Shown here one piece after another: positions 1 through 64,000 of a stretch of 64,000 nt of DNA. The DNA is taken from NCBI GenBank assembly GCA_010356995.1, contig ML996691.1, forward strand, positions 1,122,174-1,186,173, written 5' to 3'. Within the stretch, counting starts at the first letter, position 1. The number at the start of each line of letters is the position of its first letter. A model generated the notes under the pieces. That model worked only from the letters and a program-made list of their open reading frames with translations, had not been told where the DNA came from and did not search any database. This DNA is from Trichodelitschia bisporula (taxonomy: Eukaryota). The position numbers and the translations under genes are program-made.

Positions 1-332
<332 letters not shown>

Positions 333-467
333 TCAGACAGAGAAGATGGTGAGCGTCGAAAGTTTCGGGGGCGAAGACGACGATTATATCCCCGAGTACC
401 ATGGTAGCACGCGATATACGTAGTATACATGGCCTTGGGCCCAGCTGCACCCCCCCCCCCCCCCCCC

Positions 468-482
468 NNNNNNNNNNNNNNN
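468..482. other. Assembly gap (15 N) after a poly-C run
   Basis: N run visible in the sequence. Confidence 0.99.
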
Positions 483-892
483 TTACTTTTAGCTAATTGA
501 GACATGGCAGTGCTCAATTGCGTGGATGGCGACATGACCTCGGTTGTCATCTTCCAGGCATTGTCGCTGGGATTAAGATGGTATCACGGGTCTACCACAG
601 TAGACAGCGCGCAACACGCGTCGCTAGGATGTTCTCAACTGCGGGGATCGTTGGCTTGTCGTGAGGGGGAAGGCTAGGCATCGCCGCCTAAGGCCACCCG
701 CATAAGGTTACCCAACATTTCCTGCCTGTGGGGATGCAAATGGGAAGAATTGGGAAGGGATCTGCCTGCGTGCGAGCCAGTCGGCTTGCAACGGGAGTCG
801 GACTGGAAACTGAGCCTGAGATGGAAGGTGGATGACGCGCATTGATAGAGGTGGAACGGTGGAAAAGTATGTAGTATGTACCGTAGTTCTAG

Positions 893-1213
893 TCAGAGCC
901 GGGTAACCACCGTGAGAGCCGGGTAACCACCACGCCTCGGCCCGCGGTACGGAAACGAGCTGCAGCCCACTTCGCCCACCGACCAAGGGCCTCATTGATA
1001 AAATTATGTTCACTACCGCGGATAGACCTCTTCCAAAAGTCGGAGGGAGGCGAACGTGACTTTTAGGGTAGCCCTTGGAACCCCGACTGCAGCCATCGCC
1101 GCCGAGTCCAGTACCCCTCCATCGCCGTCAAGTGTCCAAGATAAATGGAAGGTGGTCAGATCCGGGTAACCGCCACCAGAGCCGGGTAACCACCACGCCA
1201 TGCGCGGGTAACC
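893..1213. promoter_or_regulatory. Duplicated ~45-bp module carrying clustered CCGGGTAACC motifs in the divergent BVMO/RasGEF intergenic region
   Basis: CCGGGTAACC at 899, 919, 1162 and 1182, and CGGGTAACC at 1205. Segments 893-936 and 1156-1199 are near-copies. The core matches the yeast Reb1 site CCGGGTAA. Confidence 0.5.
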
Positions 1214-1777
1214 TCGCAGCCGCAGCGAAGCGCCCTCCGCGCGGAACTCGCCGCAACAACACTCACCCACCGTTCGGTCTACACGCCGCCAAACGCACCC
1301 GAATCTGCCCTCAAAAACCCAACGCCGCTCCAGCCGCCGGCACGCCGCCGGACTACCCGTAGCCGCCGCGCGGAAAGACGCCGCCGCGGCTTCCTCGAGC
1401 CGCACCCTCCACCATCTCTTAGCCCTCGTCTCATCCGCCGCCTCATCCCACAATCTCACGATCAGCACCGACTAGCGCAGAAAAAAAATCACACATCACA
1501 TCCAAGACCGCACATCTCGCCCCCCCCCGGCCTCACTCGGTCCATGGTGCCGGTCCCGTCGTGGCATCATGGAGATAGTTCTACTCTCCTCCCCTGGTCT
1601 CTCCCTCAGAGAAAAACGCGCATACCATCCTCGCGAGCTGCACAATTCCACAGACGCGGTTATTCTCCGGCCGCGCAGAGATCAGAGGCCGGGGGGGGTG
1701 GAGATCAAGTGTGCTTGGAGTGTGCTCGGTGCGGTAGGTGGGCGGGGTTGATGTACGCGAGTCAGTGGACCGGGGGG

Positions 1778-1847
1778 NNNNNNNNNNNNNNNNNNNNNNN
1801 NNNNNNNNNNNNNNNNNNNNNNNNNNNNNNNNNNNNNNNNNNNNNNN
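1778..1847. other. Assembly gap (70 N) flanked by G runs
   Basis: N run visible in the sequence. Confidence 0.99.
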
Positions 1848-2925
1848 GGGCGCATGTGGAAGCTCGATGGTGGGGGGTGTGATTGTGGTGATAGGGAATT
1901 GAGCGACGAAGAGGCGCGGGTGGGGGAAGTGTTGAAAGCGAAGTACCGCGAGTGGTGAAGCCGGACGTGAAGTCTCACGGCTCAGTCGCGTTCGTCGTCC
2001 TCGCGCCCATCGTCGCCGTTGTCGACTGTCGTCGACCGTCGCAGTGCTTGCCTCGACCGCAATGCTTCCCGACGGCCCCTCGCTGCCCACCGGGACCACC
2101 CTGTATGCGAATCCTCACCTCCCGCAAGCTCCCACCGAAGTGCCTGAAGAAAGACGCGCGAGAAGCATGCTTGTATCCGAGCCAGCCGAGCTCTCTTCTT
2201 CATCGATCGGTGTTGCCTCGAAAGCAATCGGGATATTGAAGCGGGACGGTGCATGGGAAAGCCGTTGGCAAGGTGTCGTGTATTGATTGTGCGTAGATCT
2301 GTGGTAGGTGGTACGGATGTGTCGTCAGTGATCGGTTGTTGCTGTTGTGCCGCCCTGCCGCAAGGGAGAGAGTGAGCGTGTCTGCGTCTCCACCGTAGGG
2401 CACGAGTCGCCTGTTTTTAGCGCACCCCCCCCCCGCCTGTGAAGGGGAGGATTAGGCGGTACCCCCCCCCCCCTGTGCCGGTGACCAGATGCACGTTTAC
2501 TGCACACTTTCACTGCACTTTCTAACTGAACATCGACTGCGAGCCTACTGTACAGCCTACATCTACGGCTCATTGACTGTACACATTCAACAGCCCGTCC
2601 AAAACAGTACAATGCAAGTTCCATGCCGCACAAAGTGACGTCTCGTACCGCTCGTGCCTCTCGCCATCTCCGCGTAGCTCGTACCAGTAACCCGTACCGG
2701 CAACTCGTGCCAGTAGTGGGGATTCAGCGTGGGCAGTTGATCACGGACCAGCCCCCAGGCAGCGCGCCCCCCCCCCCCCTCCCCCAGCCCCAAAGCCGCC
2801 GTGCAAGCCAAAAGCCATTACTAACCAACCAAAGCTTCGCAAACCGCATCTCAGGATCTGAGAAGGGAGCAGAATGTGACTGGTGGACAACTGACTCCTC
2901 ATCCTCCTCCTCTCACTCGTCCTCA

Positions 2926-2930
<5 letters not shown>

Positions 2931-2970
<40 letters not shown>

Positions 2971-3000
2971 TTCATCTTCATCTTCATCTTCTTCTTCTTC
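2931..3000 (+). repeat. Compound microsatellite (CT)~18 + (ATCTTC)4 + (TTC)n in the likely 5' leader of the RasGEF gene
   Basis: Directly visible; a pyrimidine tract about 100-160 nt upstream of ATG 3092. Confidence 0.95.
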
Positions 3001-3091
3001 CTCTGCCTCTTCCTCCCTCTCCTTCGACTCCCTCCATCCAGCTTCATCATCGCGACATGTCCTACTCGCAGTAACACACCATACGCATCCA

Positions 3092-6000
3092 ATGCCGCGT
3101 CTCCCCCCGCCGCAATCCCAGTCCTCGTCCATCATCACCCCTCTCCCCAGCAAAACAGCAACACCACCAGGCCCAGGCAACAAGACACCCTCATCGCCAT
3201 CCAAGCTCCCCCTCACCGGCCAACCACGCATCAAACCCTCGGCTCCTCTACCCAGTAGCACCACCCGCCGCTCGCGCCATTCCTTGCGCGCCGCGCCCAC
3301 CAGTAGCAAACATGTAGCCTCCGCGCCCGCATTCACACCCGCAATGCCCGTCCTCGACCGGTCAGAACCCGCGAACCCTCCCACAGCCGCGGCCAGCAGC
3401 ACCTTGCGCGATCCCAATGCCGCGCGACTGCGCGCCCACGGACGGCAGTTCACCGTCGGCAACATCGGGAACAACGGGCGCATCTATCTCAGGTACGCAC
3501 GCCTTCTATATTGCCCTACCCGATCTCCTCTCTCCCAATATTACATCTTACCTATCCTCACTCGCGCTCCATATTACCTCCCCATCTCCCCTTCCCGCTT
3601 CACCCTATACCCATCCCCCATCTCCTCCCCCATTGCGTCGATCCGCAATTAACCCCCCAACTACAGACCCGTAATCCGGCCCGCCGCCGCCGCCCACCGC
3701 GCTCCTCACGATCCCACCTCCCCAACCCCACCCTTCCACTTCTCCCCACCGCCCAACGACACCACCACCCTCGCGCCCCCTACAACCCCGCGCCGCCCCC
3801 GCCCCGTCTCCTCCCTCGCCCGCGAAAGTACCTTCTCCAGCACAACACGCACCGCCCGCGCCCCCGAACCCGCACCGCGCGATGTCCCCTCCTCCCCCTC
3901 TCCCCCGCGCGCAACAACGCACATCAGAGCGCACAGCTTCAGCACCGTCGACGAGCACACCGCGCCGCAGCGGCCCACCATCGAAGCACCCGGCATCTTC
4001 AAGGTCGTGATCCACCGCGCGCCCGCCGCACGGCGGGGGAAGCCCTCCGGCGCGAATCTGAAGTCCCCCGTCCTCGAAGTCCCGATTCCGCATTACCGCC
4101 TCGGCACCCCGCAATTCGGCCTCGGGGGCACCGCGATCCTGCGCTCGTCAGTGTACACGCGTAGCTCCGGGCGCGACGGGGGGACGAGCACGCCAGCGCG
4201 CGAGGATCGCCGCGCGCGCGAAACGCGGGACAGCGAGATGGGGCGGCTGGCGGAGGAGTTCCCGCTGTCATCACTAGAAGGGGACATGCCGCGCTCGCGC
4301 TCCAGCTTCACATGCCCAACAACCCAGCCCAGCGCCACGCAACTCGCCCCCCGCATCTACGACGCACTAGTCGAAGCGCCGGACGACGCGAGCGTCGTGC
4401 GTTACTCTTCCTCAACAGGCGAGATCACAGCCGCGACGCCGTCGCGCCTGATCGCGCACATCACATCCCCTTCCTTCCTGGACTACGAGCTGCTGTCCGA
4501 TTTCTTCCTCACCTTCCGCTCGTTCCTCGCGGCGGAGGATCTGGCCGCGTTCCTCGTGGCGCGGCTGCGCTGGGCTGTCGACCGGAGCGATGATTTCGGG
4601 CGTATAGTGCGGGTGCGCACGTTTGTCGCGCTGCGGCACTGGATTCTGAATTACTTCCGCGACGACTTTGTACCGGATTTCGAGCTGCGGATTGCATTTT
4701 GCGCGCTTGTTAATGCGCTTTACCGTGATCTGCGGGCGCGCGACGCGGGTGTGACCGTGGCATCGGGACCCGGAACCGGGGCGGGCGCGGCGGGGGACAT
4801 CAAGATCATCGGCGAGTTGAAGAAGTGCTGGCGGCGCACCTGCGCGTTCCACCTCGACAGCGTGGACGACGCGACAAGTCCCGAGGACGACATCCTCCCC
4901 GGCCGCTCCGCGCTGTCCTCCGCCGAAGACCTCTTCTCGCTGAATCCGGCGCCCACGCAACAGCCCCCACCGCAAGCTACGCAGGGCCACTCAACCAAGC
5001 CCTCGACGACCTCAGCGCCCTATTCCCAGCCTTCAGCCCCACACACCCAATCCCACCCACACTCCTCCTTCCACTCGCAGGTGCACCACCCCCCCCTCTC
5101 CCCCGCTTCCGACTTCTCAATGCACATCCTCTCCTGCTCGCTCCCGAGCCGGCACCCGCGGCCCGACGGCGAAATCCCGCTCTTCCCGCATCCCGTCCCC
5201 CTCCCCGCAGGCAGCAGCACCCACTCCCCCGCCCCCAGCCGCATCCACCACGCGCACAAGCGCAGCGGCTCCTTCTCCGACGCCCTCCGCGCTAGGCCCC
5301 GCGCCCCTGTAGCCGCAGACTACGACGCGCCCAGCGCCAGCGCGCCCAGCTCCTACGACTCCGTGTACTACAACTACCTGCCGCCGAGCAGCCTGGTGCA
5401 CGGGCTGGTCTATGCGCCCGTCTCCCCGCTCTTCGACATGAAGCCGGTGCCACCCGCAGTTAAATTCCGCCCGGACGCACCGCCCGAGCCCCCGCCGCAG
5501 CCGCCGAAAGCACCCCCCGCAAGCCCCGGCGTCAAGCGCCTCCTAGGGACCGTCCGCCGCGCCCTGTCCACGCGCCAAATCGCCCCGCAGTGGGTGCCGG
5601 ACCCCATGCCCCGGGCTTATCCGCGTGGTGCGGCGGCGAGCGCGTCGGAGCTTGGTCTTGGACCTGACACGCATAACCAGCTCCCGCCGAGTCTGGGCAA
5701 GAAGCGCGCGACGCGCCCGCAGATGCGCATTGACCTGCTGTCCGCACGAGTAGGGGAGTCGTTCGCGGCGATCGTGCGGTCCGCGGAGGAAGAAGAGGAG
5801 CGCGAAAGGCGCGGCGAGGCGCGGGATGCGGGGCCGGGGGCGCGGAGCGGATACCCTGTTTTCGGGCGCAGCTTTACGGTGGGCAGTCGTAGTATCGTTA
5901 TTGTTGATGATACGGGCTCGGCCGCAGGCGAGCATCCCCTCCCCGGGGAGGGGAAAGTCTCGTTCGCGCCGGTCCTCCCAAGTGTGAGCGGCGATGAGGC

Positions 6001-8448
6001 GAGTCTGCGCGAGGCATTTATCGCATCGAGTCGTGCGCCGCCCGTACCGCGCGTGCCGAGCGTGCATCGCGATGCGGGGGTTAGCATTGACAGCGTGCTG
6101 GGACTGGTCAAGGGGTATAAACCCCGCGCTGCGGTCCCAGGCGTAGCGAGCCCTGGCAACAATAAACCACCCGTGTATATCCCGACGGGCTTCCACCCGC
6201 CGCTCGATCCGCGCACGAGCGTGCGCCGCGCCGTCTCGGGACATATCCAGCCGCTGTCCGGCTGGAGCGAGCGCGACCGCGAAGCCTCGCTCACCCGCGG
6301 CGCGTTCGCGAATAGCATGCGCGCGGACAGCGAGCGCAGCAGTACGCTACGGAGGTATGCGTCGTATCACGGGGGCGGCTCTGTGGGAATGTCGCCTGCG
6401 CCGCTCGTTCGGTGGGTGCATGCCGACGCCGATGCTGAGGCTGGGGCTGAAGCGGACGCCGATGCCGAGGCCGATGAATCCGGGCTGGACGAGGCCTTCG
6501 TCCTGGCGCCCGCGCCGCCGCGGCAACTCCGGCGCCGGCCTGGAGGGGATCTCAAAGCTGCGGTTCAGGTGCTCGATTTGCGGCCCGCAGTACGGCGTCC
6601 GCGGTCGGCGGGCTCGCTCAGCGGGAGCAGTTTTGCGGCTAGCGGGGTCGGGTCGTTCAGTATGAGTCCTGGGCACCGGCGGTTGCGGTCTGGGTCCGCG
6701 CATGTGATGAGTAGTCCGCCTGGGGCGGGCAGGCGCAAGAGCATCAGTTTGATTCTGACGCATAGTAGTCAGCCGAATTTGCGCCCGTCGTTTGAGATTG
6801 AGGTTGCCAAGTTGGCGGCGTTGCCGGATGATGTTGCGGATGGGGGAAGGGAGGCGGCGTTGCGGAAGTTGGAGGGGAGGGATGGGGGGGAGGGGGGGGT
6901 GGAGATGGGGTGGAGAGCGGAGGAGGAAGAGCGCCCGCGTACGAGAGGCCATTTGGTACCTGGCGAGTCGGATCTCAACCGCACGCTCCCTTCGTCTGGA
7001 CTCGGCAGCGCGGTGCACCGTATGACGTCGCATTCCGCCTCCGCGTCCGATGTATCCTACTCCTCCATCCCCCTTCTCGAACGCGGGCTCAGCACCTCCG
7101 GCCCGACCAAACCGCCCCCTCCCGCGACGGGCGAATCCGACGACGAAGGCGGCGTCGCTGTACCAGCCGTGCACCTCCCGTCCCCCACCGGCAGCAGCAT
7201 GTCCCACATTCACAGCACGGACAGCCTACGCCGCATCCCGAAGGGAGCAACGCAGCCCCTGCGCGCCTCCCCCATCATCCATGCCTCCTTTTTGCTCGAC
7301 GACAACCAGGATCTAAGCGACTCGTCCAGCGTCCTCTTCACCACGGAAGGCGGCAGTGAGTCCGAACCCCGCTCCCAGGGCGTGCGCAGCTTCTTCGACG
7401 ACGAGCCCCTGGATGCGGAGACAGTCTTCACCCACCCCCTGCGCCACCCGGACACGCCCCCGCCCACCGCGCCGACGCTCTTCGCGCAGGGCCTGCCGAC
7501 GCCGGGGGTCACGCCCGTGGCCCATGGGTTCGATGCGCATATCCATCCTGCCATGCGGCGGGCGAGTCCGGGCGAGCCGGCGCCCGCGCAGCATGGTCCC
7601 GCGCATTTGCCGTTTATCCTGGCGCATGATGTGGAGACGCTGGTGCAGCAGATGACGCTGATTGAGAAGAGCGCGCTGGACGAGATCGACTGGAACGAGC
7701 TTATCGAGCTGCGGTGGAACCAGGCGGCGCCACGTGTGCGCGATTGGGCGGCATATCTGGCCTCCCACCCGAGTGCGCGGGGCGTGGATCTGGTGATTGC
7801 GCGGTTTAATCTCGTGGCTAAGTGGGCGGTGAGCGAGGTGGTGTTGACGGAGGAGGTGGAAGAGAGGGCGAGGACGGTGGCGCAGTTTATACGCGTGGCT
7901 GGCGAGGCGAGGAAGGTACGGAATTATGCTACGATGTACCAGATCACGGTGGCGTTGCTTAGTGCCGACTGTGCACGGTTGAAGGCGACGTGGTCGCGGG
8001 TTCCCGAGGCGGAGATGCGCTTGCTGAGGGAGTTGGAGGATGTAGTCCGCCCCGTGAGGAATTTTTGGAATTTGAGGGGTGAGATGGAGGGGGGTGTGGG
8101 GATTGAGGGCGGGGAGGGGTGTATTCCGTTTATTGGTAAGTTTCGGTTTCGGGTCCGTATGGGGGGGTGGGGCTAATCCGGGGTACAGGCATTTATACGC
8201 GCGACCTTGTGTACAACGCGTCGAAGCCGCCGTATATCAGCACGCCACCGTTGAATCCGCTCGAGCCGCTGGTCAATTTCGAGAGGCATCATACGGCGGC
8301 GACGGTGGTGAAGAGTCTGCTGCGTTTGCTGGAGGCGAGTTCGCGGTATACGTATGCCGTCGAGCCGAATGTTATTGCGAAGTGTCTTTGGTTGGCGGCG
8401 CTAGGGGATGAGGAGATTGCGGCGAGGTCGAGGATGTGTGAGCCGTAG
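3092..8448 (+). CDS. LTE1: Lte1-like Ras guanine-nucleotide exchange factor, ~1,709 aa. Exons 3092-3492, 3667-8135, 8189-8448 (alternative start ATG 3344)
   Basis: REM/RasGEF_N segment ATPSRLIAHITSPSFLDYELLSDFFLTFRSFL...RTFVALRHWILNYF. CDC25-type C-terminus QMTLIEKSAL...RNYATMYQI...CIPFIG|IYTRDL. Introns 3493-3666 and 8136-8188 (GT-AG) join the ORF pieces in frame. Confidence 0.85.
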
Positions 8449-9514
8449 GTTGTTTTCTTTTGGGTCCGGGAAGTGCGGGTAGCGAGGCGTTGAGGGTGCT
8501 GGGCTGGATTGTGTTGGTACGCATGGGCTCTTTTGGGATCGGTTGGGTGGGCGGTGGTTGCTGGGACTCTGAGCGGTGATATCCCGATGAGCGATGGTGT
8601 TGGCCTAGACCTGTCTTTTCTGGTTGGGGATCTAATGGTAACGGATGTTGGTGGGGAGTGGGCTGGTTGTTGACTGGGCCGCTTTTCGTTTTGATACCGG
8701 CCACGTTAATGGAAACATAGGCTTGACAAGCGCAATGGTTACGGGTGAGGTAAAAGGTTGATAAAAGATGAAGAGGAGAGGAGAGTCAAGAGGCGCTCGA
8801 GACTAAATACGGATTACATAACGATGCCAAGTATCCTCCTATGTTCCTTCCTCCTATCATGTGCACATTACATCATATGCGCCCTGTTCTTTCCTGTCTA
8901 TCAATGCCCCTTTCCTATGTCTACATCACACGTTTGCCCTGGTGAGGAGGAAGCCCGGAAAGCCGACGCATCGGCGCGGGGTAGCGTGGGACTGTGACAA
9001 TGAGCTTCGCCGCAATGGATCTTTACGCACTTCGCTAGCCAGAGTATGATTACGAGAAACCTGGGTGCTGACGCTCATGGCTTCTATTTTCATGGGTTAC
9101 AGAGGCATGCAATGCCCAAGTCTTTGCCTTTGGTTTAGAACATCTGGTTCTGGTTTCTCAAGCTCAGGGTTTTCTAGATACAAGAATCCCTCAGAGATAT
9201 ATGATATGTTCCCATTGTCTTCCCATCCCCTCTCCGACCTGATGCCTTCGCAGCCTCGCCTGATCAATCCTCCCTTATATATGATCACGGATACTGCGCC
9301 AAGAACGACAAGACCTATGAGGCTCTGGCACAGAAGCGAAACCCTCGAAACCGCTGGATCGCTGCTCGCTTTGGCTTTTTGGGTGTGGATCATAGTTGCG
9401 CTGTGATATATGACACCCTTGAAGAAGCCTTATCCTCTTCGACCGGCGAACTTCGGGCAAGTATATAGGCGCTGGCCGAGGTCTGTCCCTCGGTGTAGGA
9501 GTAGCGGGCACGAC

Positions 9515-9571
9515 GAATGGGACAGTGAGTCCATCAGCAAAGCCGATGATAGCATCCCGCAGATATTCGCT
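9515..9571 (-). pseudogene. Isolated fragment resembling the N-terminal signature of the VIT1/CCC1 vacuolar iron transporter
   Basis: Translates to SEYLRDAIIGFADGLTVPF (family pattern RDxIIGxADGLTVPFAL). Similarity stops abruptly, and no ATG or remaining transmembrane helices were found. Confidence 0.55.
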
Positions 9572-11366
9572 CTGTTTTGACGGGTTGCGTGAGCGATCGC
9601 CCCTTGCAAAAGCGGAGTAAAGAGCCTGTTGCCCGGAACTCTTCGCTATAGTAGGCACTCCCTGACCGTACGGATTGTATATGTCCTAATACGCGTGAGT
9701 ATTGTAAAGTCGGATATGGATGAGACGGACTAACCGATGGTCTCTCATTCGAGCCCTTGAGCTTATCTAGCGCGCGCTGCACAAGAATATGGCGACACAT
9801 CGGCAGGATGAAAGCAATCGTCGTACCAGACCTCTCATCGTCCACTTCCTCTGCGGCAGAGGGAGTTTTCCAAGCCAAGAAGATGACTTATCCGCTGCGC
9901 AAGAGTGAAATGGTGCGTGGCGGAGGGAGCTTTGCAAGCCAAGAGGACAATCTATCCGCTGCGCAAGAGTGAACCTACCGTGAGAAACCCGCGGGACAAT
10001 GTGAAGGGTGAACCAAACTTTACTGACTCCTGAAGGTTGAGAGCACCGAGGGAATATGCGTACTTACGAAGCAACCCATCCAACGTCCATTTGACCACTT
10101 CATCGTCTCGACAACATCTCCAGCCACTCGGATAATACGCCATATCATCCCTCCGTCTCCTGCTCTGCTGCAGCGTCACTGCGGCGTTGATGTCGGCGAC
10201 GAGCTCCGACAGTAAGTATGTTCCGCCCGAAAGCTCTGGCCAAGCCCCGAACCATGGGCGAGTTTGATGCTTGTCGGCTGCCAAATCAAGCTTCATAGTC
10301 CTTAGCATCTTCGGTCGGATATGCAAGGCTGGATACCAGTTTCAAGCTCCCGATCCCGTCCGGTTGCACGTGAGGCATTCTGATCCCAATGTTCCGGATG
10401 GGTACCATTTTCGGCCGGACAATAACTCCACAAAATGCAATCGTAGGCCTCAGGGCGTCCGACCCATTCGAGAAACGGCTGATGCAGACCGAAACGTGCA
10501 GTATCTCGACAAGCTTCCAGGACTTTAGCAACGCATTGCCGATTTTCGGACTGCAGGACTCAAGATCTCCAAATGCTGCCCCGAATGCATCAGCACCAGT
10601 GTCCAGCATGCACCTCCCCTGTTTCGCGGCAAAATGATCGTGCATAAGACCTTAGAAATCATCATATATGTTAAAATGACCGGTTCATGCACCGGCGATG
10701 AAGTCGTAGTGAGGTGGGACGGAAGAAAGTAAACCCTAGTGACCCTCCCACCCATGATGCCCATGCACAAAGTGGGGCTGTGCACGCTTCCCCTCCAAAT
10801 GAGCAACCGGTCTCTCTCTCCCCTGCACGGCAACGGCCGCCATACCAATAGTCGGCACTGATCGAAGTGAGTGGGAGCCTGGCCCAAACTTCCCATCTTC
10901 CAACCACATCTCCGTACGGCGCCATGGAAATAATCACAGCCACCTCCAACCGTATATCTGAACAGACGCACACACTGTTAACCCAGGAACCCTAGTCCTT
11001 TCTCTCCTAGAACCAACCATCGCAAATTATGTAGACCCGTTAACGGCACATCCCGCCTCTCAACCGGCGGTCCCGTCTCCTTGCTTTGACTCCCGAAGCT
11101 CAGCCCCAGTGTCGGGTGGCAGCCTGCCACACGGCGCTCTACCATACCTTTCCCTCGGTGGTCTGCACAGATCGAGAACGCCGTGGCTTGCTGTGTCGAT
11201 GGCTAGTGGTCGATCTCACCGGGCACGATTTTTTTATGTATGGCTGAAGCGTGGGGCTGCCAGAACGACGGGAAGAGCCGTTTTACCTAAATTATTAAGA
11301 GCTTGTTGCCCTCGTCTTCGCGGTGCTGTTTTGGTTTTCGTCGCCTTCACTCTTTGATCTGTCGTC

Positions 11367-12636
11367 ATGATGCGGTCCTTGCTGGGTTTCGCGCTTCTAG
11401 CACATGGAGCGTTCGCTGCGAGTGCCAGTATGTAGACCCTGGGGCGATCTGATATTAATGAGAACCTAATCGATCCTCCAGGCCCACCATTCTCCAACTC
11501 GTCCAGTACAAGCACCTATGCCTCCAGCAGTAATGCTCCCGCGGCTCTGCGACTAGAACCGAGCCCTTCCTCCTCTGGCAGTTCATCACCGTCCAGTTCA
11601 TCACCATCCGTCTCCGGCAGCCTAGGCTCCTGCGCCGCAAATTGCCGCTACGATGCCATTCGAACGGGCTACATCTGGATACGCCAGCGAATCACGGCCG
11701 AAATAGTCGCCGCAACAGTCATATACGTCGTGAACAACCGCACCAACACCACACGTACCCTCACCAAACTCGCCCCCCTCCCCGCGGGCCTCACCCTCCC
11801 ACCCACCAACGCCGCCGGCACCCACGTCGTTACAGTATCCTACAACAACTTTGGCACTCCAGCCCAGACAGTCATGTAAGCCCCTCCTCCCCACACACCG
11901 CCCTTCTGACGCTCCAGCGCCTACCCAACCGGCTACGAAGCCTTCCCCGCCGTATATTCCTGGTGGGGCACGCTCCCGACCGTCACAGCCGGGAAGTCGA
12001 GCTGCGTCACTGCAACGACCCCCGCCATCACCGTGCCCATCAAGTCCTTCGCCACGACACAGGCTGCATCCGATGAGACTACAGCAGCCGACGACCCCGT
12101 CGGGTTTGAATACAAACTGTTCGACTTCGGGTGTCATGTCCAGCTGGACCCCTCCATTGCGCCGAACGACGCAGCGCTTTCGCTGTGCCATCAGAACGCT
12201 ATGTGCGGGATTTCAGTGGAGAATACTGCAAGGTTTCTGACCGAGACGAGCACGAGCCATGAGGATACGCCCGCTGATCCGACACCAGCGCCAGCTCCGC
12301 CTACAAATAAGCAGACACCAAATGACCCTCCGCCTGCGAGTAAACAGACGCCCAATGATCCCCCGCCGGAGAATAAGCAGCCTCCGAGCGATTCTCAGCA
12401 GAAGCAGGATCCTGTGCCCACTCCTGCGAAGCAAGATCCGCCTAGTTTGGGGGATACGATTGCAGGTGCGGTTATTGGAGGTACAAATGGGAAGTCTGAT
12501 CCGGGCTCTGGCTCGGCATCGGGGTCTGGATCAGGGTCTGGCTCCGGTTCCGGTTCCGGCTCAGGTTCAGGTTCTGGTTCAGGCTCTGGTGGTTCAGGTT
12601 CAGGTTCTGGTTCAGGCTCTGGTGGTTCAGGATCTG

Positions 12637-12715
<79 letters not shown>

Positions 12716-13592
12716 CTCGGGCTCGGGCTCGGGTTCAGGCTCGGGCTCGGGCTCGGGCTCTGGTTCCGGTGGTTCAGGCTCAGGCTCCGGCAGCGGCTCT
12801 GGATCTGGCTCGGGTGGTGGCTCGGGGTCTGTTGGCTCGGGGTCTGGTGGCTCAGGTTCGGGTGATTCAAGCTCCGGTGGCTCAGGCTCGGGCTCGGGTT
12901 CCGGCAGCGGCTCCGGGCCTGGTCCCGGCAGTGACTCAGGCTCAGGCTCCGGCCCGGGCACCAACCCCCCCGCCCCACTCCTCCTCCCCCTACCCCCCTC
13001 CCAAACCCTCACCGCCAACCCCAGCAGCGCCTTCACTCTCTCCGGGCAAATCCTAACCCCCGGCGGCGTCATCACCGTCTCCGGAGCCACCATATCCCTC
13101 GCAAGCGGCGGGGGCGTAGCTGTCATAAACGGCGCGACCCAAACACTGTCTCGCGCTCCCGTAGTGTCGGCGACCCCTATCCTCACTGCCTTGGGACAGA
13201 CGTTTTCTGCTGGTCCTAGCGGGGGGATTGTGGTGGGTGGGCAGACGCTGGGGGTGGGGAGTAGTGTCACGCTTGGAGGGACGGTGGTTGGGGTGAAGAC
13301 GGAGGGAGGGAAGACAATAGTTGTTGCTGGGAGCAGTACTGTGGCCACTTTGCCGGCGGCGACGGGTGTTTCTACGACGGGGACGGGTACGACGACGACG
13401 GGGATGACGACGGGGGTTGGCGATTTGATTGCCTCGGGGCTGGGGATTGGATCTAGCACTACGAGTGCTGGGAAGGGGAGCGCGACGGGGAAAGGGAGTA
13501 CGGGTGTGGCGGAGAGGGTGAGAGTTGGATGGTTGGGCGTGTTGGGGAGTGTGGTTGCGTGTGGGGTTGGGGTTTTGGCGGTTAGGTTGTAG
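11367..13592 (+). CDS. Secreted, probably GPI-anchored cell-wall protein with a (Gly-Ser)n spacer, ~709 aa. Exons 11367-11427, 11482-11875, 11918-13592
   Basis: Signal peptide [17 protein letters not shown], then a Cys-containing N-terminal region, a ~150-aa GS tract, GQxLTPGGxITVSG-type beta repeats, a Thr-rich stalk and a hydrophobic C-terminus [20 protein letters not shown]. Both GT-AG introns keep the frame. Confidence 0.82.
12500..12960 (+). repeat. Coding GGNTCN hexamer array (Gly-Ser), including a perfect (GGCTCT)13 at 12636-12713
   Basis: Directly visible. Confidence 0.95.
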
Positions 13593-13853
13593 TTCTAGAT
13601 GCTGTGGATGGGTTACCAGCGGCATGGGTATTTGGCTTTGATGGGATTTGGGCTTTTTTTCGATACTTAGGCGCGGCGTCACGGGTGGCTGTAGTATTAG
13701 CGACATGATGAGATGCGAAACGCGTTACGTATAATTCTATCCAGGTAATAATGCATTCAAACTACTTTTCCGATTCCGCCGCAACGAAGCCCAAACGCCT
13801 GTCACACTGGTGGTATCGCGCGCCCCCAACGCCAAATCCCAAGCACCGACGGT

Positions 13854-16800
13854 TCAGTACCCACGTAAAATTAGGCTGTCCTCGTCCAACTTGCCGTAAA
13901 GCTGCTCGATCAGCCGGAAGACGACTTTGATCTCATCAGCGATCTGCTTCGTGACAAGGGCTGCGGCATAATTAGTATCTTCCTTCCAACGGGAGTGAAA
14001 GGGGAGGAGTGACTCACCATAAGCGTAGAAAAGCTCAAAGTCCTCCTCAGTCGCCACCTTCTTGGCGGAGTTTTGCTCCCGATACTCGAAAATCTTCGCC
14101 AAAAACCGGTCCCGCACATGCTCAACATCCGGCAGCGCATCGTTCATCGGGTACTCAAGCTTGACCGAGCTAGCCAGGACTACTGCCGTCAGCACGCCTC
14201 ACAACCACCGGACCCTTACTTACCGGAAAACAAATGACTAATCCGTGCCGAAAGCTTAACCCGCTCCGCCTGCGTAAAGCGGAGCAATTCCGCCTCTCCG
14301 GGACTCGCCTTAAGCTCCTTCACAATAACCACATTCATCGCATGAAACGCAGCCAGCATGCGGCTCGTAGCATCCAGCACCGAATTCATAAGCCGATCTG
14401 GGAACGGGCCCCGGAGCTCGAACTCGTGCCTCGCGCTGCCGCGCAGTCCCTCCAGATGCGTCAAGAACCGCTGCAAGCCGATAGCCTCGCGGATGTCCAT
14501 GTACGCTGCCCGAGGCCGCCCATCGTCGCCTTCGACCAGGATAGTCAGCGGGTCGCGCTTCCAGATGAGCCCCATGCGGAGCCACAGAACGGCCAGCCCA
14601 TCACGCAGATTGCGCCGCGCCGAAATCGGATAAATCAGGCGGCTAACCACCAGGCCCCAAAGACAGCCAATAAGCACCGCAACAACACGATGCAGCACAA
14701 TCTCCCAAATTGCCGGATCAATCCCACCCTCATCATCGTCATCATCGTCATCCTTTGCCGAAAGACTGTACGCATACAGCGCGGACAGGTTGTACGTCAG
14801 AAAGACGAAGCGGCCGAGCGGGCCTTTCTTCAGCACCAGGATGATGTGGAAACATGCCAGACTCGCGAGCCACCCGATGAAGCCGAGCACCCACGGGTTG
14901 TCGTCTGCTACGATCCAGGCTAGTATCGCGAATACTGCACCCAAGCCTGTGCCCCACACGCGTTGAAGTCCTGTCGTGTTGCTTGCGCCGATGGTCATGC
15001 TGCACACGAGCATGTAGGACAGCAGACCCCACTCGCCTCGCCAGTGCGCGTAGTACGGTCGCGTTTCGGGGATGAAGCTGAACATGGCGTAGAGAATGGC
15101 GCCGATGCCGACTTTGATTGCGTAGCGCACATCATCACGGCGGACGAATTTGTAGGCCTTCCAAAGGATGCTGGAGATCATCTTTGCCGGAACAACTTGT
15201 GTGACGAGGGGTCTCGGGCGCCCGGCTACAGAGAGCCGCCGTGCCGGACCTTCATCAGCGAGTAGTTGCTTGTAGTGCTCGCAAGCGGAATGACTCCGGC
15301 TGCGCGGGTGCCAAAAGTTGAGCCAGTGCCAGGACCGGCGTCGGGGCTGCGTCTCCAACTCCTTCTTCAACTCCGCCAGGATGTCGAGGTACTGTACCAT
15401 GTCCTCTGCAAAGTCCTGGAGCGAGGAGCCGAAGTACCCGCACGCTGCGCCCACCTCCTCGTAGTCGGCGATGACCTCGTGCGAGGTGGATGCGCGCACT
15501 TTTTGGCGGTACAGTCTCTCCAAAGCCTCCTTGCGCGAGTCGGCGAAGAGGTTTTTGGCGACGAGGAGGCTGCGTCGGAAGTTACAGTTGAACACGATGT
15601 CGTATTCGGGGCCGGGACCGAAGGGGAGTTCGTGGAGAACTTCTTTCAGCGTGTAAGCCAGCGACTTCATAGACGGGCCAAGCTGCGCAATGAAGAAGCT
15701 GAAGATGTCGGCTGGGTTTGATGTGTAGCCCGGTGAAGGCAGAGGCCGAGGCTGCTCATTCTCCAATCCATCACTATCCTCGGGCTCTTCGAATATCGAG
15801 GGCAATTCCCCATTCGGCTCGAGGAATGAGTACCCAGTCATCGGGCGCCGCGGCTGAGGCCCAGTATTCCCCTGAGAAATGACAGCAAACTGGGTCGTCG
15901 CTGCACTGCGCAACCCGGCAGCGCTATGCCCCAAACTCTCTATGCACTTGATCAGGCGCCCAGTAACCTTATGCACACTCTCAGTCCCCAGTATGTAGTG
16001 CTCGAACCGAGCTTCGCGGTAGTTCTTCAAAAGCAAGTTGAACGAGTCGCGATACTTGTCGGATAAGTGCGCAAACTCTTCCGTCTTGAGCTCATCCTCG
16101 CTGCCAGCTAGGAATGCGGTTGTTGATCTCGCAAGCATCTCCTCGAGATGGTCCGTCACCTGCACGAGGTCTTTGCGGACTTCGAACCGCGCGGACTGTG
16201 GTTTGATGAGCAGGCTCACACCCGTCGCGGCACATATGCCCATGAGCACGATCCTGAGCACCTGCGAGATCTTCTCATAGTTAAAGTTCCCCAGCTGTAC
16301 AGGGCCCTCCTTCGTCAGCGCCGTGATGATGGTAAGCGACGCGAGCGAGCAAGCCTGGCGCCCAGTCAGTTCTACACCCACATCAGCATCGATCACCAAC
16401 ATACCACGTTGACGAGCGGGCTACTCATGCGCTGCTTCAGCCAACCCACAAAGCCCAGCCCTCCGCCACAGAACACGACCAACACAAGCATATGTCCAAT
16501 ATGCAGCAAGCCCTGCGAGCGAAATGCCACCGTAACGGCCATACTCGCAAAAGCCACCGCTGCGGAGTAGCAGTACGCAACAACGGCAAGCAGCGTCGCC
16601 TCAATCATGCTGCCCGCCGTGCGCGCAGGATGGAAATACACCACCACCGTCGCAACCATGTGCTTCCCATCATTATGCCCCAACAGCCCGGATATTGTGG
16701 GTGTCAGGGTTGCAAGGCTGGCGAGCAGGTACGCAATCGAGCATTTCAGAATCGCAATCCCGTTCGGCGACGTGATGAACTTGTACGCCGTGCCTAGAAA

Positions 16801-17211
16801 CTCGCTCGTGAGACCGTAGACCGTTTTCGTGCGCCGGCGGCGCGAGGAACTGGAGCGGGGGAGGAGGGGTTCCAGCTCGCCGTTGCTGGTCCCCGAGCGC
16901 CGCCGGAAGGGCGCGTTGAGCGTGAAGGCGCGGCGTACGCGTTCGCCGGTTTGGGGGAGGATCCATGTTGCTTGTCGAAGCTGGATGAGAGTTGTGAGCA
17001 AGTGCTGAGGAATGATGTCGAAGGGGCCAGCGCTGCCCGGTGCGCGACGGCGGGGAATAGAGAGTGATGAGTAAGGGGAGAGGCAGCGAAGAAACGCCAT
17101 GGAAATCACAAGCTAATGATGGATGAGAGGTGCAGTACGTACCACACGCTTTGGGCCGCGCCGCAGCGCAGGCGGCGGCGATGGGGAGCCGTTGCTGCCG
17201 GGAGAGCTCAT
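13854..17211 (-). CDS. FUSC-like / aromatic-acid-exporter (ArAE) family membrane protein (yeast YGL140C-like), ~1,014 aa. Exons 17211-17143, 16980-16405, 16354-14224, 14179-14018, 13960-13854
   Basis: Two transmembrane clusters with motifs ILKCSIAYLLAS, HMVATVVVYFHPARTAGSM, YAIKVGIGA, WRGEWGLLSY, GASNTTGLQRVWGT and ARHEFELRGPFP. Four GT-AG introns give one continuous frame. Confidence 0.85.
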
Positions 17212-17751
17212 TGTTGCAGTGAGGATTGTGGTGTTATGTCATCCTCGAAGCTGTGCGCGGTATAGCCAGCGAGGTAGGTAATGGATTTGGCTAGATAAGA
17301 GAAGAGAAGAGAGCGTGGAGAGCAAGAAGCCAGAATGTTGGGCTGAACGCAGGTGAAGGCTAGAAGAGTGAGATGCTGATCCCCCAGCTCACCGGCGAGC
17401 TCATGCGCGTTGTCAGCGATCAAGATCCCAGGCTCAAGGTCAAGGCGGCCGCGCCCAGACCATCGCGCGCCCATGCGCGTTGGGCCAATCACTAAATGCG
17501 GGGAAGCTGCGCAACCGTTGAGGTTCGTTTTCCTTTGCGGGAATATGAAGCTGAACATCAACATATGCATGCAAGATTGAAGAGGTTATGTACTCCGTAG
17601 TAGAATGAAGAAGCTGTTGTAGAAGAGCAGTCGTAAAGGTCGTGCATTCCAGGAGCTATCATGACGAGCACCTCTCGCCGACAAACGAGATCCAGGCAAA
17701 GCCGGGTAACCAAGATGCAGCATCTCATTGTACAAGAAAGAGATCTCCTTC

Positions 17752-19025
17752 CTACGCCTTCACCTCCTCAAACAAGCTCTCTTCAATCCCTTTCGGCTCC
17801 TCCTTCTCCTCCTTCTCCTTCTTCTCCGCCTCCTCCGTCGGCTGCGCAACCTGCCTCCCCCGCCATTCCCTCATCAACTTCCTCTGCCGCCCCCTAAGCC
17901 CAACCTGCAACCAAAGCGCCCATCCCTTCAGACCCATAAGATTCGCATTTGCCCTCGGCAAGATAACATGCGCACTCTTCCCCGCCAACACGGAGTCGAC
18001 AATCGCCCCCGCCACCGTCGCCGGATCAAGCGCATACTGCAAGAATCCATCGCCAGCATGGAAGCCCTCAAACAGCGCCGTACGCGTGTACCCCTGGCAA
18101 ATCGCCACCGTGCGCACCTTTGGCGCCTTGTACACCGTCTTCAACTCCGCAGCTAAGCCCTCGTGGAATGACAGCGCCGCTGCTTTGCTCGCCGAGTAGT
18201 CGACGAGCTGCGGCGCTGTCACGTACGCCGCTAGACTGGCCACCGTCACTACCATGCCGTGGTTCGTCTCCACCATGTGCGGCAGGAACGCCTGTGCGAG
18301 GTAGTAGTGCGCGAGGCTGTTAATCGCGAACGTAAGCTTCAGGTCCGATTCCGAGGTCTCGAGGATCGTCTTGCCGCGCGCGAAGCCCGCGTTGTTAATC
18401 AGGACCGTCGGGTGGCCGACGTGCTTCCGCACGGCTTCGGCAGTCTCAGCGATGGCGGTAGGGGAGGCGAGGTCGCAGTGGAAGTAGTGGACGTTCGGGG
18501 TCGCTTTTACCATCAATAAGTGCGACTCATAAGTGCAACAGGAACACACTCACCCGTATACTGCAACGGCTGAATATCCAGCACCACAACCGTCACGCCC
18601 TTCTGCGCAAGCATCTGTACCGCCAGCGCCCCAATCCCATCGCTCCCACCGGTAACAACCACAATCTCCTTATTCCAGTCGTAGGTATCATTGCTCCAAT
18701 TATTCGTGACTGCGCCATCGAGGAACCCGTTCACCTTCCGATAGATGCCCAACCCGGCGAGGACCTTAAGCCAGCTGAACAACTTTGGCCGCCGAGCCGC
18801 AATTTCTCGCCCGCGCGCTGTATACAGCGCTGCGAGGAGGAGTGCGCCTGTTGGCAGGGGATTGAGCACCGTACGCTGGAACAGCGTGAGGAGCGTGTCG
18901 AAGGTGAAGCCTGCGAGCGGAAGAGTGAACATCGTCGGCGCAACCTAGCCACCCAACGTCGAAGAGACAAACTGACCTTCACGGGCCAGAAGGCCCTTAT
19001 GAGGTTTGAGCTCAGCACCGGGCAT
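17752..19025 (-). CDS. Short-chain dehydrogenase/reductase (retinol dehydrogenase / 17beta-HSD11-like, N-terminal membrane anchor), ~385 aa. Exons 19025-18977, 18910-18554, 18503-17752
   Basis: Cofactor motif VVTGGSDGIG, NNAG, and catalytic VASLA...YSASK. Introns 18976-18911 (GT-CAG) and 18553-18504 (GT-AAG). Confidence 0.9.
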
Positions 19026-19775
19026 ATTCAAAGATTCTCCAACAAGGTTGAGTGTCGCGTGTTTGCAGCAATAACGTCTTGAACAAGAGGAGAACGAGGT
19101 CAATCTCTCGCCCCAGCCAGCGTGCGGGGAGCCTCATGTAAAGACAGCCCATGGCAAGCTCCTAGCCAGCCACCAGCATTGGCAGGCATGGCAGGCTGCT
19201 GCCCCCCGGATGAGGGTAAGGATGAACAGGCGGCACTAGGCGACGGTAGCGGGCTGCTATCTGCGGGGGATGGCAAGTCGTGTGGTGCGGGGGACGCTGG
19301 GGTAGAGGGCTCGGCTGTGGACCGAGGTGTGGCTGCGACTAGTGCAAAGACTCGTGAAGATTGTTGGCCAAGCATGAGGCTGCTCTTTAGACTTCATTGG
19401 TAGAGCGAAAGGAACTTGTGTTCCGCGAACCGATATTCATTATCGAATGAGCAACATTCGGAGTTAGATCCCTCACAGATAGAAGCACTGTGCATCACAC
19501 TGGAAGGAGATTCAGCGGAGAGTATACAATTAAGCTACCAGATATCAACAAACAGACAATTACAACCGTTAGCCGGTCTACCGAGATACAAAGGAAATTC
19601 GTGTCTGGTCTCGTGAGACAAAGTCACAACCCGCGCCTCCCAATGCCTGCAAAATACAAGAAGCAAGTAACAACAAGACAGAAAACAAGTGGAGTGAAAA
19701 GACCCAACTCCTCGCCATGCAGCAAATGGAGTATATCGCGAAGGAATACCAGCCGCCAGATCCGAAAGTGTACAA

Positions 19776-22700
19776 TCAACCAATGTGGCTCTCCGGCAGC
19801 ATGCTCGCCATGCTGCGCTTCTTGTCAATGTCCATTGCGCCGCTCATGACGCGAACCACTTTCTTGTTGGAGTTCGGTTTCGCGATGAGGACCTGCGCGG
19901 GACACACGACAATCTCATCGTCCCCTTCACCGTAGTCGTTCCCCTTCTTGACAACGAGGGGGAACAGCACAATTTTGACAACAGCCTGGCGGCTCTCAAG
20001 CTCCTCATTGGACGTGACGTCCCCGCTGCGCTCGTTCATAAGTGATGCATTGAACGACACCTTTTGGACCAGATCGCCATTGTCGTCAAACTCGGGACGC
20101 AGCGGCGCGAGCATGATGTACTCGGCGCGTTGGCACCGCATTTCAATGGCGAGTTCGACTGCAAGGTTCATGACTTTGCGGAGTGAGTCGGTGATCTGTT
20201 TGACGAGGTGCGCCGGTGGGGGAAGGAGCTTCGAGAGAGTGACATAGATCTCCTGGACAATGGCCTCCGTATCTTGCTTGCGTGTTGCGGCGAAAGATTC
20301 GCGCCTCGAGAGGAGCGTAAGGGTGATCGCACGCCATTGAGCAACTGCGCGTTGAGGGCCTGAGGAGTTAGCCGAAGAATCGCAAACTGGATCGTGAAAC
20401 CTACCAACTTCCGTGAGAGTCTTCTCGAGCTTCTTGAGCGTCTGCCGTTGATCCCGATCCATCCCGAACAAGTACCGCGTGAAAACATACTCCCACACCA
20501 TCGACATGACAAGCGACATAAAAACATCCCTACGCCTGACCCGATCCGCCAACAACATATCCACATCTGTACCATCAAGAATAGCATCATCCAAGCGCTC
20601 CTCCAACTTCTCATCCCGAATATCTGAAGACAACCTACAAGCCCTTGTATCCGAAAACTTAGAAAACCGCAACACCCATTGCTGCACATGCTGACACAAC
20701 TTCTGACACGCCTCATCGAAATAGTCCTCATCCCGAACCGTCAGGAAGCTTTCGCCCTGCTTCGAGAGCAGAATCTGTTGCTGCAAATCCTTGATCTGCT
20801 CCACCGCATCGGCCAACTCGCCCTGTAGCCGCTCGATCTCCTCATTCCGATCCGCCAATGCCGTGTCCATCTCTTTACCCATGCCTGACGACATCTTGTC
20901 ATGCTGAGCTCGCAGTTCGTCGAGAGCTTTGACAGCCACCGCCCACTGAGCGTGGGCATGGGCGCTCTCCGTTTGTAGGCTGGCATATTGCTCGTTTGCT
21001 GCGTTGGCCAATGTCTGGTTTTGTCCCGCGAGTCGCGCGGTGTCCTCTTTGAGTTTTGCAACCTCAGCCTGCAGCACCTCGACCTTCTTTCTCAGCTCAG
21101 CGATGAGTACATCCTTCTCTTGGATCTGCTGATCACGTGAGGCGATGGCGTCCGTCGCTTGGCGCACCGTGTTCGTGAGTGTTTCGCGTTCCTGGCTGGC
21201 AGAGATCATTAGCTGCTCCACCCTCAGCTTTTCATCTTGGAGCGCGCGTTTATCCGATGCGAGCTGATCGACTTTGGTCTGGAGCTCCGCGATATGCATG
21301 CTTTGCCGTTTGCGAATGCTTGGCGGGCGCGTGGGAGACATTGGCGATCCGGTGCGATCGCCCCAACCCTCCTGTTAATGCGGATTAGCATCATGGATAC
21401 CATTAGTAAATAACTAATTGCACTTACAAGGACGCCTTCCATCTCGGAGTCGCGTGATTTGTTAGCACGGTCACGGCCGCTGGCAAGGTAGGAGGACGCT
21501 GCAGCAACAGCCGCTGCGGCAGGGAGAAGTTGGGGTGCAGCAAGGCCGGACGGGGAAAACTTTCTGCCGTCCCGAGCCCCACCACTCACAGTGCGCAAGT
21601 CGCCGGACCGGCTAGTACGCCGCAGCGAGCGATCAGATCGGTTGCTCATTGCACTTGTCGGCCGATTACTCATAGAACTGCCGGGTCGCATGTCATCTGG
21701 ACTCCGGACACGCCCGATATTTGCGTCGCTGTGATTGCTGAGCGCACTCTCTGACCGGAGCTCATTCAGAGGCGACATGCGCCGCAACTTGCCCAAGCTG
21801 GGAGTCCGGTTGCTCACACTGCGACGGGTGCCCGATCCACTGAGTGCTGTGCCGAGAGCCACTATCTCCTTCTCCTCGTCGATATGAGGCCATGATTTGC
21901 GTGCAATGAGATCGTCGATGCTTTCGGCAGGTGAGATTGCTAGACTAGCGGAGGGAGGAGTAACGCGCAAGTCTCCGCGAGGGGAAGGTCGCAAGCGCCG
22001 AGTCTGGATATCCTCGGGGGTTGCCGACCGTCGTGCAGCTTTGAGATCACGCTGGGGATCTGCAGCATCTTGGAACCGGCTGCGTTTCTTGGCTAGCGGA
22101 GAGTCACCGGGGCTGGCTTCTGGGATCGTGTCAAGTACGGTGCTCGGCGTGTAGTCCTGTGGTAGAGGTGTGCCAACAACGGGGGTCTTTGTCCCAGCGG
22201 GTGGTTCAGGTTTCGCGAAGATTGACCGCGACAGTGGCTTCTCGGGTTCAACTTCTATGGGAGTTGCTCGGGACCGCGGAGTTGATGACTTGCGTGTCGT
22301 CTCTTGCGGCTCCGGGGCCGGTGTCTGAACCATAGCTTGGATGTCGCGCGTGGACGGCGATGACTGAAACAGGGTCGTCGATGCCCGGTCTTTGGTAGTA
22401 GACTCCACTGCGCTAGGAGAGATGCGCGGCCCCGTTGCAGAATAGACGGGCAGAGACTCTTGCGAATCGCGATGAGCAAGCTTATCCGTTGTTGTTGCCT
22501 CCTTAACGAAAACGTTCCAATCCATGGGCACTTCAACATCAACCTCTGTCGGATCCTTGTCTGGCGAAGTGATGACAATGTGCTTGGAAGTGGTTGGAGT
22601 GGTCGGGGTGTCGTGGTATCCGCTGTCTCGAACAGAAGCCACAGAGAAGGGTTCCTTCATTTCGGATTCAGGCAAAATGATTCCGCTGTCACGATTGTCG

Positions 22701-25700
22701 GGGAAGGACCAGGCAGACTGAGAGATATCTTGAGCGGAAATCTGTCGCTGTAGGGTGGGTTCCACTGTCGAAAGGGTAAGTGGCGGTTCCTTCACACTCA
22801 AGTCTTGATAGTTGTCCGTGAACACGATTTTCTCTGGTTCTTCCTGGGAGGTTTCCTTGCCCGTGAAGAGTCGCTTCGCCGGATTGAGCTCGTCACTTTG
22901 GTTACGCGTTGGTGCCCTCCTCTTCTGTGAGGGGCTGAGGGGTGAACGCCTGAGTGTAGGCGACATGCTCTTGTCACGCTCGCTGGACGACGCTACCAAA
23001 GTTGGTGTGGGACTGTGCCCATCTGAGAACATCCCAGCATCCAGATCTCGGGGGGTGACCGTTTGATGGGTGGGGCCAAAGACGTCAATCGGAGGTGTGG
23101 ATTGAACGGTTGATGATTCGAATGGGGCCTCCGCTTTGACTTTCGGCTGGGTTACCGCGCGGGGCTCAGGAGTGACGGCTCGAGGCATCTGAGCTGCAGC
23201 CATAGCTGCAACAGTTGCTGCAGCTGCAGCGGCGGCGGCGGTAGGGGGGAGCCCAGAGTATGGGTGTAACCCAGTGGTGGTCGAAGGCGGAATCTCTTTT
23301 TGTACCCCGGGAGGCTCTTCTTCGTCGTGCCGTATAGATCGAGGCGCTTCTTCGACATGCTGCATAGGTTGAGGCTCTGCTTCGGCGTGCTGAGTGGACA
23401 AAGGCCTCTCCTGTATATAGCTTTCTTCAAGGGCTGGAAGCGGACTAATATCGCGCGTAACCTCCTTTTCCCGGTCGAGGGTACTCGTAATACTTTTCTC
23501 CTTGTTAGCGTCGCTCTTCTTGCTCTTGCGCATCTTCTTGACAGGTATATCCCAAGCTTCCGTTTCCGGTGCTGGCGTTACGAAAATATCTTTCGAACCT
23601 TCTTCTCTCACCTGCAGCTCCTCGGCCTCAACAGCGCTCGACTCCTTTTTGCCCCTCTTTTTCTTGAGCGACAGGCGTCGCTTGATGACCTCAGGCGTGG
23701 AGTCCATTTCCATCTCCGAGGGATGGGGAGTCGCGGCACGGGCTTTGGGGAACGCGGGTTCCTCGTCGTCAAAATCATCTGGACTCGCCATCGCAGCTCG
23801 CGTGGCCTTCTTGCCTTTGCCTTTCCGAGATTCAAACAGAGCAGCATCCTCCGCCGCGGCTTTCCAGACATTCACGGCAGGATCCTCCTCCATGGCGGCA
23901 GCATCTGCGGCCGCCTCTTTCCACAGTTCAACCTCACGATTAGACTTCGCCGCAGCTTCTTCCGCGGCTGCTTTCCAGGCCTCAACCTCGCGATCGAGTT
24001 CAGCTCGAGTCGAAACTTGCGCCTTTGGATTCAGGATTTCTTCCTGACGCCGAGTGAGGTCTTCAGTACGTTTGGTCTCAGCATGTTCTGCCACAGCATC
24101 CCACACACCAATCTTGTTCAAAGCCACACCGGCCTCTTCAGAAGTCGAATCTTCGGGACTCGCTTTGGTCTTCTTCTTCCGATGCTTCTTGCCACCAATA
24201 CGAGTCTCGGGGTGCAAATCTGAGACCTCCACTGACTTCCAGGCAGCAAGATCATCATTAGCTTTGTCCTTGCTCGAACCTTCCACGAGTTTGGGATCCA
24301 GGCCTGCAGCAATTAGTCCAGCTGCGAGGACTGTGGCGAACTCGTCGCGGTCGGTGGGCGGCGGATTTGCGTCGTCCATTGCGGTACCTTCAAGGAACGG
24401 CTCGCGTGAGCTAGCCTCGACAGATTGACGACGGCTGCGGCGCCGGGAGCTGGGGCGCGAGGGGCCACGGCTGTGCTGGAGGGGTAACTCGTCGAAGGTA
24501 GGTTCTTCGAGAATGCCGGTCCGGGACGAGGGACGAATGAATGCGGGATCAGTAGCGGCAATTGATGAATCAAAGCCCGCGTCCTGAAGTGCAGCGCCGA
24601 CGGTGGCGGCAAATTCGTACGGCGAAGATGCGCGGGCAGGTTCCGCTGCTTGTTCAACCGATTTTGAGGCCATATCGGTAGTGCGAATGGGGCCAGGTGT
24701 CGACACGGGCCTGTACACTGTTGCCGGAAGCAGCTCCTCATCATCATCATCGTAATAGTCCATCAGCAGGGCTGCTTTTCTGTTGACCTCAACCTGTTCG
24801 CTTGACATGGCATCGTGCATTTGGACGTCTTCGCTGGAGCCTGCTTCCAGCACCCGGCGGGCGTGAGCATCGGTCTCTTCGCTAGGACTGAAGTGACGAG
24901 TGGGCTGAGGAGCCGGTTCGTCCGACGGTCCTTCCTCGGGAGCATCGAAAATGATCGTCTTCTGCCGCTTCGGTTTGTTGAACTTGGGCTCCGGTTCCGT
25001 CGGGTTCTCGGCAGTATCTTTGGCGGTACGAGCTGCCTCGCGGTCAGCAGCGGTCTTTTTCGAAGCATGTTCAAGAGCAAAGTCTCGAATCTTGATGCCT
25101 GCGAACGAATCTTCAGTTGTTGCCGGGACAGGATACGGGATGATTGGCTTAGCGCCTGGCGGAGAGTCGTCGGCTTTTCGCTTACCCTTTGTGCTGGAAG
25201 TGACTGGAGTAAGCTCGCGGGCCGTTTCGACGGCTGTCGTCTCCGAAGAGGAGGAATTTGCAGCAACAGCTCCAACAACAGTTAAGGCAACAGCTCCGGC
25301 CGCAGTGCCGGCAACGAGTGCGCTGGCGACAGACGTTACATCAGTTGGCGATACAGTATCAGTGGCGTCTGCAGAGGCTTTCTCCTCAGTTGGCACTGCG
25401 GGCTCTGACTCTACTTCTTCGATAGGGGCCCTTTTGGTCGCTTCAACTTCGGTCTCTTGATCCCTAGCAGCCGTAGATGAGCCCTGAGGCGTTCTAGCTG
25501 ACGATTCGGCCTCTTGCAGCTTTCCTTTGCCCTTCTTTGCGTTCTTTTTGGCCTGTTTCTTTTGCTTCGCGGTCAAAAATGGGGCTTCAGGCTCCGCCAC
25601 AGCAGCCTTGGATTGAGTGACAACTTCACTCTCTGCCCTCTCAGGCGTGGCTTCCTCCTTAACCGTTTCCTGACTCTGTGTCGTGTCTTCCTTCACTTCT

Positions 25701-28700
25701 TTCGTCTCCTCAGCAGGCGAATCCTTAACAACCTCCACCGCTTCCGCTCCTGCTACGGTTTCTCTGGTGTCCTGTGAGCGCGTGATTTTCGACTTGATAG
25801 TGGGCTCTTGATCGGTGGGGGTGCGTTCAAGAGTGGGCTCGGCAAGAGCAATGCTTTGCTCCACAATGGGAGGGGCTGGAGGCTCAGCTTGCGCCTGGGC
25901 CGAAGGAAGGTCGCGCACTTCACGCGCTTCCTCTCGCAGGATCTCGGTGGTGACAGTTTCCGTATCAGGGACTGCAAGACTAGTCGTCTTCTTGGCCCCG
26001 GGCCCAGTGGTCTCCATAGTAGGTGTGATAGGCGTTGCCGCACTGGAAGATTCTTCCGCAGGCATGGACTCGGTCTGGAGTTCGGACAGAGGCATCAGCT
26101 TCCCGGTCTTCTTCTTAACCTTCTTTGCTTTCTTCTTTGCAGCCCGCGAAAGGAGAGGATCTTCGTCCGCAGTGACCGGGTCAGGCAGGTCCTTAACTTC
26201 GGGGACGACCTCAGGCGCCGGCGATGCGGGATGCGGCTCCTGTGTGGGCGAAGGGTCGACTGTCCATGTGGTAGTAATAACGCCGGGTGCCTCACGCGTA
26301 CCAGCTGGCTCGACAGACTTGGCAAGTTGGGGTTCAGGATCTGGAGTTGGCGCGTCCGCAACAGCTTCGCGCACCATAGCAGCAACGACGTCGGTTCGAG
26401 ACGGCTCTGTAACCACCTTTTGCGCTTCTTCAACGATAGGCGAGGCACCAGGAAGTGAGTCAAGTGCGATGGTCATCTTATCATCTTGAGCGATGGGCTC
26501 TTCCGCGGAGGCAGGAGTGATTTGTCCAGATGCCTTTTTGCCCTTCTTTTTCTTAGCTTTCTTGCTCTTGAGCGAGAAGAATGACTCCTCGATGGGCTCA
26601 GGCTCAGAGATGGCTTGAGCTGGCGTAGAGGCAGCTACTTCAACAGCAGCTTCCGCAGCGGAAAGAGTAGGTTCGGGCTCTTCAGACACAATTCTTGAGG
26701 AAGTGGCCAGAGCAGATGTGGACGGGAAAGTTTCAACAACATCGCGCGACGATTCAGCCGTGACCTTTGGCACCACTTCCGCAATATAGGGTGGAACAGC
26801 TTGATGCGTGACTTCGGTGAGATTGTCAGGTCCAGCAAGCTTCACGGGCTTCTCTTCTGTCGTCGGAGAGGCGTTCATGGCGGCCGCCGGCTCAGCTGCA
26901 GAGACCTTGTTCTTGCCCTTCTTATTTTTCTTTTTCTTGCCCCACAGCTCTCCTTGCAGCCAATCGTCTTCGGCTGCATCAACTGGAGATACCGCGACAG
27001 TCGGAGTGGCCTCAGGACCGGAGGTGGCTGTGACAACCGGAGTAGCTTCGACGGACGGAGTCCCCTCCACGACCGGGGTGACGTCAACGGCAGACGTGGC
27101 CTCCGCAACCGCGGTGGCTTTTAGGACTGGGGCAGCTTTGGTAGTTGAAGGAACTTCGGCAACCGTCTCAGAAACAGCAACTGGGGTGGATTTGGCCGAC
27201 AGAACAGGCTCGGGAATAGAAGGGGCTGCGGCCATGGACGCTTCCTTATCGCGGATGGTATCGTCACGAGTAGGTACGGCTCCTTTCCCGATGTCGTCGG
27301 AGATAGCAGGCTCAATCATAGAAACTGAGAGGTCTTCAATCGCATCCGCAGCGGCAGCGGCTTTCTGCTGCTGCTTAGCCTTCTTTCTAGCCTTCTTGCT
27401 CATCGGAGGAGTAAAGGACGGCTCCTCGGTAGGCTTGATTTCGGTGACCTTTGATTCCACTGCCTGGTTGACAGCAGGCATTTCGCGGGATTGCTCGTAG
27501 ATAACAGCCTCAGTCGCTTCGGTAACCGACTCCGGGACAGGCGCTTTGGTAGGTGCCAAAGCAACGCCTTCGGTGTGCACTTTGGTGGAGGCATCGGTAG
27601 GGATATCCAGCTGGACTTGCGGCTCAGAAACATTGGCGGCCACAGTAGGAGTCTCATCAGCACCCGGAACTTGGGCCACAACCTCGCGAACGGTCGGCTC
27701 AGGAACCGAGGAAATGTCAGCGTCAATGACTGGCGTATCTTGCTCAACCTTGGCTTCCGGCTCCGGGGTCGTCGTGCCCTCTCCCTTCTGCTTCTGCTTT
27801 CCAGTAAGCTTGCGAGAAAGCATGGAGAAGAACCCTTCTTCGGCGACAGGTTCCGACATAGTAGTAGGAATATCCGCAGGTCCTTCAGTCAGCGCGGCCA
27901 CAACATTTTCGAAGGTTTCAACCACGGGGATATCAGCATCAGCAGTGTCGGCGACAGGCTCCGCAACGGTCTCTGCAGCAGGTTGTACATCCAGCGTAAG
28001 AGCGTCCTTCGAGCGTTGAGTATCAGCACTCGACTGCACAGCGGAGTTCGTCTCGTGTAAGGGTTGAGCGGCCTCAGAAAAGTCGGTTGTGATCACAGCC
28101 TCAGACTCTTTGACGTGTTCATCAGTCTGGATCGGTTCAACAAGAGTTACTCCGTGCGCCGCTTCAAGAGCCGTCCCGACCGAAAAGGGCTCGGTCATCT
28201 CGGTGGCCTCGAACACTGGGTATCCCATGTCGGACTCCATCGTGTTCAGCGAAGTAGAGGGGGGAACGATAATTGTGGGGTAGACTGGAGGAGGGGCACG
28301 CATCGAAGTAGGCTCGGAAGTTTTGGTCTCCCGATGGCCAAACGAGACCGAAGCCTCCGAGGGCTCGGGGGACGGAAATCTCAGGTCGGCAGTTGCGACG
28401 ATCTCAGGGACAACAATGATCGTCGCGCCGTCGGGACCAATCTGCGCGATGGTTTCGGGAGTAATCTGCGCGATGGCATCAATCTTCTGCTGGTCAGAGG
28501 CAATCAGTTGCCCAAACGAGCCCGAAGTTTCCGAGGGTTCAGGGGACGGGAAGCGCAGGTCGGCAGTGGCAGTGATTTCGGGGACAACGATGATCGTCGC
28601 GCCGTCGGGACCAATGCGTACGATGTCCTCGGGCGTGATCTCGGGCACATGTTGCTTGATCTCTGGCTGCTCGAGCTCTGGCGTCGGCTGCACATCGTCC

Positions 28701-31700
28701 ATCTCAGACGAACGCAGCGGTCGAGTAAGTGTGAGGCCCATGGTGGATGGAGAAGCAGGTGTTTCGGAAAGGGGAATAAGAGTCTCTTGAACGGACAAGG
28801 GGGTTTGGGGTTCAAAAGCAGAAGGCTGGTAGGTAGAGGTCTGAGGAACAAAATCAGGAGCTTCGTGAACAGAACGAGGTTCGTTAACAGAAGTGGAGAT
28901 TTCGGGTGCGAAGGTTGGTTGTTGTAGTAGAGGTTTGGTTGAAGATTCGGCGGTTTGCTCTGGCTCAGGAACAAGGTCGGAGAAAGTGGCATCGGCTATT
29001 TGTTTTCCCTTCTTCTTCTTCTTCTTGATCACTTTCTTCTTGGCAGATGTGGTCGATGCTTCAGTCTCGTCTGGTGTTGTCTGAACTCCCTCAACGGTGG
29101 GCTTTGTCTCTTCGGCTACCGGTGGTGTCTCTTCGGCTACTGGCGTTGCCTCTCCCGCCCTGGGTATCATCTCATCTGGGACGGGACGAACGCCCTTGGC
29201 CGTGATTGGAGCCACCTTGACAGACGGTTCAATGGTCGACCCCAGCACTTCAGTGATCGCAACATCTTCGGAAGGCACTGGAACTTCGGCCACTTCGCTC
29301 ACATGAGCACGCTCGGGCCCAGAAACGGACACTTCTTTGACTTCGGCGATATCATCCGTCGGTTGAGGCACGGGTTCTGTTTCCTCAGCAACAGGCTCAA
29401 ATGTGGCTGGTGCTCGGGTAGACTCATCAATAGCCGGCTGCTCGATAGGCAACTGCGGGAGGTCCCTGGTCTCTTGAACCTCAGCTTCAGTCGCCCTGGA
29501 TTCTTTCTGCCGAGTCACATCCTCCGCCTGGTCAGCCTTCTTACTCTTCCCCTTCTTCGTCTTTTTCTTGGGAAGGGTGGGAGTTTCTTGTGTATCTTCG
29601 GCGGTCTGGACAGGTTCGACCGTTGGCTCGATGACATCAGCTTGCTCGCTGGGTCGGTCAACCACAGAAGGACGCTCGTCTTTGACTTCGGGGACGGGTT
29701 CGGGCACTCCCTTTGCGATAGTAGGCTCCAATACCCCAGGGGTGTGGGCAGCTTCGATAACGGTTTCGGCAATGGATGATTCCGGAGCATGTTGTGTTTC
29801 CTCGGCGACTTCGAGAACAACTCCCGGTGCAATCCACTCGACTTCGGGTTCCACAGGAGCCGCCTTCTCGAATTCAGGCTCCGCAGGCGCAGGCGTTTGG
29901 AAGGGTTGAGCGTCATCAGTCGTCTCTGTCGCAGCTTTCTTCGCTTTCTTAGCTAACTTCCGCAGTTCCTTTGCACTCAGAGCCGGTGCTACTGGCTCCA
30001 CCTCCGGAATAGCCTCTGGGGATGCTTCAACAGGAAGCTCGTCCTTGACTTCGAGCACCATTTCGGGTACAACTTCGGGCACATCCTTTACGATAGGAGG
30101 CTCCAAGACCGCAGGGGCGGGAGCGGCTTCCACAACGGTTTCGGTCACAGACTGTGCGGGGCCAGGTTGCGATTCCTCAGTAACTTCGGGTACAATCTGT
30201 TCGACTTCAGGCTCCAGAGGAACAGACGTCTCGGATTCAAGCTCCAAAGGCACAGGTGCTTGAGCGGGTTGAGCGCGATCAGTCGTCTCTACCGCAGCTT
30301 GAGAAGTCTTCTTCGCCTTTTTAGCCAGCTTCCGCAACTCCTTTGCGCTCAGGGCGGGTGCGGCTGTTTCTACTTCCGGAACAGCCTCAGGAGATATCTC
30401 ATCGTTGCGGGGTTGCTCGAGGGGCGCTTCGGCAGCCGGTACGGGTTCCACTGCTTGGATTATTGACGAGGCTTCCTCGGCTTGCCGAGGTTCAGTGAGA
30501 ACTTCAGTTTCCAGAAGAGCAGGCTTCTCAGATTCGGGTTCCGCAGGCGCAGGCGTTTGGAAGGGTTGAGCGTCATCAGCCGGTTCCGCTGCAGCTTGAG
30601 CAGCCTTCTTCGCCTTCTTTGCCAGTTTCCGCAATTCCTTTGCACTCAGAGCCGGTGCAACTGGTTCCACTTCCGGAAGAGCCTCGGGAGATATCTCATT
30701 GTTGCGGGGTTGCTCGAGAGGCGCTTCGACAGCCGGTACCGGTTCCACTACTTGGACTGTTGACGGGGCTTCCTCGGCTTTCTGAGGTTCATCGACTTCT
30801 GGCTCCCGTTCAGGCTTCTGGTCAGCGAGGTCGGGGGCAGCTACGGGTACGACAAACTCTTCCTTGGCCAGCGGCTCGGCCTCAACGGCTACGGCAGGCG
30901 GAGGTTGCTGGAGTGGCTCCTCAGACCCAGGTTGCGAAAGAACAACTTCCGCGAGCTGCGAAGGCTCCTCGATCTTGCCGACGGACTCTGCGGTCTCAGT
31001 TGTCTGGATTACTGCTTCAGGTTCAGAAGCGAAGTCCTTTCGGGTGACGGCCTCTTTTGGCAGGTCCAGTTCCGCGGGCGGAGCATCAGCTTCAGCGACT
31101 TCTTCCGAGATGGAACTCTGTCCAGCCTTCGCCTTCTTGTTCTTTTTGGCCTTCTTTTTTACAGCACGGCAGAGGGGCTCTTCTTCGACAGGAGTTTGGA
31201 GCTCGACAACAGGCTCAACGACAGGCTCAACGGCAGGCTCAACGACAGCAGGCTCGACGACAGGCTCGACGACAGCAGGCTCGACCACGCACTCAATCAC
31301 AGGCTCGCGCACAGGCTCGACGGCAGCAGGCTCGTCGACAGTAGACTTGACAACAGAGGGCTCGACAGCAGCGGGTTGGAGAACAGAGGGCTCGACAGCA
31401 GCGGGCTCGACGGCAGTGCGCTCGGCAACAACAGGCTCGGGTTCAACAACGGCTTCAGTCGCTGGCTTCTGCGCTTCAACAACTGGAGCCAGACTGAGTG
31501 TTGCTTCCGCTACTTCAGGCTTGCCAAGAGCTTCCGTCGTGACTTCAGGCTTGACAAACTCCAAAGGTTGCTGCTCTTCAACGGCCTCGGCTGGTTGCAG
31601 GATTTCCTTAGACTGCGACACTGGCTGAACTTCTTTGACATCCAGAGTCGGCTCCTCGAGTTTCATCGGAAGTGGTACGACATCTGCAGGCTTCACAAGT

Positions 31701-34700
31701 GCCGGCTCGATTACCACTGGCTGAACAACCTGCTCAGTGACCACCGGTGGCCCAGCCTTCGCCTTCTTAGCAGCTTGGTTGAGTTGGCGGATGCGCTCCT
31801 TCACGCTGAGCTGCCGTACGACCTTCTCAATGGCCGGTTCTTGCACCTTGACGGGAGGTTCGTCTTTGAAAGCAGCAGGGGTCGGGACGGCCGCTTTCGC
31901 GTCAGGAACAGCTCGTGAGGACTCTGCGACGACAGGGGCCGGCTCTTCGATAGCAGCCGGAAGAGTTAGTTCCCGGTCCGTCTTTTCGGGTTCTGGAATC
32001 AGCTCCGGGGTAGCCGCACCCTTTTTGGCCTTGTTCTTGCGCTGCTTCTTGGAGAGAGTCTCGGCTTCCTCTGCTATGGCCAGTGCTTCGACGGCCGGGG
32101 TGTCCACAACGGGAGCTTTGACAACCGGCTCGTCTAGAGTTGGAATTTCTGAGACGGGAACTTCAGCCGCTGGGGTTTCAGCAGCCGGCGCTTCTACAGA
32201 AGGAGCTTCAACGATCGTTGGCTCGACAACCGGTAGCTCATCTACAGGAGCCGGCTCTTCAATAGCAGCCAGAATGATCGGTTGCAGATCTGTCTTTTCG
32301 GGTTCCAGAACCGGCTCCGGAGTGGCCGTGCCCTTTTTGGCCTTCTTCTTGCGCTGCTTCTTAGAAAGGGTCTCCGTGCCTTTTAGAATGGCGGAGCTTT
32401 CCACGACTGGGGTGTCCACAACCGGACCTTCGACGGCCGGCGCGTCCACCGCAGGGGCTTCCACAATCTTTGACTCGACAGCCGGCGTCTCCTCGACAGG
32501 GACCTCAGGAACCGGCTCTGGGACTGAATCGAATGGACCTTTAGCGACTTCCGGAAGGTCTTCCAGTTCCTTGGTCCTATCAACAGGGGCCGTCGGTGCA
32601 TCAGCCTGTGGTTCAACCGTCTCTGTGGTGGGCTGCGCAACTTCTACAGCGGGCTTAGCAACTTCAGCCGTAGTCTCTTTGACTTCCGCGGTGGTCTCAG
32701 GGACATTGGCAAAAATCTCCTTAACCTCGGGAACAGCAGCAACCTCCTCAACCGGCAAAGCCTTCGAAAGCGGGTCCTCGGTCTCAACCGCTGGGGTGGA
32801 TGCGATAATAGCCGATGTAGAGCTCTTCTTCTTCTTCTTTTTGCTCTTCTTACCCTTCTCCACTACAGATTCGGGGGCTTCTGGCACCGGTGCAGGTTCC
32901 AAGACGGGCTCGGATGCTTCGGCAGTGGGTTCGGGTACTTCTACGGCAGGTTCCACGACTTCGACTGGCTTGATGACTTCGAGTGGCTGGACGACTTCAT
33001 CTGGCTCAACAACTTCAACAGGCTCGATGGTCTTCGACTCCGTCGGCAGAATTGGCTCTTCAATCGCAGCCCCTTTGGCTTCCGCAACAGTCTCAGGAAC
33101 ATCAGGCATGACCTCCTTGACCTCTGGAACCGCGGCAACCTCTTCAACTGGCAAACTCTTCGAAAGTGGATCCTCAGCCTCAACAGCAGGGGTGGACGCA
33201 ATACTAGCCGACGTAGAGCCCTTCTTCTTCTTTTTGCTCTTCTTCCCTTTCTCCGCTGCAGATTCGGGGGCCTCCGGCTTCGGTGTAGGTTCCGCGGCAG
33301 GCTCGGATGCTTCTGCGGCGGGTTCCAGTGCTTCCGAGACGGGCTCAGGTGCTTCGGCGATGTGCTCGAGTGCTTCGGTGACGGGTTCAGGTACTTCGGC
33401 GATGGGTTCGAGCGCTTTTGCGACGGGTTCGAGCGCTTCAGCAACGGGCTCGGGTACTTCCACCGCCGGTTCCACAACTTCGACTGGCTTGACGTCCTCG
33501 AGCGGCTGAGCAACTTCAACCGGCTCAACAACCTCAGGATCGGCAGGAAGGACAGGCGCATCGATGACCTCCCCAGCAACTTCAGGAGCCTCCTTAACAT
33601 CCAGGACAGCCATAGGAATCTCGGAAGGAACCTCGGGAAGAACCTCTTCAACGTGCGGCAGCGCAGCAACGACCTCCTCAACCGGAAGCTCCTTGGACAG
33701 CGGACCCTCGGATTGAATAGCCGGCGTAGAAGGACCGCTGACAGAAGAGCCCTTCTTCTTCTTCTTCTTGCTCTTCTTCCTCTCCACAGCTGTTTCGGTC
33801 GTTTCTGGTGCAGGAGTGGAAGCTTCAACAGTCGGCTTAGGAGTGGCAGCTTCAATAGTCGGCTTAGGAGCGGCAGCTTCGATAGCCGACTCGGGCGTCT
33901 GAGTAGAGAGCTCGATGACCTCGGTCGGCTCTATGACTTCCGGTTCATTAGTCGGGAGAAATTCCTCCTTGGCGGCTTCTTTGACGTCTGGAATAGTGGA
34001 AAAGACTTCAGGAGTAGCCCGTGTTGGTCTGGACGTGGTTGCCTTGATCTCGGAGGCAGGCTCTACCACTTTCCGAGTAGCTTTGAGCTCAGGGGCGGTT
34101 TCTAATGCTTCGAGGGTTGTCTCTTTGACCTCTGGGACAGTCTCGTCGGCCTCTGGTACACCCTTGAGCTCCGCCTCCAGAGCTTCGGAGGTGATTTCCT
34201 TGATCTCTGGGACTGCCTCTACGCCAGAAGCAGGTCCCTCAGCAGGCAAGTCCTTCGAGAGCGGATCTTCTGACTCGACAGCCGGCGTAGAAGGAGTGCT
34301 GACCGAGGCGGCCTTCTTCTTCTTTTTCTTGGCCTTCTTCTTCTCCGCTGTCGTTTCGGTCTTCACTGAAGACATAACGGCTTTAGCCGCTTCGGGCACG
34401 TCGGTAGTGGCCTCGACGACATCAATTGGCTGGGCGACATGCTGTGTGGTGGTTGGGACGGGTGCCTCATATGCGATCTCCTTGACATCGGCTGGCAGGG
34501 TGACTTCCCGTGCGGCGGTTGGGCCGGGTTCCTCGTCTGCGATCGGCTTGACACCAGGGCGAGAAAGTGGTTCATTGACGACTTCAGCGGGCTCGGGCAC
34601 AGTCTCAACGACCTCGCGAGCAGGTTCTAGGACCTCAGAAACCGCCTCTTTGGCCTCCGGAATGGTCGCTACAGCCTCAGGCCCATGCTTGTTCTCCAAG

Positions 34701-37700
34701 ACGCTCTCAGGAGCTTCAGAGGCGACTTCTTTGACTTCGGGAAGAGGCTTCAGGGTCGGAACACTCTCGTCGATAGGAAGCTCCTTGGAAAGCAGATCCT
34801 CGGCCTCAACTGCTGGTGTGGACGGAATACTGACTGAAGTGGCACCCTTCTTCTTCTTGCCTTTCTTCTTCTTCGAGGGTTCGGCCTCCACGGTGATGGG
34901 CTCGGACTCGACAGCAGTTTCGGTCGTTGCAGGAAGTTCAGGCTCAACGGACTCAGGAATGGTCTTTGCAACCTCGACAGGCTTCACAACCTCAACAGGC
35001 TTCACCACCTCGGAAAGAGGTTCCACAACCTCTGGCTCACCCTGAGCCTCCGCGACGATCTCAGGAGCTTCAGAGGTGACTTCTTTGACTTCGGGAAGAG
35101 GCTTCAGGGTCGGAACACTCTCGTCGACAGGCAGCTCCTTGGAGAGCAGATCCCCGGCCTCAACTGCTGGTGTGGACGGAATACTGATTGAAGCGGCACC
35201 CTTCTTCTTCTTCTTCTTGTTCTTCTCCTTCGAGTGTTCGGCGTCCACGGTGATGGGCTCGGACTCGATAGTCGTTTCGGTCATCGTAGGAAGTTCAGGC
35301 TCGACGGACTCAGACATAGTCTTTGCAACCTCGACAGGCTCCACAACCTGAACGGGTTCCAGAACCTCACCGGGATCCACAACCTCAGAAAAAGCCTCCT
35401 TGATCTCCGGGGTGATCTCCGGGGTGATCTCCGCAACCTCTGGCTCATCCGTAGCCTCCGCAACGGTCTCAGGAGCTTCGGCGGCAACTTCTTTGACTTC
35501 CGGAAGAACCTCCACGATCGGAACACTCTCGCCAACAGGCAACGCCTTGGAAAGCGGATCTTCGGACTCGATTGCAGGCGTGGACAGAACAACTGCGGGC
35601 GTGGACGAAATACTGGCTGAAGCTGAGCCCTTCTTCTTCCTCTTGCTCTTTTTCTTCTTCGAGGGTTCGGCCTCCGCGACGATGGGTTCGGGCTCGATAG
35701 TAACAGTTTCGGCCGGTTCAGAGAGTTCAGGCTCGACGAGCGTCGGCTCGGCAGCCGCGGACTCGACAACCGCCGGCTCGGTGGCTACTGGTTCGACTGA
35801 CGAGGACGGAAGGATCGGCTGAGTGACAGCTGGCTTATCTGAGACGATAGATTCCGAAACGATAGCTTCTTCCGCAGCGGTCGTGATGGCTTCTGGGGTT
35901 ACGGTCTCCAGGACATCAGCCTCAGATGCAATATCTCGTCCCGGGGTTGTTTCGGCAGTAATCGGCTCAGGAACCGCTTCGACTGGTATATCCTTGAGAA
36001 GCACCTCCGGCAAAGGCTCGAGGACATTGAACGCCTCCCGCTCCGAGGAAACCAACTCCGAAACTGCTGCCGCAGCAGTTGCAGGCTCAGTAAGTGAAAT
36101 AGGTGCTTCTTGGATATCTTGGCTCCCGGGTTCGCGCTCAGCTTTGTCAACCGTGATCTCCTCTTTCACAGCCTCTGGCGCAGCCTCCGCCTCCGGTTCG
36201 ACAGCTTCGGTGCTCTTGCCCTTCTTTTTCTTAGGCTTCTTCTTTTTACCCTTGGGCACCGAAGCCTCTTCGACCGCCGCCGCTGTCTCCTCCGTGATCG
36301 GTGAAACCTCGACAGCGGGAGTGGGTTCGACTTTGACCTGCTGTGGGGCTTCGATGATCACTTCAGGTGCCTCGACAGTCCGCTCCTTCGAATCTCCAGG
36401 CGAGGATTGGATCTCTACCCGTGCCGGCTCCGGTTGAACAGGTCCCAGGACAGTCATCTCCGACTCGACCAGCTTCTCCTCTGGCATAGGCCCCTGCACT
36501 GCTGGCTCGGCGATGGGGTGGACCATTTCAACGGCATCAACTGCATGGGTGCCCTGCGGTTGCACTTCCGCCCCGACCGTCGCAAGAGGGGTCTCCACGA
36601 CATCGCTCTTCCTCAATGAAAAGTCCTCCGCTTGAACCGCATCCGCCTTAACAGGTCCTTGGACCGGCGAGTTGACCGCCGTGACAGGTTCCTGCGCAAT
36701 TGCGCGCTCAGTCACCTCCGCAGCCGGCACCGCTTGAGGTTCAACAGCAGGTACTGACTTTTCCTCAACAGCCTCAGGCACCTCAGATGACGCATCCTCC
36801 GTAGCAGCAGCAGCAGACGCAGCCTCCTCTTCCAGCTGCTTAGCCCGCTTTTTCTTCTTGCTCTTCTTCGACTTTGCGGACGCCGGGACAGGTACCTCGA
36901 CCGTCTCAGCCGGCTTCACCTCAGCCGGCAATCCATCACCAAGAACCGCACCAGTGCGGCCCTTGTCCTGCGCACGCACACCCATCTCGTCTCGCACTTC
37001 ACGCTGCCCAGCAGCCGTCTCGTCACTCCCAGAAACGTTGCGTTTATCATCTGACGTTAGACGTGGCTCAAGAGACACGGGAGGGGATATCAAATCCGTA
37101 GGGACATCAGACAAGATGCTTCCGGCGGGAGCATCAACCTGACCAGAAATTTCCCTCGCGGCTCCAGGTGCAAGTCCCGTACCCACAAGATCAGCAAGCC
37201 CCACACCAACCCCAGCCCCCAAGCCAAGTCGTTGGTCGAGTCTAGCGCGCTCCACACCAGCGCTCGGACCAGCCGTCTCCGCGTGCGGGATCGGCTCATC
37301 CTCGGCGCTACCGGGAGTGGCGCTATCAGCCGCGCGTGTCAGGGTGTCATTGGCCGGGTGTATGGAGCCGCTTTCTGACCGCTCTGTGCCTGGTTCGGGC
37401 AATGCACGTGTGGACGCGCTGTCCGTCGGCGCCTGCTGCAAAGTGTCTTGCTCTTGCGGCTGCTGCAGTGCAGTGCGCTCGGTCTCGTCGTCGGCGGGCA
37501 GTGCAATGGAGGCTGGTTCTGGTGAGGTGGGGGTTGGTACTTGCGCGGTCGGTGCTTCTGCGATTGGTGCATCCGCACTGGCTGGCGGCGGTTCCTTAAG
37601 CTTCTGTTTAAATGCAAGCGCAGCGCGCTCGCGGGCCAGTGCCAGCACGCCCACGTTGGCGAACGACATTTTGCGTGGGTCGATGGTTGGCATGGACGGC

Positions 37701-40700
37701 TTGTCGGACGGCTTTTCCGTTGGTGCGGGTGGCTTTTCTTCAGCCTTGGGAGCTTCCTTCTTGTTCAAGATGCGCCCGAAAGCAGACCAGATGGACGTGC
37801 CTGCTGCGGCGGCCTGAGAGGGCGTCTCGGACGGTGGAGGGCGTGGGGGTGATGATTCGAATGGCAAGCTGTCAGGGTCGGGGAATTCCTCGATTTCGCC
37901 CAGGGAAGCTGGGAGGTCGCGGGATGACGTTGGTTGGCTTTCTTCTACCCGTTCCATCTGCTTGGAAGTGAGCTCCGCCGCTTTGGCAAGAGGCTGAGGC
38001 GCTGGCTTCTCCTTTTCAACACGCAGCAGTTGCTCCAGCGCCGCCTCGGGCGTGACAACACCCGTCATGTGAAGATCCGGATCGATTCCGCTGTCAAACA
38101 TAGGGACCGATTCTGAAGGTGCGCGCAGCAGGGGCGCCTTGTCTGGGACTGGTAGGGCCTTGGAAGCTTCCTCTTGGATCGGCTCCAGGGGTGTAGCATG
38201 GAACACCGCCGTCGTCTCCGGTGCGAGAGGAATCTCGCGCTTGTCCGTGACCACTTCGAGCACATCCGTCGGAATATCCTTCGGCACCACTGGCATCGAC
38301 TCGGCGAGCTCAGGAAGGCGTTTGTTGGCGATAGGGCCAGTCTGGATCGACAACGGCTCCACGCCCTTCTTCTTCTTCTTGCCCTTGCCTTTGCTCGTCG
38401 GGGTCACCTGTCCAACCTCCCCGCTCTCAACCCACGACTCGACTGTTGCCCGCGAATCCTGGCCAGTGATGTGCTCAAGCTCGGCGGAGGTGAGTTCTTT
38501 AATCTCAGAGGACGGCTCGGGGACAGGTTCAGCGGGTGTCTTGCCCTTGTTCTTCTTCTTCTTTTTCTTGGACTTGGAAGAAGCCTGAGAGGGAGCGATG
38601 GACACTTCTTTGGACGATGCTTCGGCGTCATCAGTCGGAAACTGCCGTGTTTCGTCCTTGGAGGCTTCGGATGATAGGAGTTCACGAGCCGCAAGCCCAG
38701 CAGCGGCACCGAGGGCGGTAGCCGCGACGACGCCAGTACCAGAGTGCTCACCACGGACGCCAACTTCCTGTCCGGGCGTTTCGTCCAGATCTCGCGCAGC
38801 TTCACCCGCCTTCCTTGTCGGCGTAGCATGTTGCACGGCAGGCTCGCGACCCCGCGTGGGCGAAACGCGCACCTCAGCCTCAGCGGCAGACTCCTCAGCA
38901 TCCGACTGCCTCCAATGCTCAGGATACGGGTCCTCATCCCCGTCCTCAGATACACTCCGATCCGACGTCCCAAGCGGATGATTCGAAAACGTGTCCGCCG
39001 TCGGAGTCGCCTGCTGCGAGTCGAGATATTCGCTCGAGCGCTGGCTGCGCGTATCGATCTGCAAACCGAGGCCCTCGAACGGATCTTGGAAGTTCATCGG
39101 CGATTCAAGCGACGAACGCGTCGATCGCGCGTCTTCGTCGACTTCCTGCACTGATGGCGCACGGGAAGTAGCTGTGCTCTCGGGCAGAGCGGGGAGCACG
39201 GGGAGGATAGAGTCGATCTCGGGCGTGCGGCGGTTGCGCTCGGGCAGGTACAAGGGCCGCAGTTCTTGTGTGTTGACCCTGTATTCAAGCGAGGGCGTCT
39301 TGGAGTGCCGCCGCGAGTGTGTCCATGGTGAAGTTGGCGAATCGGCTGCCGGGGATGCACCGGCGGGAGAGCTGTTGCGGCCCCAGCGGAGGGCGATGGG
39401 AATGGCTGTTGTCGATGCGGCGCGGAGCTTTTCCAATGTTGGCCGCGGAGGAGTCTTGGGCTCCTGGTATGGCGAGCCGGGCCTGCTTCTGGGGAGGGCG
39501 GGAAGATCCTCGAGAGAGTTGACATCGATGGGAGATGCTGGTCGTGATGGTGGCAGCTGAGGTAGGCTTGCAAGATCCAGATAATCCAATGCCGGGAGAG
39601 AGCGTGCCACTGGGTGAGGCGCAAGGTCTTTGTAGGATGTGCTTGGTCTGCTCTCAGGCGAGTCAAGCAGATCATGTACACTGAAGAACTCGGGCAGCTT
39701 TCGTTGGATGACGGGAGTTTCGGGTAAGTCCCTTGCTTCAACATGAATGGGGGAAGGAGGCCTGCTGTCTGGAAGGCCGGGGAGATGAAGAACTGAGCCC
39801 ACGTCAATAGGGGATGATGGGCGAGTAGGCGGAAGGGAAGGGAGGTCCACGAGAGAACCCACGGTGATAGGAGACGAAGGCCGAGTGAGAGGAAGAGTGG
39901 GGAGGTCTCGAAGGCTGCCAACAAGAATTGGAGATGACGGGCGAGTGGTAGGTAAAGATGGAAGGTCTCGCATGCTGCCAACCAGGATAGGAGATGAAGG
40001 ACGAGTAGTCGGCAAAGAAGGGAGGTCCCGTAGGCTCCCAACCAAAATAGGAGAGGATGGCCGAGTGCTCGGAAGGGAGGGAAGGTCGTTCACACTTCCC
40101 ACAAGTATTGGCGAAGATGGCCGCGTGGTCGGCAACGAGGGGAGATCTTTCAGACTTCCTACCAATATCGGCGAGGAAGGCCGGGTAGTCGGCAAAGAGG
40201 GAAGATCTTTCAGACTTCCTACCAATATCGGGGAGGAAGGTCGAGTCGTCGGTAGGGATGGAAGATCCACCAGGCTTCCAACGAGAATCGGAGACGAGGG
40301 CCGCGTCGCCGGCAACGAGGGAAGATCACGCACGCTCCCGATCAAGATCGGCGAAGACGGCCGCGTCCCCGGCAGCGAGGGTAAGTCCATAACGCTGCCG
40401 ACCAGCAAGGGCGACGAGGGCCGCGATCCAGGGAGCGAGGGGAGATCAAGGACACTCCCGACTAGCAGAGGAGAGGTCGGCCGCGACTCCGGCAAGTCCG
40501 GCAAGTCGACGGTGCGACCAACGGCAATGGGCGAGGAAGGACGGGTACTCGGAAGAGAAGGCAAATCGACAGCGCGGCCCACAGCGACAGGGCTCGAAGG
40601 CCGCGAGCCGGGCAAGGACGGCAAATCCACCGCGCGACCAACATCAACAGGCGACGAAGGCCTCGTCGACGGCAAAGAAGGGAGATCGACACTCCTGCCG

Positions 40701-43700
40701 ACATCGATAGGACTGGCAGGCCGGCTATGCGGGAGCAGCACGCTGAGCGCGGAAGTGAGAGTGCTAGCGGGCAGAGGGTCTACACTCTCATCCTCTGCCC
40801 GCACCCCTAAAAAAGACAGGTTCTTCTTGTCTCCGTTGCGCGTGTTGTCCCTAGGTTTGAAGTCCTCGGCGCTCAGCACGTCTTCCACGATGTCGTCGGG
40901 CGGTTGGCGCGGGTACCGGGACACGGGCCGCTCGGCGCCTTTGTCGTAGTCGTACATACCTTGATCTCGCTTGCTGCTGTGGTCGCCGGCGCTGGACCGC
41001 CTGCGCGACCGTTCTCGCTCTTCGCCGGTGCTGGACCTGCTCGAGCGGTTTTTGCTGGGCTCGGACGCGGTAGGCTTGTTGAACATGGCCATAAAGCCGG
41101 ACTTTGAGCTGTCTCCTGACTTGCGCTTCTTCTCGTCATAGGCCTTGGACGTAGAAGCGGAAGAGACGACAGACGGAGCATCGCTGCCACGGCGGGGTCG
41201 TCCAGATTCGGTCTCTCCAGGCTCAGAAGCGGGATACTTGCGGCTGCGGCGCGGAGACTCGGACTCGTCGTCTCGAGGTTTGCGTACTTTCCTTCTTCTT
41301 CTCCTGCGCGTGCCGTCGCTTCCAATGACTGATGGGGTTGACTCAGTAACAGCCGAGATACTCGAGCGCGCTTGGCTGTCGTCATCGCTATCAGACGAAG
41401 GATCGTAGTCGTCTTCTGATGGAGCTTCCTGGACGGCCTCTGCACCAACGGTTGCGTCACGAATATCGCTATAGGAGCGACGTGATATGTAGCCAGAATC
41501 ATCCGTGGATGGCACGCGTTCAGAGTCGTCGGTATGGACGCCGTGGTCAGCACCGGTTGGAGTGGAGACAGGCTCCTTCGCTTTGGACTTCGACTTTTGG
41601 GTCGCCGCTACTGCTGCTGCAACTGTGCCCCAAGGGGCAGCAGACGACTTCGAAGACGCCTTAGTAGACTTCACCGAGTCTGCCTCGTCCTTGAGGTCCC
41701 TCCTTCGCGACGTCGGCTCACCTTGCTCATCACTTGGAAAGCCACCCGGAATTTTCTTCGACTCAGGAGGAGGGGTCTCGTCATAGACTTCGCCTTCTAT
41801 GAAGCCAGGATGCTTGGGCGTCGGACGCAAATCAAGCTCTAATTCGGGGATTTCGTACGGATCCGGCTCAACCACAACAGGCGTGACCTCCGGGGAATGC
41901 GACTCGATGATTTTTTCCGGATACACTTCCCGCTCCTCGGTAGGTGTCGACATGTCGTACCGTGCCACAGTGTCGCCGTTCTCTGCTTCCACGACGATTT
42001 CGCTCTGGTCCTGAGGCTTGGAGTCCGCCCCAGACCGGAAGTAGGAAGTCTGATGAGACGGATCCGGTGTCTGAACCTCATAGTACGGAGTCACCACGTC
42101 GTAGTGGAAGGTTTCTCTTTCCTCCTCAGCCCACTTGACCGACTTCGAGGGTTCTACTTCAGTCGGTGCCGCAACCGGTTCCGCTGCAGCAGGTTCCTCC
42201 TTTGGCTTGATCTCCGGTGAGGGCATAGGCGAGAATCCCTTCACCGAGCCAGAAGTACTTCCAGGAGGCGTGGGCGCAATGAGTTTGAGCGACGGAATAG
42301 GCCACGGTGCCATGAATCCATCCTTGCTTGTGGTGAAGGCGTACTGCGGGTGATATGGAGGTGCATGTGTAATACGGCTGAGCGTCAGGTCAGGCACCAT
42401 ATGCGGCTCCATGTCGCCATTAGGATCAATTTTTGGCGAGGGAGCGGCGCTATGATCGCGTAGCTCGGGCGGGGCGAAGAACTCAGCAGGGCTGACGGGG
42501 ACCTCGTTATAGCGCTCCTCGAAGTCGTCCAGGACCTTGTCCGCGGCATCGCGCGATTTGGCCTCGCGTGCGTTCCTCTCAGCCTGGCGTGCTTCGGCCT
42601 CGCGTGCCTTCCTCTCGGCTTCGCGCGCCCTCTTCTTAACGAAGTAGTCCGGTGCGAAGACATCCTCCTCGTGGAAGGAGTCAATCTCAACATTGCTCGG
42701 CTCGACATGGACGATGGCAGCTGGGGCCACGGCAACAACACTCGGTTGCGCAACCTTTGGCTCGACACCGACTGTGGAAGCGGCTTCGCGGTAAGAGGGT
42801 TCGACCTTGCGAGGCCGATCCTCCCGACTTGTACTGTCGCGCTCTTTACCCTTCACAGAATCGGCGTACGAGACAACGGCGGCACCGGCTGCAGCGCCAA
42901 CGGCTCCTGCCAGAATGGCTTCGGTGATGCCAGAACTGTTATTGTCTTCGTCGGCATACTTTGGCTGCTTGCGTCCCTTGTCGGATTGCGTCTTGCTGAT
43001 GTCATATGCGCCTTGGCGTCCGGAGTCGTCGGCGTAACGTTTCCGCTCGAGCTCCACACGGGCCTCGCGCGTTTCGTAAGAGGCCTGCCGCATTCGGTCG
43101 GCCTCGTATTCTTCCCGGCGCAGTCGGTCAGCTTGTTCTTGTTCCCGACGCCTGCGATCAGCTTCATCGCGTTCACAGCGCAGGTCCGCCGCCTCCCGCT
43201 CTCGACGCTGGCGCTCAGCCTCTTCCTGTTGACGCAGGCGATCAGCGTCCTCCTGTTGGCGCACGCGATCAGCCTCAACCTGCTTCCGTCGCAGCTGCTC
43301 AACCCGATCCCGTTCCCGCTGGAGTTGCAACTGCTCAGCCCGCTCACGCTCAAGATGCTGCTTCCTCTCCGCCTCCTCCCACTCACGGCGAATGCGCTCG
43401 GCTTGTTCCCGCTCGCGCTGCAACTGCTGAGCCTGTTCACGCTCGCACTGCTCCAACAACTGAGCCTCACGCTCACGCTGCTGCTGCAAAAGCTGAGCCT
43501 GGTCCCGCTCGCGCTGTTGCTGCTGTCGAGCCAGCTCACTCTCGCGGCGCTGCTGTTCAACCTTGCGTCGTTCTTCCTGAGCCTCGTACTCCAGGCGCTT
43601 CTTCTCCTTCTCGCGCCAGGCACGCTCCTCCTCGTCGCGCTGCTGGAGACGTTTCTGCCGCTCCGACTCCGTATCGTAGCGTCCCGTAAGGCGCTGATCG

Positions 43701-46700
43701 CGCTCGGGGGTGCTCTCCACGAAGCGGACGCCTTGGCCTTGGCTGTCTTTGCGCCGTGCTTGCTGTGCTTTCTGTGCAATGATAGATCCCCCGATGATGC
43801 CTCCGATAACGGGAGCGATCACCGAAGCTTCATCACGTCGAGGTGACTTGCGACGGCGAGGAGGAAGCACGGGAGCCCGGTCGCTATCTGACGAGGAGCT
43901 GTGTCTAGAGTGCCGACGCCTATTCTTCTGCTGATAGCGAGGGTCTGGACGAGGGGGCTTTGGCGGGTTGGTGTAGTCAATCGGAGGGCCGTCTGGCGCG
44001 GTATATGTCTGCGCATTATACACAGAGTTCCGGATCGGAGCCTGAGGCTGCGGCTGTTCGTAGCGGGTGCTTCCCTGTCGGGATGGCCGTGTCGGCAATC
44101 CAGGTACAGCTTCGTAGCGACCAGGTTCATCCGTGAGAACTGGATGAACAGGTACAATGCTCGGTGACGTTGTGATAGACGCTGCAACGCTTCCCTCAAT
44201 GAAGGAAGCGTTCGGTGGGGTGAAATTCGCGTCGCCGTACCCAAGCGTCAAACTCTCCTGCGACGGCTTCTTACTTTGCCTCCTCGGCCATCGCCAGCTC
44301 CACTTTGTCACGCCGGAGCCATTCGAAGCCAGCGAGTCGCTACTCTTCCGAGCGGCGCTCTGTGCCTTGTAAAAGTCGCCAAAGGCAAGCGCAGAATCGT
44401 GGGAAGATGCGTTATCCGGAACATCTCCCTCATCCTCCCACTCTCCCTCGTCATCACCAGCCAGAACTCCAGAGTACCGTCCCGAAGATTTGCTTGGCTT
44501 GCTCGGTGCGATACCTCTGGTTCCCGGGTGCTGATTACGGCCCTTTTGCCTTCCCTGAGCGGCTTGCAGTGCCATGGTGGTAGCGCCAATACTCAGCAGC
44601 GTCTCGTTCAGCCGCTCCGTCGAGGTTTGGCGCTTGTGCTTGCGCTGCCGCAGTGATTCATTCGATTTACGGCGCTTGTGCCTCCGAGCATCTGTGCCAT
44701 AGACAAGGCCGTTGTCGGCGGACGAGGACGCATTCCCGAGGCTGAAAAAGGATTTATTCCGCTGATGCTGCTTCTGCTTCTGCTTCTTCGTAGAAAACAG
44801 CCCGCCGAACAGACCCCCGCCAGCCGAGACATTTTCCTTTGAGGACCACGCCAGAGACTGGTTCGAACGCCGCGAGGGACCATCATTCCGGTACACACCA
44901 TCGACACTATCAGAACTCCCCTGGCGACCATGGTGCACACGGATATATTCCTCGGAAGGTGACTTGGTCCGCCTCTGTCGTCGTCTGTCCTGGGTGGCAG
45001 CGATGGCAGATCCAGCAATCGCGGCTCCGGCAACGGCTCCAAGGCCGCCCGACATCCGTTCGCGGGATCTAGAACGGGAGCTGGAAGAATGGCGCCGAGT
45101 CCTCTCATAAAAGTAGGTGTTCGAATCGCGCCTTGATTCGGTGGGAACACGCTCCAGGGATCGGCTTCGTCGACGTCGTGGCGCTTGAAAGGTCGAAGCG
45201 CTGACTCCGGTTCCACGGTCAAGAGATCTGCTGCGACGCCTGGTAACACCGCGGGATGTCTCGCTCGCCCTGTCGTCACGCACAGCAACTGACTCCCGCG
45301 AATCCATCCGACGGCCAGATCTGACGCTGTAGGTATCGTCGAAGTCTCCTTTGTGGTTGGTGATTGCGTTACCGACTTTCCCGGCACCATACGCCGCAGT
45401 ACCCGCTAGGGCGGCAGTTGCCAACAGGTTCGTTTTGCTACGGCGCTTCTCGCTGTCAGAGGAATGATACCCGCTGTACCGCGATTCCTTGCTGATTCGA
45501 CCAGTGGTGTGCAACTCGCCAGATCTGCCGAATTCGTCAGACCTTCTCTCACGAAGATTTCCCGAGGTGCGACGCCGAGGCCGGTGCTTGCGCGGCGCAT
45601 CGCTTGGAGTAGTGCGAGGGTCGAAGCAATCCTTGCAGACGCCGATGTACTCCATGTACTCCTCCATCTTCTGCACGTCTTCGTGATCCTTCCACCAGTC
45701 CACGAGCTTGCTGATGGGGTTAAGACGCCTCCGCTCCATCATCTCCGATGCGTTTCCAGAATAGTGTATATTGTGGCTCCCTGGGGGGCGATTGAACCCG
45801 TTTGTGGGCAGCGAAGCGGAGTGGTGGTGCGAAGCCTGGTGCGAAGCCTGGTGAGCCGAGTGTTGATGGTGAAGAGCATATGCGCCAGCAGCCAACCCTG
45901 CCGCCCCAGCGGCATATGCGCCGGTTTGAGAGTCGGACGAATGCTTTCCAGGCTTCCCGCTCGAGGAACCACCTTGGGGCCTCGTGGGAGTAGGCGGACC
46001 ATATGTCCCAGCCGTTGGCCCTGGGCCATTCTGGTACGAGCCAACACCGCCACTCATGCTTGTGGAGGAAGCCTGCTGGTAGTACGACGTGCCGCTGTTC
46101 TCCACATGTGAGCTTGGAGACTGCGTATGGCTCCCAGCATGGCTGAGTCCATAGCCAACAGCAGCTGCGCCGGCAAGGGCAGCCGCAGCAGGGACTCCGC
46201 TGCTGGATGGCTTCGAAGAGTAACTGGGCTGGCGGCCCGGGCGCGGAGAATTCTGCTGCGAGCTAGCCAGGACGGCAGGACTAGGAACGCTCTGGGGCCG
46301 AGGGGGCCTGGTAGGGGTTGCTGAAGGGCTGGTGGACGGCTGTCCTGGAGGCGGCCCACCACCAAAATAGTCATTAGCGGTACCTTGACCTGTCTCTTGA
46401 GGAGGCGCGGGGGTCGCGTGGGGCGTCATTAGGTGCGGTTGTGTACTCGCGATGACCTTTGGCGGCTCCGGGCGAACTCCGGGTTGCGTCAAAACGGACT
46501 GTCCATGGTCGCCGTAGTATTCGGCAGCCAGACCAGGGCTCGGAGCTGGGCCAACAGCCGGTTGGTACGGGAAGGGATGCTCATATGTGGAAGGGTCCTG
46601 GCCAGGAAACTGGTTCGTAACCTGCGGAGTCGGGTAACTGTTCTGATGAGGGAGAGGAGGGGCCGCTACAGGCCCTTGACCGGGAAACTGGCCCACACCC

Positions 46701-47248
46701 GAAGCCGGCGCATTCGAAGGGACGTTGCTCTGAAAATCGTCCATGGCCCTACTCGACGCGTACTCGGGCTGGTCCAGTCCTCGGTCACTCTCACGCCTGT
46801 CACCGGTCCTACTCCGCCTCTTGGTGCGGTCTTTGCGCTTGCTGTCACGCTCGCGACTCCGCGACCGATCCTTAGAGCTATAATTCCGGTCGCCGCGGTC
46901 GCGACTGGACGACCTCTGACGGCGCGTGCCAGCCCTGCTCTCCGTAACATACGAGGCATTATCATCCAGCGTTGTGCGGCGATGAGTGCGGTCGGCGCCG
47001 ATGTAGTCGGACCCCCTATCACGGGACGGGGCCGTCGCATAAGATGACGCAACGGAATCGCCGTCTACGGGAGGGTACGCAGAGGTTCGAGAGGGGGTGC
47101 GACGGGTACGAGATTCGTCGGCAGGCGGATTTCGGGACGTGGAGGATGAGACGACAGACTCGGGGCGATTTCGAGACGACGAAGATTCGCCTTTGCGCCG
47201 GGGACTCGGCGGCGTTGCATCGCTCTTCTTCCCGCCGAAAGGCCACAT
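19776..47248 (-). CDS. lah: Leashin, Woronin-body septal tether (often annotated 'involucrin repeat protein'), ~9,123 aa. Exons 47248-21428, 21371-20405, 20359-19776
   Basis: An 8,607-codon open exon joins the downstream coiled-coil/C-terminal ORF through a GTAAGT..CTAAT..CAG intron (21427-21372), giving MEGVL|EGWGDRTGSPMSPTRPPSIRKRQSM. N-terminal motif DWWKDHEDVQKMEEYMEYIGVCKDCFDPR; acidic E/P/A/V-rich middle with poly-Lys tracts; C-terminal domain RDEDYFDEACQKLCQHVQQWVLRFSKFSD. This matches Pezizomycotina leashin architecture as recalled. Confidence 0.85.
28350..28640 (-). repeat. Two copies of a ~37-aa unit (ITPExIxxIGPDGATIIVVPEIxATADLRFPSPEPSE) within leashin
   Basis: Near-identical at the DNA and protein levels. 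Confidence 0.9.
29930..30720 (-). repeat. Three dispersed copies of a PEVExxAPALSAKELRKLAKKAKK module within leashin
   Basis: Seen in the translation at about 30605-30660, 30305-30360 and 29935-29990. Confidence 0.9.
32750..35665 (-). repeat. Seven dispersed copies of a poly-Lys + SxxSTPA(V/I)xxExPLSKxLP module within leashin
   Basis: Seen in the translation; copies are spaced about 350-550 nt apart with E/P/V-rich linkers. Confidence 0.9.
39745..40735 (-). repeat. Tandem coding minisatellite, 60-nt / 20-aa unit (DLPSLPTTRPSSPILVGSLx), ~16-17 copies, within leashin
   Basis: The 60-nt periodicity is visible as column alignment of consecutive 60-nt sequence lines; synonymous positions have diverged. 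Confidence 0.95.
40756..40814 (-). promoter_or_regulatory. Candidate -1 programmed ribosomal frameshift signal (slippery heptamer plus stem-loop/pseudoknot) in leashin mRNA
   Basis: mRNA-sense sequence: T TTT TTA GGGGT GCGGGCAGAGG A TGAGAGTG TAGAC CCTCTGCCCGC TAG CACTCTCA. The heptamer is in the correct phase and the two stems (11 bp and 8 bp) are perfectly complementary. Confidence 0.65.
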
Positions 47249-49025
47249 TGTGACGCGCAGCGCCGTGCGCTATATGGGTATTGTTTGGTACGGCTGCTTT
47301 GAGCTTGAGGTTGTTGCGTCGCGTCGTTTCTTGGGCCAACGATGGCTGGGATGCCGTTCAAAACATGTTCGGGAGTGCGGAAGCTGGGAGTTGTTGTGGG
47401 CTCTAAGGGCGTGCACTGGCCGTTATGTCTCGTTCAGTTTCGTGATAATGGTACAAATAAAGTGGCGCAAATTGAAGATATCTTCAAGGAACGACGCTAC
47501 TGATCGCGATCGTGGTTCTGCTCGCGATGGGGGGATTGTTGAAGATGGGATGAGATGAAGTTGGTGGTTGGGAAGTGACTCTCTAGGGTGTTTGGATTGG
47601 GAGGTGAGAGCTTGCGCCTGTGCTTGGGGGGGGGCTTTGGGGCTGGGCGGCTCTCAAGCGCGCTTGTGACCGCATAGACCGGCCCGCTGTTTTCTGTCCA
47701 CTCGTAGAGCTCGACGGCACTCGCTAAACACCTTCGAAGGGCATAAAAGTCATGGATCATGCACTTGAAGACGCACGGTAAGGGATCTAGGTGGGAGAAG
47801 AGGGTACTCAAGGGTTAGGCGGGGGGTAGCCTACTACTACGGGAGGGTCAACGGATAGAATGCGCTGCATGCAGTATGGGTTATGCTGCGAGAAGCACTG
47901 GAGTGGTGTCTGGATGGTCATCTCACGACAGTACTAGAAACTAGTTCTAAGCGGCACAACCACACAGCGAAATCGCATTAACCACCAAACAGCAAAGGAG
48001 CCTCAACTACGAGTATCGATTTGACCGCCTTGTGCTTGAGCGACGCACACCGCCATCTGCAGTCGTTCACCTCCAATATCGAGTCATCCCGTAACTCTGG
48101 GAGAGCCAGATGGAATAGATTAATCTGCCCGGGTCGGAGAACTGCTTGTTATTATGGTTGCCGTGGTGCCGTGGATCCCGCTTAATTTTAGGGCGGGGAA
48201 CATCATCTCGAACTTGCATCTAATTTGGATCCGATAGCGCCAAATTTGGACTATTCTGTCGCAAAATTGGATGGCTAAAATGCCGTTGATAAGGAAAAGC
48301 AGAATGATGCTGCTCTTGATCGGACCGAAGAGTGTTGCGATTTGTGTTGATTTTGGAAGTGCCAGGTAAATGATCAAAAAATGCTCGCAATCTGTCTTGC
48401 CTAAGAGCACGTCTGATGTAGAGAAAGCTACCATCCACGTTTGATGTCTAGACACGTAGAGCGCAGTAGACAATGTCGTGTACTCCGTATGTACTCGACC
48501 CGAAAGTCTTGAACCTTCTGTGTACTCCACATATCAGTGCCGTATCACTTATTTCTCTTAAGCAGCGACGTCGATTCGTCGTGGACCCACCGAGTATGCA
48601 CAGCATCCACTATGTCATACCGTGCCCGCATTGTGGCAAGTTTGTATGCAGAGGGAATCGAGATTATGGATGGGTCATTCAATTGGATTACTTCTCTAGC
48701 GTATCTTCGTGCAGTAACACAATAACTAGCTGCCAGCTGTTGGGCATCCTACTGGCCCAATCAACCCTTCTCGCCTTCCCATCCTGGCCTCTCGCAGCTC
48801 AAACACCTGCACCATTGGCCAATCTTCCCAAAGACAAGGTTCAATGCGTTAAGGCGCAGCTGAAGGCACCAGTAGCTCGCCACAAGCGGCCGAGTTTCAG
48901 AAAGCTGCATATGTAGCTCGTCGGAGAAAGCTACGCCGAGGATGCCAACTTGGAGCAAACAAAAGTTGAACCGTCCTAGACAGGTGCTGCAGTTCCGACG
49001 TCTGTCCAGACACTTGGCCGGCCTC

Positions 49026-49993
49026 CTACCGCTGGTATTGCTGCATCAGGCTCTGCCTCAGAGTCATGATTTGCACCCGGTCGGCCGGTGGCAACGCGTC
49101 TATGGACTCCTGTGACATGCTCATCACTTGCTGGATGAGTGCTTCCCGGCTTAAGGGGGCCGCGGCGGGCGGGGGCGCGGGCGCGGGGGGAGGAGCATGG
49201 TAGACTGGTTGAACTGGAGGTGTCGGGACGCTCGCGTACGGTTGCGGAGGCGGATACTGCTGGTATGGTTGGGGCGGCGGGTAGGCTTGAGGCACGGGCT
49301 GCGGGCGCGCAGACTGCTGAGCCGCCTGTTGAAGGACGGCCGCTAGGGTTTGCGGGTCGACCAGTTGCATAAGGACCAGAATCTGGAGAATGGCATACGT
49401 CAACTGCGGCCCTTGTTTCAGCAGTTCGGCTGCCTTGTCCGGGTCTTCCTTCGCCAGCGCTTGCATCTGCCGCATAGCGTCTAGGAGCTGAAGGGGTGAG
49501 ATTGTGGAGACGGTCGCAGAGATGGCATCCTGTGCGGTCAAATGGTTCCCTAGATCGGTACCAGGTGGAAGCGGAGGAATCATGACCGAAGGCTGGGGAG
49601 GGCCCGCGTCCTGGCCATTGGACGTGGGAAGCGGTGTGGGCGCTGTTGGATGATAACCCGGGGGTATAGCTCCATCATCGCGCGCTCCATCATTGGAGTA
49701 GTCGACACGAAGTTTGCGCCCCATGAGTTCGTGATCGTTCAGATTCCGTACGGCAGAAGCTGCCGCGTCCGCGTCTGCGTACTCGGCGAACCCGAATCCC
49801 TTTGGCTTGCCCGTATCCTTGTCGTACACCAAGCGGAAGTGCACAACTTGGCCGACTCTGCTCAGTGTTTCCTGAATAAGCTCTTCGGTTACGCCTGCGA
49901 GCAAAGTCAGCTTGCTGGCCGGTAATCAAAGCCGATGAACGAAGTACCGTAAGGGATGTTGCCAATGAAGACAACACGGTTGCCTGCAGACAT
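49026..49993 (-). CDS. RNA15: Cleavage stimulation factor CstF-64 / Rna15, ~304 aa. Exons 49993-49948, 49894-49026
   Basis: RRM with RNP2 VFIGNIPY and RNP1 KPKGFGFAEY, hinge domain (QDAISATVSTISPLQLL...PQLTYAILQ) and C-terminal QQVMSMSQESIDALPPADRVQIMTLR. Intron 49947-49895. Confidence 0.95.
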
Positions 49994-50436
49994 TCTCGAG
50001 TTGTTTTGTAACTCGTGGCCGAGCTACCTGAATGGGCTTTCTGTATTGCGCTGTAAAGGGTCCCGACTTCCACTCAACGCGTCCGCGTCGCAGGTTGAAC
50101 CCTGAGCAAAATTGCAAACAAAGCGGCGGCGATTGAGGGGGGGAGCAACAAGAGGTTTCGGCGCTCGTTTGGATGTAAGATGGGAAGACTCAAGATCGAA
50201 GGTTTAGAAGATTCGAAAGAATGATGTTAAGGTTGAAGTGGGAATACGATGCGGCGCTGAATGCGGAGGGCAGATGCAAGCCGGAGGCCCGTGCATTCGA
50301 AGCCAAGATTTCGTCCACTTTGTTCGAGTAGAGGACCCGCGCGCACAACAGAACTTTTGAGATCCGACGTCCTGCTTGTCGAAGTTGCATCCTTCACAAC
50401 GACGGTTGACACCATTCCGCCTCACAGCCAGCAGTC

Positions 50437-51048
50437 ATGGTCCGGAAACTCAAGCACCATGAGCAGAAGCTCTTGCGTAAAGTTGACTTTATCACCTACA
50501 AATCCGACAATGGACATCGCGACGCTGAGGTGTGCAGGCGCTACTGCATCCAAAAGCCCTCGGATTACACTTCATACAATCGACTTGCCGGCTCCCTCCG
50601 CTCTCTAGCTCACAAACTTGCTGCACTCGACCCGGCCGATCCATTCCGTCGGAAACATGAAGAGCTCATGCTCGAGAAACTCTGGAATATGGGCATCCTA
50701 GGCACTGGTGGCGGCGGTAGGGGAAAACTGAGCGATGTGGAACACAAGGTTACGGTTAGCGCCTTTGCAAGAAGAAGACTGCCAGTCGTTATGACGCGTC
50801 TTGGGATGGCCGACAATGTGCAGGCGGCGGTCAAGTTCGTGGAGCAAGGACATGTGCGGGTGGGAACCGACGTTGTGACGGACCCCGCTTTCCTGGTCAC
50901 TAGGTATGGAAACTGGACATTACGGGCAGTCCCCATTCTAACTGCTGCCAGAAACCTCGAAGACTTTGTGACTTGGGTCGACTCGTCCAAGATCAAGCGC
51001 AACATCCTCAAGTACCGCGACAAACTGGACGACTTCGATCTGTTGTAG
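50437..51048 (+). CDS. IMP3: U3 snoRNP protein Imp3 (S4 domain), ~187 aa after removing the 48-nt intron 50904-50951
   Basis: [18 protein letters not shown]...[13 protein letters not shown]...[35 protein letters not shown]. The intron reads GTATGG..CTAAC..CAG. Divergent from RNA15 across 443 bp. Confidence 0.97.
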
Positions 51049-51381
51049 TGTTCTTTTGGGCAACTCGTCTCGTTCCGGAACATTCTCATGGCGACAACAT
51101 CAACACGGGCGTTGGTTACGACATTGACCTATCACGGGCCTATTTATCGCTTGACGGTTGGGCCGCGGCCTGGAATTTATGGTATGCGGAGTACGGAGTC
51201 ACTTGTGGGGATGGTGGGAATATGGATTTGTTCAAAGGCTACTCTTGTCCCTCTTCCGGACGGGAAGCTTTTGTTCTTGAACTGGCCAACATTTGCTGGA
51301 TGCGAGTAGTATTTGGCAACTCTGAGCTCATCTTTTCTAGCGGCTAAAAACGCATCGGCTCTATCAAAACAAGATCTTCTC

Positions 51382-52901
51382 TTACAATATCAACCCGAGA
51401 AGCCCCTCAATCCCCTTCGCTCCCTTCGCCGCCTTGGCCGCGTTCCCCGTCCCCGCCGCCTTAGGCGCCCCCTTCGCAGCAGTCCCATTCCGGCTCCCCT
51501 TAGCAGCAGTCAACGTCCCCGTCCCCTTCGGAAGCTTAGGCGCCGTCCCCGTCCCTTTCGGAAGCTTAGGCGCCGTCCCCGTCCCTTTCGGAAGCTTAGG
51601 CGCCGTCCCCGTCCCCTGCGCAACTCCCGCGCCCTTCCCAGCTCCATTCCCGGTAGCCTTCGCACTCCCAAGCCCAAGCTTCCCCGTCCCCTTCGCGGCT
51701 CCGGCCCCCTTCCCGGTAGCCTTCGCATTCCCAAGCCCAAGCTTCCCCGTCCCCTTCGCGGCTCCGGCCCCCTTCCCAGCTCCCTTCCCAGTCGCCTTCG
51801 CACTCCCAAGCCCAAGCTTCCCTGTCCCCTTCGCGGCCCCGGCCCCCTTCCCAGCTCCCTTCCCGATCGCCTTCGCACTTCCGAGCCCAAGGTTTCCGGT
51901 TCCCTTCGCGCCCTTCGCGGCCCCGGCTCCCTTTCCTGCTCCAGCTGCCTTTGCAGTCCCGTTCGTCGCGCCCTTGGCTGCCGTGATCGTGCCCTTGGCC
52001 GCCGTGGCAGCTACACCCGTGCCCTTCGCCGCACCCACGCCCTTGCCTGCGCCCTTCGCCGTGGCTTTCGGCGCGCCTTTCACGGACGTCGCCAGCGTGG
52101 TCGAGCCCTTGCCCGCGCCCTTAGCGGGGGCCTTAGGGGCTGCTGCGCCCGTCCCGGTACCGGCGCCGGTGCCAGCGGTAGAGTTCGTGCTGCTGAGGGT
52201 GCGCATGATGAAGTCGACGCTATCGGGCACGGCGCCGTTGGTAGCGTAGGCGAGATGCGCGGCTGAGATCAGGAACATGGAGTTGCAGACTTGGTCGCCC
52301 TGGTTACAGTTGATTTTGGTGTTGGCCGCGGGGATGTTCTGGAAGGGTTGCTTCATGAGGGGGTCGCCGAAGGTGACGGCGGCCTAGGGGGGGTTAGTGT
52401 CTAGTTCACGGCGTTGAGGAGGTATGCTTACCGCGACGTTGTTCTGCGCGGGCAGATTCATCAGCGCGCCGCGCACTTGCTCGGCGCCCTGGCTGTATCC
52501 GGCCAGTACGACTTTGCTGCTCGGACATGCGGTCGCGACTTTCATTGCCATGGCGGCCATGTTCTTTGCGCCGGCGGCGTTCTTGGGGTTGGTTGCGCCG
52601 GACGTCGCGCCTTGGATGTTGGCTGGGTAGTTCACGCCTTGCACGGCGACGGCGTCGGCGCCCAGAGCTTGCTTCATGGCCGTGGAGAGAGCCGGTCCTA
52701 CGGTGCTGCCTAGGTTGCCTTGCTCGGTTGTACCACGGGCGAAGATCAGGGTTACCGGCCGACATGTCCCGTCCGTCACGTCGTTGGCGCTGATTTGGCC
52801 TGAGGGGTTAGTGGGAGGCGAGGATGGGGAGGGAGGGATGTACCTCTGTTTTGTGCGGCGGCGATGGCCGCAAGGGAGAGAAGGGCGAGAGAGGTGTGCA
52901 T
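51382..52901 (-). CDS. Secreted cutinase (CE5) with a ~270-aa Lys/Gly/Ala/Thr-rich C-terminal tail, ~475 aa. Exons 52901-52844, 52799-52432, 52383-51382
   Basis: Signal peptide MHTSLALLSLAAIAAA, CRPVTLIFARGTTEQGNLG, nucleophile GYSQG, AVTFGDP, CNQGDQVC and AAHLAY (Ser-Asp-His triad). Two GT-AG introns. Confidence 0.95.
51510..51940 (-). repeat. Coding repeats in the cutinase tail: ~4x 20-24-aa KGTGKLGLGSAKATGKGAG(KGAG)AA and 3x 10-aa KGTGTAPKLP (30-nt unit)
   Basis: Directly visible in DNA and protein. Confidence 0.9.
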
Positions 52902-55481
52902 GGTGATGATGTCGTCTAGTGTATGTCTAAATGGAGAAGAAGATCCAAACACCCTCGATCAACGAGAGTCTAACCAACGAACGAGATATTAAAGAGAGAG
53001 TTAAAGGTCCTAAGCGCGGAAAGGAACGATACCCGCAAATCCTATTAGTTGAAGAACTAGAACACTGTTCCAAGCACCATCACAGCAGCAGCACCCGTCT
53101 GCTAAGTACTCGCAGACCCCAAGCGTCTGGCCCGTCAGTCACCACTTCATGCGCATTCGTTTTCGCCTCAAACCCGTCATAGTCTCGGGAGTCCGGACAG
53201 AAACGCACATCATGCCGTCCAGCCTCGAACTCGAGTCTCGGCCCATCCAGCGGACACCGTCATCATTAGCCCGCATCCAGAAATCTGGGCGATCTCACGC
53301 CTCCCGCGGCCCCGATCTACACCCCACTTCCCACGCCTCAGCATGTGCCCGGGTCGGAATCAAGCATAACGTCCAGGGGGTTGGAGAGGCGAAGGGTATT
53401 TCCCACCACTCACGCCGCGTCCCAAAAACAGCAGACCGAGATGAGCAGGACCAGCAGCAAACAACGGCTTCTAGCGTCCGCTAAGCTTCTCTCCAAGATG
53501 CTACAGGTAGCGCGGCGCGGCGGTCTGAAACCCTTCTCGAAGCGCAGCCGAAACCGCGACGGCCATGCCGTGGCGCGGGCCGAAGCTTGGCGGGCCGAGG
53601 CGGGAGGTGCATTCGACACGCGAAGTGCGCGGGGTGTCAGAGTGTGGGTTGGAGGAGGTGGGGGCTGGAGGGAGGGGAAGGCGTGATGGGACGAGACACC
53701 AGTGTGCCTCGGCGGATGCTTGTGCGGTCTGAAACGGCTTGTGCTTTGTGGGGATTTTGGGTGGGTGTGGGTGTGACAGCTTGAGCGTTGCGAGACCGAT
53801 TTACAGATAGCGGGAGATGGGCGGATGGGTGATGTTTGTCCGTTGTTGATGGGTTTGGATTTGTGGTGCTGAGGCCGTGTCGTTGAGTTGAGGAGGTGAG
53901 GCTGGTGATAGTGGTCGGTGCGCAGGGGAGGTGCGAGGCGGCGCACGTGAATCGGGTAGTCAGGGAAGGCTGACTCGGTTAAAGGGCAACCTGTTGCAAA
54001 TGTCACTGGCTGCAGAGACTTGTATGGGCTTGCTACATATTTGAAAGGGGACGGAGTCTACCACACTTGAGTCGAACAGCCAACATCCGGAAGCCTCAGT
54101 CTCCCTCTACAGTCTTGTCCCGCACCCGACTACAACGCCGCATACTGCCGTACGTACCGGTACCTCTCACCACCACGCAGGCCCGGTCCCAGATCCAGTC
54201 AATTGTCCGCTGAGGAAGCCAACCAAATGAAGCGGTTAAGGAACCATAGAACAGCTAAGGTTATGCTACATCACCAAGTCACGTGCAACTCCACAAAGGA
54301 AGCCTCTGCATTCAGACCTCACATCATCTTTGCAGCATCACCGACTCGGAGCACAAGTTATGGTAAAAATCTCATCCATTCCACAACGGGCTAATCTAGC
54401 TACAGCGCCAACCACCAGCGCGCCGGGGGGACCATTGGAGCCAAAATCTCTCCTCTGGGAGTATGAAGCCGCGAAAGTTTCCAACGCCTTGCTTTGCCCC
54501 ACGACGCCAGCAGCCCACCCATCAGGACCAGACCAGGTCGTCCAAAACCCAACAACCTCCCCCGCTCCCGCTCCGCTGTGACATAGAATGAGATCTCAAC
54601 TCCTCCTCCATCTCTTCTCCGTACATGGAACGTGGTGCATGTCCTCATTATCGTTGATCGTCCGATTTTATGGATAAGCAACGTCGCGAGAAGGTTGTCG
54701 TGAGAGTGAGAAAGAATAAACACCACGAACGACATGCGTCAGACAAAGGAGCAAGAAAACAGTAGAACCGTTCGAGAAAAGGAAATTCGTTAAAGTTTCC
54801 ACGCGGAAAGATCAGTAAGGAGTGTGATGTTATCGCTTTTCCCCCCTCCAAAAAGAATAGTACTAGGCTTCCCGCTCCATGCTCAGCACAAAACCCCAAG
54901 TTCATCAAACAAAAAACCGTCAAATATCTCTAGCGTAAGATCTCGGGGCGTGCCTGGCTCTAAAAGTACGAAAGAAGGAAGCCAAAACAAATGGATCCAC
55001 GGGGGAAAGTCGATAACAAAGCTTCGGAGCAGTCGTCAGAAATTAAGTACATAAATGGGCGTTTGTCCCCATCCTTTTTGTGCAATGTCAACAAAAAGAA
55101 GCCGTTCGCAATGCGGTTGTTGGGAGAATCGTTGAACGCTCATGGACGTGTCATCAAAGTCGTCACTTACGTGAGCATCGAAAAGAGAAGAAAATCAAAG
55201 GCCGGCTAGTCGAATGAGAATGAAGGAAGTGGTTCAAGTCGTCGTGTTTTGGAGCGCCGGGGGGCGGGGCGCTCAAGATCGGAATGAAAGGGCGGCTTGG
55301 CAGAGGAGGTCCCGGGCTCAGTTGAACCCAGGTCTACCAAATCATTCAGCGGCATGCTGTGTAGATGCCGAGGGCGCATAGGGCAACAGAGGAGGATGAG
55401 GCCGATAAGCCGGATATGTCCTGCCGGTGCTACGGCAAATGCACCTCCACTCCAGACGGGGCATCAGCAGTGACGTCCAGC

Positions 55482-57410
55482 TCAGTTTGGCCGCCTGTTG
55501 CGGCTCGGAGCAGCTGTCGCACGAGGCCGATTTGCGGCGTAGGGACTGCCGCCTACGGGACCACCCTCGTTCGTCTCATGTGCCGTCTTTTGTCGCTTTC
55601 CGTCGGCCTCCTCGTCATCCTCCTCATCGCGGCCACGCTTGTTCGAGATGCTCGGCTGCATGCTCGTGTACAAAGGCACATAGTTCTCGCCGCCATTGAC
55701 GCTACGCGGTTCCATCACGCTATACACGTTACTGGATGCTGCAGGCGCCGTGTTGCGTGCTGGAGTACTATAATCGCCAGCCCATTGCGGAGCGGACCCA
55801 GATGCGGTTCGAGGAGTGGCGCGTCCAGAGCCATTTTGGTGTGGCGATGCAGCGATATTGTCCTGCGGCACGTCAGACGAGATTGGTGTTACGCCCGAGT
55901 TCGGATATTGATATGAGCTGCGCGCCGTGCTGTAGTAGTGGTCCGACTCCTGCTGGTCGTGCTCGGCCTCGTCATCGCCCGCCGGGTGTTGGCTGCCCGA
56001 CTGGCTGAGTAGTCCGTCGTGCGCAGACTTCACGTCCCCAGAGTCGCCTTCGCCAGCGCGGGGAGGAGGCGCCATCTCGGACTTGGGATATGCTTGGCCG
56101 GGATATCGCATTTGGTACTGGCCCGGTTGGCTTGCGGGCGCGGTCTGTACGGGGCGGTAGTTGTCGTAGGCCTGAGACGTTGAGTATGATGGGATACCGG
56201 AAATTGGTGGTGTTGACACGGGAGGTGTTGGTACATTGCGGGCGTTGCTGAGACCAGTGTCAATGTTCAAAGATTGTGAGTTGCCGTTATTCCATTCGTA
56301 CGTGTTTGGCTGCTGGCTGCCCATGTTAAAGTGGCCCGTAGCACTGGCAGGAGGGGTTGGGAAAGTCGCAGCACGCTCGATCAACGGCCGTGGTGGTGGG
56401 TGCGGTGCCAACGAGTGGGGGGGTGCCGGTTGTGAGGCAGGAACGGCATTGCCCATGGAATGGTGATGCACCAGCGACTGATTTGACGTCGGGGGGAAGC
56501 GAGTATCCCTGCGACGGTCGGCTACCGCTAACGGGTTGCTTTGGGGAACACCAGGACGAGGGTTGTTTGTAGGATGATATAATAGCGCTCCAATATCATG
56601 CACGAAAAGCGGATACAGTGCCTCCGTGATCTTCTCCTTGTTGGCGAATTCCAGCGCCCGTTCGAAAGGAATCCTGAGAAGTCAGTTTGAGTCGGTCATT
56701 TTTCAGTTTACTTACCAAACACCCTTGAGGTGCATGGGCCCGATCTTGACAACGTGGCGGGTCTTCTCGCTCTTTAGAATGCCATCCCGACGGCCGCGCG
56801 TCATACCCGCCACATTTAGCAACTTGGTGCCGTTAATCATATGATTGTCTGCGTACGTTAGCGGATATCAAAATTTAACAAAAGGCAGAACAAACCTTCG
56901 CGCCGTGCGACGCACACACCCTTTGCTTCGACCTGGAAGCAAAGGCTGCCCTCATCTTCCCACAAGGTCGCCGTTACTCTGGGCTTCATGCCAGGAGGTG
57001 CTATTTGGCCACTGGTGTCAAACCCGGGGCCGTTGCTGTATTGCGAGCTCGTCAGGGATGTGGAATTTGGCGCTGACGACATCGCTGCTCAAGTTAGCAC
57101 GACTCATACAGGTATTGATCACCATACCCGGTAATGAGGGTGGTTGGGGCATCATAGACATGGACGTCGTAACAGGAAGGACGGGGTGCACGGGGAGAGG
57201 CCCAGGCGGAGGTGCCGCTGACATACCGGCATACTGATATTGGCCGTACGATGACGAGGGTCCAGTGTACGTCTGGTGTCCCGATTGCAACGGGGCAGGT
57301 TGATACGCATAATGACCCAGGGTTGGCGGTGGTCCTGACGTCGCAGCATGATGTGAGAGTGCCATATGGTTCTGATGAACGTCGTTGTACGGCGCAATTG
57401 CAGAATTCAT
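55482..57410 (-). CDS. stuA: APSES transcription factor StuA/Asm-1, ~598 aa from the first AUG. Exons 57410-57128, 57084-56896, 56848-56716, 56673-55482. A CUG start at 57803 would add 131 aa
   Basis: APSES domain after splicing: [109 protein letters not shown]. Also [17 protein letters not shown] and C-terminal KRGRDEEDD. Confidence 0.97.
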
Positions 57411-57803
57411 GCTGCCGTGAGAGTACTCTGACTGAAAGTGGAACGGAGGAGACGTGTGCTGGGATGACGTAGTTCCGTACGGGGACTCTTGATCGTTCAA
57501 CGTCCCGGCACGGGAAAGCGACTGGGCGGGGGTGTTATCGGGAGAAGGTGTCTTGAAGCCGGTCGTTCCTTGGCCGTTTACTGACGGGGAAAACGAAGTG
57601 GCGGAACTCGCACTGCCGTTATACACGGAAGATCCGCTAAAGGATCCGCCCCGAGGGGAGGGGGACGCCGAATTGGACTGCGCCTGTATCTGGGGTAGCG
57701 CCGGGAGCCGTTCACTGTATGCTAGCCGTGGTGTGCACTGGGGGTTGCACCACGCTGCTTCGCCGCCCCGGGAGTTGACCTGGGAAATCGAGGGGAGAGC
57801 CAG

Positions 57804-58983
57804 TTTTGCGTTGTTCAATTTACTCGGCTTTCGCGCCAGGTATCGGGACCCTTCCAACTGCAGAGCTGGGAGAGAAAATCGTGTACTGCAATTGCACGGA
57901 TTAGGTACTGCGGAGGGACCGAAGCAAGCAGTTCACAACTTACTTGATCTGCGCAGGTAGCCGATGCTGGTACGCGCAGAGATTGTTGCGACGGTACGAA
58001 TCAACTGGTCGTGACGGTCGAGTTTATAAGGTTGTATCAAACGGACGGTTGCTTTCCAATGCAGCAACGACGTTGATGTGGATGGGGCAACCTGGATTGG
58101 GACGGCACGTGTTAGCGGGCTTAGCTTTCTCTGGCGACTCAGCTGCACGCTCTAAGCGCGCGATAATGAGATGCGGCTGACTGACGAGCACGATAAGGCT
58201 CCGACATAATCAGAGCCCAAGAGCAATTATAGAACACGTACCGGTGACACGAGGCTAAAAACACGACTCTAGGAAGATCTGGAGGCTCGCAGTCGGAGGA
58301 GAAGCGAGACAGTAGGGCCTGCGTAGCGGAAAAATAGTCGTTCCTGCGGGTTCGTGCTCCTGACAATGGGGAATTTTATAAAGCAGAACTCCAACGCTGC
58401 GACGATGCGAAGTCGTTATGGTCGTAAGAAATTCGTTTCGGGGTTTGCTTCGGGCCGTTTCGTGGGGGCAATGGATCGTGAGGGCGGCAGCCAACGCAGT
58501 TGACAGGATACCAAAAAGATATTGGTCGAGATGCGTAAGAACTGGTAGACGTATTGAAAGCACTCTACCCGCCGGGAGACAGAGCGTTGGTAAAATCGGT
58601 GCTGATTGCGGGGAATTGGTGGGAAAGGTTGCGAGAGAACTGGTCTCGAAATGCGCAAGACGGTGATGATTTGGGGGGATCGTGAAAATTCGTAAAAAGT
58701 CGTAATCTCGTAGCCGGCACACACGCGCACACGCTCCTATGGATACAGGAATCGTCGCAAGAAAACACACAATGGGTTGAAGGAATAGTCGTGTGCGTGT
58801 TGACGGTACAGCAACCTGCGCAGAGCGGAAGGAGAGAGGTCAGCAAAAGGACTACGCGATGAACAATTGCGCAGGAAGCACGGTAGGACGAAGATGGCAC
58901 TACACTGGTTGGACCAGCACGTAGCCGCTGAGAGGTGGGAAGTGAGGGGAGTGTGCGAGTGGGTTGGATGGTGGGGGAACGAA
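57804..58983 (-). promoter_or_regulatory. Long spliced 5' leader of stuA with two candidate leader introns (58241-58092 and 57943-57858)
   Basis: Intron signals GTACGT..GCTAAC..CAG and GTAAGT..CCTAAT..CAG; minus-strand ATG is almost absent. The 5' end of the transcript is unknown. Confidence 0.6.
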
Positions 58984-61900
58984 CATGCACTTCAATCTGC
59001 GGGTGGAGAATGGTGAGGGGTGGAGGATTGCGTGGTGTGGTGAGAGCGAAGAGAGGTGGAGGGGGAGGAGACGGGAGAGTGGAACCGCGAGAGAGGACAG
59101 CTGCAAAATGCAGACCCAATGCGGGAGGGGGTGGGGGAATCGGAGGTTTAGAAACGGAGAAGGGAGGGGGAGAGGGGTGGGTGGTAAGGTGGGTGGTAGG
59201 TGGGTGGATGGGGAGGAGGGGGGGGGGTGGGAGGTTGGGATGTGACCACTAACCAGTCCGCGGAGGGCGGCTGGGTCTGGGGCGCCCGGCCGCTGGTGCA
59301 GCTGGTGCGCTGTGGCCTGTGTTGTCGTGCCGGGTGCCTCTGAGATAGGCGAAGGGCTAAGGAAGAGAAAGAGGCGCGAGAGGCGGAAGCTCGGGCAGGG
59401 CCAGGCGGACCACCAGCAAATGTGTCCTGGCCGCTACACATGCACACACCTTCCCTACTTCTGTCTCTATCCTCTTCTCTCTTTATACGCTGTACAAACC
59501 CACACTCCGGGGAGGGAGTAGAGTCGATAGTAAGAGATGTTGGTTGGGGAATGGGGAGAAGAAGGAAAGTGAAGTGAGAAAGAAAAAAAAAACAAGATCG
59601 AAAGGGAATAGTGGTGGTGGGCTTACCCGACGAACGGTTCAAGACGCGATTGAGGCGGAGTGAGCTCCCCGTGTGTGAACCACTTGCGAGAAAGGAAAAA
59701 GCCCTGTGGCTGGTGTATAAACTTTTCACTCTTGAACCACCGGACACGAGCCGTCAGGTCAGCCTTGGAGATTTGGCGAATCCGGGCCGAATGTCGTGGA
59801 GGAAAAGGACAAGAGAGGAAAGAAGTCTGTCAAGAAAGATCCAGGCGGACTTTTAGTTGCTCAATGTAGAAAATATGGATGAGAGAGGGTGAAGGTGAGA
59901 ATATGGCGAGAATGCTTGCCAATGCTGCTTGTGCTGCTGTTGCTGGCTAGCCTGCAGGATGCGAAATGCTTGGTCTTCTGGGGTCAAGGAAGGTTAGACG
60001 GTAGTGGTGCTTGACCTCCGGACATCAAGCTGCTGGTCGAAGTGGGTGAGGAAAATGAAGATAGCGAACGTAATGTCACGGCCGAGAAAAGCGGCAGCGT
60101 TTCCGTCCAAAAGAGTTCCCAAGAAGCTCAAGAAAGCTTCTAAGGAAGGGGGTGCGCGTCGAGTGAGAAACTTGTTCCTGAGTTGAGTGTGAAGTCTCTC
60201 TGCACCCCGTACATCGGCAAAGGATGAACAACTGGCAAGGCGGACAAGGTCGTGTACTATGTCGCTTTGCCGCACTGGCCGCTTGAATTCCTTTCCTTAG
60301 ATCCTGTGAAAAGAGTACTTTCCCCCTTGGGTCTGAGTTGAAAGCAGGTGCAACGGTTCAACACAAAAGACGACTACGCGTAGCCGTGTTGCCGGTTGAA
60401 GTGAAGCAGTAAGAACAAAGGTCTCAGAATAATAGCGAGCGGGACGGCGCGTTGTTGCTGGGATCAGAAAGGGCCAGGCGAGCCACAGGCGCGCAGGACA
60501 AGCTACAGGACGCAGGTCGAAAGATAGATAGTACGGAGGGGAGGTGGGTGGTCGGGGAAGCTAACGGGGGTATGGTTGAAGGTGGGGGGAATATGTGTGC
60601 GTGTCGCTTACTGCAGTAGACGAAGGAAGAGGGGAGGATAGGTAACCTTAAAGACGAACAGGCAAAAGATGTGCCAAATTACTTGGTGACTTGTGTCTAG
60701 AATTATTCGGCGCAGCGAATGCCGGTTTAATTCAACAAATCCAGCCAGATTTCACAAAAGGGCAACAGAGGAGGCGTGCTTGGATGGGATGGAGGGGGGG
60801 TAATGCTTGGTAGAAGGGTGTGGGTGTGGAGTGAAGAAGGGAGGGGGGGAAGTGTGGTGCTCCCTTTTGGAGCTTCAACTTCTTTTTCAAACCATGGAGC
60901 ATTTCTCGCTTCGCTCTCTCCCGCGGCTCACTCTCTCGCTCTCGATTTCTCCGGTGGGCCATGAGCCCCCTCGCGAGCCCACGAGTCCCGGCGCACGATT
61001 TGGGATACACTTCCTACGGGAAGCTCAACCAGGACCATGGGAAGTAAGCATAAGAGGGCAAAAAGGCCTTTGCCCCGATTCATCTTCAAAGCTTGAACAT
61101 CCCCATCCTATCGTCACGCCTTCCGTGACTGCCAGCAAATTCGCGAAGGAAAGATTGAGCCCGGCCAGCTGTGTCCAACGGAGCTCGTTCATCCTGAAGC
61201 AAAGCCGCGCAGCAAATCGGGGGTCGGAAAGGGTACGAAGAGAGAGGGGCAGGGCAAACCGGCGGTGGTGTGGCTGGCCCAAGAGAACCATTGGCCACAC
61301 CCGGCACGAAAAGAGTCTTGGGGGGGCCAAGAGTCGCGAGTCGACGGCTTTTTGGACAGGCCTTCCATGTCCATAATTTTCGCCTCTCTTCTTGCTCTTG
61401 TGGCTTGAGAGCCTTTTCCACGGTCTCTTTTCCTACCCTAGGCGGCTTTTGAAAGGGTTGAATTGAACTGTGCGGCGTACCATGCATGGGAGGGGTGGTT
61501 GGTTGGCTGACAAGTTGATGGTGAGATGGGAAAATAGGAAGTCGGGAAAGAGAGACAACACGATGGTAGTACCGTTGTGTTCATCCACGACAATAGCTAT
61601 CCGCACCTCGTCTTCGCTCCATACGGCATATGCTCTTTGATATCTCTCATGTCCATATCTACCCGTTTCCGCGTGTCGACGATGACACAAAGCAGGGCTC
61701 TTGGCAGGTTCGCAGGCTGGAAGTAGCGGGAGCGGAAGTGCAAGATGAGCGGAAGAATGAGGGTGGAGAGTGGAGACTTGGTGGAGGAGACGAGTGAAGC
61801 CGGGTGTGGTGGGCGAAGCGAAGCAGACTGACGACAAAGACTTGAGCATGGAGTTGTGACAGAGAGTGAGAGAGTCACGGAAGTTGCTTGAGCTTTTGCC

Positions 61901-64000
61901 CACCCTTGTTGCCCTTAGCTCGCATCCTTGCTCGATTAGTTTAGCCCTGCGGGCTGCAGCTCTCCACCTTGAGACGCTAATGTTGGCGCTAGAGCCTACA
62001 AGGATAAGTGCCTTGGAGAGGGCAACAAGGGGTCAAGGACAGGGGTGGGAGAAGATTTGTGTGGCAGGGTCAAGGTACGGTAAGAGAGGCGGGGCAAGGG
62101 ACTCTTACGGAGCTTCCTCTTGACATTTGTTGGTTCCTCTCGCGTATGGTCATCGTCTTTCTCCGCACGGGAAGAGAAATAGGGCAGGTAGAGGGAGTAG
62201 AGTTAGGGAGCTCTCGTTCTCTCTCTCTTCCCCTCATCGCTTCTCTCTTACTGTAAAGCCTCACCCACTGGTCATCGGCGAACACCTTGCTGGTGTTGGT
62301 TCTTTGGAGATGTGGCTCAGCATCGTGCATAACTGGACATGCACGCTGCAAACCCTCAAAGATTAGTACGCATGTACTATATGTACGTACAGCAGTCGAG
62401 AATACCCTCGAAGTTTGCGTACTGTACCCGTACGGCATATCAATCGCGTACTCCTCCTTCCTGCGCACCGCGTACGTACACATCATGACACGGCGGCGGA
62501 ACTGAATGTGCGAAATACTGATGCAGATAATTCACGACCAAAGCCCATAACCAGCCGCCCTAAACGACTCCCACCTCCCTCCATGTCTGTCATCCTTCAT
62601 CAGCCCGGCCGGTGGCAAAACGTCAGGCTGCTCTGGACCCTACTGGCGCGCCTCCGCGCACGGTACCGCAGATAGGCCCTGTGGCGATAATCCCCATGAC
62701 AAGACGGGAAGTAGTAGACGAAACGAGAGAGTACTCTAATCCCGAAAAATAGCATTGAAGCGAGAACTCCCTCGCGCAAGGCCAACCACCAACCAACACA
62801 CCGCGGCAACTTTCTACTTCTTTGCTAAGTAGCATGGTCAAACCGAAGTTAGCCTGAGCCGGGGCAAAAGTCAACTCGCGACAGGGAACTGCCGAACCAG
62901 CTGAATGGTGGCGGCCACGGCGGCACTTCGCTGGGCAACTGCACTGCGGCAGCCCCCGGGAATGCGCAGCATGATTTGCGACGCCTTCACTTGTGTCCAA
63001 TCATGCCCTGTTCACACCCCAGAGCCTCCAGTTCTCGCTGCTCCCTCCTCCCAGGCTCCCCAGCCTTCAACTTCTTCGATCACCACATCTACCGGCTCTG
63101 GGCATCCTTCTTTGGCACAACTTTCAGCCCTCTTACCCGTAAGCCATCCACATGTGACATCAAAGTGGTGCCGATTCCCGCAATCGCGATATTAACCCTT
63201 TCCCGACCTACCACCTTGATCTCCGTGCCGTCAAGAATTCCCATCCAACCCTTGACCTCCTCCCCCACCCTATCCCCTCCGTCTCCGACGGCTTGACGGC
63301 GGCCCCTCCGCCAAGCGGCTGAAACATCAAACGCCGCTCGGAAACAAACCACCGTCCGCACTGACGGGCTTCTCCCGTTCTCACCGGCTTTGAGTCCCCT
63401 TCCCCAGCGGAAAGAAACTGAGGGTGGGAGAGAGGAGGGGTGGAGCATTGAGCCGATTGTTTCCCCCGCCTGAGACTCTTCATCCCGGCAGTTCAATGCT
63501 TCCTTTCTTGCTCCCTCCGTATCAGGCTCAGGCCACCAGGCACTAAGCCCGACTATCAAAAGCCGGTCGTTGGGCGAGCCCGGCCAGATCGCAGGGAGAC
63601 CTGCAGCGGCCAAGCAGAGCGCCCTAACCGTGCCATGGGCAGCCTGCGCACCCGCCCCTTCTGCGAGCTGGCGCGCCAGCCGCGTGAGCATGCGTGAGCT
63701 GTAGGGCCGTTCACGGTGATGAGCAAGATGCATCGCGCATCGCGAACTCTACTTACCCACAAACGACTGGTGCCGCTGAAATGGCCGCGTGTCAAGGGCA
63801 AGATCCGCCGTGGTGACGGTGCGCACGGCGGTACAAGCACCTGCGAAGACGTTGCAGTTGGTCGGCAAGGGCACTGCCAAATGCTGATTCGGACCGGTTT
63901 GGTGGGGATTTGCCGATGTGCTGCTGGGTTTTCCCCGCCCGGCTTATCGATTACCCGTATCGATTATCGATTATCGATAGGTGCAAGTGGGTTGGTTGAC

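Follow-up and report, generated by a model that had tools for sequence, protein, structure and literature searches.

A candidate programmed −1 ribosomal frameshift signal in the leashin mRNA of Trichodelitschia bisporula, with slippery codons conserved among orthologues

The mRNA of a giant leashin-type gene, which encodes a tether for Woronin bodies, carries in Trichodelitschia bisporula the heptamer U_UUU_UUA, a spacer of 5–7 nt and a stem of 9–11 bp, laid out in the canonical order of a −1 programmed ribosomal frameshift (−1 PRF) signal. A heptamer followed by a short spacer and a stem is the established −1 PRF architecture, and U_UUU_UUA is the heptamer of HIV-1 gag-pol. Among orthologues the slippery codons are fixed in spite of codon usage, with a local peak of synonymous conservation; the stem covaries in sequences of one class of fungi, and a different conserved stem replaces it in those of another. 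On these comparative grounds, it is probable (about 0.6) that the leashin mRNA holds a working, ancient −1 PRF signal, giving a head-only product of about 2,153 aa.

In the proposed mechanism, UUU and UUA would stand in the ribosomal P and A sites when the GC-rich hairpin, located 5–7 nt downstream, resists unwinding; a minority of ribosomes would then slip back by one base, with tRNA-Phe and tRNA-Leu re-pairing on UUU UUU. The shifted ribosomes would read AGG GGU GCG GGC AGA GGA and stop at the following UGA, with the release of a 2,153-aa protein that would comprise the Woronin-body-binding N-terminal part and would be devoid of both the elastic repeats and the septal-pore anchor; unshifted ribosomes would continue and produce the full tether. 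That ribosomes do shift at this site, and at what rate, is an inference.

The leashin gene and its transcript

The window, i.e., the whole stretch of 64,000 nt that was analysed, contains on its minus strand an ORF of 8,674 codons (21224–47248), coding for the leashin-type Woronin-body tether, and a further ORF of 521 codons (19776–21341), also on the minus strand; an intron with its 3′ site near 21370 probably joins the two. The first repeat array of the tether, with a period of 60 nt corresponding to 20 aa, is located on the same strand and starts 33 nt past the frameshift element. Since this array runs through positions 39866–40723, the slip site does lie at the boundary with the repeats, where the preliminary description of this DNA had placed it.

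Seventy-nine orthologues were found, with lengths of 4,798–7,497 aa, and 78 of them share an N-terminal domain, EEYxEYIGVCKxCFDP...DAPRKH; the members of the family from Aspergillus, Penicillium and Talaromyces are annotated as ‘Involucrin repeat protein’. The leashin study describes a giant protein of Pezizomycotina in which acidic repeats, rich in P, E, L and S and poorly conserved, lie between a complex N-terminal and a complex C-terminal region (PMC2690989), and this description fits the ORF of 8,674 codons, its 20-aa repeats and the orthologues sharing the N-terminal domain. An ‘involucrin repeat protein’ of A. fumigatus, AFUA_2G08060, is reported to tether Woronin bodies in the available portion of a further article (PMC8227032); the ORF is tied to the characterised LAH/Lah proteins (N. 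crassa LAH, A. fumigatus Lah) by annotation name only. Pfam gave no family for the first 2,416 residues of the ORF product, and the Protein Atlas returned a single lead, to an unnamed family and with a value of 0.78, under the level that counts. The giant gene is often annotated as two models, with the break right beside the slip site.

RNA data consisted of contigs from two runs, X1 and X2, of one sample; that these are RNA is shown by nine joints of the GT..AG type, of 42–142 nt, in neighbouring genes, and the depth of both runs is nearly nil in the 47624–48200 bin. Contigs of 12.4 kb span 40700–47612 (X1) and 40700–47590 (X2) without a single gap, difference or joint, also at 40807, the position for which a search for junction reads had been suggested; the candidate signal is present in the mature transcript. 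Contigs of this kind drop rare isoforms, and they are silent on level and translation.

The same contigs bear on an alternative raised as a caveat in the preliminary description, namely that TCTTTTTTAG (40807–40816, minus strand) is a conserved, possibly alternative, 3′ splice acceptor, composed of a pyrimidine tract and an AG to which the G after TTA would belong. The decamer is indeed acceptor-like, the residue after it varies (G, D, E, V, A) and its codon is always G-initial, an intron lies less than 100 nt upstream of the site in several lineages, and a GTATGT at 40959 of the window would give an in-frame intron of 153 nt; a minor form spliced at the site may also have been dropped from the contigs as a rare isoform. 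However, the X1 and X2 contigs are unspliced across 40700–47612, and two orthologous loci (L033 and L034) have TTAT, hence no AG, with the heptamer still present. Moreover, the nearby introns use their own acceptors, 39–90 nt upstream of the site, the stretch in between being open and conserved coding sequence, and loci devoid of a nearby intron (L013, L006 and others) still have the decamer. The GTATGT itself is contained in coding sequence whose translation is conserved, (P/H/N)VSRY(P/S)xxPP(D/E)(D/E)(I/V)VEDVL, and the in-frame intron from 40959 to the AG at 40807 was rejected, this stretch being both coding-conserved and found in RNA. A splice acceptor is thus a very improbable explanation of the decamer.

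Conservation of the slippery codons

Re-reading of the minus strand returned all the coordinates of the element as first described. Codons 2145–2147 are TCT TTT TTA (40816–40808), and the heptamer U_UUU_UUA (40808–40814) is in the zero-frame X_XXY_YYZ phase; together with the next G, the three codons form the decamer discussed above. The spacer GGGGU (40803–40807) puts 5 nt between the heptamer and the window’s 11-bp stem, the distance being 7 nt if a conserved 9-bp core is taken instead; the register of the spacer is the same in 18/18 Dothideomycete-like sequences and in seven Penicillium-like ones, and fits the canonical distance of about 5–9 nt. The ORF contains 15 classical heptamers, only three of which are in phase, this one being the sole U_UUU_UUA. 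A search of Rfam gave no match to the element at E values up to 1.

A phmmer search of the whole library with residues 1700–2175, which surround the site, gave 0 hits; full-length orthologues were used instead because the region is too poorly conserved for this method. Within otherwise unalignable sequence, S-F-L-x-x-R forms a conserved island in about 70 of the 79 orthologues, and an alignment of 25 sequences shows no variation at S, F, L and R. At the nucleotide level, 74 orthologous metagenome loci were gathered by alignment of the N-terminal domain, with flanks of 10 kb. Those that reach the site group into 32 clusters. Their lineage labels were assigned from named proteins by best BLAST match, and on this basis they resemble Pleosporales, Aureobasidium, Capnodiales-type Dothideomycetes, Penicillium-type Eurotiomycetes and Lecanoromycetes. 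The motif is coded by TCT TTT TTA G in 47 loci, the decamer being invariant in these and in the window, and by CCT TTT TTA T in L033 and L034, which have CCTTTTTTAT in place of TCTTTTTTAG and retain the heptamer; among the remaining loci, 21 are too short and four are long enough to tell and lack it. These four (L020 and L023–L025, of unassigned lineage) have no in-phase T_TTT_TTA despite at least 9.4 kb of sequence downstream of the N-terminal domain. The in-phase heptamer is therefore found in 49/53 loci long enough to tell.

The preliminary description had predicted an invariant T TTT TTA, with Leu always coded by TTA, and this held in the 49 site-reaching loci and in the window. Absence of the heptamer, or free use of synonymous F and L codons, would have spoken against a frameshift signal, and the opposite was seen: in the 32 cluster representatives the second codon is TTT and the third TTA without exception, while the first is TCT in 31 and CCT in one, and TTA accounts for 0–14% of the Leu codons of these genes. 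When the probability of TCT TTT TTA is computed from the codon usage of each gene, its log10 values add up to −69.7 over 31 clusters, a value which overstates independence because the clusters are related. For comparison, the codons of nine invariant residues in the N-terminal domain were tallied in 24 of these representatives, and each residue uses 2–4 synonymous codons; an invariant F, for example, is coded by TTC in 14 and by TTT in 10. Where two sequences share a residue, they also share its codon in a fraction of 0.37–0.49 of pairs overall and of about 0.83–1.0 in 5-codon windows at the site; the fraction remains high over the next 4–12 codons, varying by group; the site windows rank top among 580–855 columns in three of four groups, the ranking having returned nothing for the Pleosporales-like group. 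S-F-L may be under selection at the protein level too, a constraint that is here inseparable from the one on the RNA.

The downstream hairpin

All the parts of the hairpin are on the minus strand. The 5′ arm GCGGGCAGAGG (40792–40802, conserved core 40792–40800) encodes R-A-E of the protein motif and the 3′ arm CCUCUGCCCGC (40767–40777, conserved core 40769–40777) encodes its P-L-P; the 14-nt loop between them (40778–40791) contains the stop of the −1 frame and what may be the 5′ strand of a second stem. The two arms pair perfectly over 11 bp, as originally noticed, and this is the sole perfect hairpin stem of at least 10 bp (loop 3–40) in the 26-kb ORF; codon-shuffled ORFs contain 0.33 such stems on average, with any present in 25% of 40 shuffles. 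The minimum free energy of the 77-nt stretch has a z-score of just −1.59, and 15/200 shuffles fold equally well.

A pseudoknot-type arrangement had also been proposed, in which the loop octamer UGAGAGUG (40783–40790) would provide the 5′ strand of the second stem and CACUCUCA (40756–40763) its 3′ strand. In the window, the two are indeed exact complements over 8 bp, a loop-to-downstream pairing that 1/500 shuffles reach; in 17 relatives, however, this stem is absent, the best match being of 3–6 bp, which in 15 of them is no better than in shuffles; in L006 and L057 about 10% of shuffles do as well. In addition, the linker before the second stem is 3 nt, which is short to cross an 11-bp stem. 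A conserved H-type pseudoknot was thus rejected as the stimulator, the second stem being private to this genome.

The expectation that the first stem covaries among orthologues was borne out for one group of sequences. With 18 Dothideomycete-like sequences, RNAalifold predicted nine pairs unaided, three of which show compensated changes, i.e., CG to UA (7 sequences), AU to GC (2) and AU to UA (6) or UG (3). In this alignment 90.4% of the cells pair, vs. 40–56% when the partner is slid, and the covariation score is 0.243 vs. 0.114, with 0/500 shuffles reaching it; the occurrence of G-U pairs indicates that the structure is on the sense strand. Seven Penicillium-like sequences have a different stem, GCCCCGAAAUG...UGGUGYUUCGGGGC, with 10 pairs (95.7% paired vs. 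20–53% when slid), which is retained in L033; its covariation is weak, with 42–49 of 500 shuffles reaching its scores. In nine Lecanoromycete-like sequences no stem was predicted within 140 nt, the consensus energy being −1.6 kcal/mol. A covariance model of the element, run on 795,910 bases, gave 35 matches, all at the site, which correspond to the 18 training sites, six Eurotiomycete-like sites and 11 antisense images.

Codons and stem together address the possibility that the motif S-F-L-G-x-R-x-E..P-L-P is maintained by protein selection and that heptamer and stem are coincidental. The motif is conserved as protein in most orthologues (about 70/79), and scanning very much sequence will yield chance pairs of a heptamer and a stem; protein selection, however, cannot fix TTT and the rare TTA in 32/32 representatives and TCT in 31/32, and it leaves unexplained the compensated arms, which pair non-synonymous changes (A to V, E to V). 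Provided that the loci are about as independent as the synonymous variation in their flanks indicates, codon invariance, the control residues and the covariation of the stem refute this possibility, which keeps hardly any probability.

More weight is due to a conserved RNA element without a recoding role, in which the U-run would be part of a recognised motif, acting as a translational pause, as a site for an RNA-binding protein or in mRNA localisation; in one variant, a programmed pause would serve the co-translational assembly or the targeting of the N-terminal head. Indeed, synonymous constraint and stem covariation prove a function at the RNA level only, and the Lecanoromycete-like constraint, extending over about 12 codons without a hairpin, would fit a sequence-specific binder. 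On the other hand, all the −1 PRF parts are present, with order, phase and spacing as required. In L033 and L034 a Pro codon has replaced the Ser codon that precedes TTT, with its final T retained, so that the heptamer survived and the decamer did not. Furthermore, the Dothideomycete-like and Penicillium-like stems differ in sequence and in loop size and keep their place, as expected more of a physical roadblock than of a specific binding site. An element without recoding therefore appears unlikely, and a −1 PRF signal is preferred.

The frameshift product

The UGA stop of the −1 frame (40788–40790, minus strand) is found six codons past the shift; the −1 frame reads R-G-A-G-R-G-UGA, as had been reported, and the product would be of 2,153 aa and about 230 kDa, ending ...NLSFLRGAGRG; its trans-frame tryptic peptide would end ...NLSFLR, against ...NLSFLGVR in the zero frame. 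A nearby −1 stop had been anticipated in orthologues as well, and in every lineage one occurs 1–19 codons on; however, it is no closer than the background of these genes, where the median distances are 5–14 codons. The distance of the −1 stop thus adds no support to frameshifting, and selection for a nearby stop was rejected. No −1 frame peptide is conserved among the loci compared, and the short protein may therefore be no more than a by-product.

This would fit an alternative in which shifting is real and what is selected is the loss of full-length protein, the signal acting as an in-built throttle on a very costly product, either by lowering output or through nonsense-mediated decay of the 26-kb mRNA. 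The −1 peptide is not conserved and the −1 stop falls anywhere, like background; shifted ribosomes would stop about 6,500 codons ahead of the normal stop, and premature stops at a very great distance from the 3′ end classically trigger decay. Moreover, cellular −1 PRF signals of yeast have been proposed to act in this way. However, all the lineages have the site at one and the same domain boundary, just ahead of the repeats, and a throttle could be anywhere; this explanation is accordingly given a low probability, on a par with that of an RNA element without recoding. As to the preferred −1 PRF signal, we infer that selection keeps the short protein, and not merely a lower full-length output.

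A broader proposal, more doubtful than either of these alternatives, is that an ancient −1 shift splits head and tether in at least three classes of Pezizomycotina, with the stimulator having been swapped during evolution: a hairpin in Dothideomycetes, a long-loop stem in Eurotiales and, in Lecanoromycetes, no RNA structure, a stall at PPPPPD queuing the next ribosome on the slippery codons. The Lecanoromycete-like loci do have a proline run, PPPPPD, 6–10 codons downstream of the site. If this were true, the Lecanoromycete case would represent a natural collision-driven programmed −1 frameshift, and the state of eIF5A or of polyamines could tune the head-to-tether ratio to physiology.

Relation to known systems

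The HIV-1 gag-pol signal is composed of U_UUU_UUA, a short spacer and a stem-loop of about 11 bp, and the leashin element shares with it the identical heptamer, the G-rich letters of the spacer and a GC-rich stem, here of 9–11 bp. Unlike leashin, which is cellular and whose shifted frame closes after 1–19 codons, gag-pol is viral and the shift opens the long pol frame. In E. coli dnaX, one mRNA gives two proteins, tau and gamma, with high frameshift efficiency. As proposed for leashin, the dnaX shift is quickly followed by a stop, with the formation of a shorter protein that shares the N-terminus and is without the C-terminal domains; however, the system is bacterial, the heptamer is A_AAA_AAG and the stimulator is an upstream Shine-Dalgarno-like sequence.

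To our knowledge, conserved −1 frameshifting outside retroelements is very rare in eukaryotic cellular genes, and several proposed cases are disputed. The one precedent that was found in filamentous fungi is YIP3 of Pezizomycotina, and leashin would be the second. In a review, the −1 shift of YIP3 is described for most species, with U_UUU_UCC as the site in Podospora (PaYIP3), and as conserved over 400 million years (PMC5009743). Both are cellular, non-retroelement genes of filamentous ascomycetes with a U-rich site and a nearby downstream structure (PMC5009743). As far as this description allows the comparison, they differ in that ribosomes shifted on YIP3 continue through a long second ORF and yield a longer protein, whereas leashin would be truncated, and both heptamer and stimulator are different.

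The other comparison is with Neurospora, where the split into lah-1 and lah-2 is described as due to a second promoter together with an alternative exon that follows intron 10, LAH-1 retaining repeats and gaining a cortex-binding end (PMC2690989). On this account, the two situations are alike in that one ancestral gene gives a head that binds Woronin bodies separately from the tail that binds the pore; they are unlike in that Neurospora uses no recoding, its split being obtained by promoter and alternative exon. It is conceivable that in leashin the ratio of free head to full tether is set by recoding, as a counterpart of the lah-1/lah-2 split; if so, the signal would be a translational parallel to the division of the Neurospora gene. 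Species with septum-tethered Woronin bodies might then also produce a head-only leashin; such a protein could serve to cap WSC sites, hold Woronin bodies in bundles or determine the number of tethers per body.

If the reading is correct, leashin would represent a textbook −1 PRF architecture with its slippery letters kept across three classes of filamentous fungi. The fungal classes with the site diverged hundreds of millions of years ago. In the open-access literature on Woronin bodies and Lah and on fungal frameshifting, to which the search was confined, subscription journals being outside its scope, no report of recoding in leashin was found; what it gave on slippery sites in filamentous fungi concerned viruses of fungi or oomycetes, or synthetic RNA devices in yeast.

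As a separate observation, the Woronin-related frameshifting literature includes one paper which, in its accessible part, treats an RNA motif of hexA.

The idea is testable in tractable fungi, because loci near those of Penicillium citrinum and Aureobasidium pullulans have the site and a Zymoseptoria brevis protein has the motif.

Gene Identity and the Conserved Motif

The site lies in a giant leashin-type open reading frame (ORF) of 8,674 codons on the minus strand (47248 to 21224). A search with residues 1-2300 of its product found 79 proteins of 4,798-7,497 aa; the named orthologues belong to Dothideomycetes, Lecanoromycetes, Geoglossomycetes and Paracoccidioides, many are titled 'Involucrin repeat protein', and 78 of the 79 have in common the N-terminal domain EEYTEYIGVCKxCFDP...DAPRKH. 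Ng et al. (2009) describe leashin as having complex ends and an acidic, repeat-rich middle that is poorly conserved, and according to PMC8227032, Woronin bodies are tethered to septal pores by A. fumigatus AFUA_2G08060, an 'involucrin repeat protein'. No Pfam family covers a protein of this type; a leashin-type tether fits the architecture and the annotation names, on which the name used here is based.

A whole-library phmmer search with residues 1700-2175 gave no matches; local alignments to the 79 orthologues converge on the motif (D/Q)x-S-F-L-(G/V/D/E/A)-x-R-x-E...P-L-P. A strict pattern picks out 52 of the 79, two of them doubtful (Geoglossomycetes, with S-F-I at another position), and looser inspection adds 20 of the remaining 27, for a total of about 70; in a 25-sequence alignment no column other than S, F, L and R is invariant. 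On the same strand, an intron-like stretch (21361-21420) carries branch-like motifs (tactaat, tgctaat) and a ttaacag acceptor, and the 521-codon ORF directly after it (19776-21341), which has weak sub-threshold coiled-coil-type Pfam matches, is probably the C-terminal exon of leashin.

The Slippery Heptamer and the Hairpin

Codons 2145-2147, TCT TTT TTA (40816-40808; this and the following features are on the minus strand), contain U_UUU_UUA (40814-40808) in the X_XXY_YYZ phase, a heptamer identical to that of HIV-1 gag-pol. It is directly followed by the five-letter spacer GGGGU and by the stem arm GCGGGCAGAGG (40802-40792); this arm and the 3′ arm CCUCUGCCCGC (40777-40767) form a perfect 11-bp stem that closes a 14-nt loop. 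Within the loop, the octamer UGAGAGUG (40790-40783) is the exact complement of CACUCUCA (40763-40756), the partner strand of a possible second, pseudoknot stem; 1 of 500 shuffles matched this pairing. A repeat array of 60-nt period extends downstream from 40723, beginning 33 nt past the element. After a slip, the -1 frame reads AGG GGU GCG GGC AGA GGA UGA, with a predicted product of 2,153 aa ending ...NLSFLRGAGRG. Re-reading of the minus strand confirmed every coordinate of the preliminary description, as well as its placement of the site at the edge of the first repeat array.

The ORF contains 15 classical heptamers, three of them in phase, and U_UUU_UUA occurs among them only here; TTA accounts for 12 of its 457 leucine codons. 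The 11-bp stem is the sole perfect hairpin of at least 10 bp (loop 3-40) in the 26-kb ORF, codon-shuffled versions having a mean of 0.33 such stems, with at least one in 25% of 40 shuffles. The folding energy of the 77-nt stretch is ordinary for its composition (z = -1.59; 15 of 200 shuffles equally good). Since coincidences of heptamer and stem are expected when very much sequence is scanned, the window by itself is not decisive.

Codon Usage in Orthologous Loci

Seventy-four loci were retrieved from metagenome contigs with an alignment of the N-terminal domain, taking 10-kb flanks; 21 of them end too early for the site to be judged. TCTTTTTTAG is found in the S-F-L frame in 47 loci, 3.8-6.6 kb beyond the N-terminal domain, and two others (L033, L034) read CCT TTT TTA TGG (P-F-L-W); in all, 49 loci and the window keep T TTT TTA, the retention that the preliminary description had asked of the orthologues, and four lack the site. 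In these four (L020, L023-L025), whose sequence continues for 9.4 kb or more past the N-terminal domain, in-phase T_TTT_TTA is absent and the repeat architecture is different, with repeats of SKKDKKKAKKQAK and WAFPIxxKKGKKGKK. A decayed slippery site may be present in L023, where S-F-S-A-S-R (TCT TTT TCT) lies 6.75 kb past the domain.

Lineage labels are approximate, as they follow the best BLAST match to named proteins. L006 has 99% identity over 2,134 aa with an Aureobasidium pullulans protein, L035 96% over 1,926 aa with a Penicillium citrinum model and L004 79% over 643 aa with Pyrenophora teres; other loci are closest to Lindgomyces, Friedmanniomyces, Zymoseptoria, Xanthoria and Xylographa, at 40-60%. 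By these placements, the site is common to Dothideomycete-, Eurotiomycete- and Lecanoromycete-like lineages.

The 47 loci and the window form 31 clusters by shared 11-mers, over which the summed log10 probability of TCT TTT TTA, given each gene's own codon usage, is -69.7, a value that overstates independence because the clusters are mutually related. TTA makes up 0-14% of leucine codons in the orthologue genes; at the site it is used by all 32 cluster representatives, as is TTT, with TCT in 31 and CCT in one. Nine invariant N-terminal-domain residues, taken as a control in 24 of the 32 representatives, each use two to four codons (F is TTC in 14 and TTT in 10; G and V use four each), and chance occurrences of S-F-L in other frames of the same loci are written with AGC, TCA, TTC, CTC, CTT and others. 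Synonymous identity at same-residue pairs, computed in four codon alignments made within groups, is 0.37-0.49 overall and climbs to about 0.83-1.0 where 5-codon windows cover the site; it remains elevated for 4-12 codons downstream according to the group. The site windows are top-ranked of 580-855 columns in the Capnodiales-, Lecanoromycete- and Eurotiomycete-like groups. The Pleosporales-like group also has a high profile at the site (0.78-0.93), and the ranking threshold gave no window for it.

The Downstream Stem

In an alignment of 18 Dothideomycete-like sequences (A3), unguided RNAalifold placed nine pairs where the window stem stands, three of them with compensated changes (CG to UA in seven; AU to GC in two; AU to UA in six or UG in three). 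The 11-pair stem is paired in 90.4% of cells, versus 40-56% with a slid partner, and its covariation score, 0.243 versus 0.114, was matched by none of 500 shuffles. In the protein motif, the arms encode R-x-E and P-L-P. Compensations tie A-to-V or E-to-V changes in one arm to changes in the other, which is a constraint on RNA and not on protein, and G-U pairs assign the stem to the sense strand. A protein motif accompanied by heptamer and stem through chance is a very improbable reading, even when taken jointly with the splice-site reading discussed below; that the constraint serves an RNA-level function other than frameshifting is unlikely. A covariance model of the Dothideomycete-like element gave 35 matches in 795,910 bases (window and loci), all at the site: the 18 training sites, six sites in Eurotiomycete-like loci and 11 antisense hairpin images.

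Seven Penicillium-like loci have a different stem, GCCCCGAAAUG...UGGUGYUUCGGGGC, in the same register, with a loop of 28 to 56 nt and 95.7% pairing (20-53% when slid) and with little covariation, as 42-49 of 500 shuffles match its scores; L033 (P-F-L-W) retains it. For nine Lecanoromycete-like loci no stem is predicted (consensus energy -1.6 kcal/mol), and their synonymous constraint extends over about 12 codons despite this. Lecanoromycete-like loci (L029, L047, L055-L074) also have a conserved PPPPPD at codons about +6 to +10 after TTA, with raised synonymous conservation over the proline run; as a speculation, a ribosome stalled there would set the following one roughly on the heptamer. In Pleosporales-like L004, L008, L010, L011 and L013, the 3′ arm CCACUGCCC pairs in minimum-energy folds with GGGUAGUGG or GGCAGUG, about 20-60 nt past the stem, in place of the 5′ arm, which may be an alternative pairing or chance.

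The second stem did not hold up: 17 relatives have nothing equivalent to the 8-bp pairing of the window, their best candidates reaching 3-6 bp and in 15 of the 17 not exceeding shuffles. This stem is at most a private addition of this genome. Capnodiales-like L039, L041, L044, L045 and L057 have a 4-5 bp pairing between UCUG in their 8-nt loop and CAGA 5-11 nt after the stem, with one two-sided change (CCUG/CAGG, in L041) and no advantage over shuffles.

Transcripts and Introns Around the Site

Contigs of two runs from one sample (X1, X2) were compared with 40700-58000. Neighbouring genes contain nine joints of 42-142 nt, bounded by GT..AG or CT..AC; together with a depth that differs by gene and a nearly empty 47624-48200 bin, these show that both runs are RNA. 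Contigs of 12.4 kb span 40700-47612 (X1) and 40700-47590 (X2) with no gap, difference or joint; hence the main transcript is unspliced at TTTTTTAG, and nothing is excised between this sequence and GTATGT at 40959, which is inside the protein-conserved coding stretch (P/H/N)VSRY(P/S)xxPP(D/E)(D/E)(I/V)VEDVL. Contigs lose rare forms, and this negative applies to the main transcript, a minor isoform being possible.

Pleosporales-, Penicillium- and Lecanoromycete-like loci (L004, L008, L010-L012, L035, L049, L055, L056, L061-L074) have a true intron that ends 39-90 nt before the site; the window, L013, L006 and others lack it. The decamer (40816-40807) might have been kept as a 3′ splice acceptor, as the preliminary description had considered, and its AG would match the G kept after TTA in 47 loci although the encoded residue varies (G, D, E, V, A). 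However, beside the unspliced contigs, L033 and L034 keep the heptamer without the AG, their Ser-to-Pro change having preserved the final T; the upstream intron has its own acceptor, and conserved open sequence separates that acceptor from the decamer; and close relatives devoid of a nearby intron, such as L013, still have the decamer. Many public models of about 1,750-2,000 aa from Penicillium, Aspergillus, Talaromyces and lichen fungi (P0093-P0200) end in ...EKV or ...AKV(H/Y)I: they read into the upstream intron and stop, so that the giant gene is split into two beside the site. Occasional retention of this intron, if it occurs, would offer another way of making a head-only protein.

The Frameshift Reading

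An in-phase heptamer, a 5-7 nt spacer, stem evidence and suppressed synonymous change constitute the accepted comparative signature of programmed -1 frameshifting; here the stem covaries in one class, a different stem occupies the equal position in a second, and synonymous change at the shift codons is fully suppressed. The nearby -1 stop was found as predicted, 1-19 codons past the shift in 32 of 32 representatives; its nearness equals the background of these genes (medians of 5-14 codons), so that it is compatible with frameshifting and no evidence for it, and the -1 frame is neither long nor conserved in any lineage. We put the probability that ribosomes truly shift at the site at about 0.75. 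The short head-only protein would probably be the selected product, by a shift, quick stop and shorter protein as in E. coli dnaX; a shift acting as a throttle or decay trigger seems unlikely. According to Leonhardt et al. (2017), truncated Lah without its C-terminal domain leads to clustered Woronin bodies, which makes it unlikely that a free head would be inert.

Within the literature library searched, no report of recoding in leashin was found; one paper that mentions both frameshifting and Woronin bodies treats an RNA motif of hexA, not leashin. YIP3 is a prior case of cellular -1 frameshifting in Pezizomycotina (PMC5009743), and the leashin site thus adds to a known type of system rather than representing a new one.

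Other Observations

In a highly covered neighbouring gene (57084-57227, minus strand), two joints found in both RNA runs share the boundary 57084 and skip 43 or 142 nt (CT..AC), marking an alternative splice donor. Positions 18169-18221, outside the leashin ORF, contain the window's longest perfect inverted repeat, 12 bp with a 29-nt loop (TGACAGCGCCGC / GCGGCGCTGTCA).

Follow-up and report, generated by a model that had tools for sequence, protein, structure and literature searches.

The window, a 64,000-nucleotide stretch of Trichodelitschia bisporula DNA, carries on its minus strand the gene stuA, which encodes an APSES transcription factor; all positional statements on stuA below refer to that strand. 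StuA regulates development, sporulation, secondary metabolism and virulence in fungi and is among the most studied factors that do so. The annotated protein (P0001) has 598 amino acids counted from the AUG at 57410, is 100% identical to the product of the window and carries a precomputed assignment to the family PF04383 (KilA-N). Two orthologues, P0002 and P0064, score above the KilA-N cut-off, and several of the matching proteins are named stuA by their sources.

An initial annotation of this DNA proposed that stuA also encodes a longer protein, begun upstream of the annotated AUG at an in-frame CTG. The CTG that it placed at 57803-57801 is there, in the strong context it described (gcaaaaCTGg, with A at -3 and G at +4), and the 131 codons that follow translate as quoted and contain no Met. 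Two of its figures turn out to be conservative: the frame, said to be open over at least 149 codons before the AUG, runs without a stop for 174 codons in genomic DNA and for 185 in the spliced mRNA, and the 393 nt said to be free of ATG belong to a run of 540 nt, from 57950 to the AUG at 57410, with no ATG in any frame. In genomic DNA the frame ends upstream at a TGA (57935) that lies inside a leader intron. With 598 amino acids in the annotated form, the long form would have 729, the two sizes originally given. By composition-based arithmetic, the chance of an open 131-codon frame is roughly 0.01 and that of zero ATG in 540 nt roughly 0.001; the comparative evidence for the extension is far stronger than these figures. 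The features around the two start codons are the following.

57801..57803, minus strand: proposed CUG start of the long isoform, with the +4 G at 57800; CTG in 40 of 40 related loci.
57804..57816, minus strand: conserved initiation context, positions -13 to -1 (here ...AACAACGCAAAA), from a comparison of 18 lineages.
57411..57803, minus strand: N-terminal extension, 131 codons without Met, characterized by pN/pS (0.36), composition and pLDDT.
57408..57410, minus strand: annotated AUG, start of the 598-aa short isoform (P0001), in the context agcATGa with A at -3.

The structure of the transcript comes from two public runs of one sample, kept as contigs. That these runs are RNA was itself a guess from their label, and they were read as spliced RNA because the contigs join GT..AG introns: seven are joined, all on the minus strand, and three of these are the introns of the annotated coding sequence. 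The contigs run without interruption from the stuA coding sequence up to about 59152 and thus include the proposed start codon. Three introns are removed from the leader; counted from the first covered base, its spliced form extends over 972 nt before the CUG at 57803 is reached and over 1365 nt before the AUG.

58985..59152, minus strand: leader exon 1; X1 record 3 covers 58982-59152, depth drops beyond about 59123, and the 5' end is approximate.
58816..58984, minus strand: leader intron 1, 169 nt, GT..AG; joint 58812/58982 skips 169 nt, cut +3, in both runs.
58737..58986, minus strand: sole upstream AUG of the spliced leader with its 26-codon uORF in another frame; the uORF begins on the first splice junction and its stop codon ends at 58737.
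58092..58241, minus strand: leader intron 2, 150 nt, GTACGT..CAG; joint 58089/58240 skips 150 nt, cut +2, in both runs.
58024..58026, minus strand: in-frame TAA that closes the stuA frame in the spliced mRNA; between it and the AUG lie 185 open codons, none of them ATG.
57886..57943, minus strand: leader intron 3, 58 nt, GTAAGT..TTGCAG, which holds the TGA at 57935; joint 57885/57944 skips 58 nt in both runs.

The initial annotation had named two arrangements that would tell against a CUG start, namely an upstream AUG exon spliced in frame and a transcription start downstream of 57803. Neither occurs in the assembled transcript, which has an in-frame TAA (58026) and no in-frame AUG in its leader and spans the CUG region up to about 59152. 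Because contigs lose rare isoforms and cannot place the 5' ends of RNAs, this result describes the assembled form, beside which there could be a minor transcript that has a different 5' exon or starts internally. The assembled leader is nearly devoid of AUG, with one upstream AUG in 1365 nt; the expectation for the 972 nt that precede the CUG is about 9.6 ATGs. An ATG within leader intron 2 is spliced out. Just upstream of the end of RNA cover lies a long pyrimidine-rich (C/T) tract (59100-59260, minus strand), which fits a fungal core-promoter or transcription-start region.

A second species shows the same continuity across the site in its own RNA. Three of its mRNA contigs (L004, L005 and L006) are colinear with a genomic contig (L003), from which they differ by the removal of two leader introns and the coding introns, and in all three the exon is uninterrupted across the CTG, with the closest splice junction 225 nt upstream. 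The single leader uORF also recurs, with 19 to 31 codons and similar AUG contexts, in the mRNA-like contigs L004-L006, L024, L025 and L016, and three of the uORF peptides, that of the window among them, have a short motif in common near their end. The uORF may be conserved and act together with the CUG start.

Downstream of the annotated AUG, the RNA contigs delimit the coding exons as follows.

57085..57127, minus strand: coding intron 1, 43 nt, from RNA joints with ends checked.
56849..56895, minus strand: coding intron 2, 47 nt, within the APSES domain, from RNA contigs.
56674..56715, minus strand: coding intron 3, 42 nt; joint 56672/56715 skips 42 nt, cut +1.
55482..56673, minus strand: last coding exon with the stop codon at 55482-55484, from the ORF list and identity with P0001.

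Coding intron 1 has alternative donors at 57127 and 57226 that share one acceptor and occur at similar contig depth in both runs; use of the donor at 57226 skips 142 nt, keeps the frame and removes 33 codons from the Pro-rich region before the APSES domain. In the second species, L005 and L006 skip 57 and 52 nt of the last coding exon (L003 5256-5318) and L004 skips neither, which suggests alternative splicing of the C-terminal region there.

Whether the open frame is translated can be judged from how it has changed among relatives. A metagenome scan yielded 40 loci that encode the extension; together with the window they represent 25 distinct extension sequences in 18 lineages of less than 90% nucleotide identity. 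These lineages are related, mostly near Pleosporales judging by protein sequences, so the lineage counts given here are not counts of independent events. In the codon-level comparison proposed with the initial annotation, the CUG and its context are conserved and purifying selection begins at the CUG. Over the 153 pairs of the 18 lineages the extension has a median pN/pS of 0.357 and a maximum of 0.58, and over the 145 unsaturated pairs a median dN/dS of 0.178, against a pN/pS of 0.947 for control codons -40 to -5, which are unconstrained and effectively unalignable. Variable columns in the extension (132, 18 lineages) number 124 at third codon positions, 93 at first and 85 at second positions. 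Frameshifts or stops in orthologues had been named as evidence that would speak against translation; the frame remains open through the extension in all loci that are complete, and the two others (L036 and L013) are truncated by the end of their contig. All curated models of T. bisporula (P0001) treat the stretch as 5' UTR, as it would be if it were an untranslated leader conserved for a function at the RNA or DNA level. The codon-periodic substitutions, the pN/pS of 0.36, the frame open in all complete loci and the lack of conserved RNA structure leave that idea almost no credibility, and it is already contradicted by the coding-constraint data.

Protein searches place the extension well beyond the metagenome loci. 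Within the Dothideomycetes it occurs in StuA orthologues of Tothia, Aulographum, Venturia, Aplosporella, Periconia, Plenodomus, Phyllosticta, Pyrenophora, Eremomyces, Aaosphaeria, Delitschia and Didymella. A profile search added Aspergillus saccharolyticus, whose model is flagged 'partial' and begins a few residues before the motif, five Penicillium species and the lichen fungus Caloplaca; for Venturia, Aspergillus, Penicillium and Caloplaca the site was compared at the level of protein sequence. The N-terminal motif is present in 53 of the 72 stored proteins examined, and the residue aligned to the CUG is Leu in 51 of them, Met in one (Venturia nashicola P0005) and shifted by a small insertion in one (Delitschia). 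A cluster mate of P0005 from a second V. nashicola assembly (P0073) likewise begins with Met at the aligned position. The Met-starting annotations of V. nashicola would represent a natural AUG variant of the site, and we count them in favor of the CUG start. No Met occurs in the extension, which covers 109 to 141 residues before the canonical start, in any of the 53 motif-bearing proteins.

Annotated N-termini of StuA clash even within species: the models measure 628 to 859 aa in Pyrenophora tritici-repentis, 817, 877 and 966 aa in Bipolaris maydis, and 646 and 774 aa in Alternaria alternata. Inconsistent models include P0012, P0087-P0095, P0102, P0103, P0113, P0115 and P0118, and other models are flagged 'partial'. 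Upstream of the aligned Leu, the annotations share only the few residues directly before it. This looks like the work of gene callers imposing an ATG on a gene that starts with CUG.

At the DNA level the aligned Leu codon is CTG in 40 of 40 metagenome loci (38 by motif search, L012 and L013 by eye). Twenty columns of the alignment hold an invariant residue with a degenerate code, and the CTG column is the only one in which a single codon is used; elsewhere, two conserved Leu columns draw on 4 and 5 different codons. The surrounding context is equally fixed: A at -3 and G at +4 are constant across the 18 lineages, and -9 A, -7 C, -6 G, -4 A, -3 A and -2 A are invariant in 18 of 18. These invariant positions include third codon positions while -5, a second position, varies, so that the conservation from -13 to -1 has a non-coding pattern, and among the 18 lineages there is no conservation beyond -13.

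The boundary of conservation has a possible explanation in splicing, since AAAG|CTG resembles a 3' splice site: the extension might be translated from an AUG in a different 5' exon, made by an alternative promoter or splice form and joined near this point. Gene predictors do build such models, as in the start of Pyrenophora P0012 and the long upstream parts in Tothia, Aulographum and Bipolaris; A. nidulans stuA reportedly has two promoters, as Wu and Miller are said to have described in 1997; and contigs drop rare isoforms. Set against this, the T. bisporula RNA contigs and the three mRNA contigs of the second species are unspliced across the CTG, the upstream parts in the predicted models vary from one annotation of a species to the next and show no shared conservation, and the leaders of 717 to 1030 nt are nearly free of AUG, as scanning to a weak start demands. 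A splice acceptor, moreover, would not fix all three bases of the next codon, yet the CTG is invariant. We consider another 5' exon quite improbable as the source of the extension, and a splice acceptor was rejected as the cause of the conservation boundary for the same reasons.

Translation of the extension might also begin at another near-cognate codon farther upstream. Four candidates, TTG 57818, CTG 57839, TTG 57857 and CTG 57863, do lie in the open frame above 57803, and near-cognate starts are usable in clusters, as a study of Neurospora crassa cpc-1 reports (PMC5487733). None of the four is conserved in position, the sequence above -13 is unalignable with a pN/pS of 0.95, and their contexts are weaker (C at -3 for CTG 57839, for example). 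Four lineages have in-frame stops shortly upstream of the CTG, at codon -8 (L024), -10 (L038), -12 (L026) and 11 codons upstream (L012/L013); in L024 the stretch from the stop to the CTG lacks any near-cognate codon. All 38 loci tabulated are without an in-frame ATG in the interval that separates the upstream stop from the CTG. A start at one of the upstream codons is accordingly very unlikely.

A hairpin about 15 nt downstream of the start, of the kind that could assist near-cognate initiation, was also considered and rejected. A conserved hairpin downstream of the CUG is unsupported, with a consensus fold of -5.99 kcal/mol and 0 of 14 pairs compensatory, and the window sequence after the CUG folds no better than its shuffles (z +1.19).

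If some ribosomes passed the CUG and went on to the annotated AUG, the stretch between the two codons should be poor in AUG in every frame, and it is. The sequence from CTG to AUG contains 12 ATGs summed over the 18 lineages, with 0 in T. bisporula, against 67 expected from mononucleotide shuffles, 22 from codon shuffles and about 178 in the next coding stretch scaled to equal length; ATG density in the extension is thus about 15 times lower than right after the AUG. The same depletion extends through the leader, as ten mRNA-like leaders of 717 to 1030 nt, the one in the window included, contain 0 to 2 ATGs against 8 to 11.6 expected. At the annotated AUG, position -3 is A both in the window and in 17 of 17 metagenome lineages. 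AUG avoidance of this kind is what would be expected if ribosomes that skip the CUG must reach the AUG, and two isoforms are therefore likely.

The avoidance is strong and not absolute, because 11 of the 18 lineages (L001, L002, L007, L008, L010, L015, L021, L024, L025, L026 and L038) keep one out-of-frame ATG. It lies in the +1 frame about 75 nt before the AUG, arises from a TAT-GG (Tyr-Gly) codon pair and is lacking in T. bisporula; its ORF has 25 to 28 codons and ends at or just beyond the main AUG. It could reduce the output of the short isoform in those 11 lineages.

Both forms could in principle exist with the short one made from a transcript that starts downstream of the CUG rather than by leaky scanning. 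Contigs cannot show the 5' ends of RNAs, and two stuA transcripts are said to occur in A. nidulans. The avoidance of ATG in all frames between CUG and AUG, with its roughly 15-fold rise in density after the AUG, would be expected only if scanning crosses this stretch, and we assign an internal transcription start a low probability.

Taken together, the comparison and the transcript structure support the reading that a longer form of StuA has very probably been overlooked, one begun at a conserved CUG that lies 131 codons upstream of the annotated AUG. It is likely, in our estimate, that initiation at the CUG at 57803 gives a 729-aa StuA and that leaky scanning to the AUG gives the 598-aa form. 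Ribosomes scanning the spliced leader, which is about 970 nt long and nearly free of AUG, would reach the CUG at 57803 first, and its strong and deeply conserved context would lead a fraction of them to initiate there. Near-cognate starts are, as an established rule, decoded with Met-tRNAi. The product of this initiation would be the 729-aa StuA, whose first 131 residues would make up a disordered module that is rich in Ser and Pro and carries SP/TP sites and short conserved motifs, and ribosomes that pass the CUG would cross 393 nt without an AUG and start at the AUG at 57410, giving the 598-aa form.

The extension itself is 21% Ser and 11% Pro, is rich in Gly and has nine SP/TP sites. Its conserved islands are short motifs, and a search for Pfam families on it returned 0. 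AlphaFold2, run on the extension alignment, gave a mean pLDDT of 51.5 and no secondary structure, so that the segment is predicted to be disordered. From these features we infer a disordered regulatory module, possibly a target of phosphorylation. Initiation at the CUG, production of both isoforms and a regulatory role of the module, which would probably be phosphorylated, are thus the parts of the model that go beyond the transcript and the alignment.

N-terminal extensions started at near-cognate codons have precedents. The N. crassa regulator cpc-1, the homologue of GCN4, has conserved extensions of this type, and its leader is long and contains uORFs (Ivanov et al. 2017, PMC5487733). It resembles stuA in several respects: both are fungal transcription factors with a leader of more than 700 nt, one or more uORFs, a conserved AUG-less in-frame extension and a shorter AUG form. 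They differ in that cpc-1 is a bZIP factor for which near-cognate initiation has been shown biochemically and by profiling, whereas StuA is an APSES factor with one invariant CUG and comparative evidence. The terms StuA, asm-1 and APSES each occur 0 times in PMC5487733. The same paper cites the Podospora anserina bZIP factor IDI-4, for which a CUG start conserved in N. crassa has been proposed; as there described, IDI-4 shares with StuA a proposed CUG start of a fungal transcription factor, based partly on conservation. For IDI-4 the CUG is the sole proposed start, whereas in StuA the CUG and the downstream AUG would give two forms.

In mammals, C/EBP-beta (LAP*/LAP), c-Myc, FGF2 and PTEN-alpha are known as proteins with dual CUG and AUG starts. 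They are like the proposed StuA case in that leaky scanning yields isoforms differing by an N-terminal module, but they belong to another kingdom and are unrelated, and the StuA leader is much longer and nearly AUG-free. A further case is stuA of A. nidulans, a member of the same family whose leader is likewise long and contains short ORFs, and which is likewise linked to control at the level of translation. Wu and Miller, in 1997, reportedly attributed the control exerted by that leader to mini-ORFs, with the AUG form taken as the protein and two promoters. No literature linking StuA with non-AUG initiation or a CUG-started extension was found in a search that lay largely outside subscription journals. 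Extensions of this kind are known; the StuA case concerns a prominent regulator and is apparently conserved across classes.

An ancestral origin of the CUG-started extension in the StuA of at least three classes, the Dothideomycetes, the Eurotiomycetes (including Aspergillus and Penicillium) and the Lecanoromycetes, has somewhat less than an even chance. For genome annotators, the case offers a clean comparative signature of non-AUG starts. Published studies work with the AUG-started form; StuA of Alternaria alternata, for example, is treated as a protein of 631 aa (PMC10715145). If the CUG start is real, annotated StuA N-termini are unreliable and many published gene models may leave out part of the protein, and constructs for tagging, complementation and overexpression built on the AUG model omit a conserved module of 110 to 140 residues. 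The known translational control of stuA would at the same time gain a concrete mechanism. If the extension is ancestral, the classic 'AUG' StuA of model Aspergillus species would be only the shorter of two isoforms, and the ratio between them would be set by the long leader, which has almost no AUGs and a single conserved uORF. That ratio would couple the translational state of the cell, through start-codon stringency and eIF2 status, to developmental decisions.
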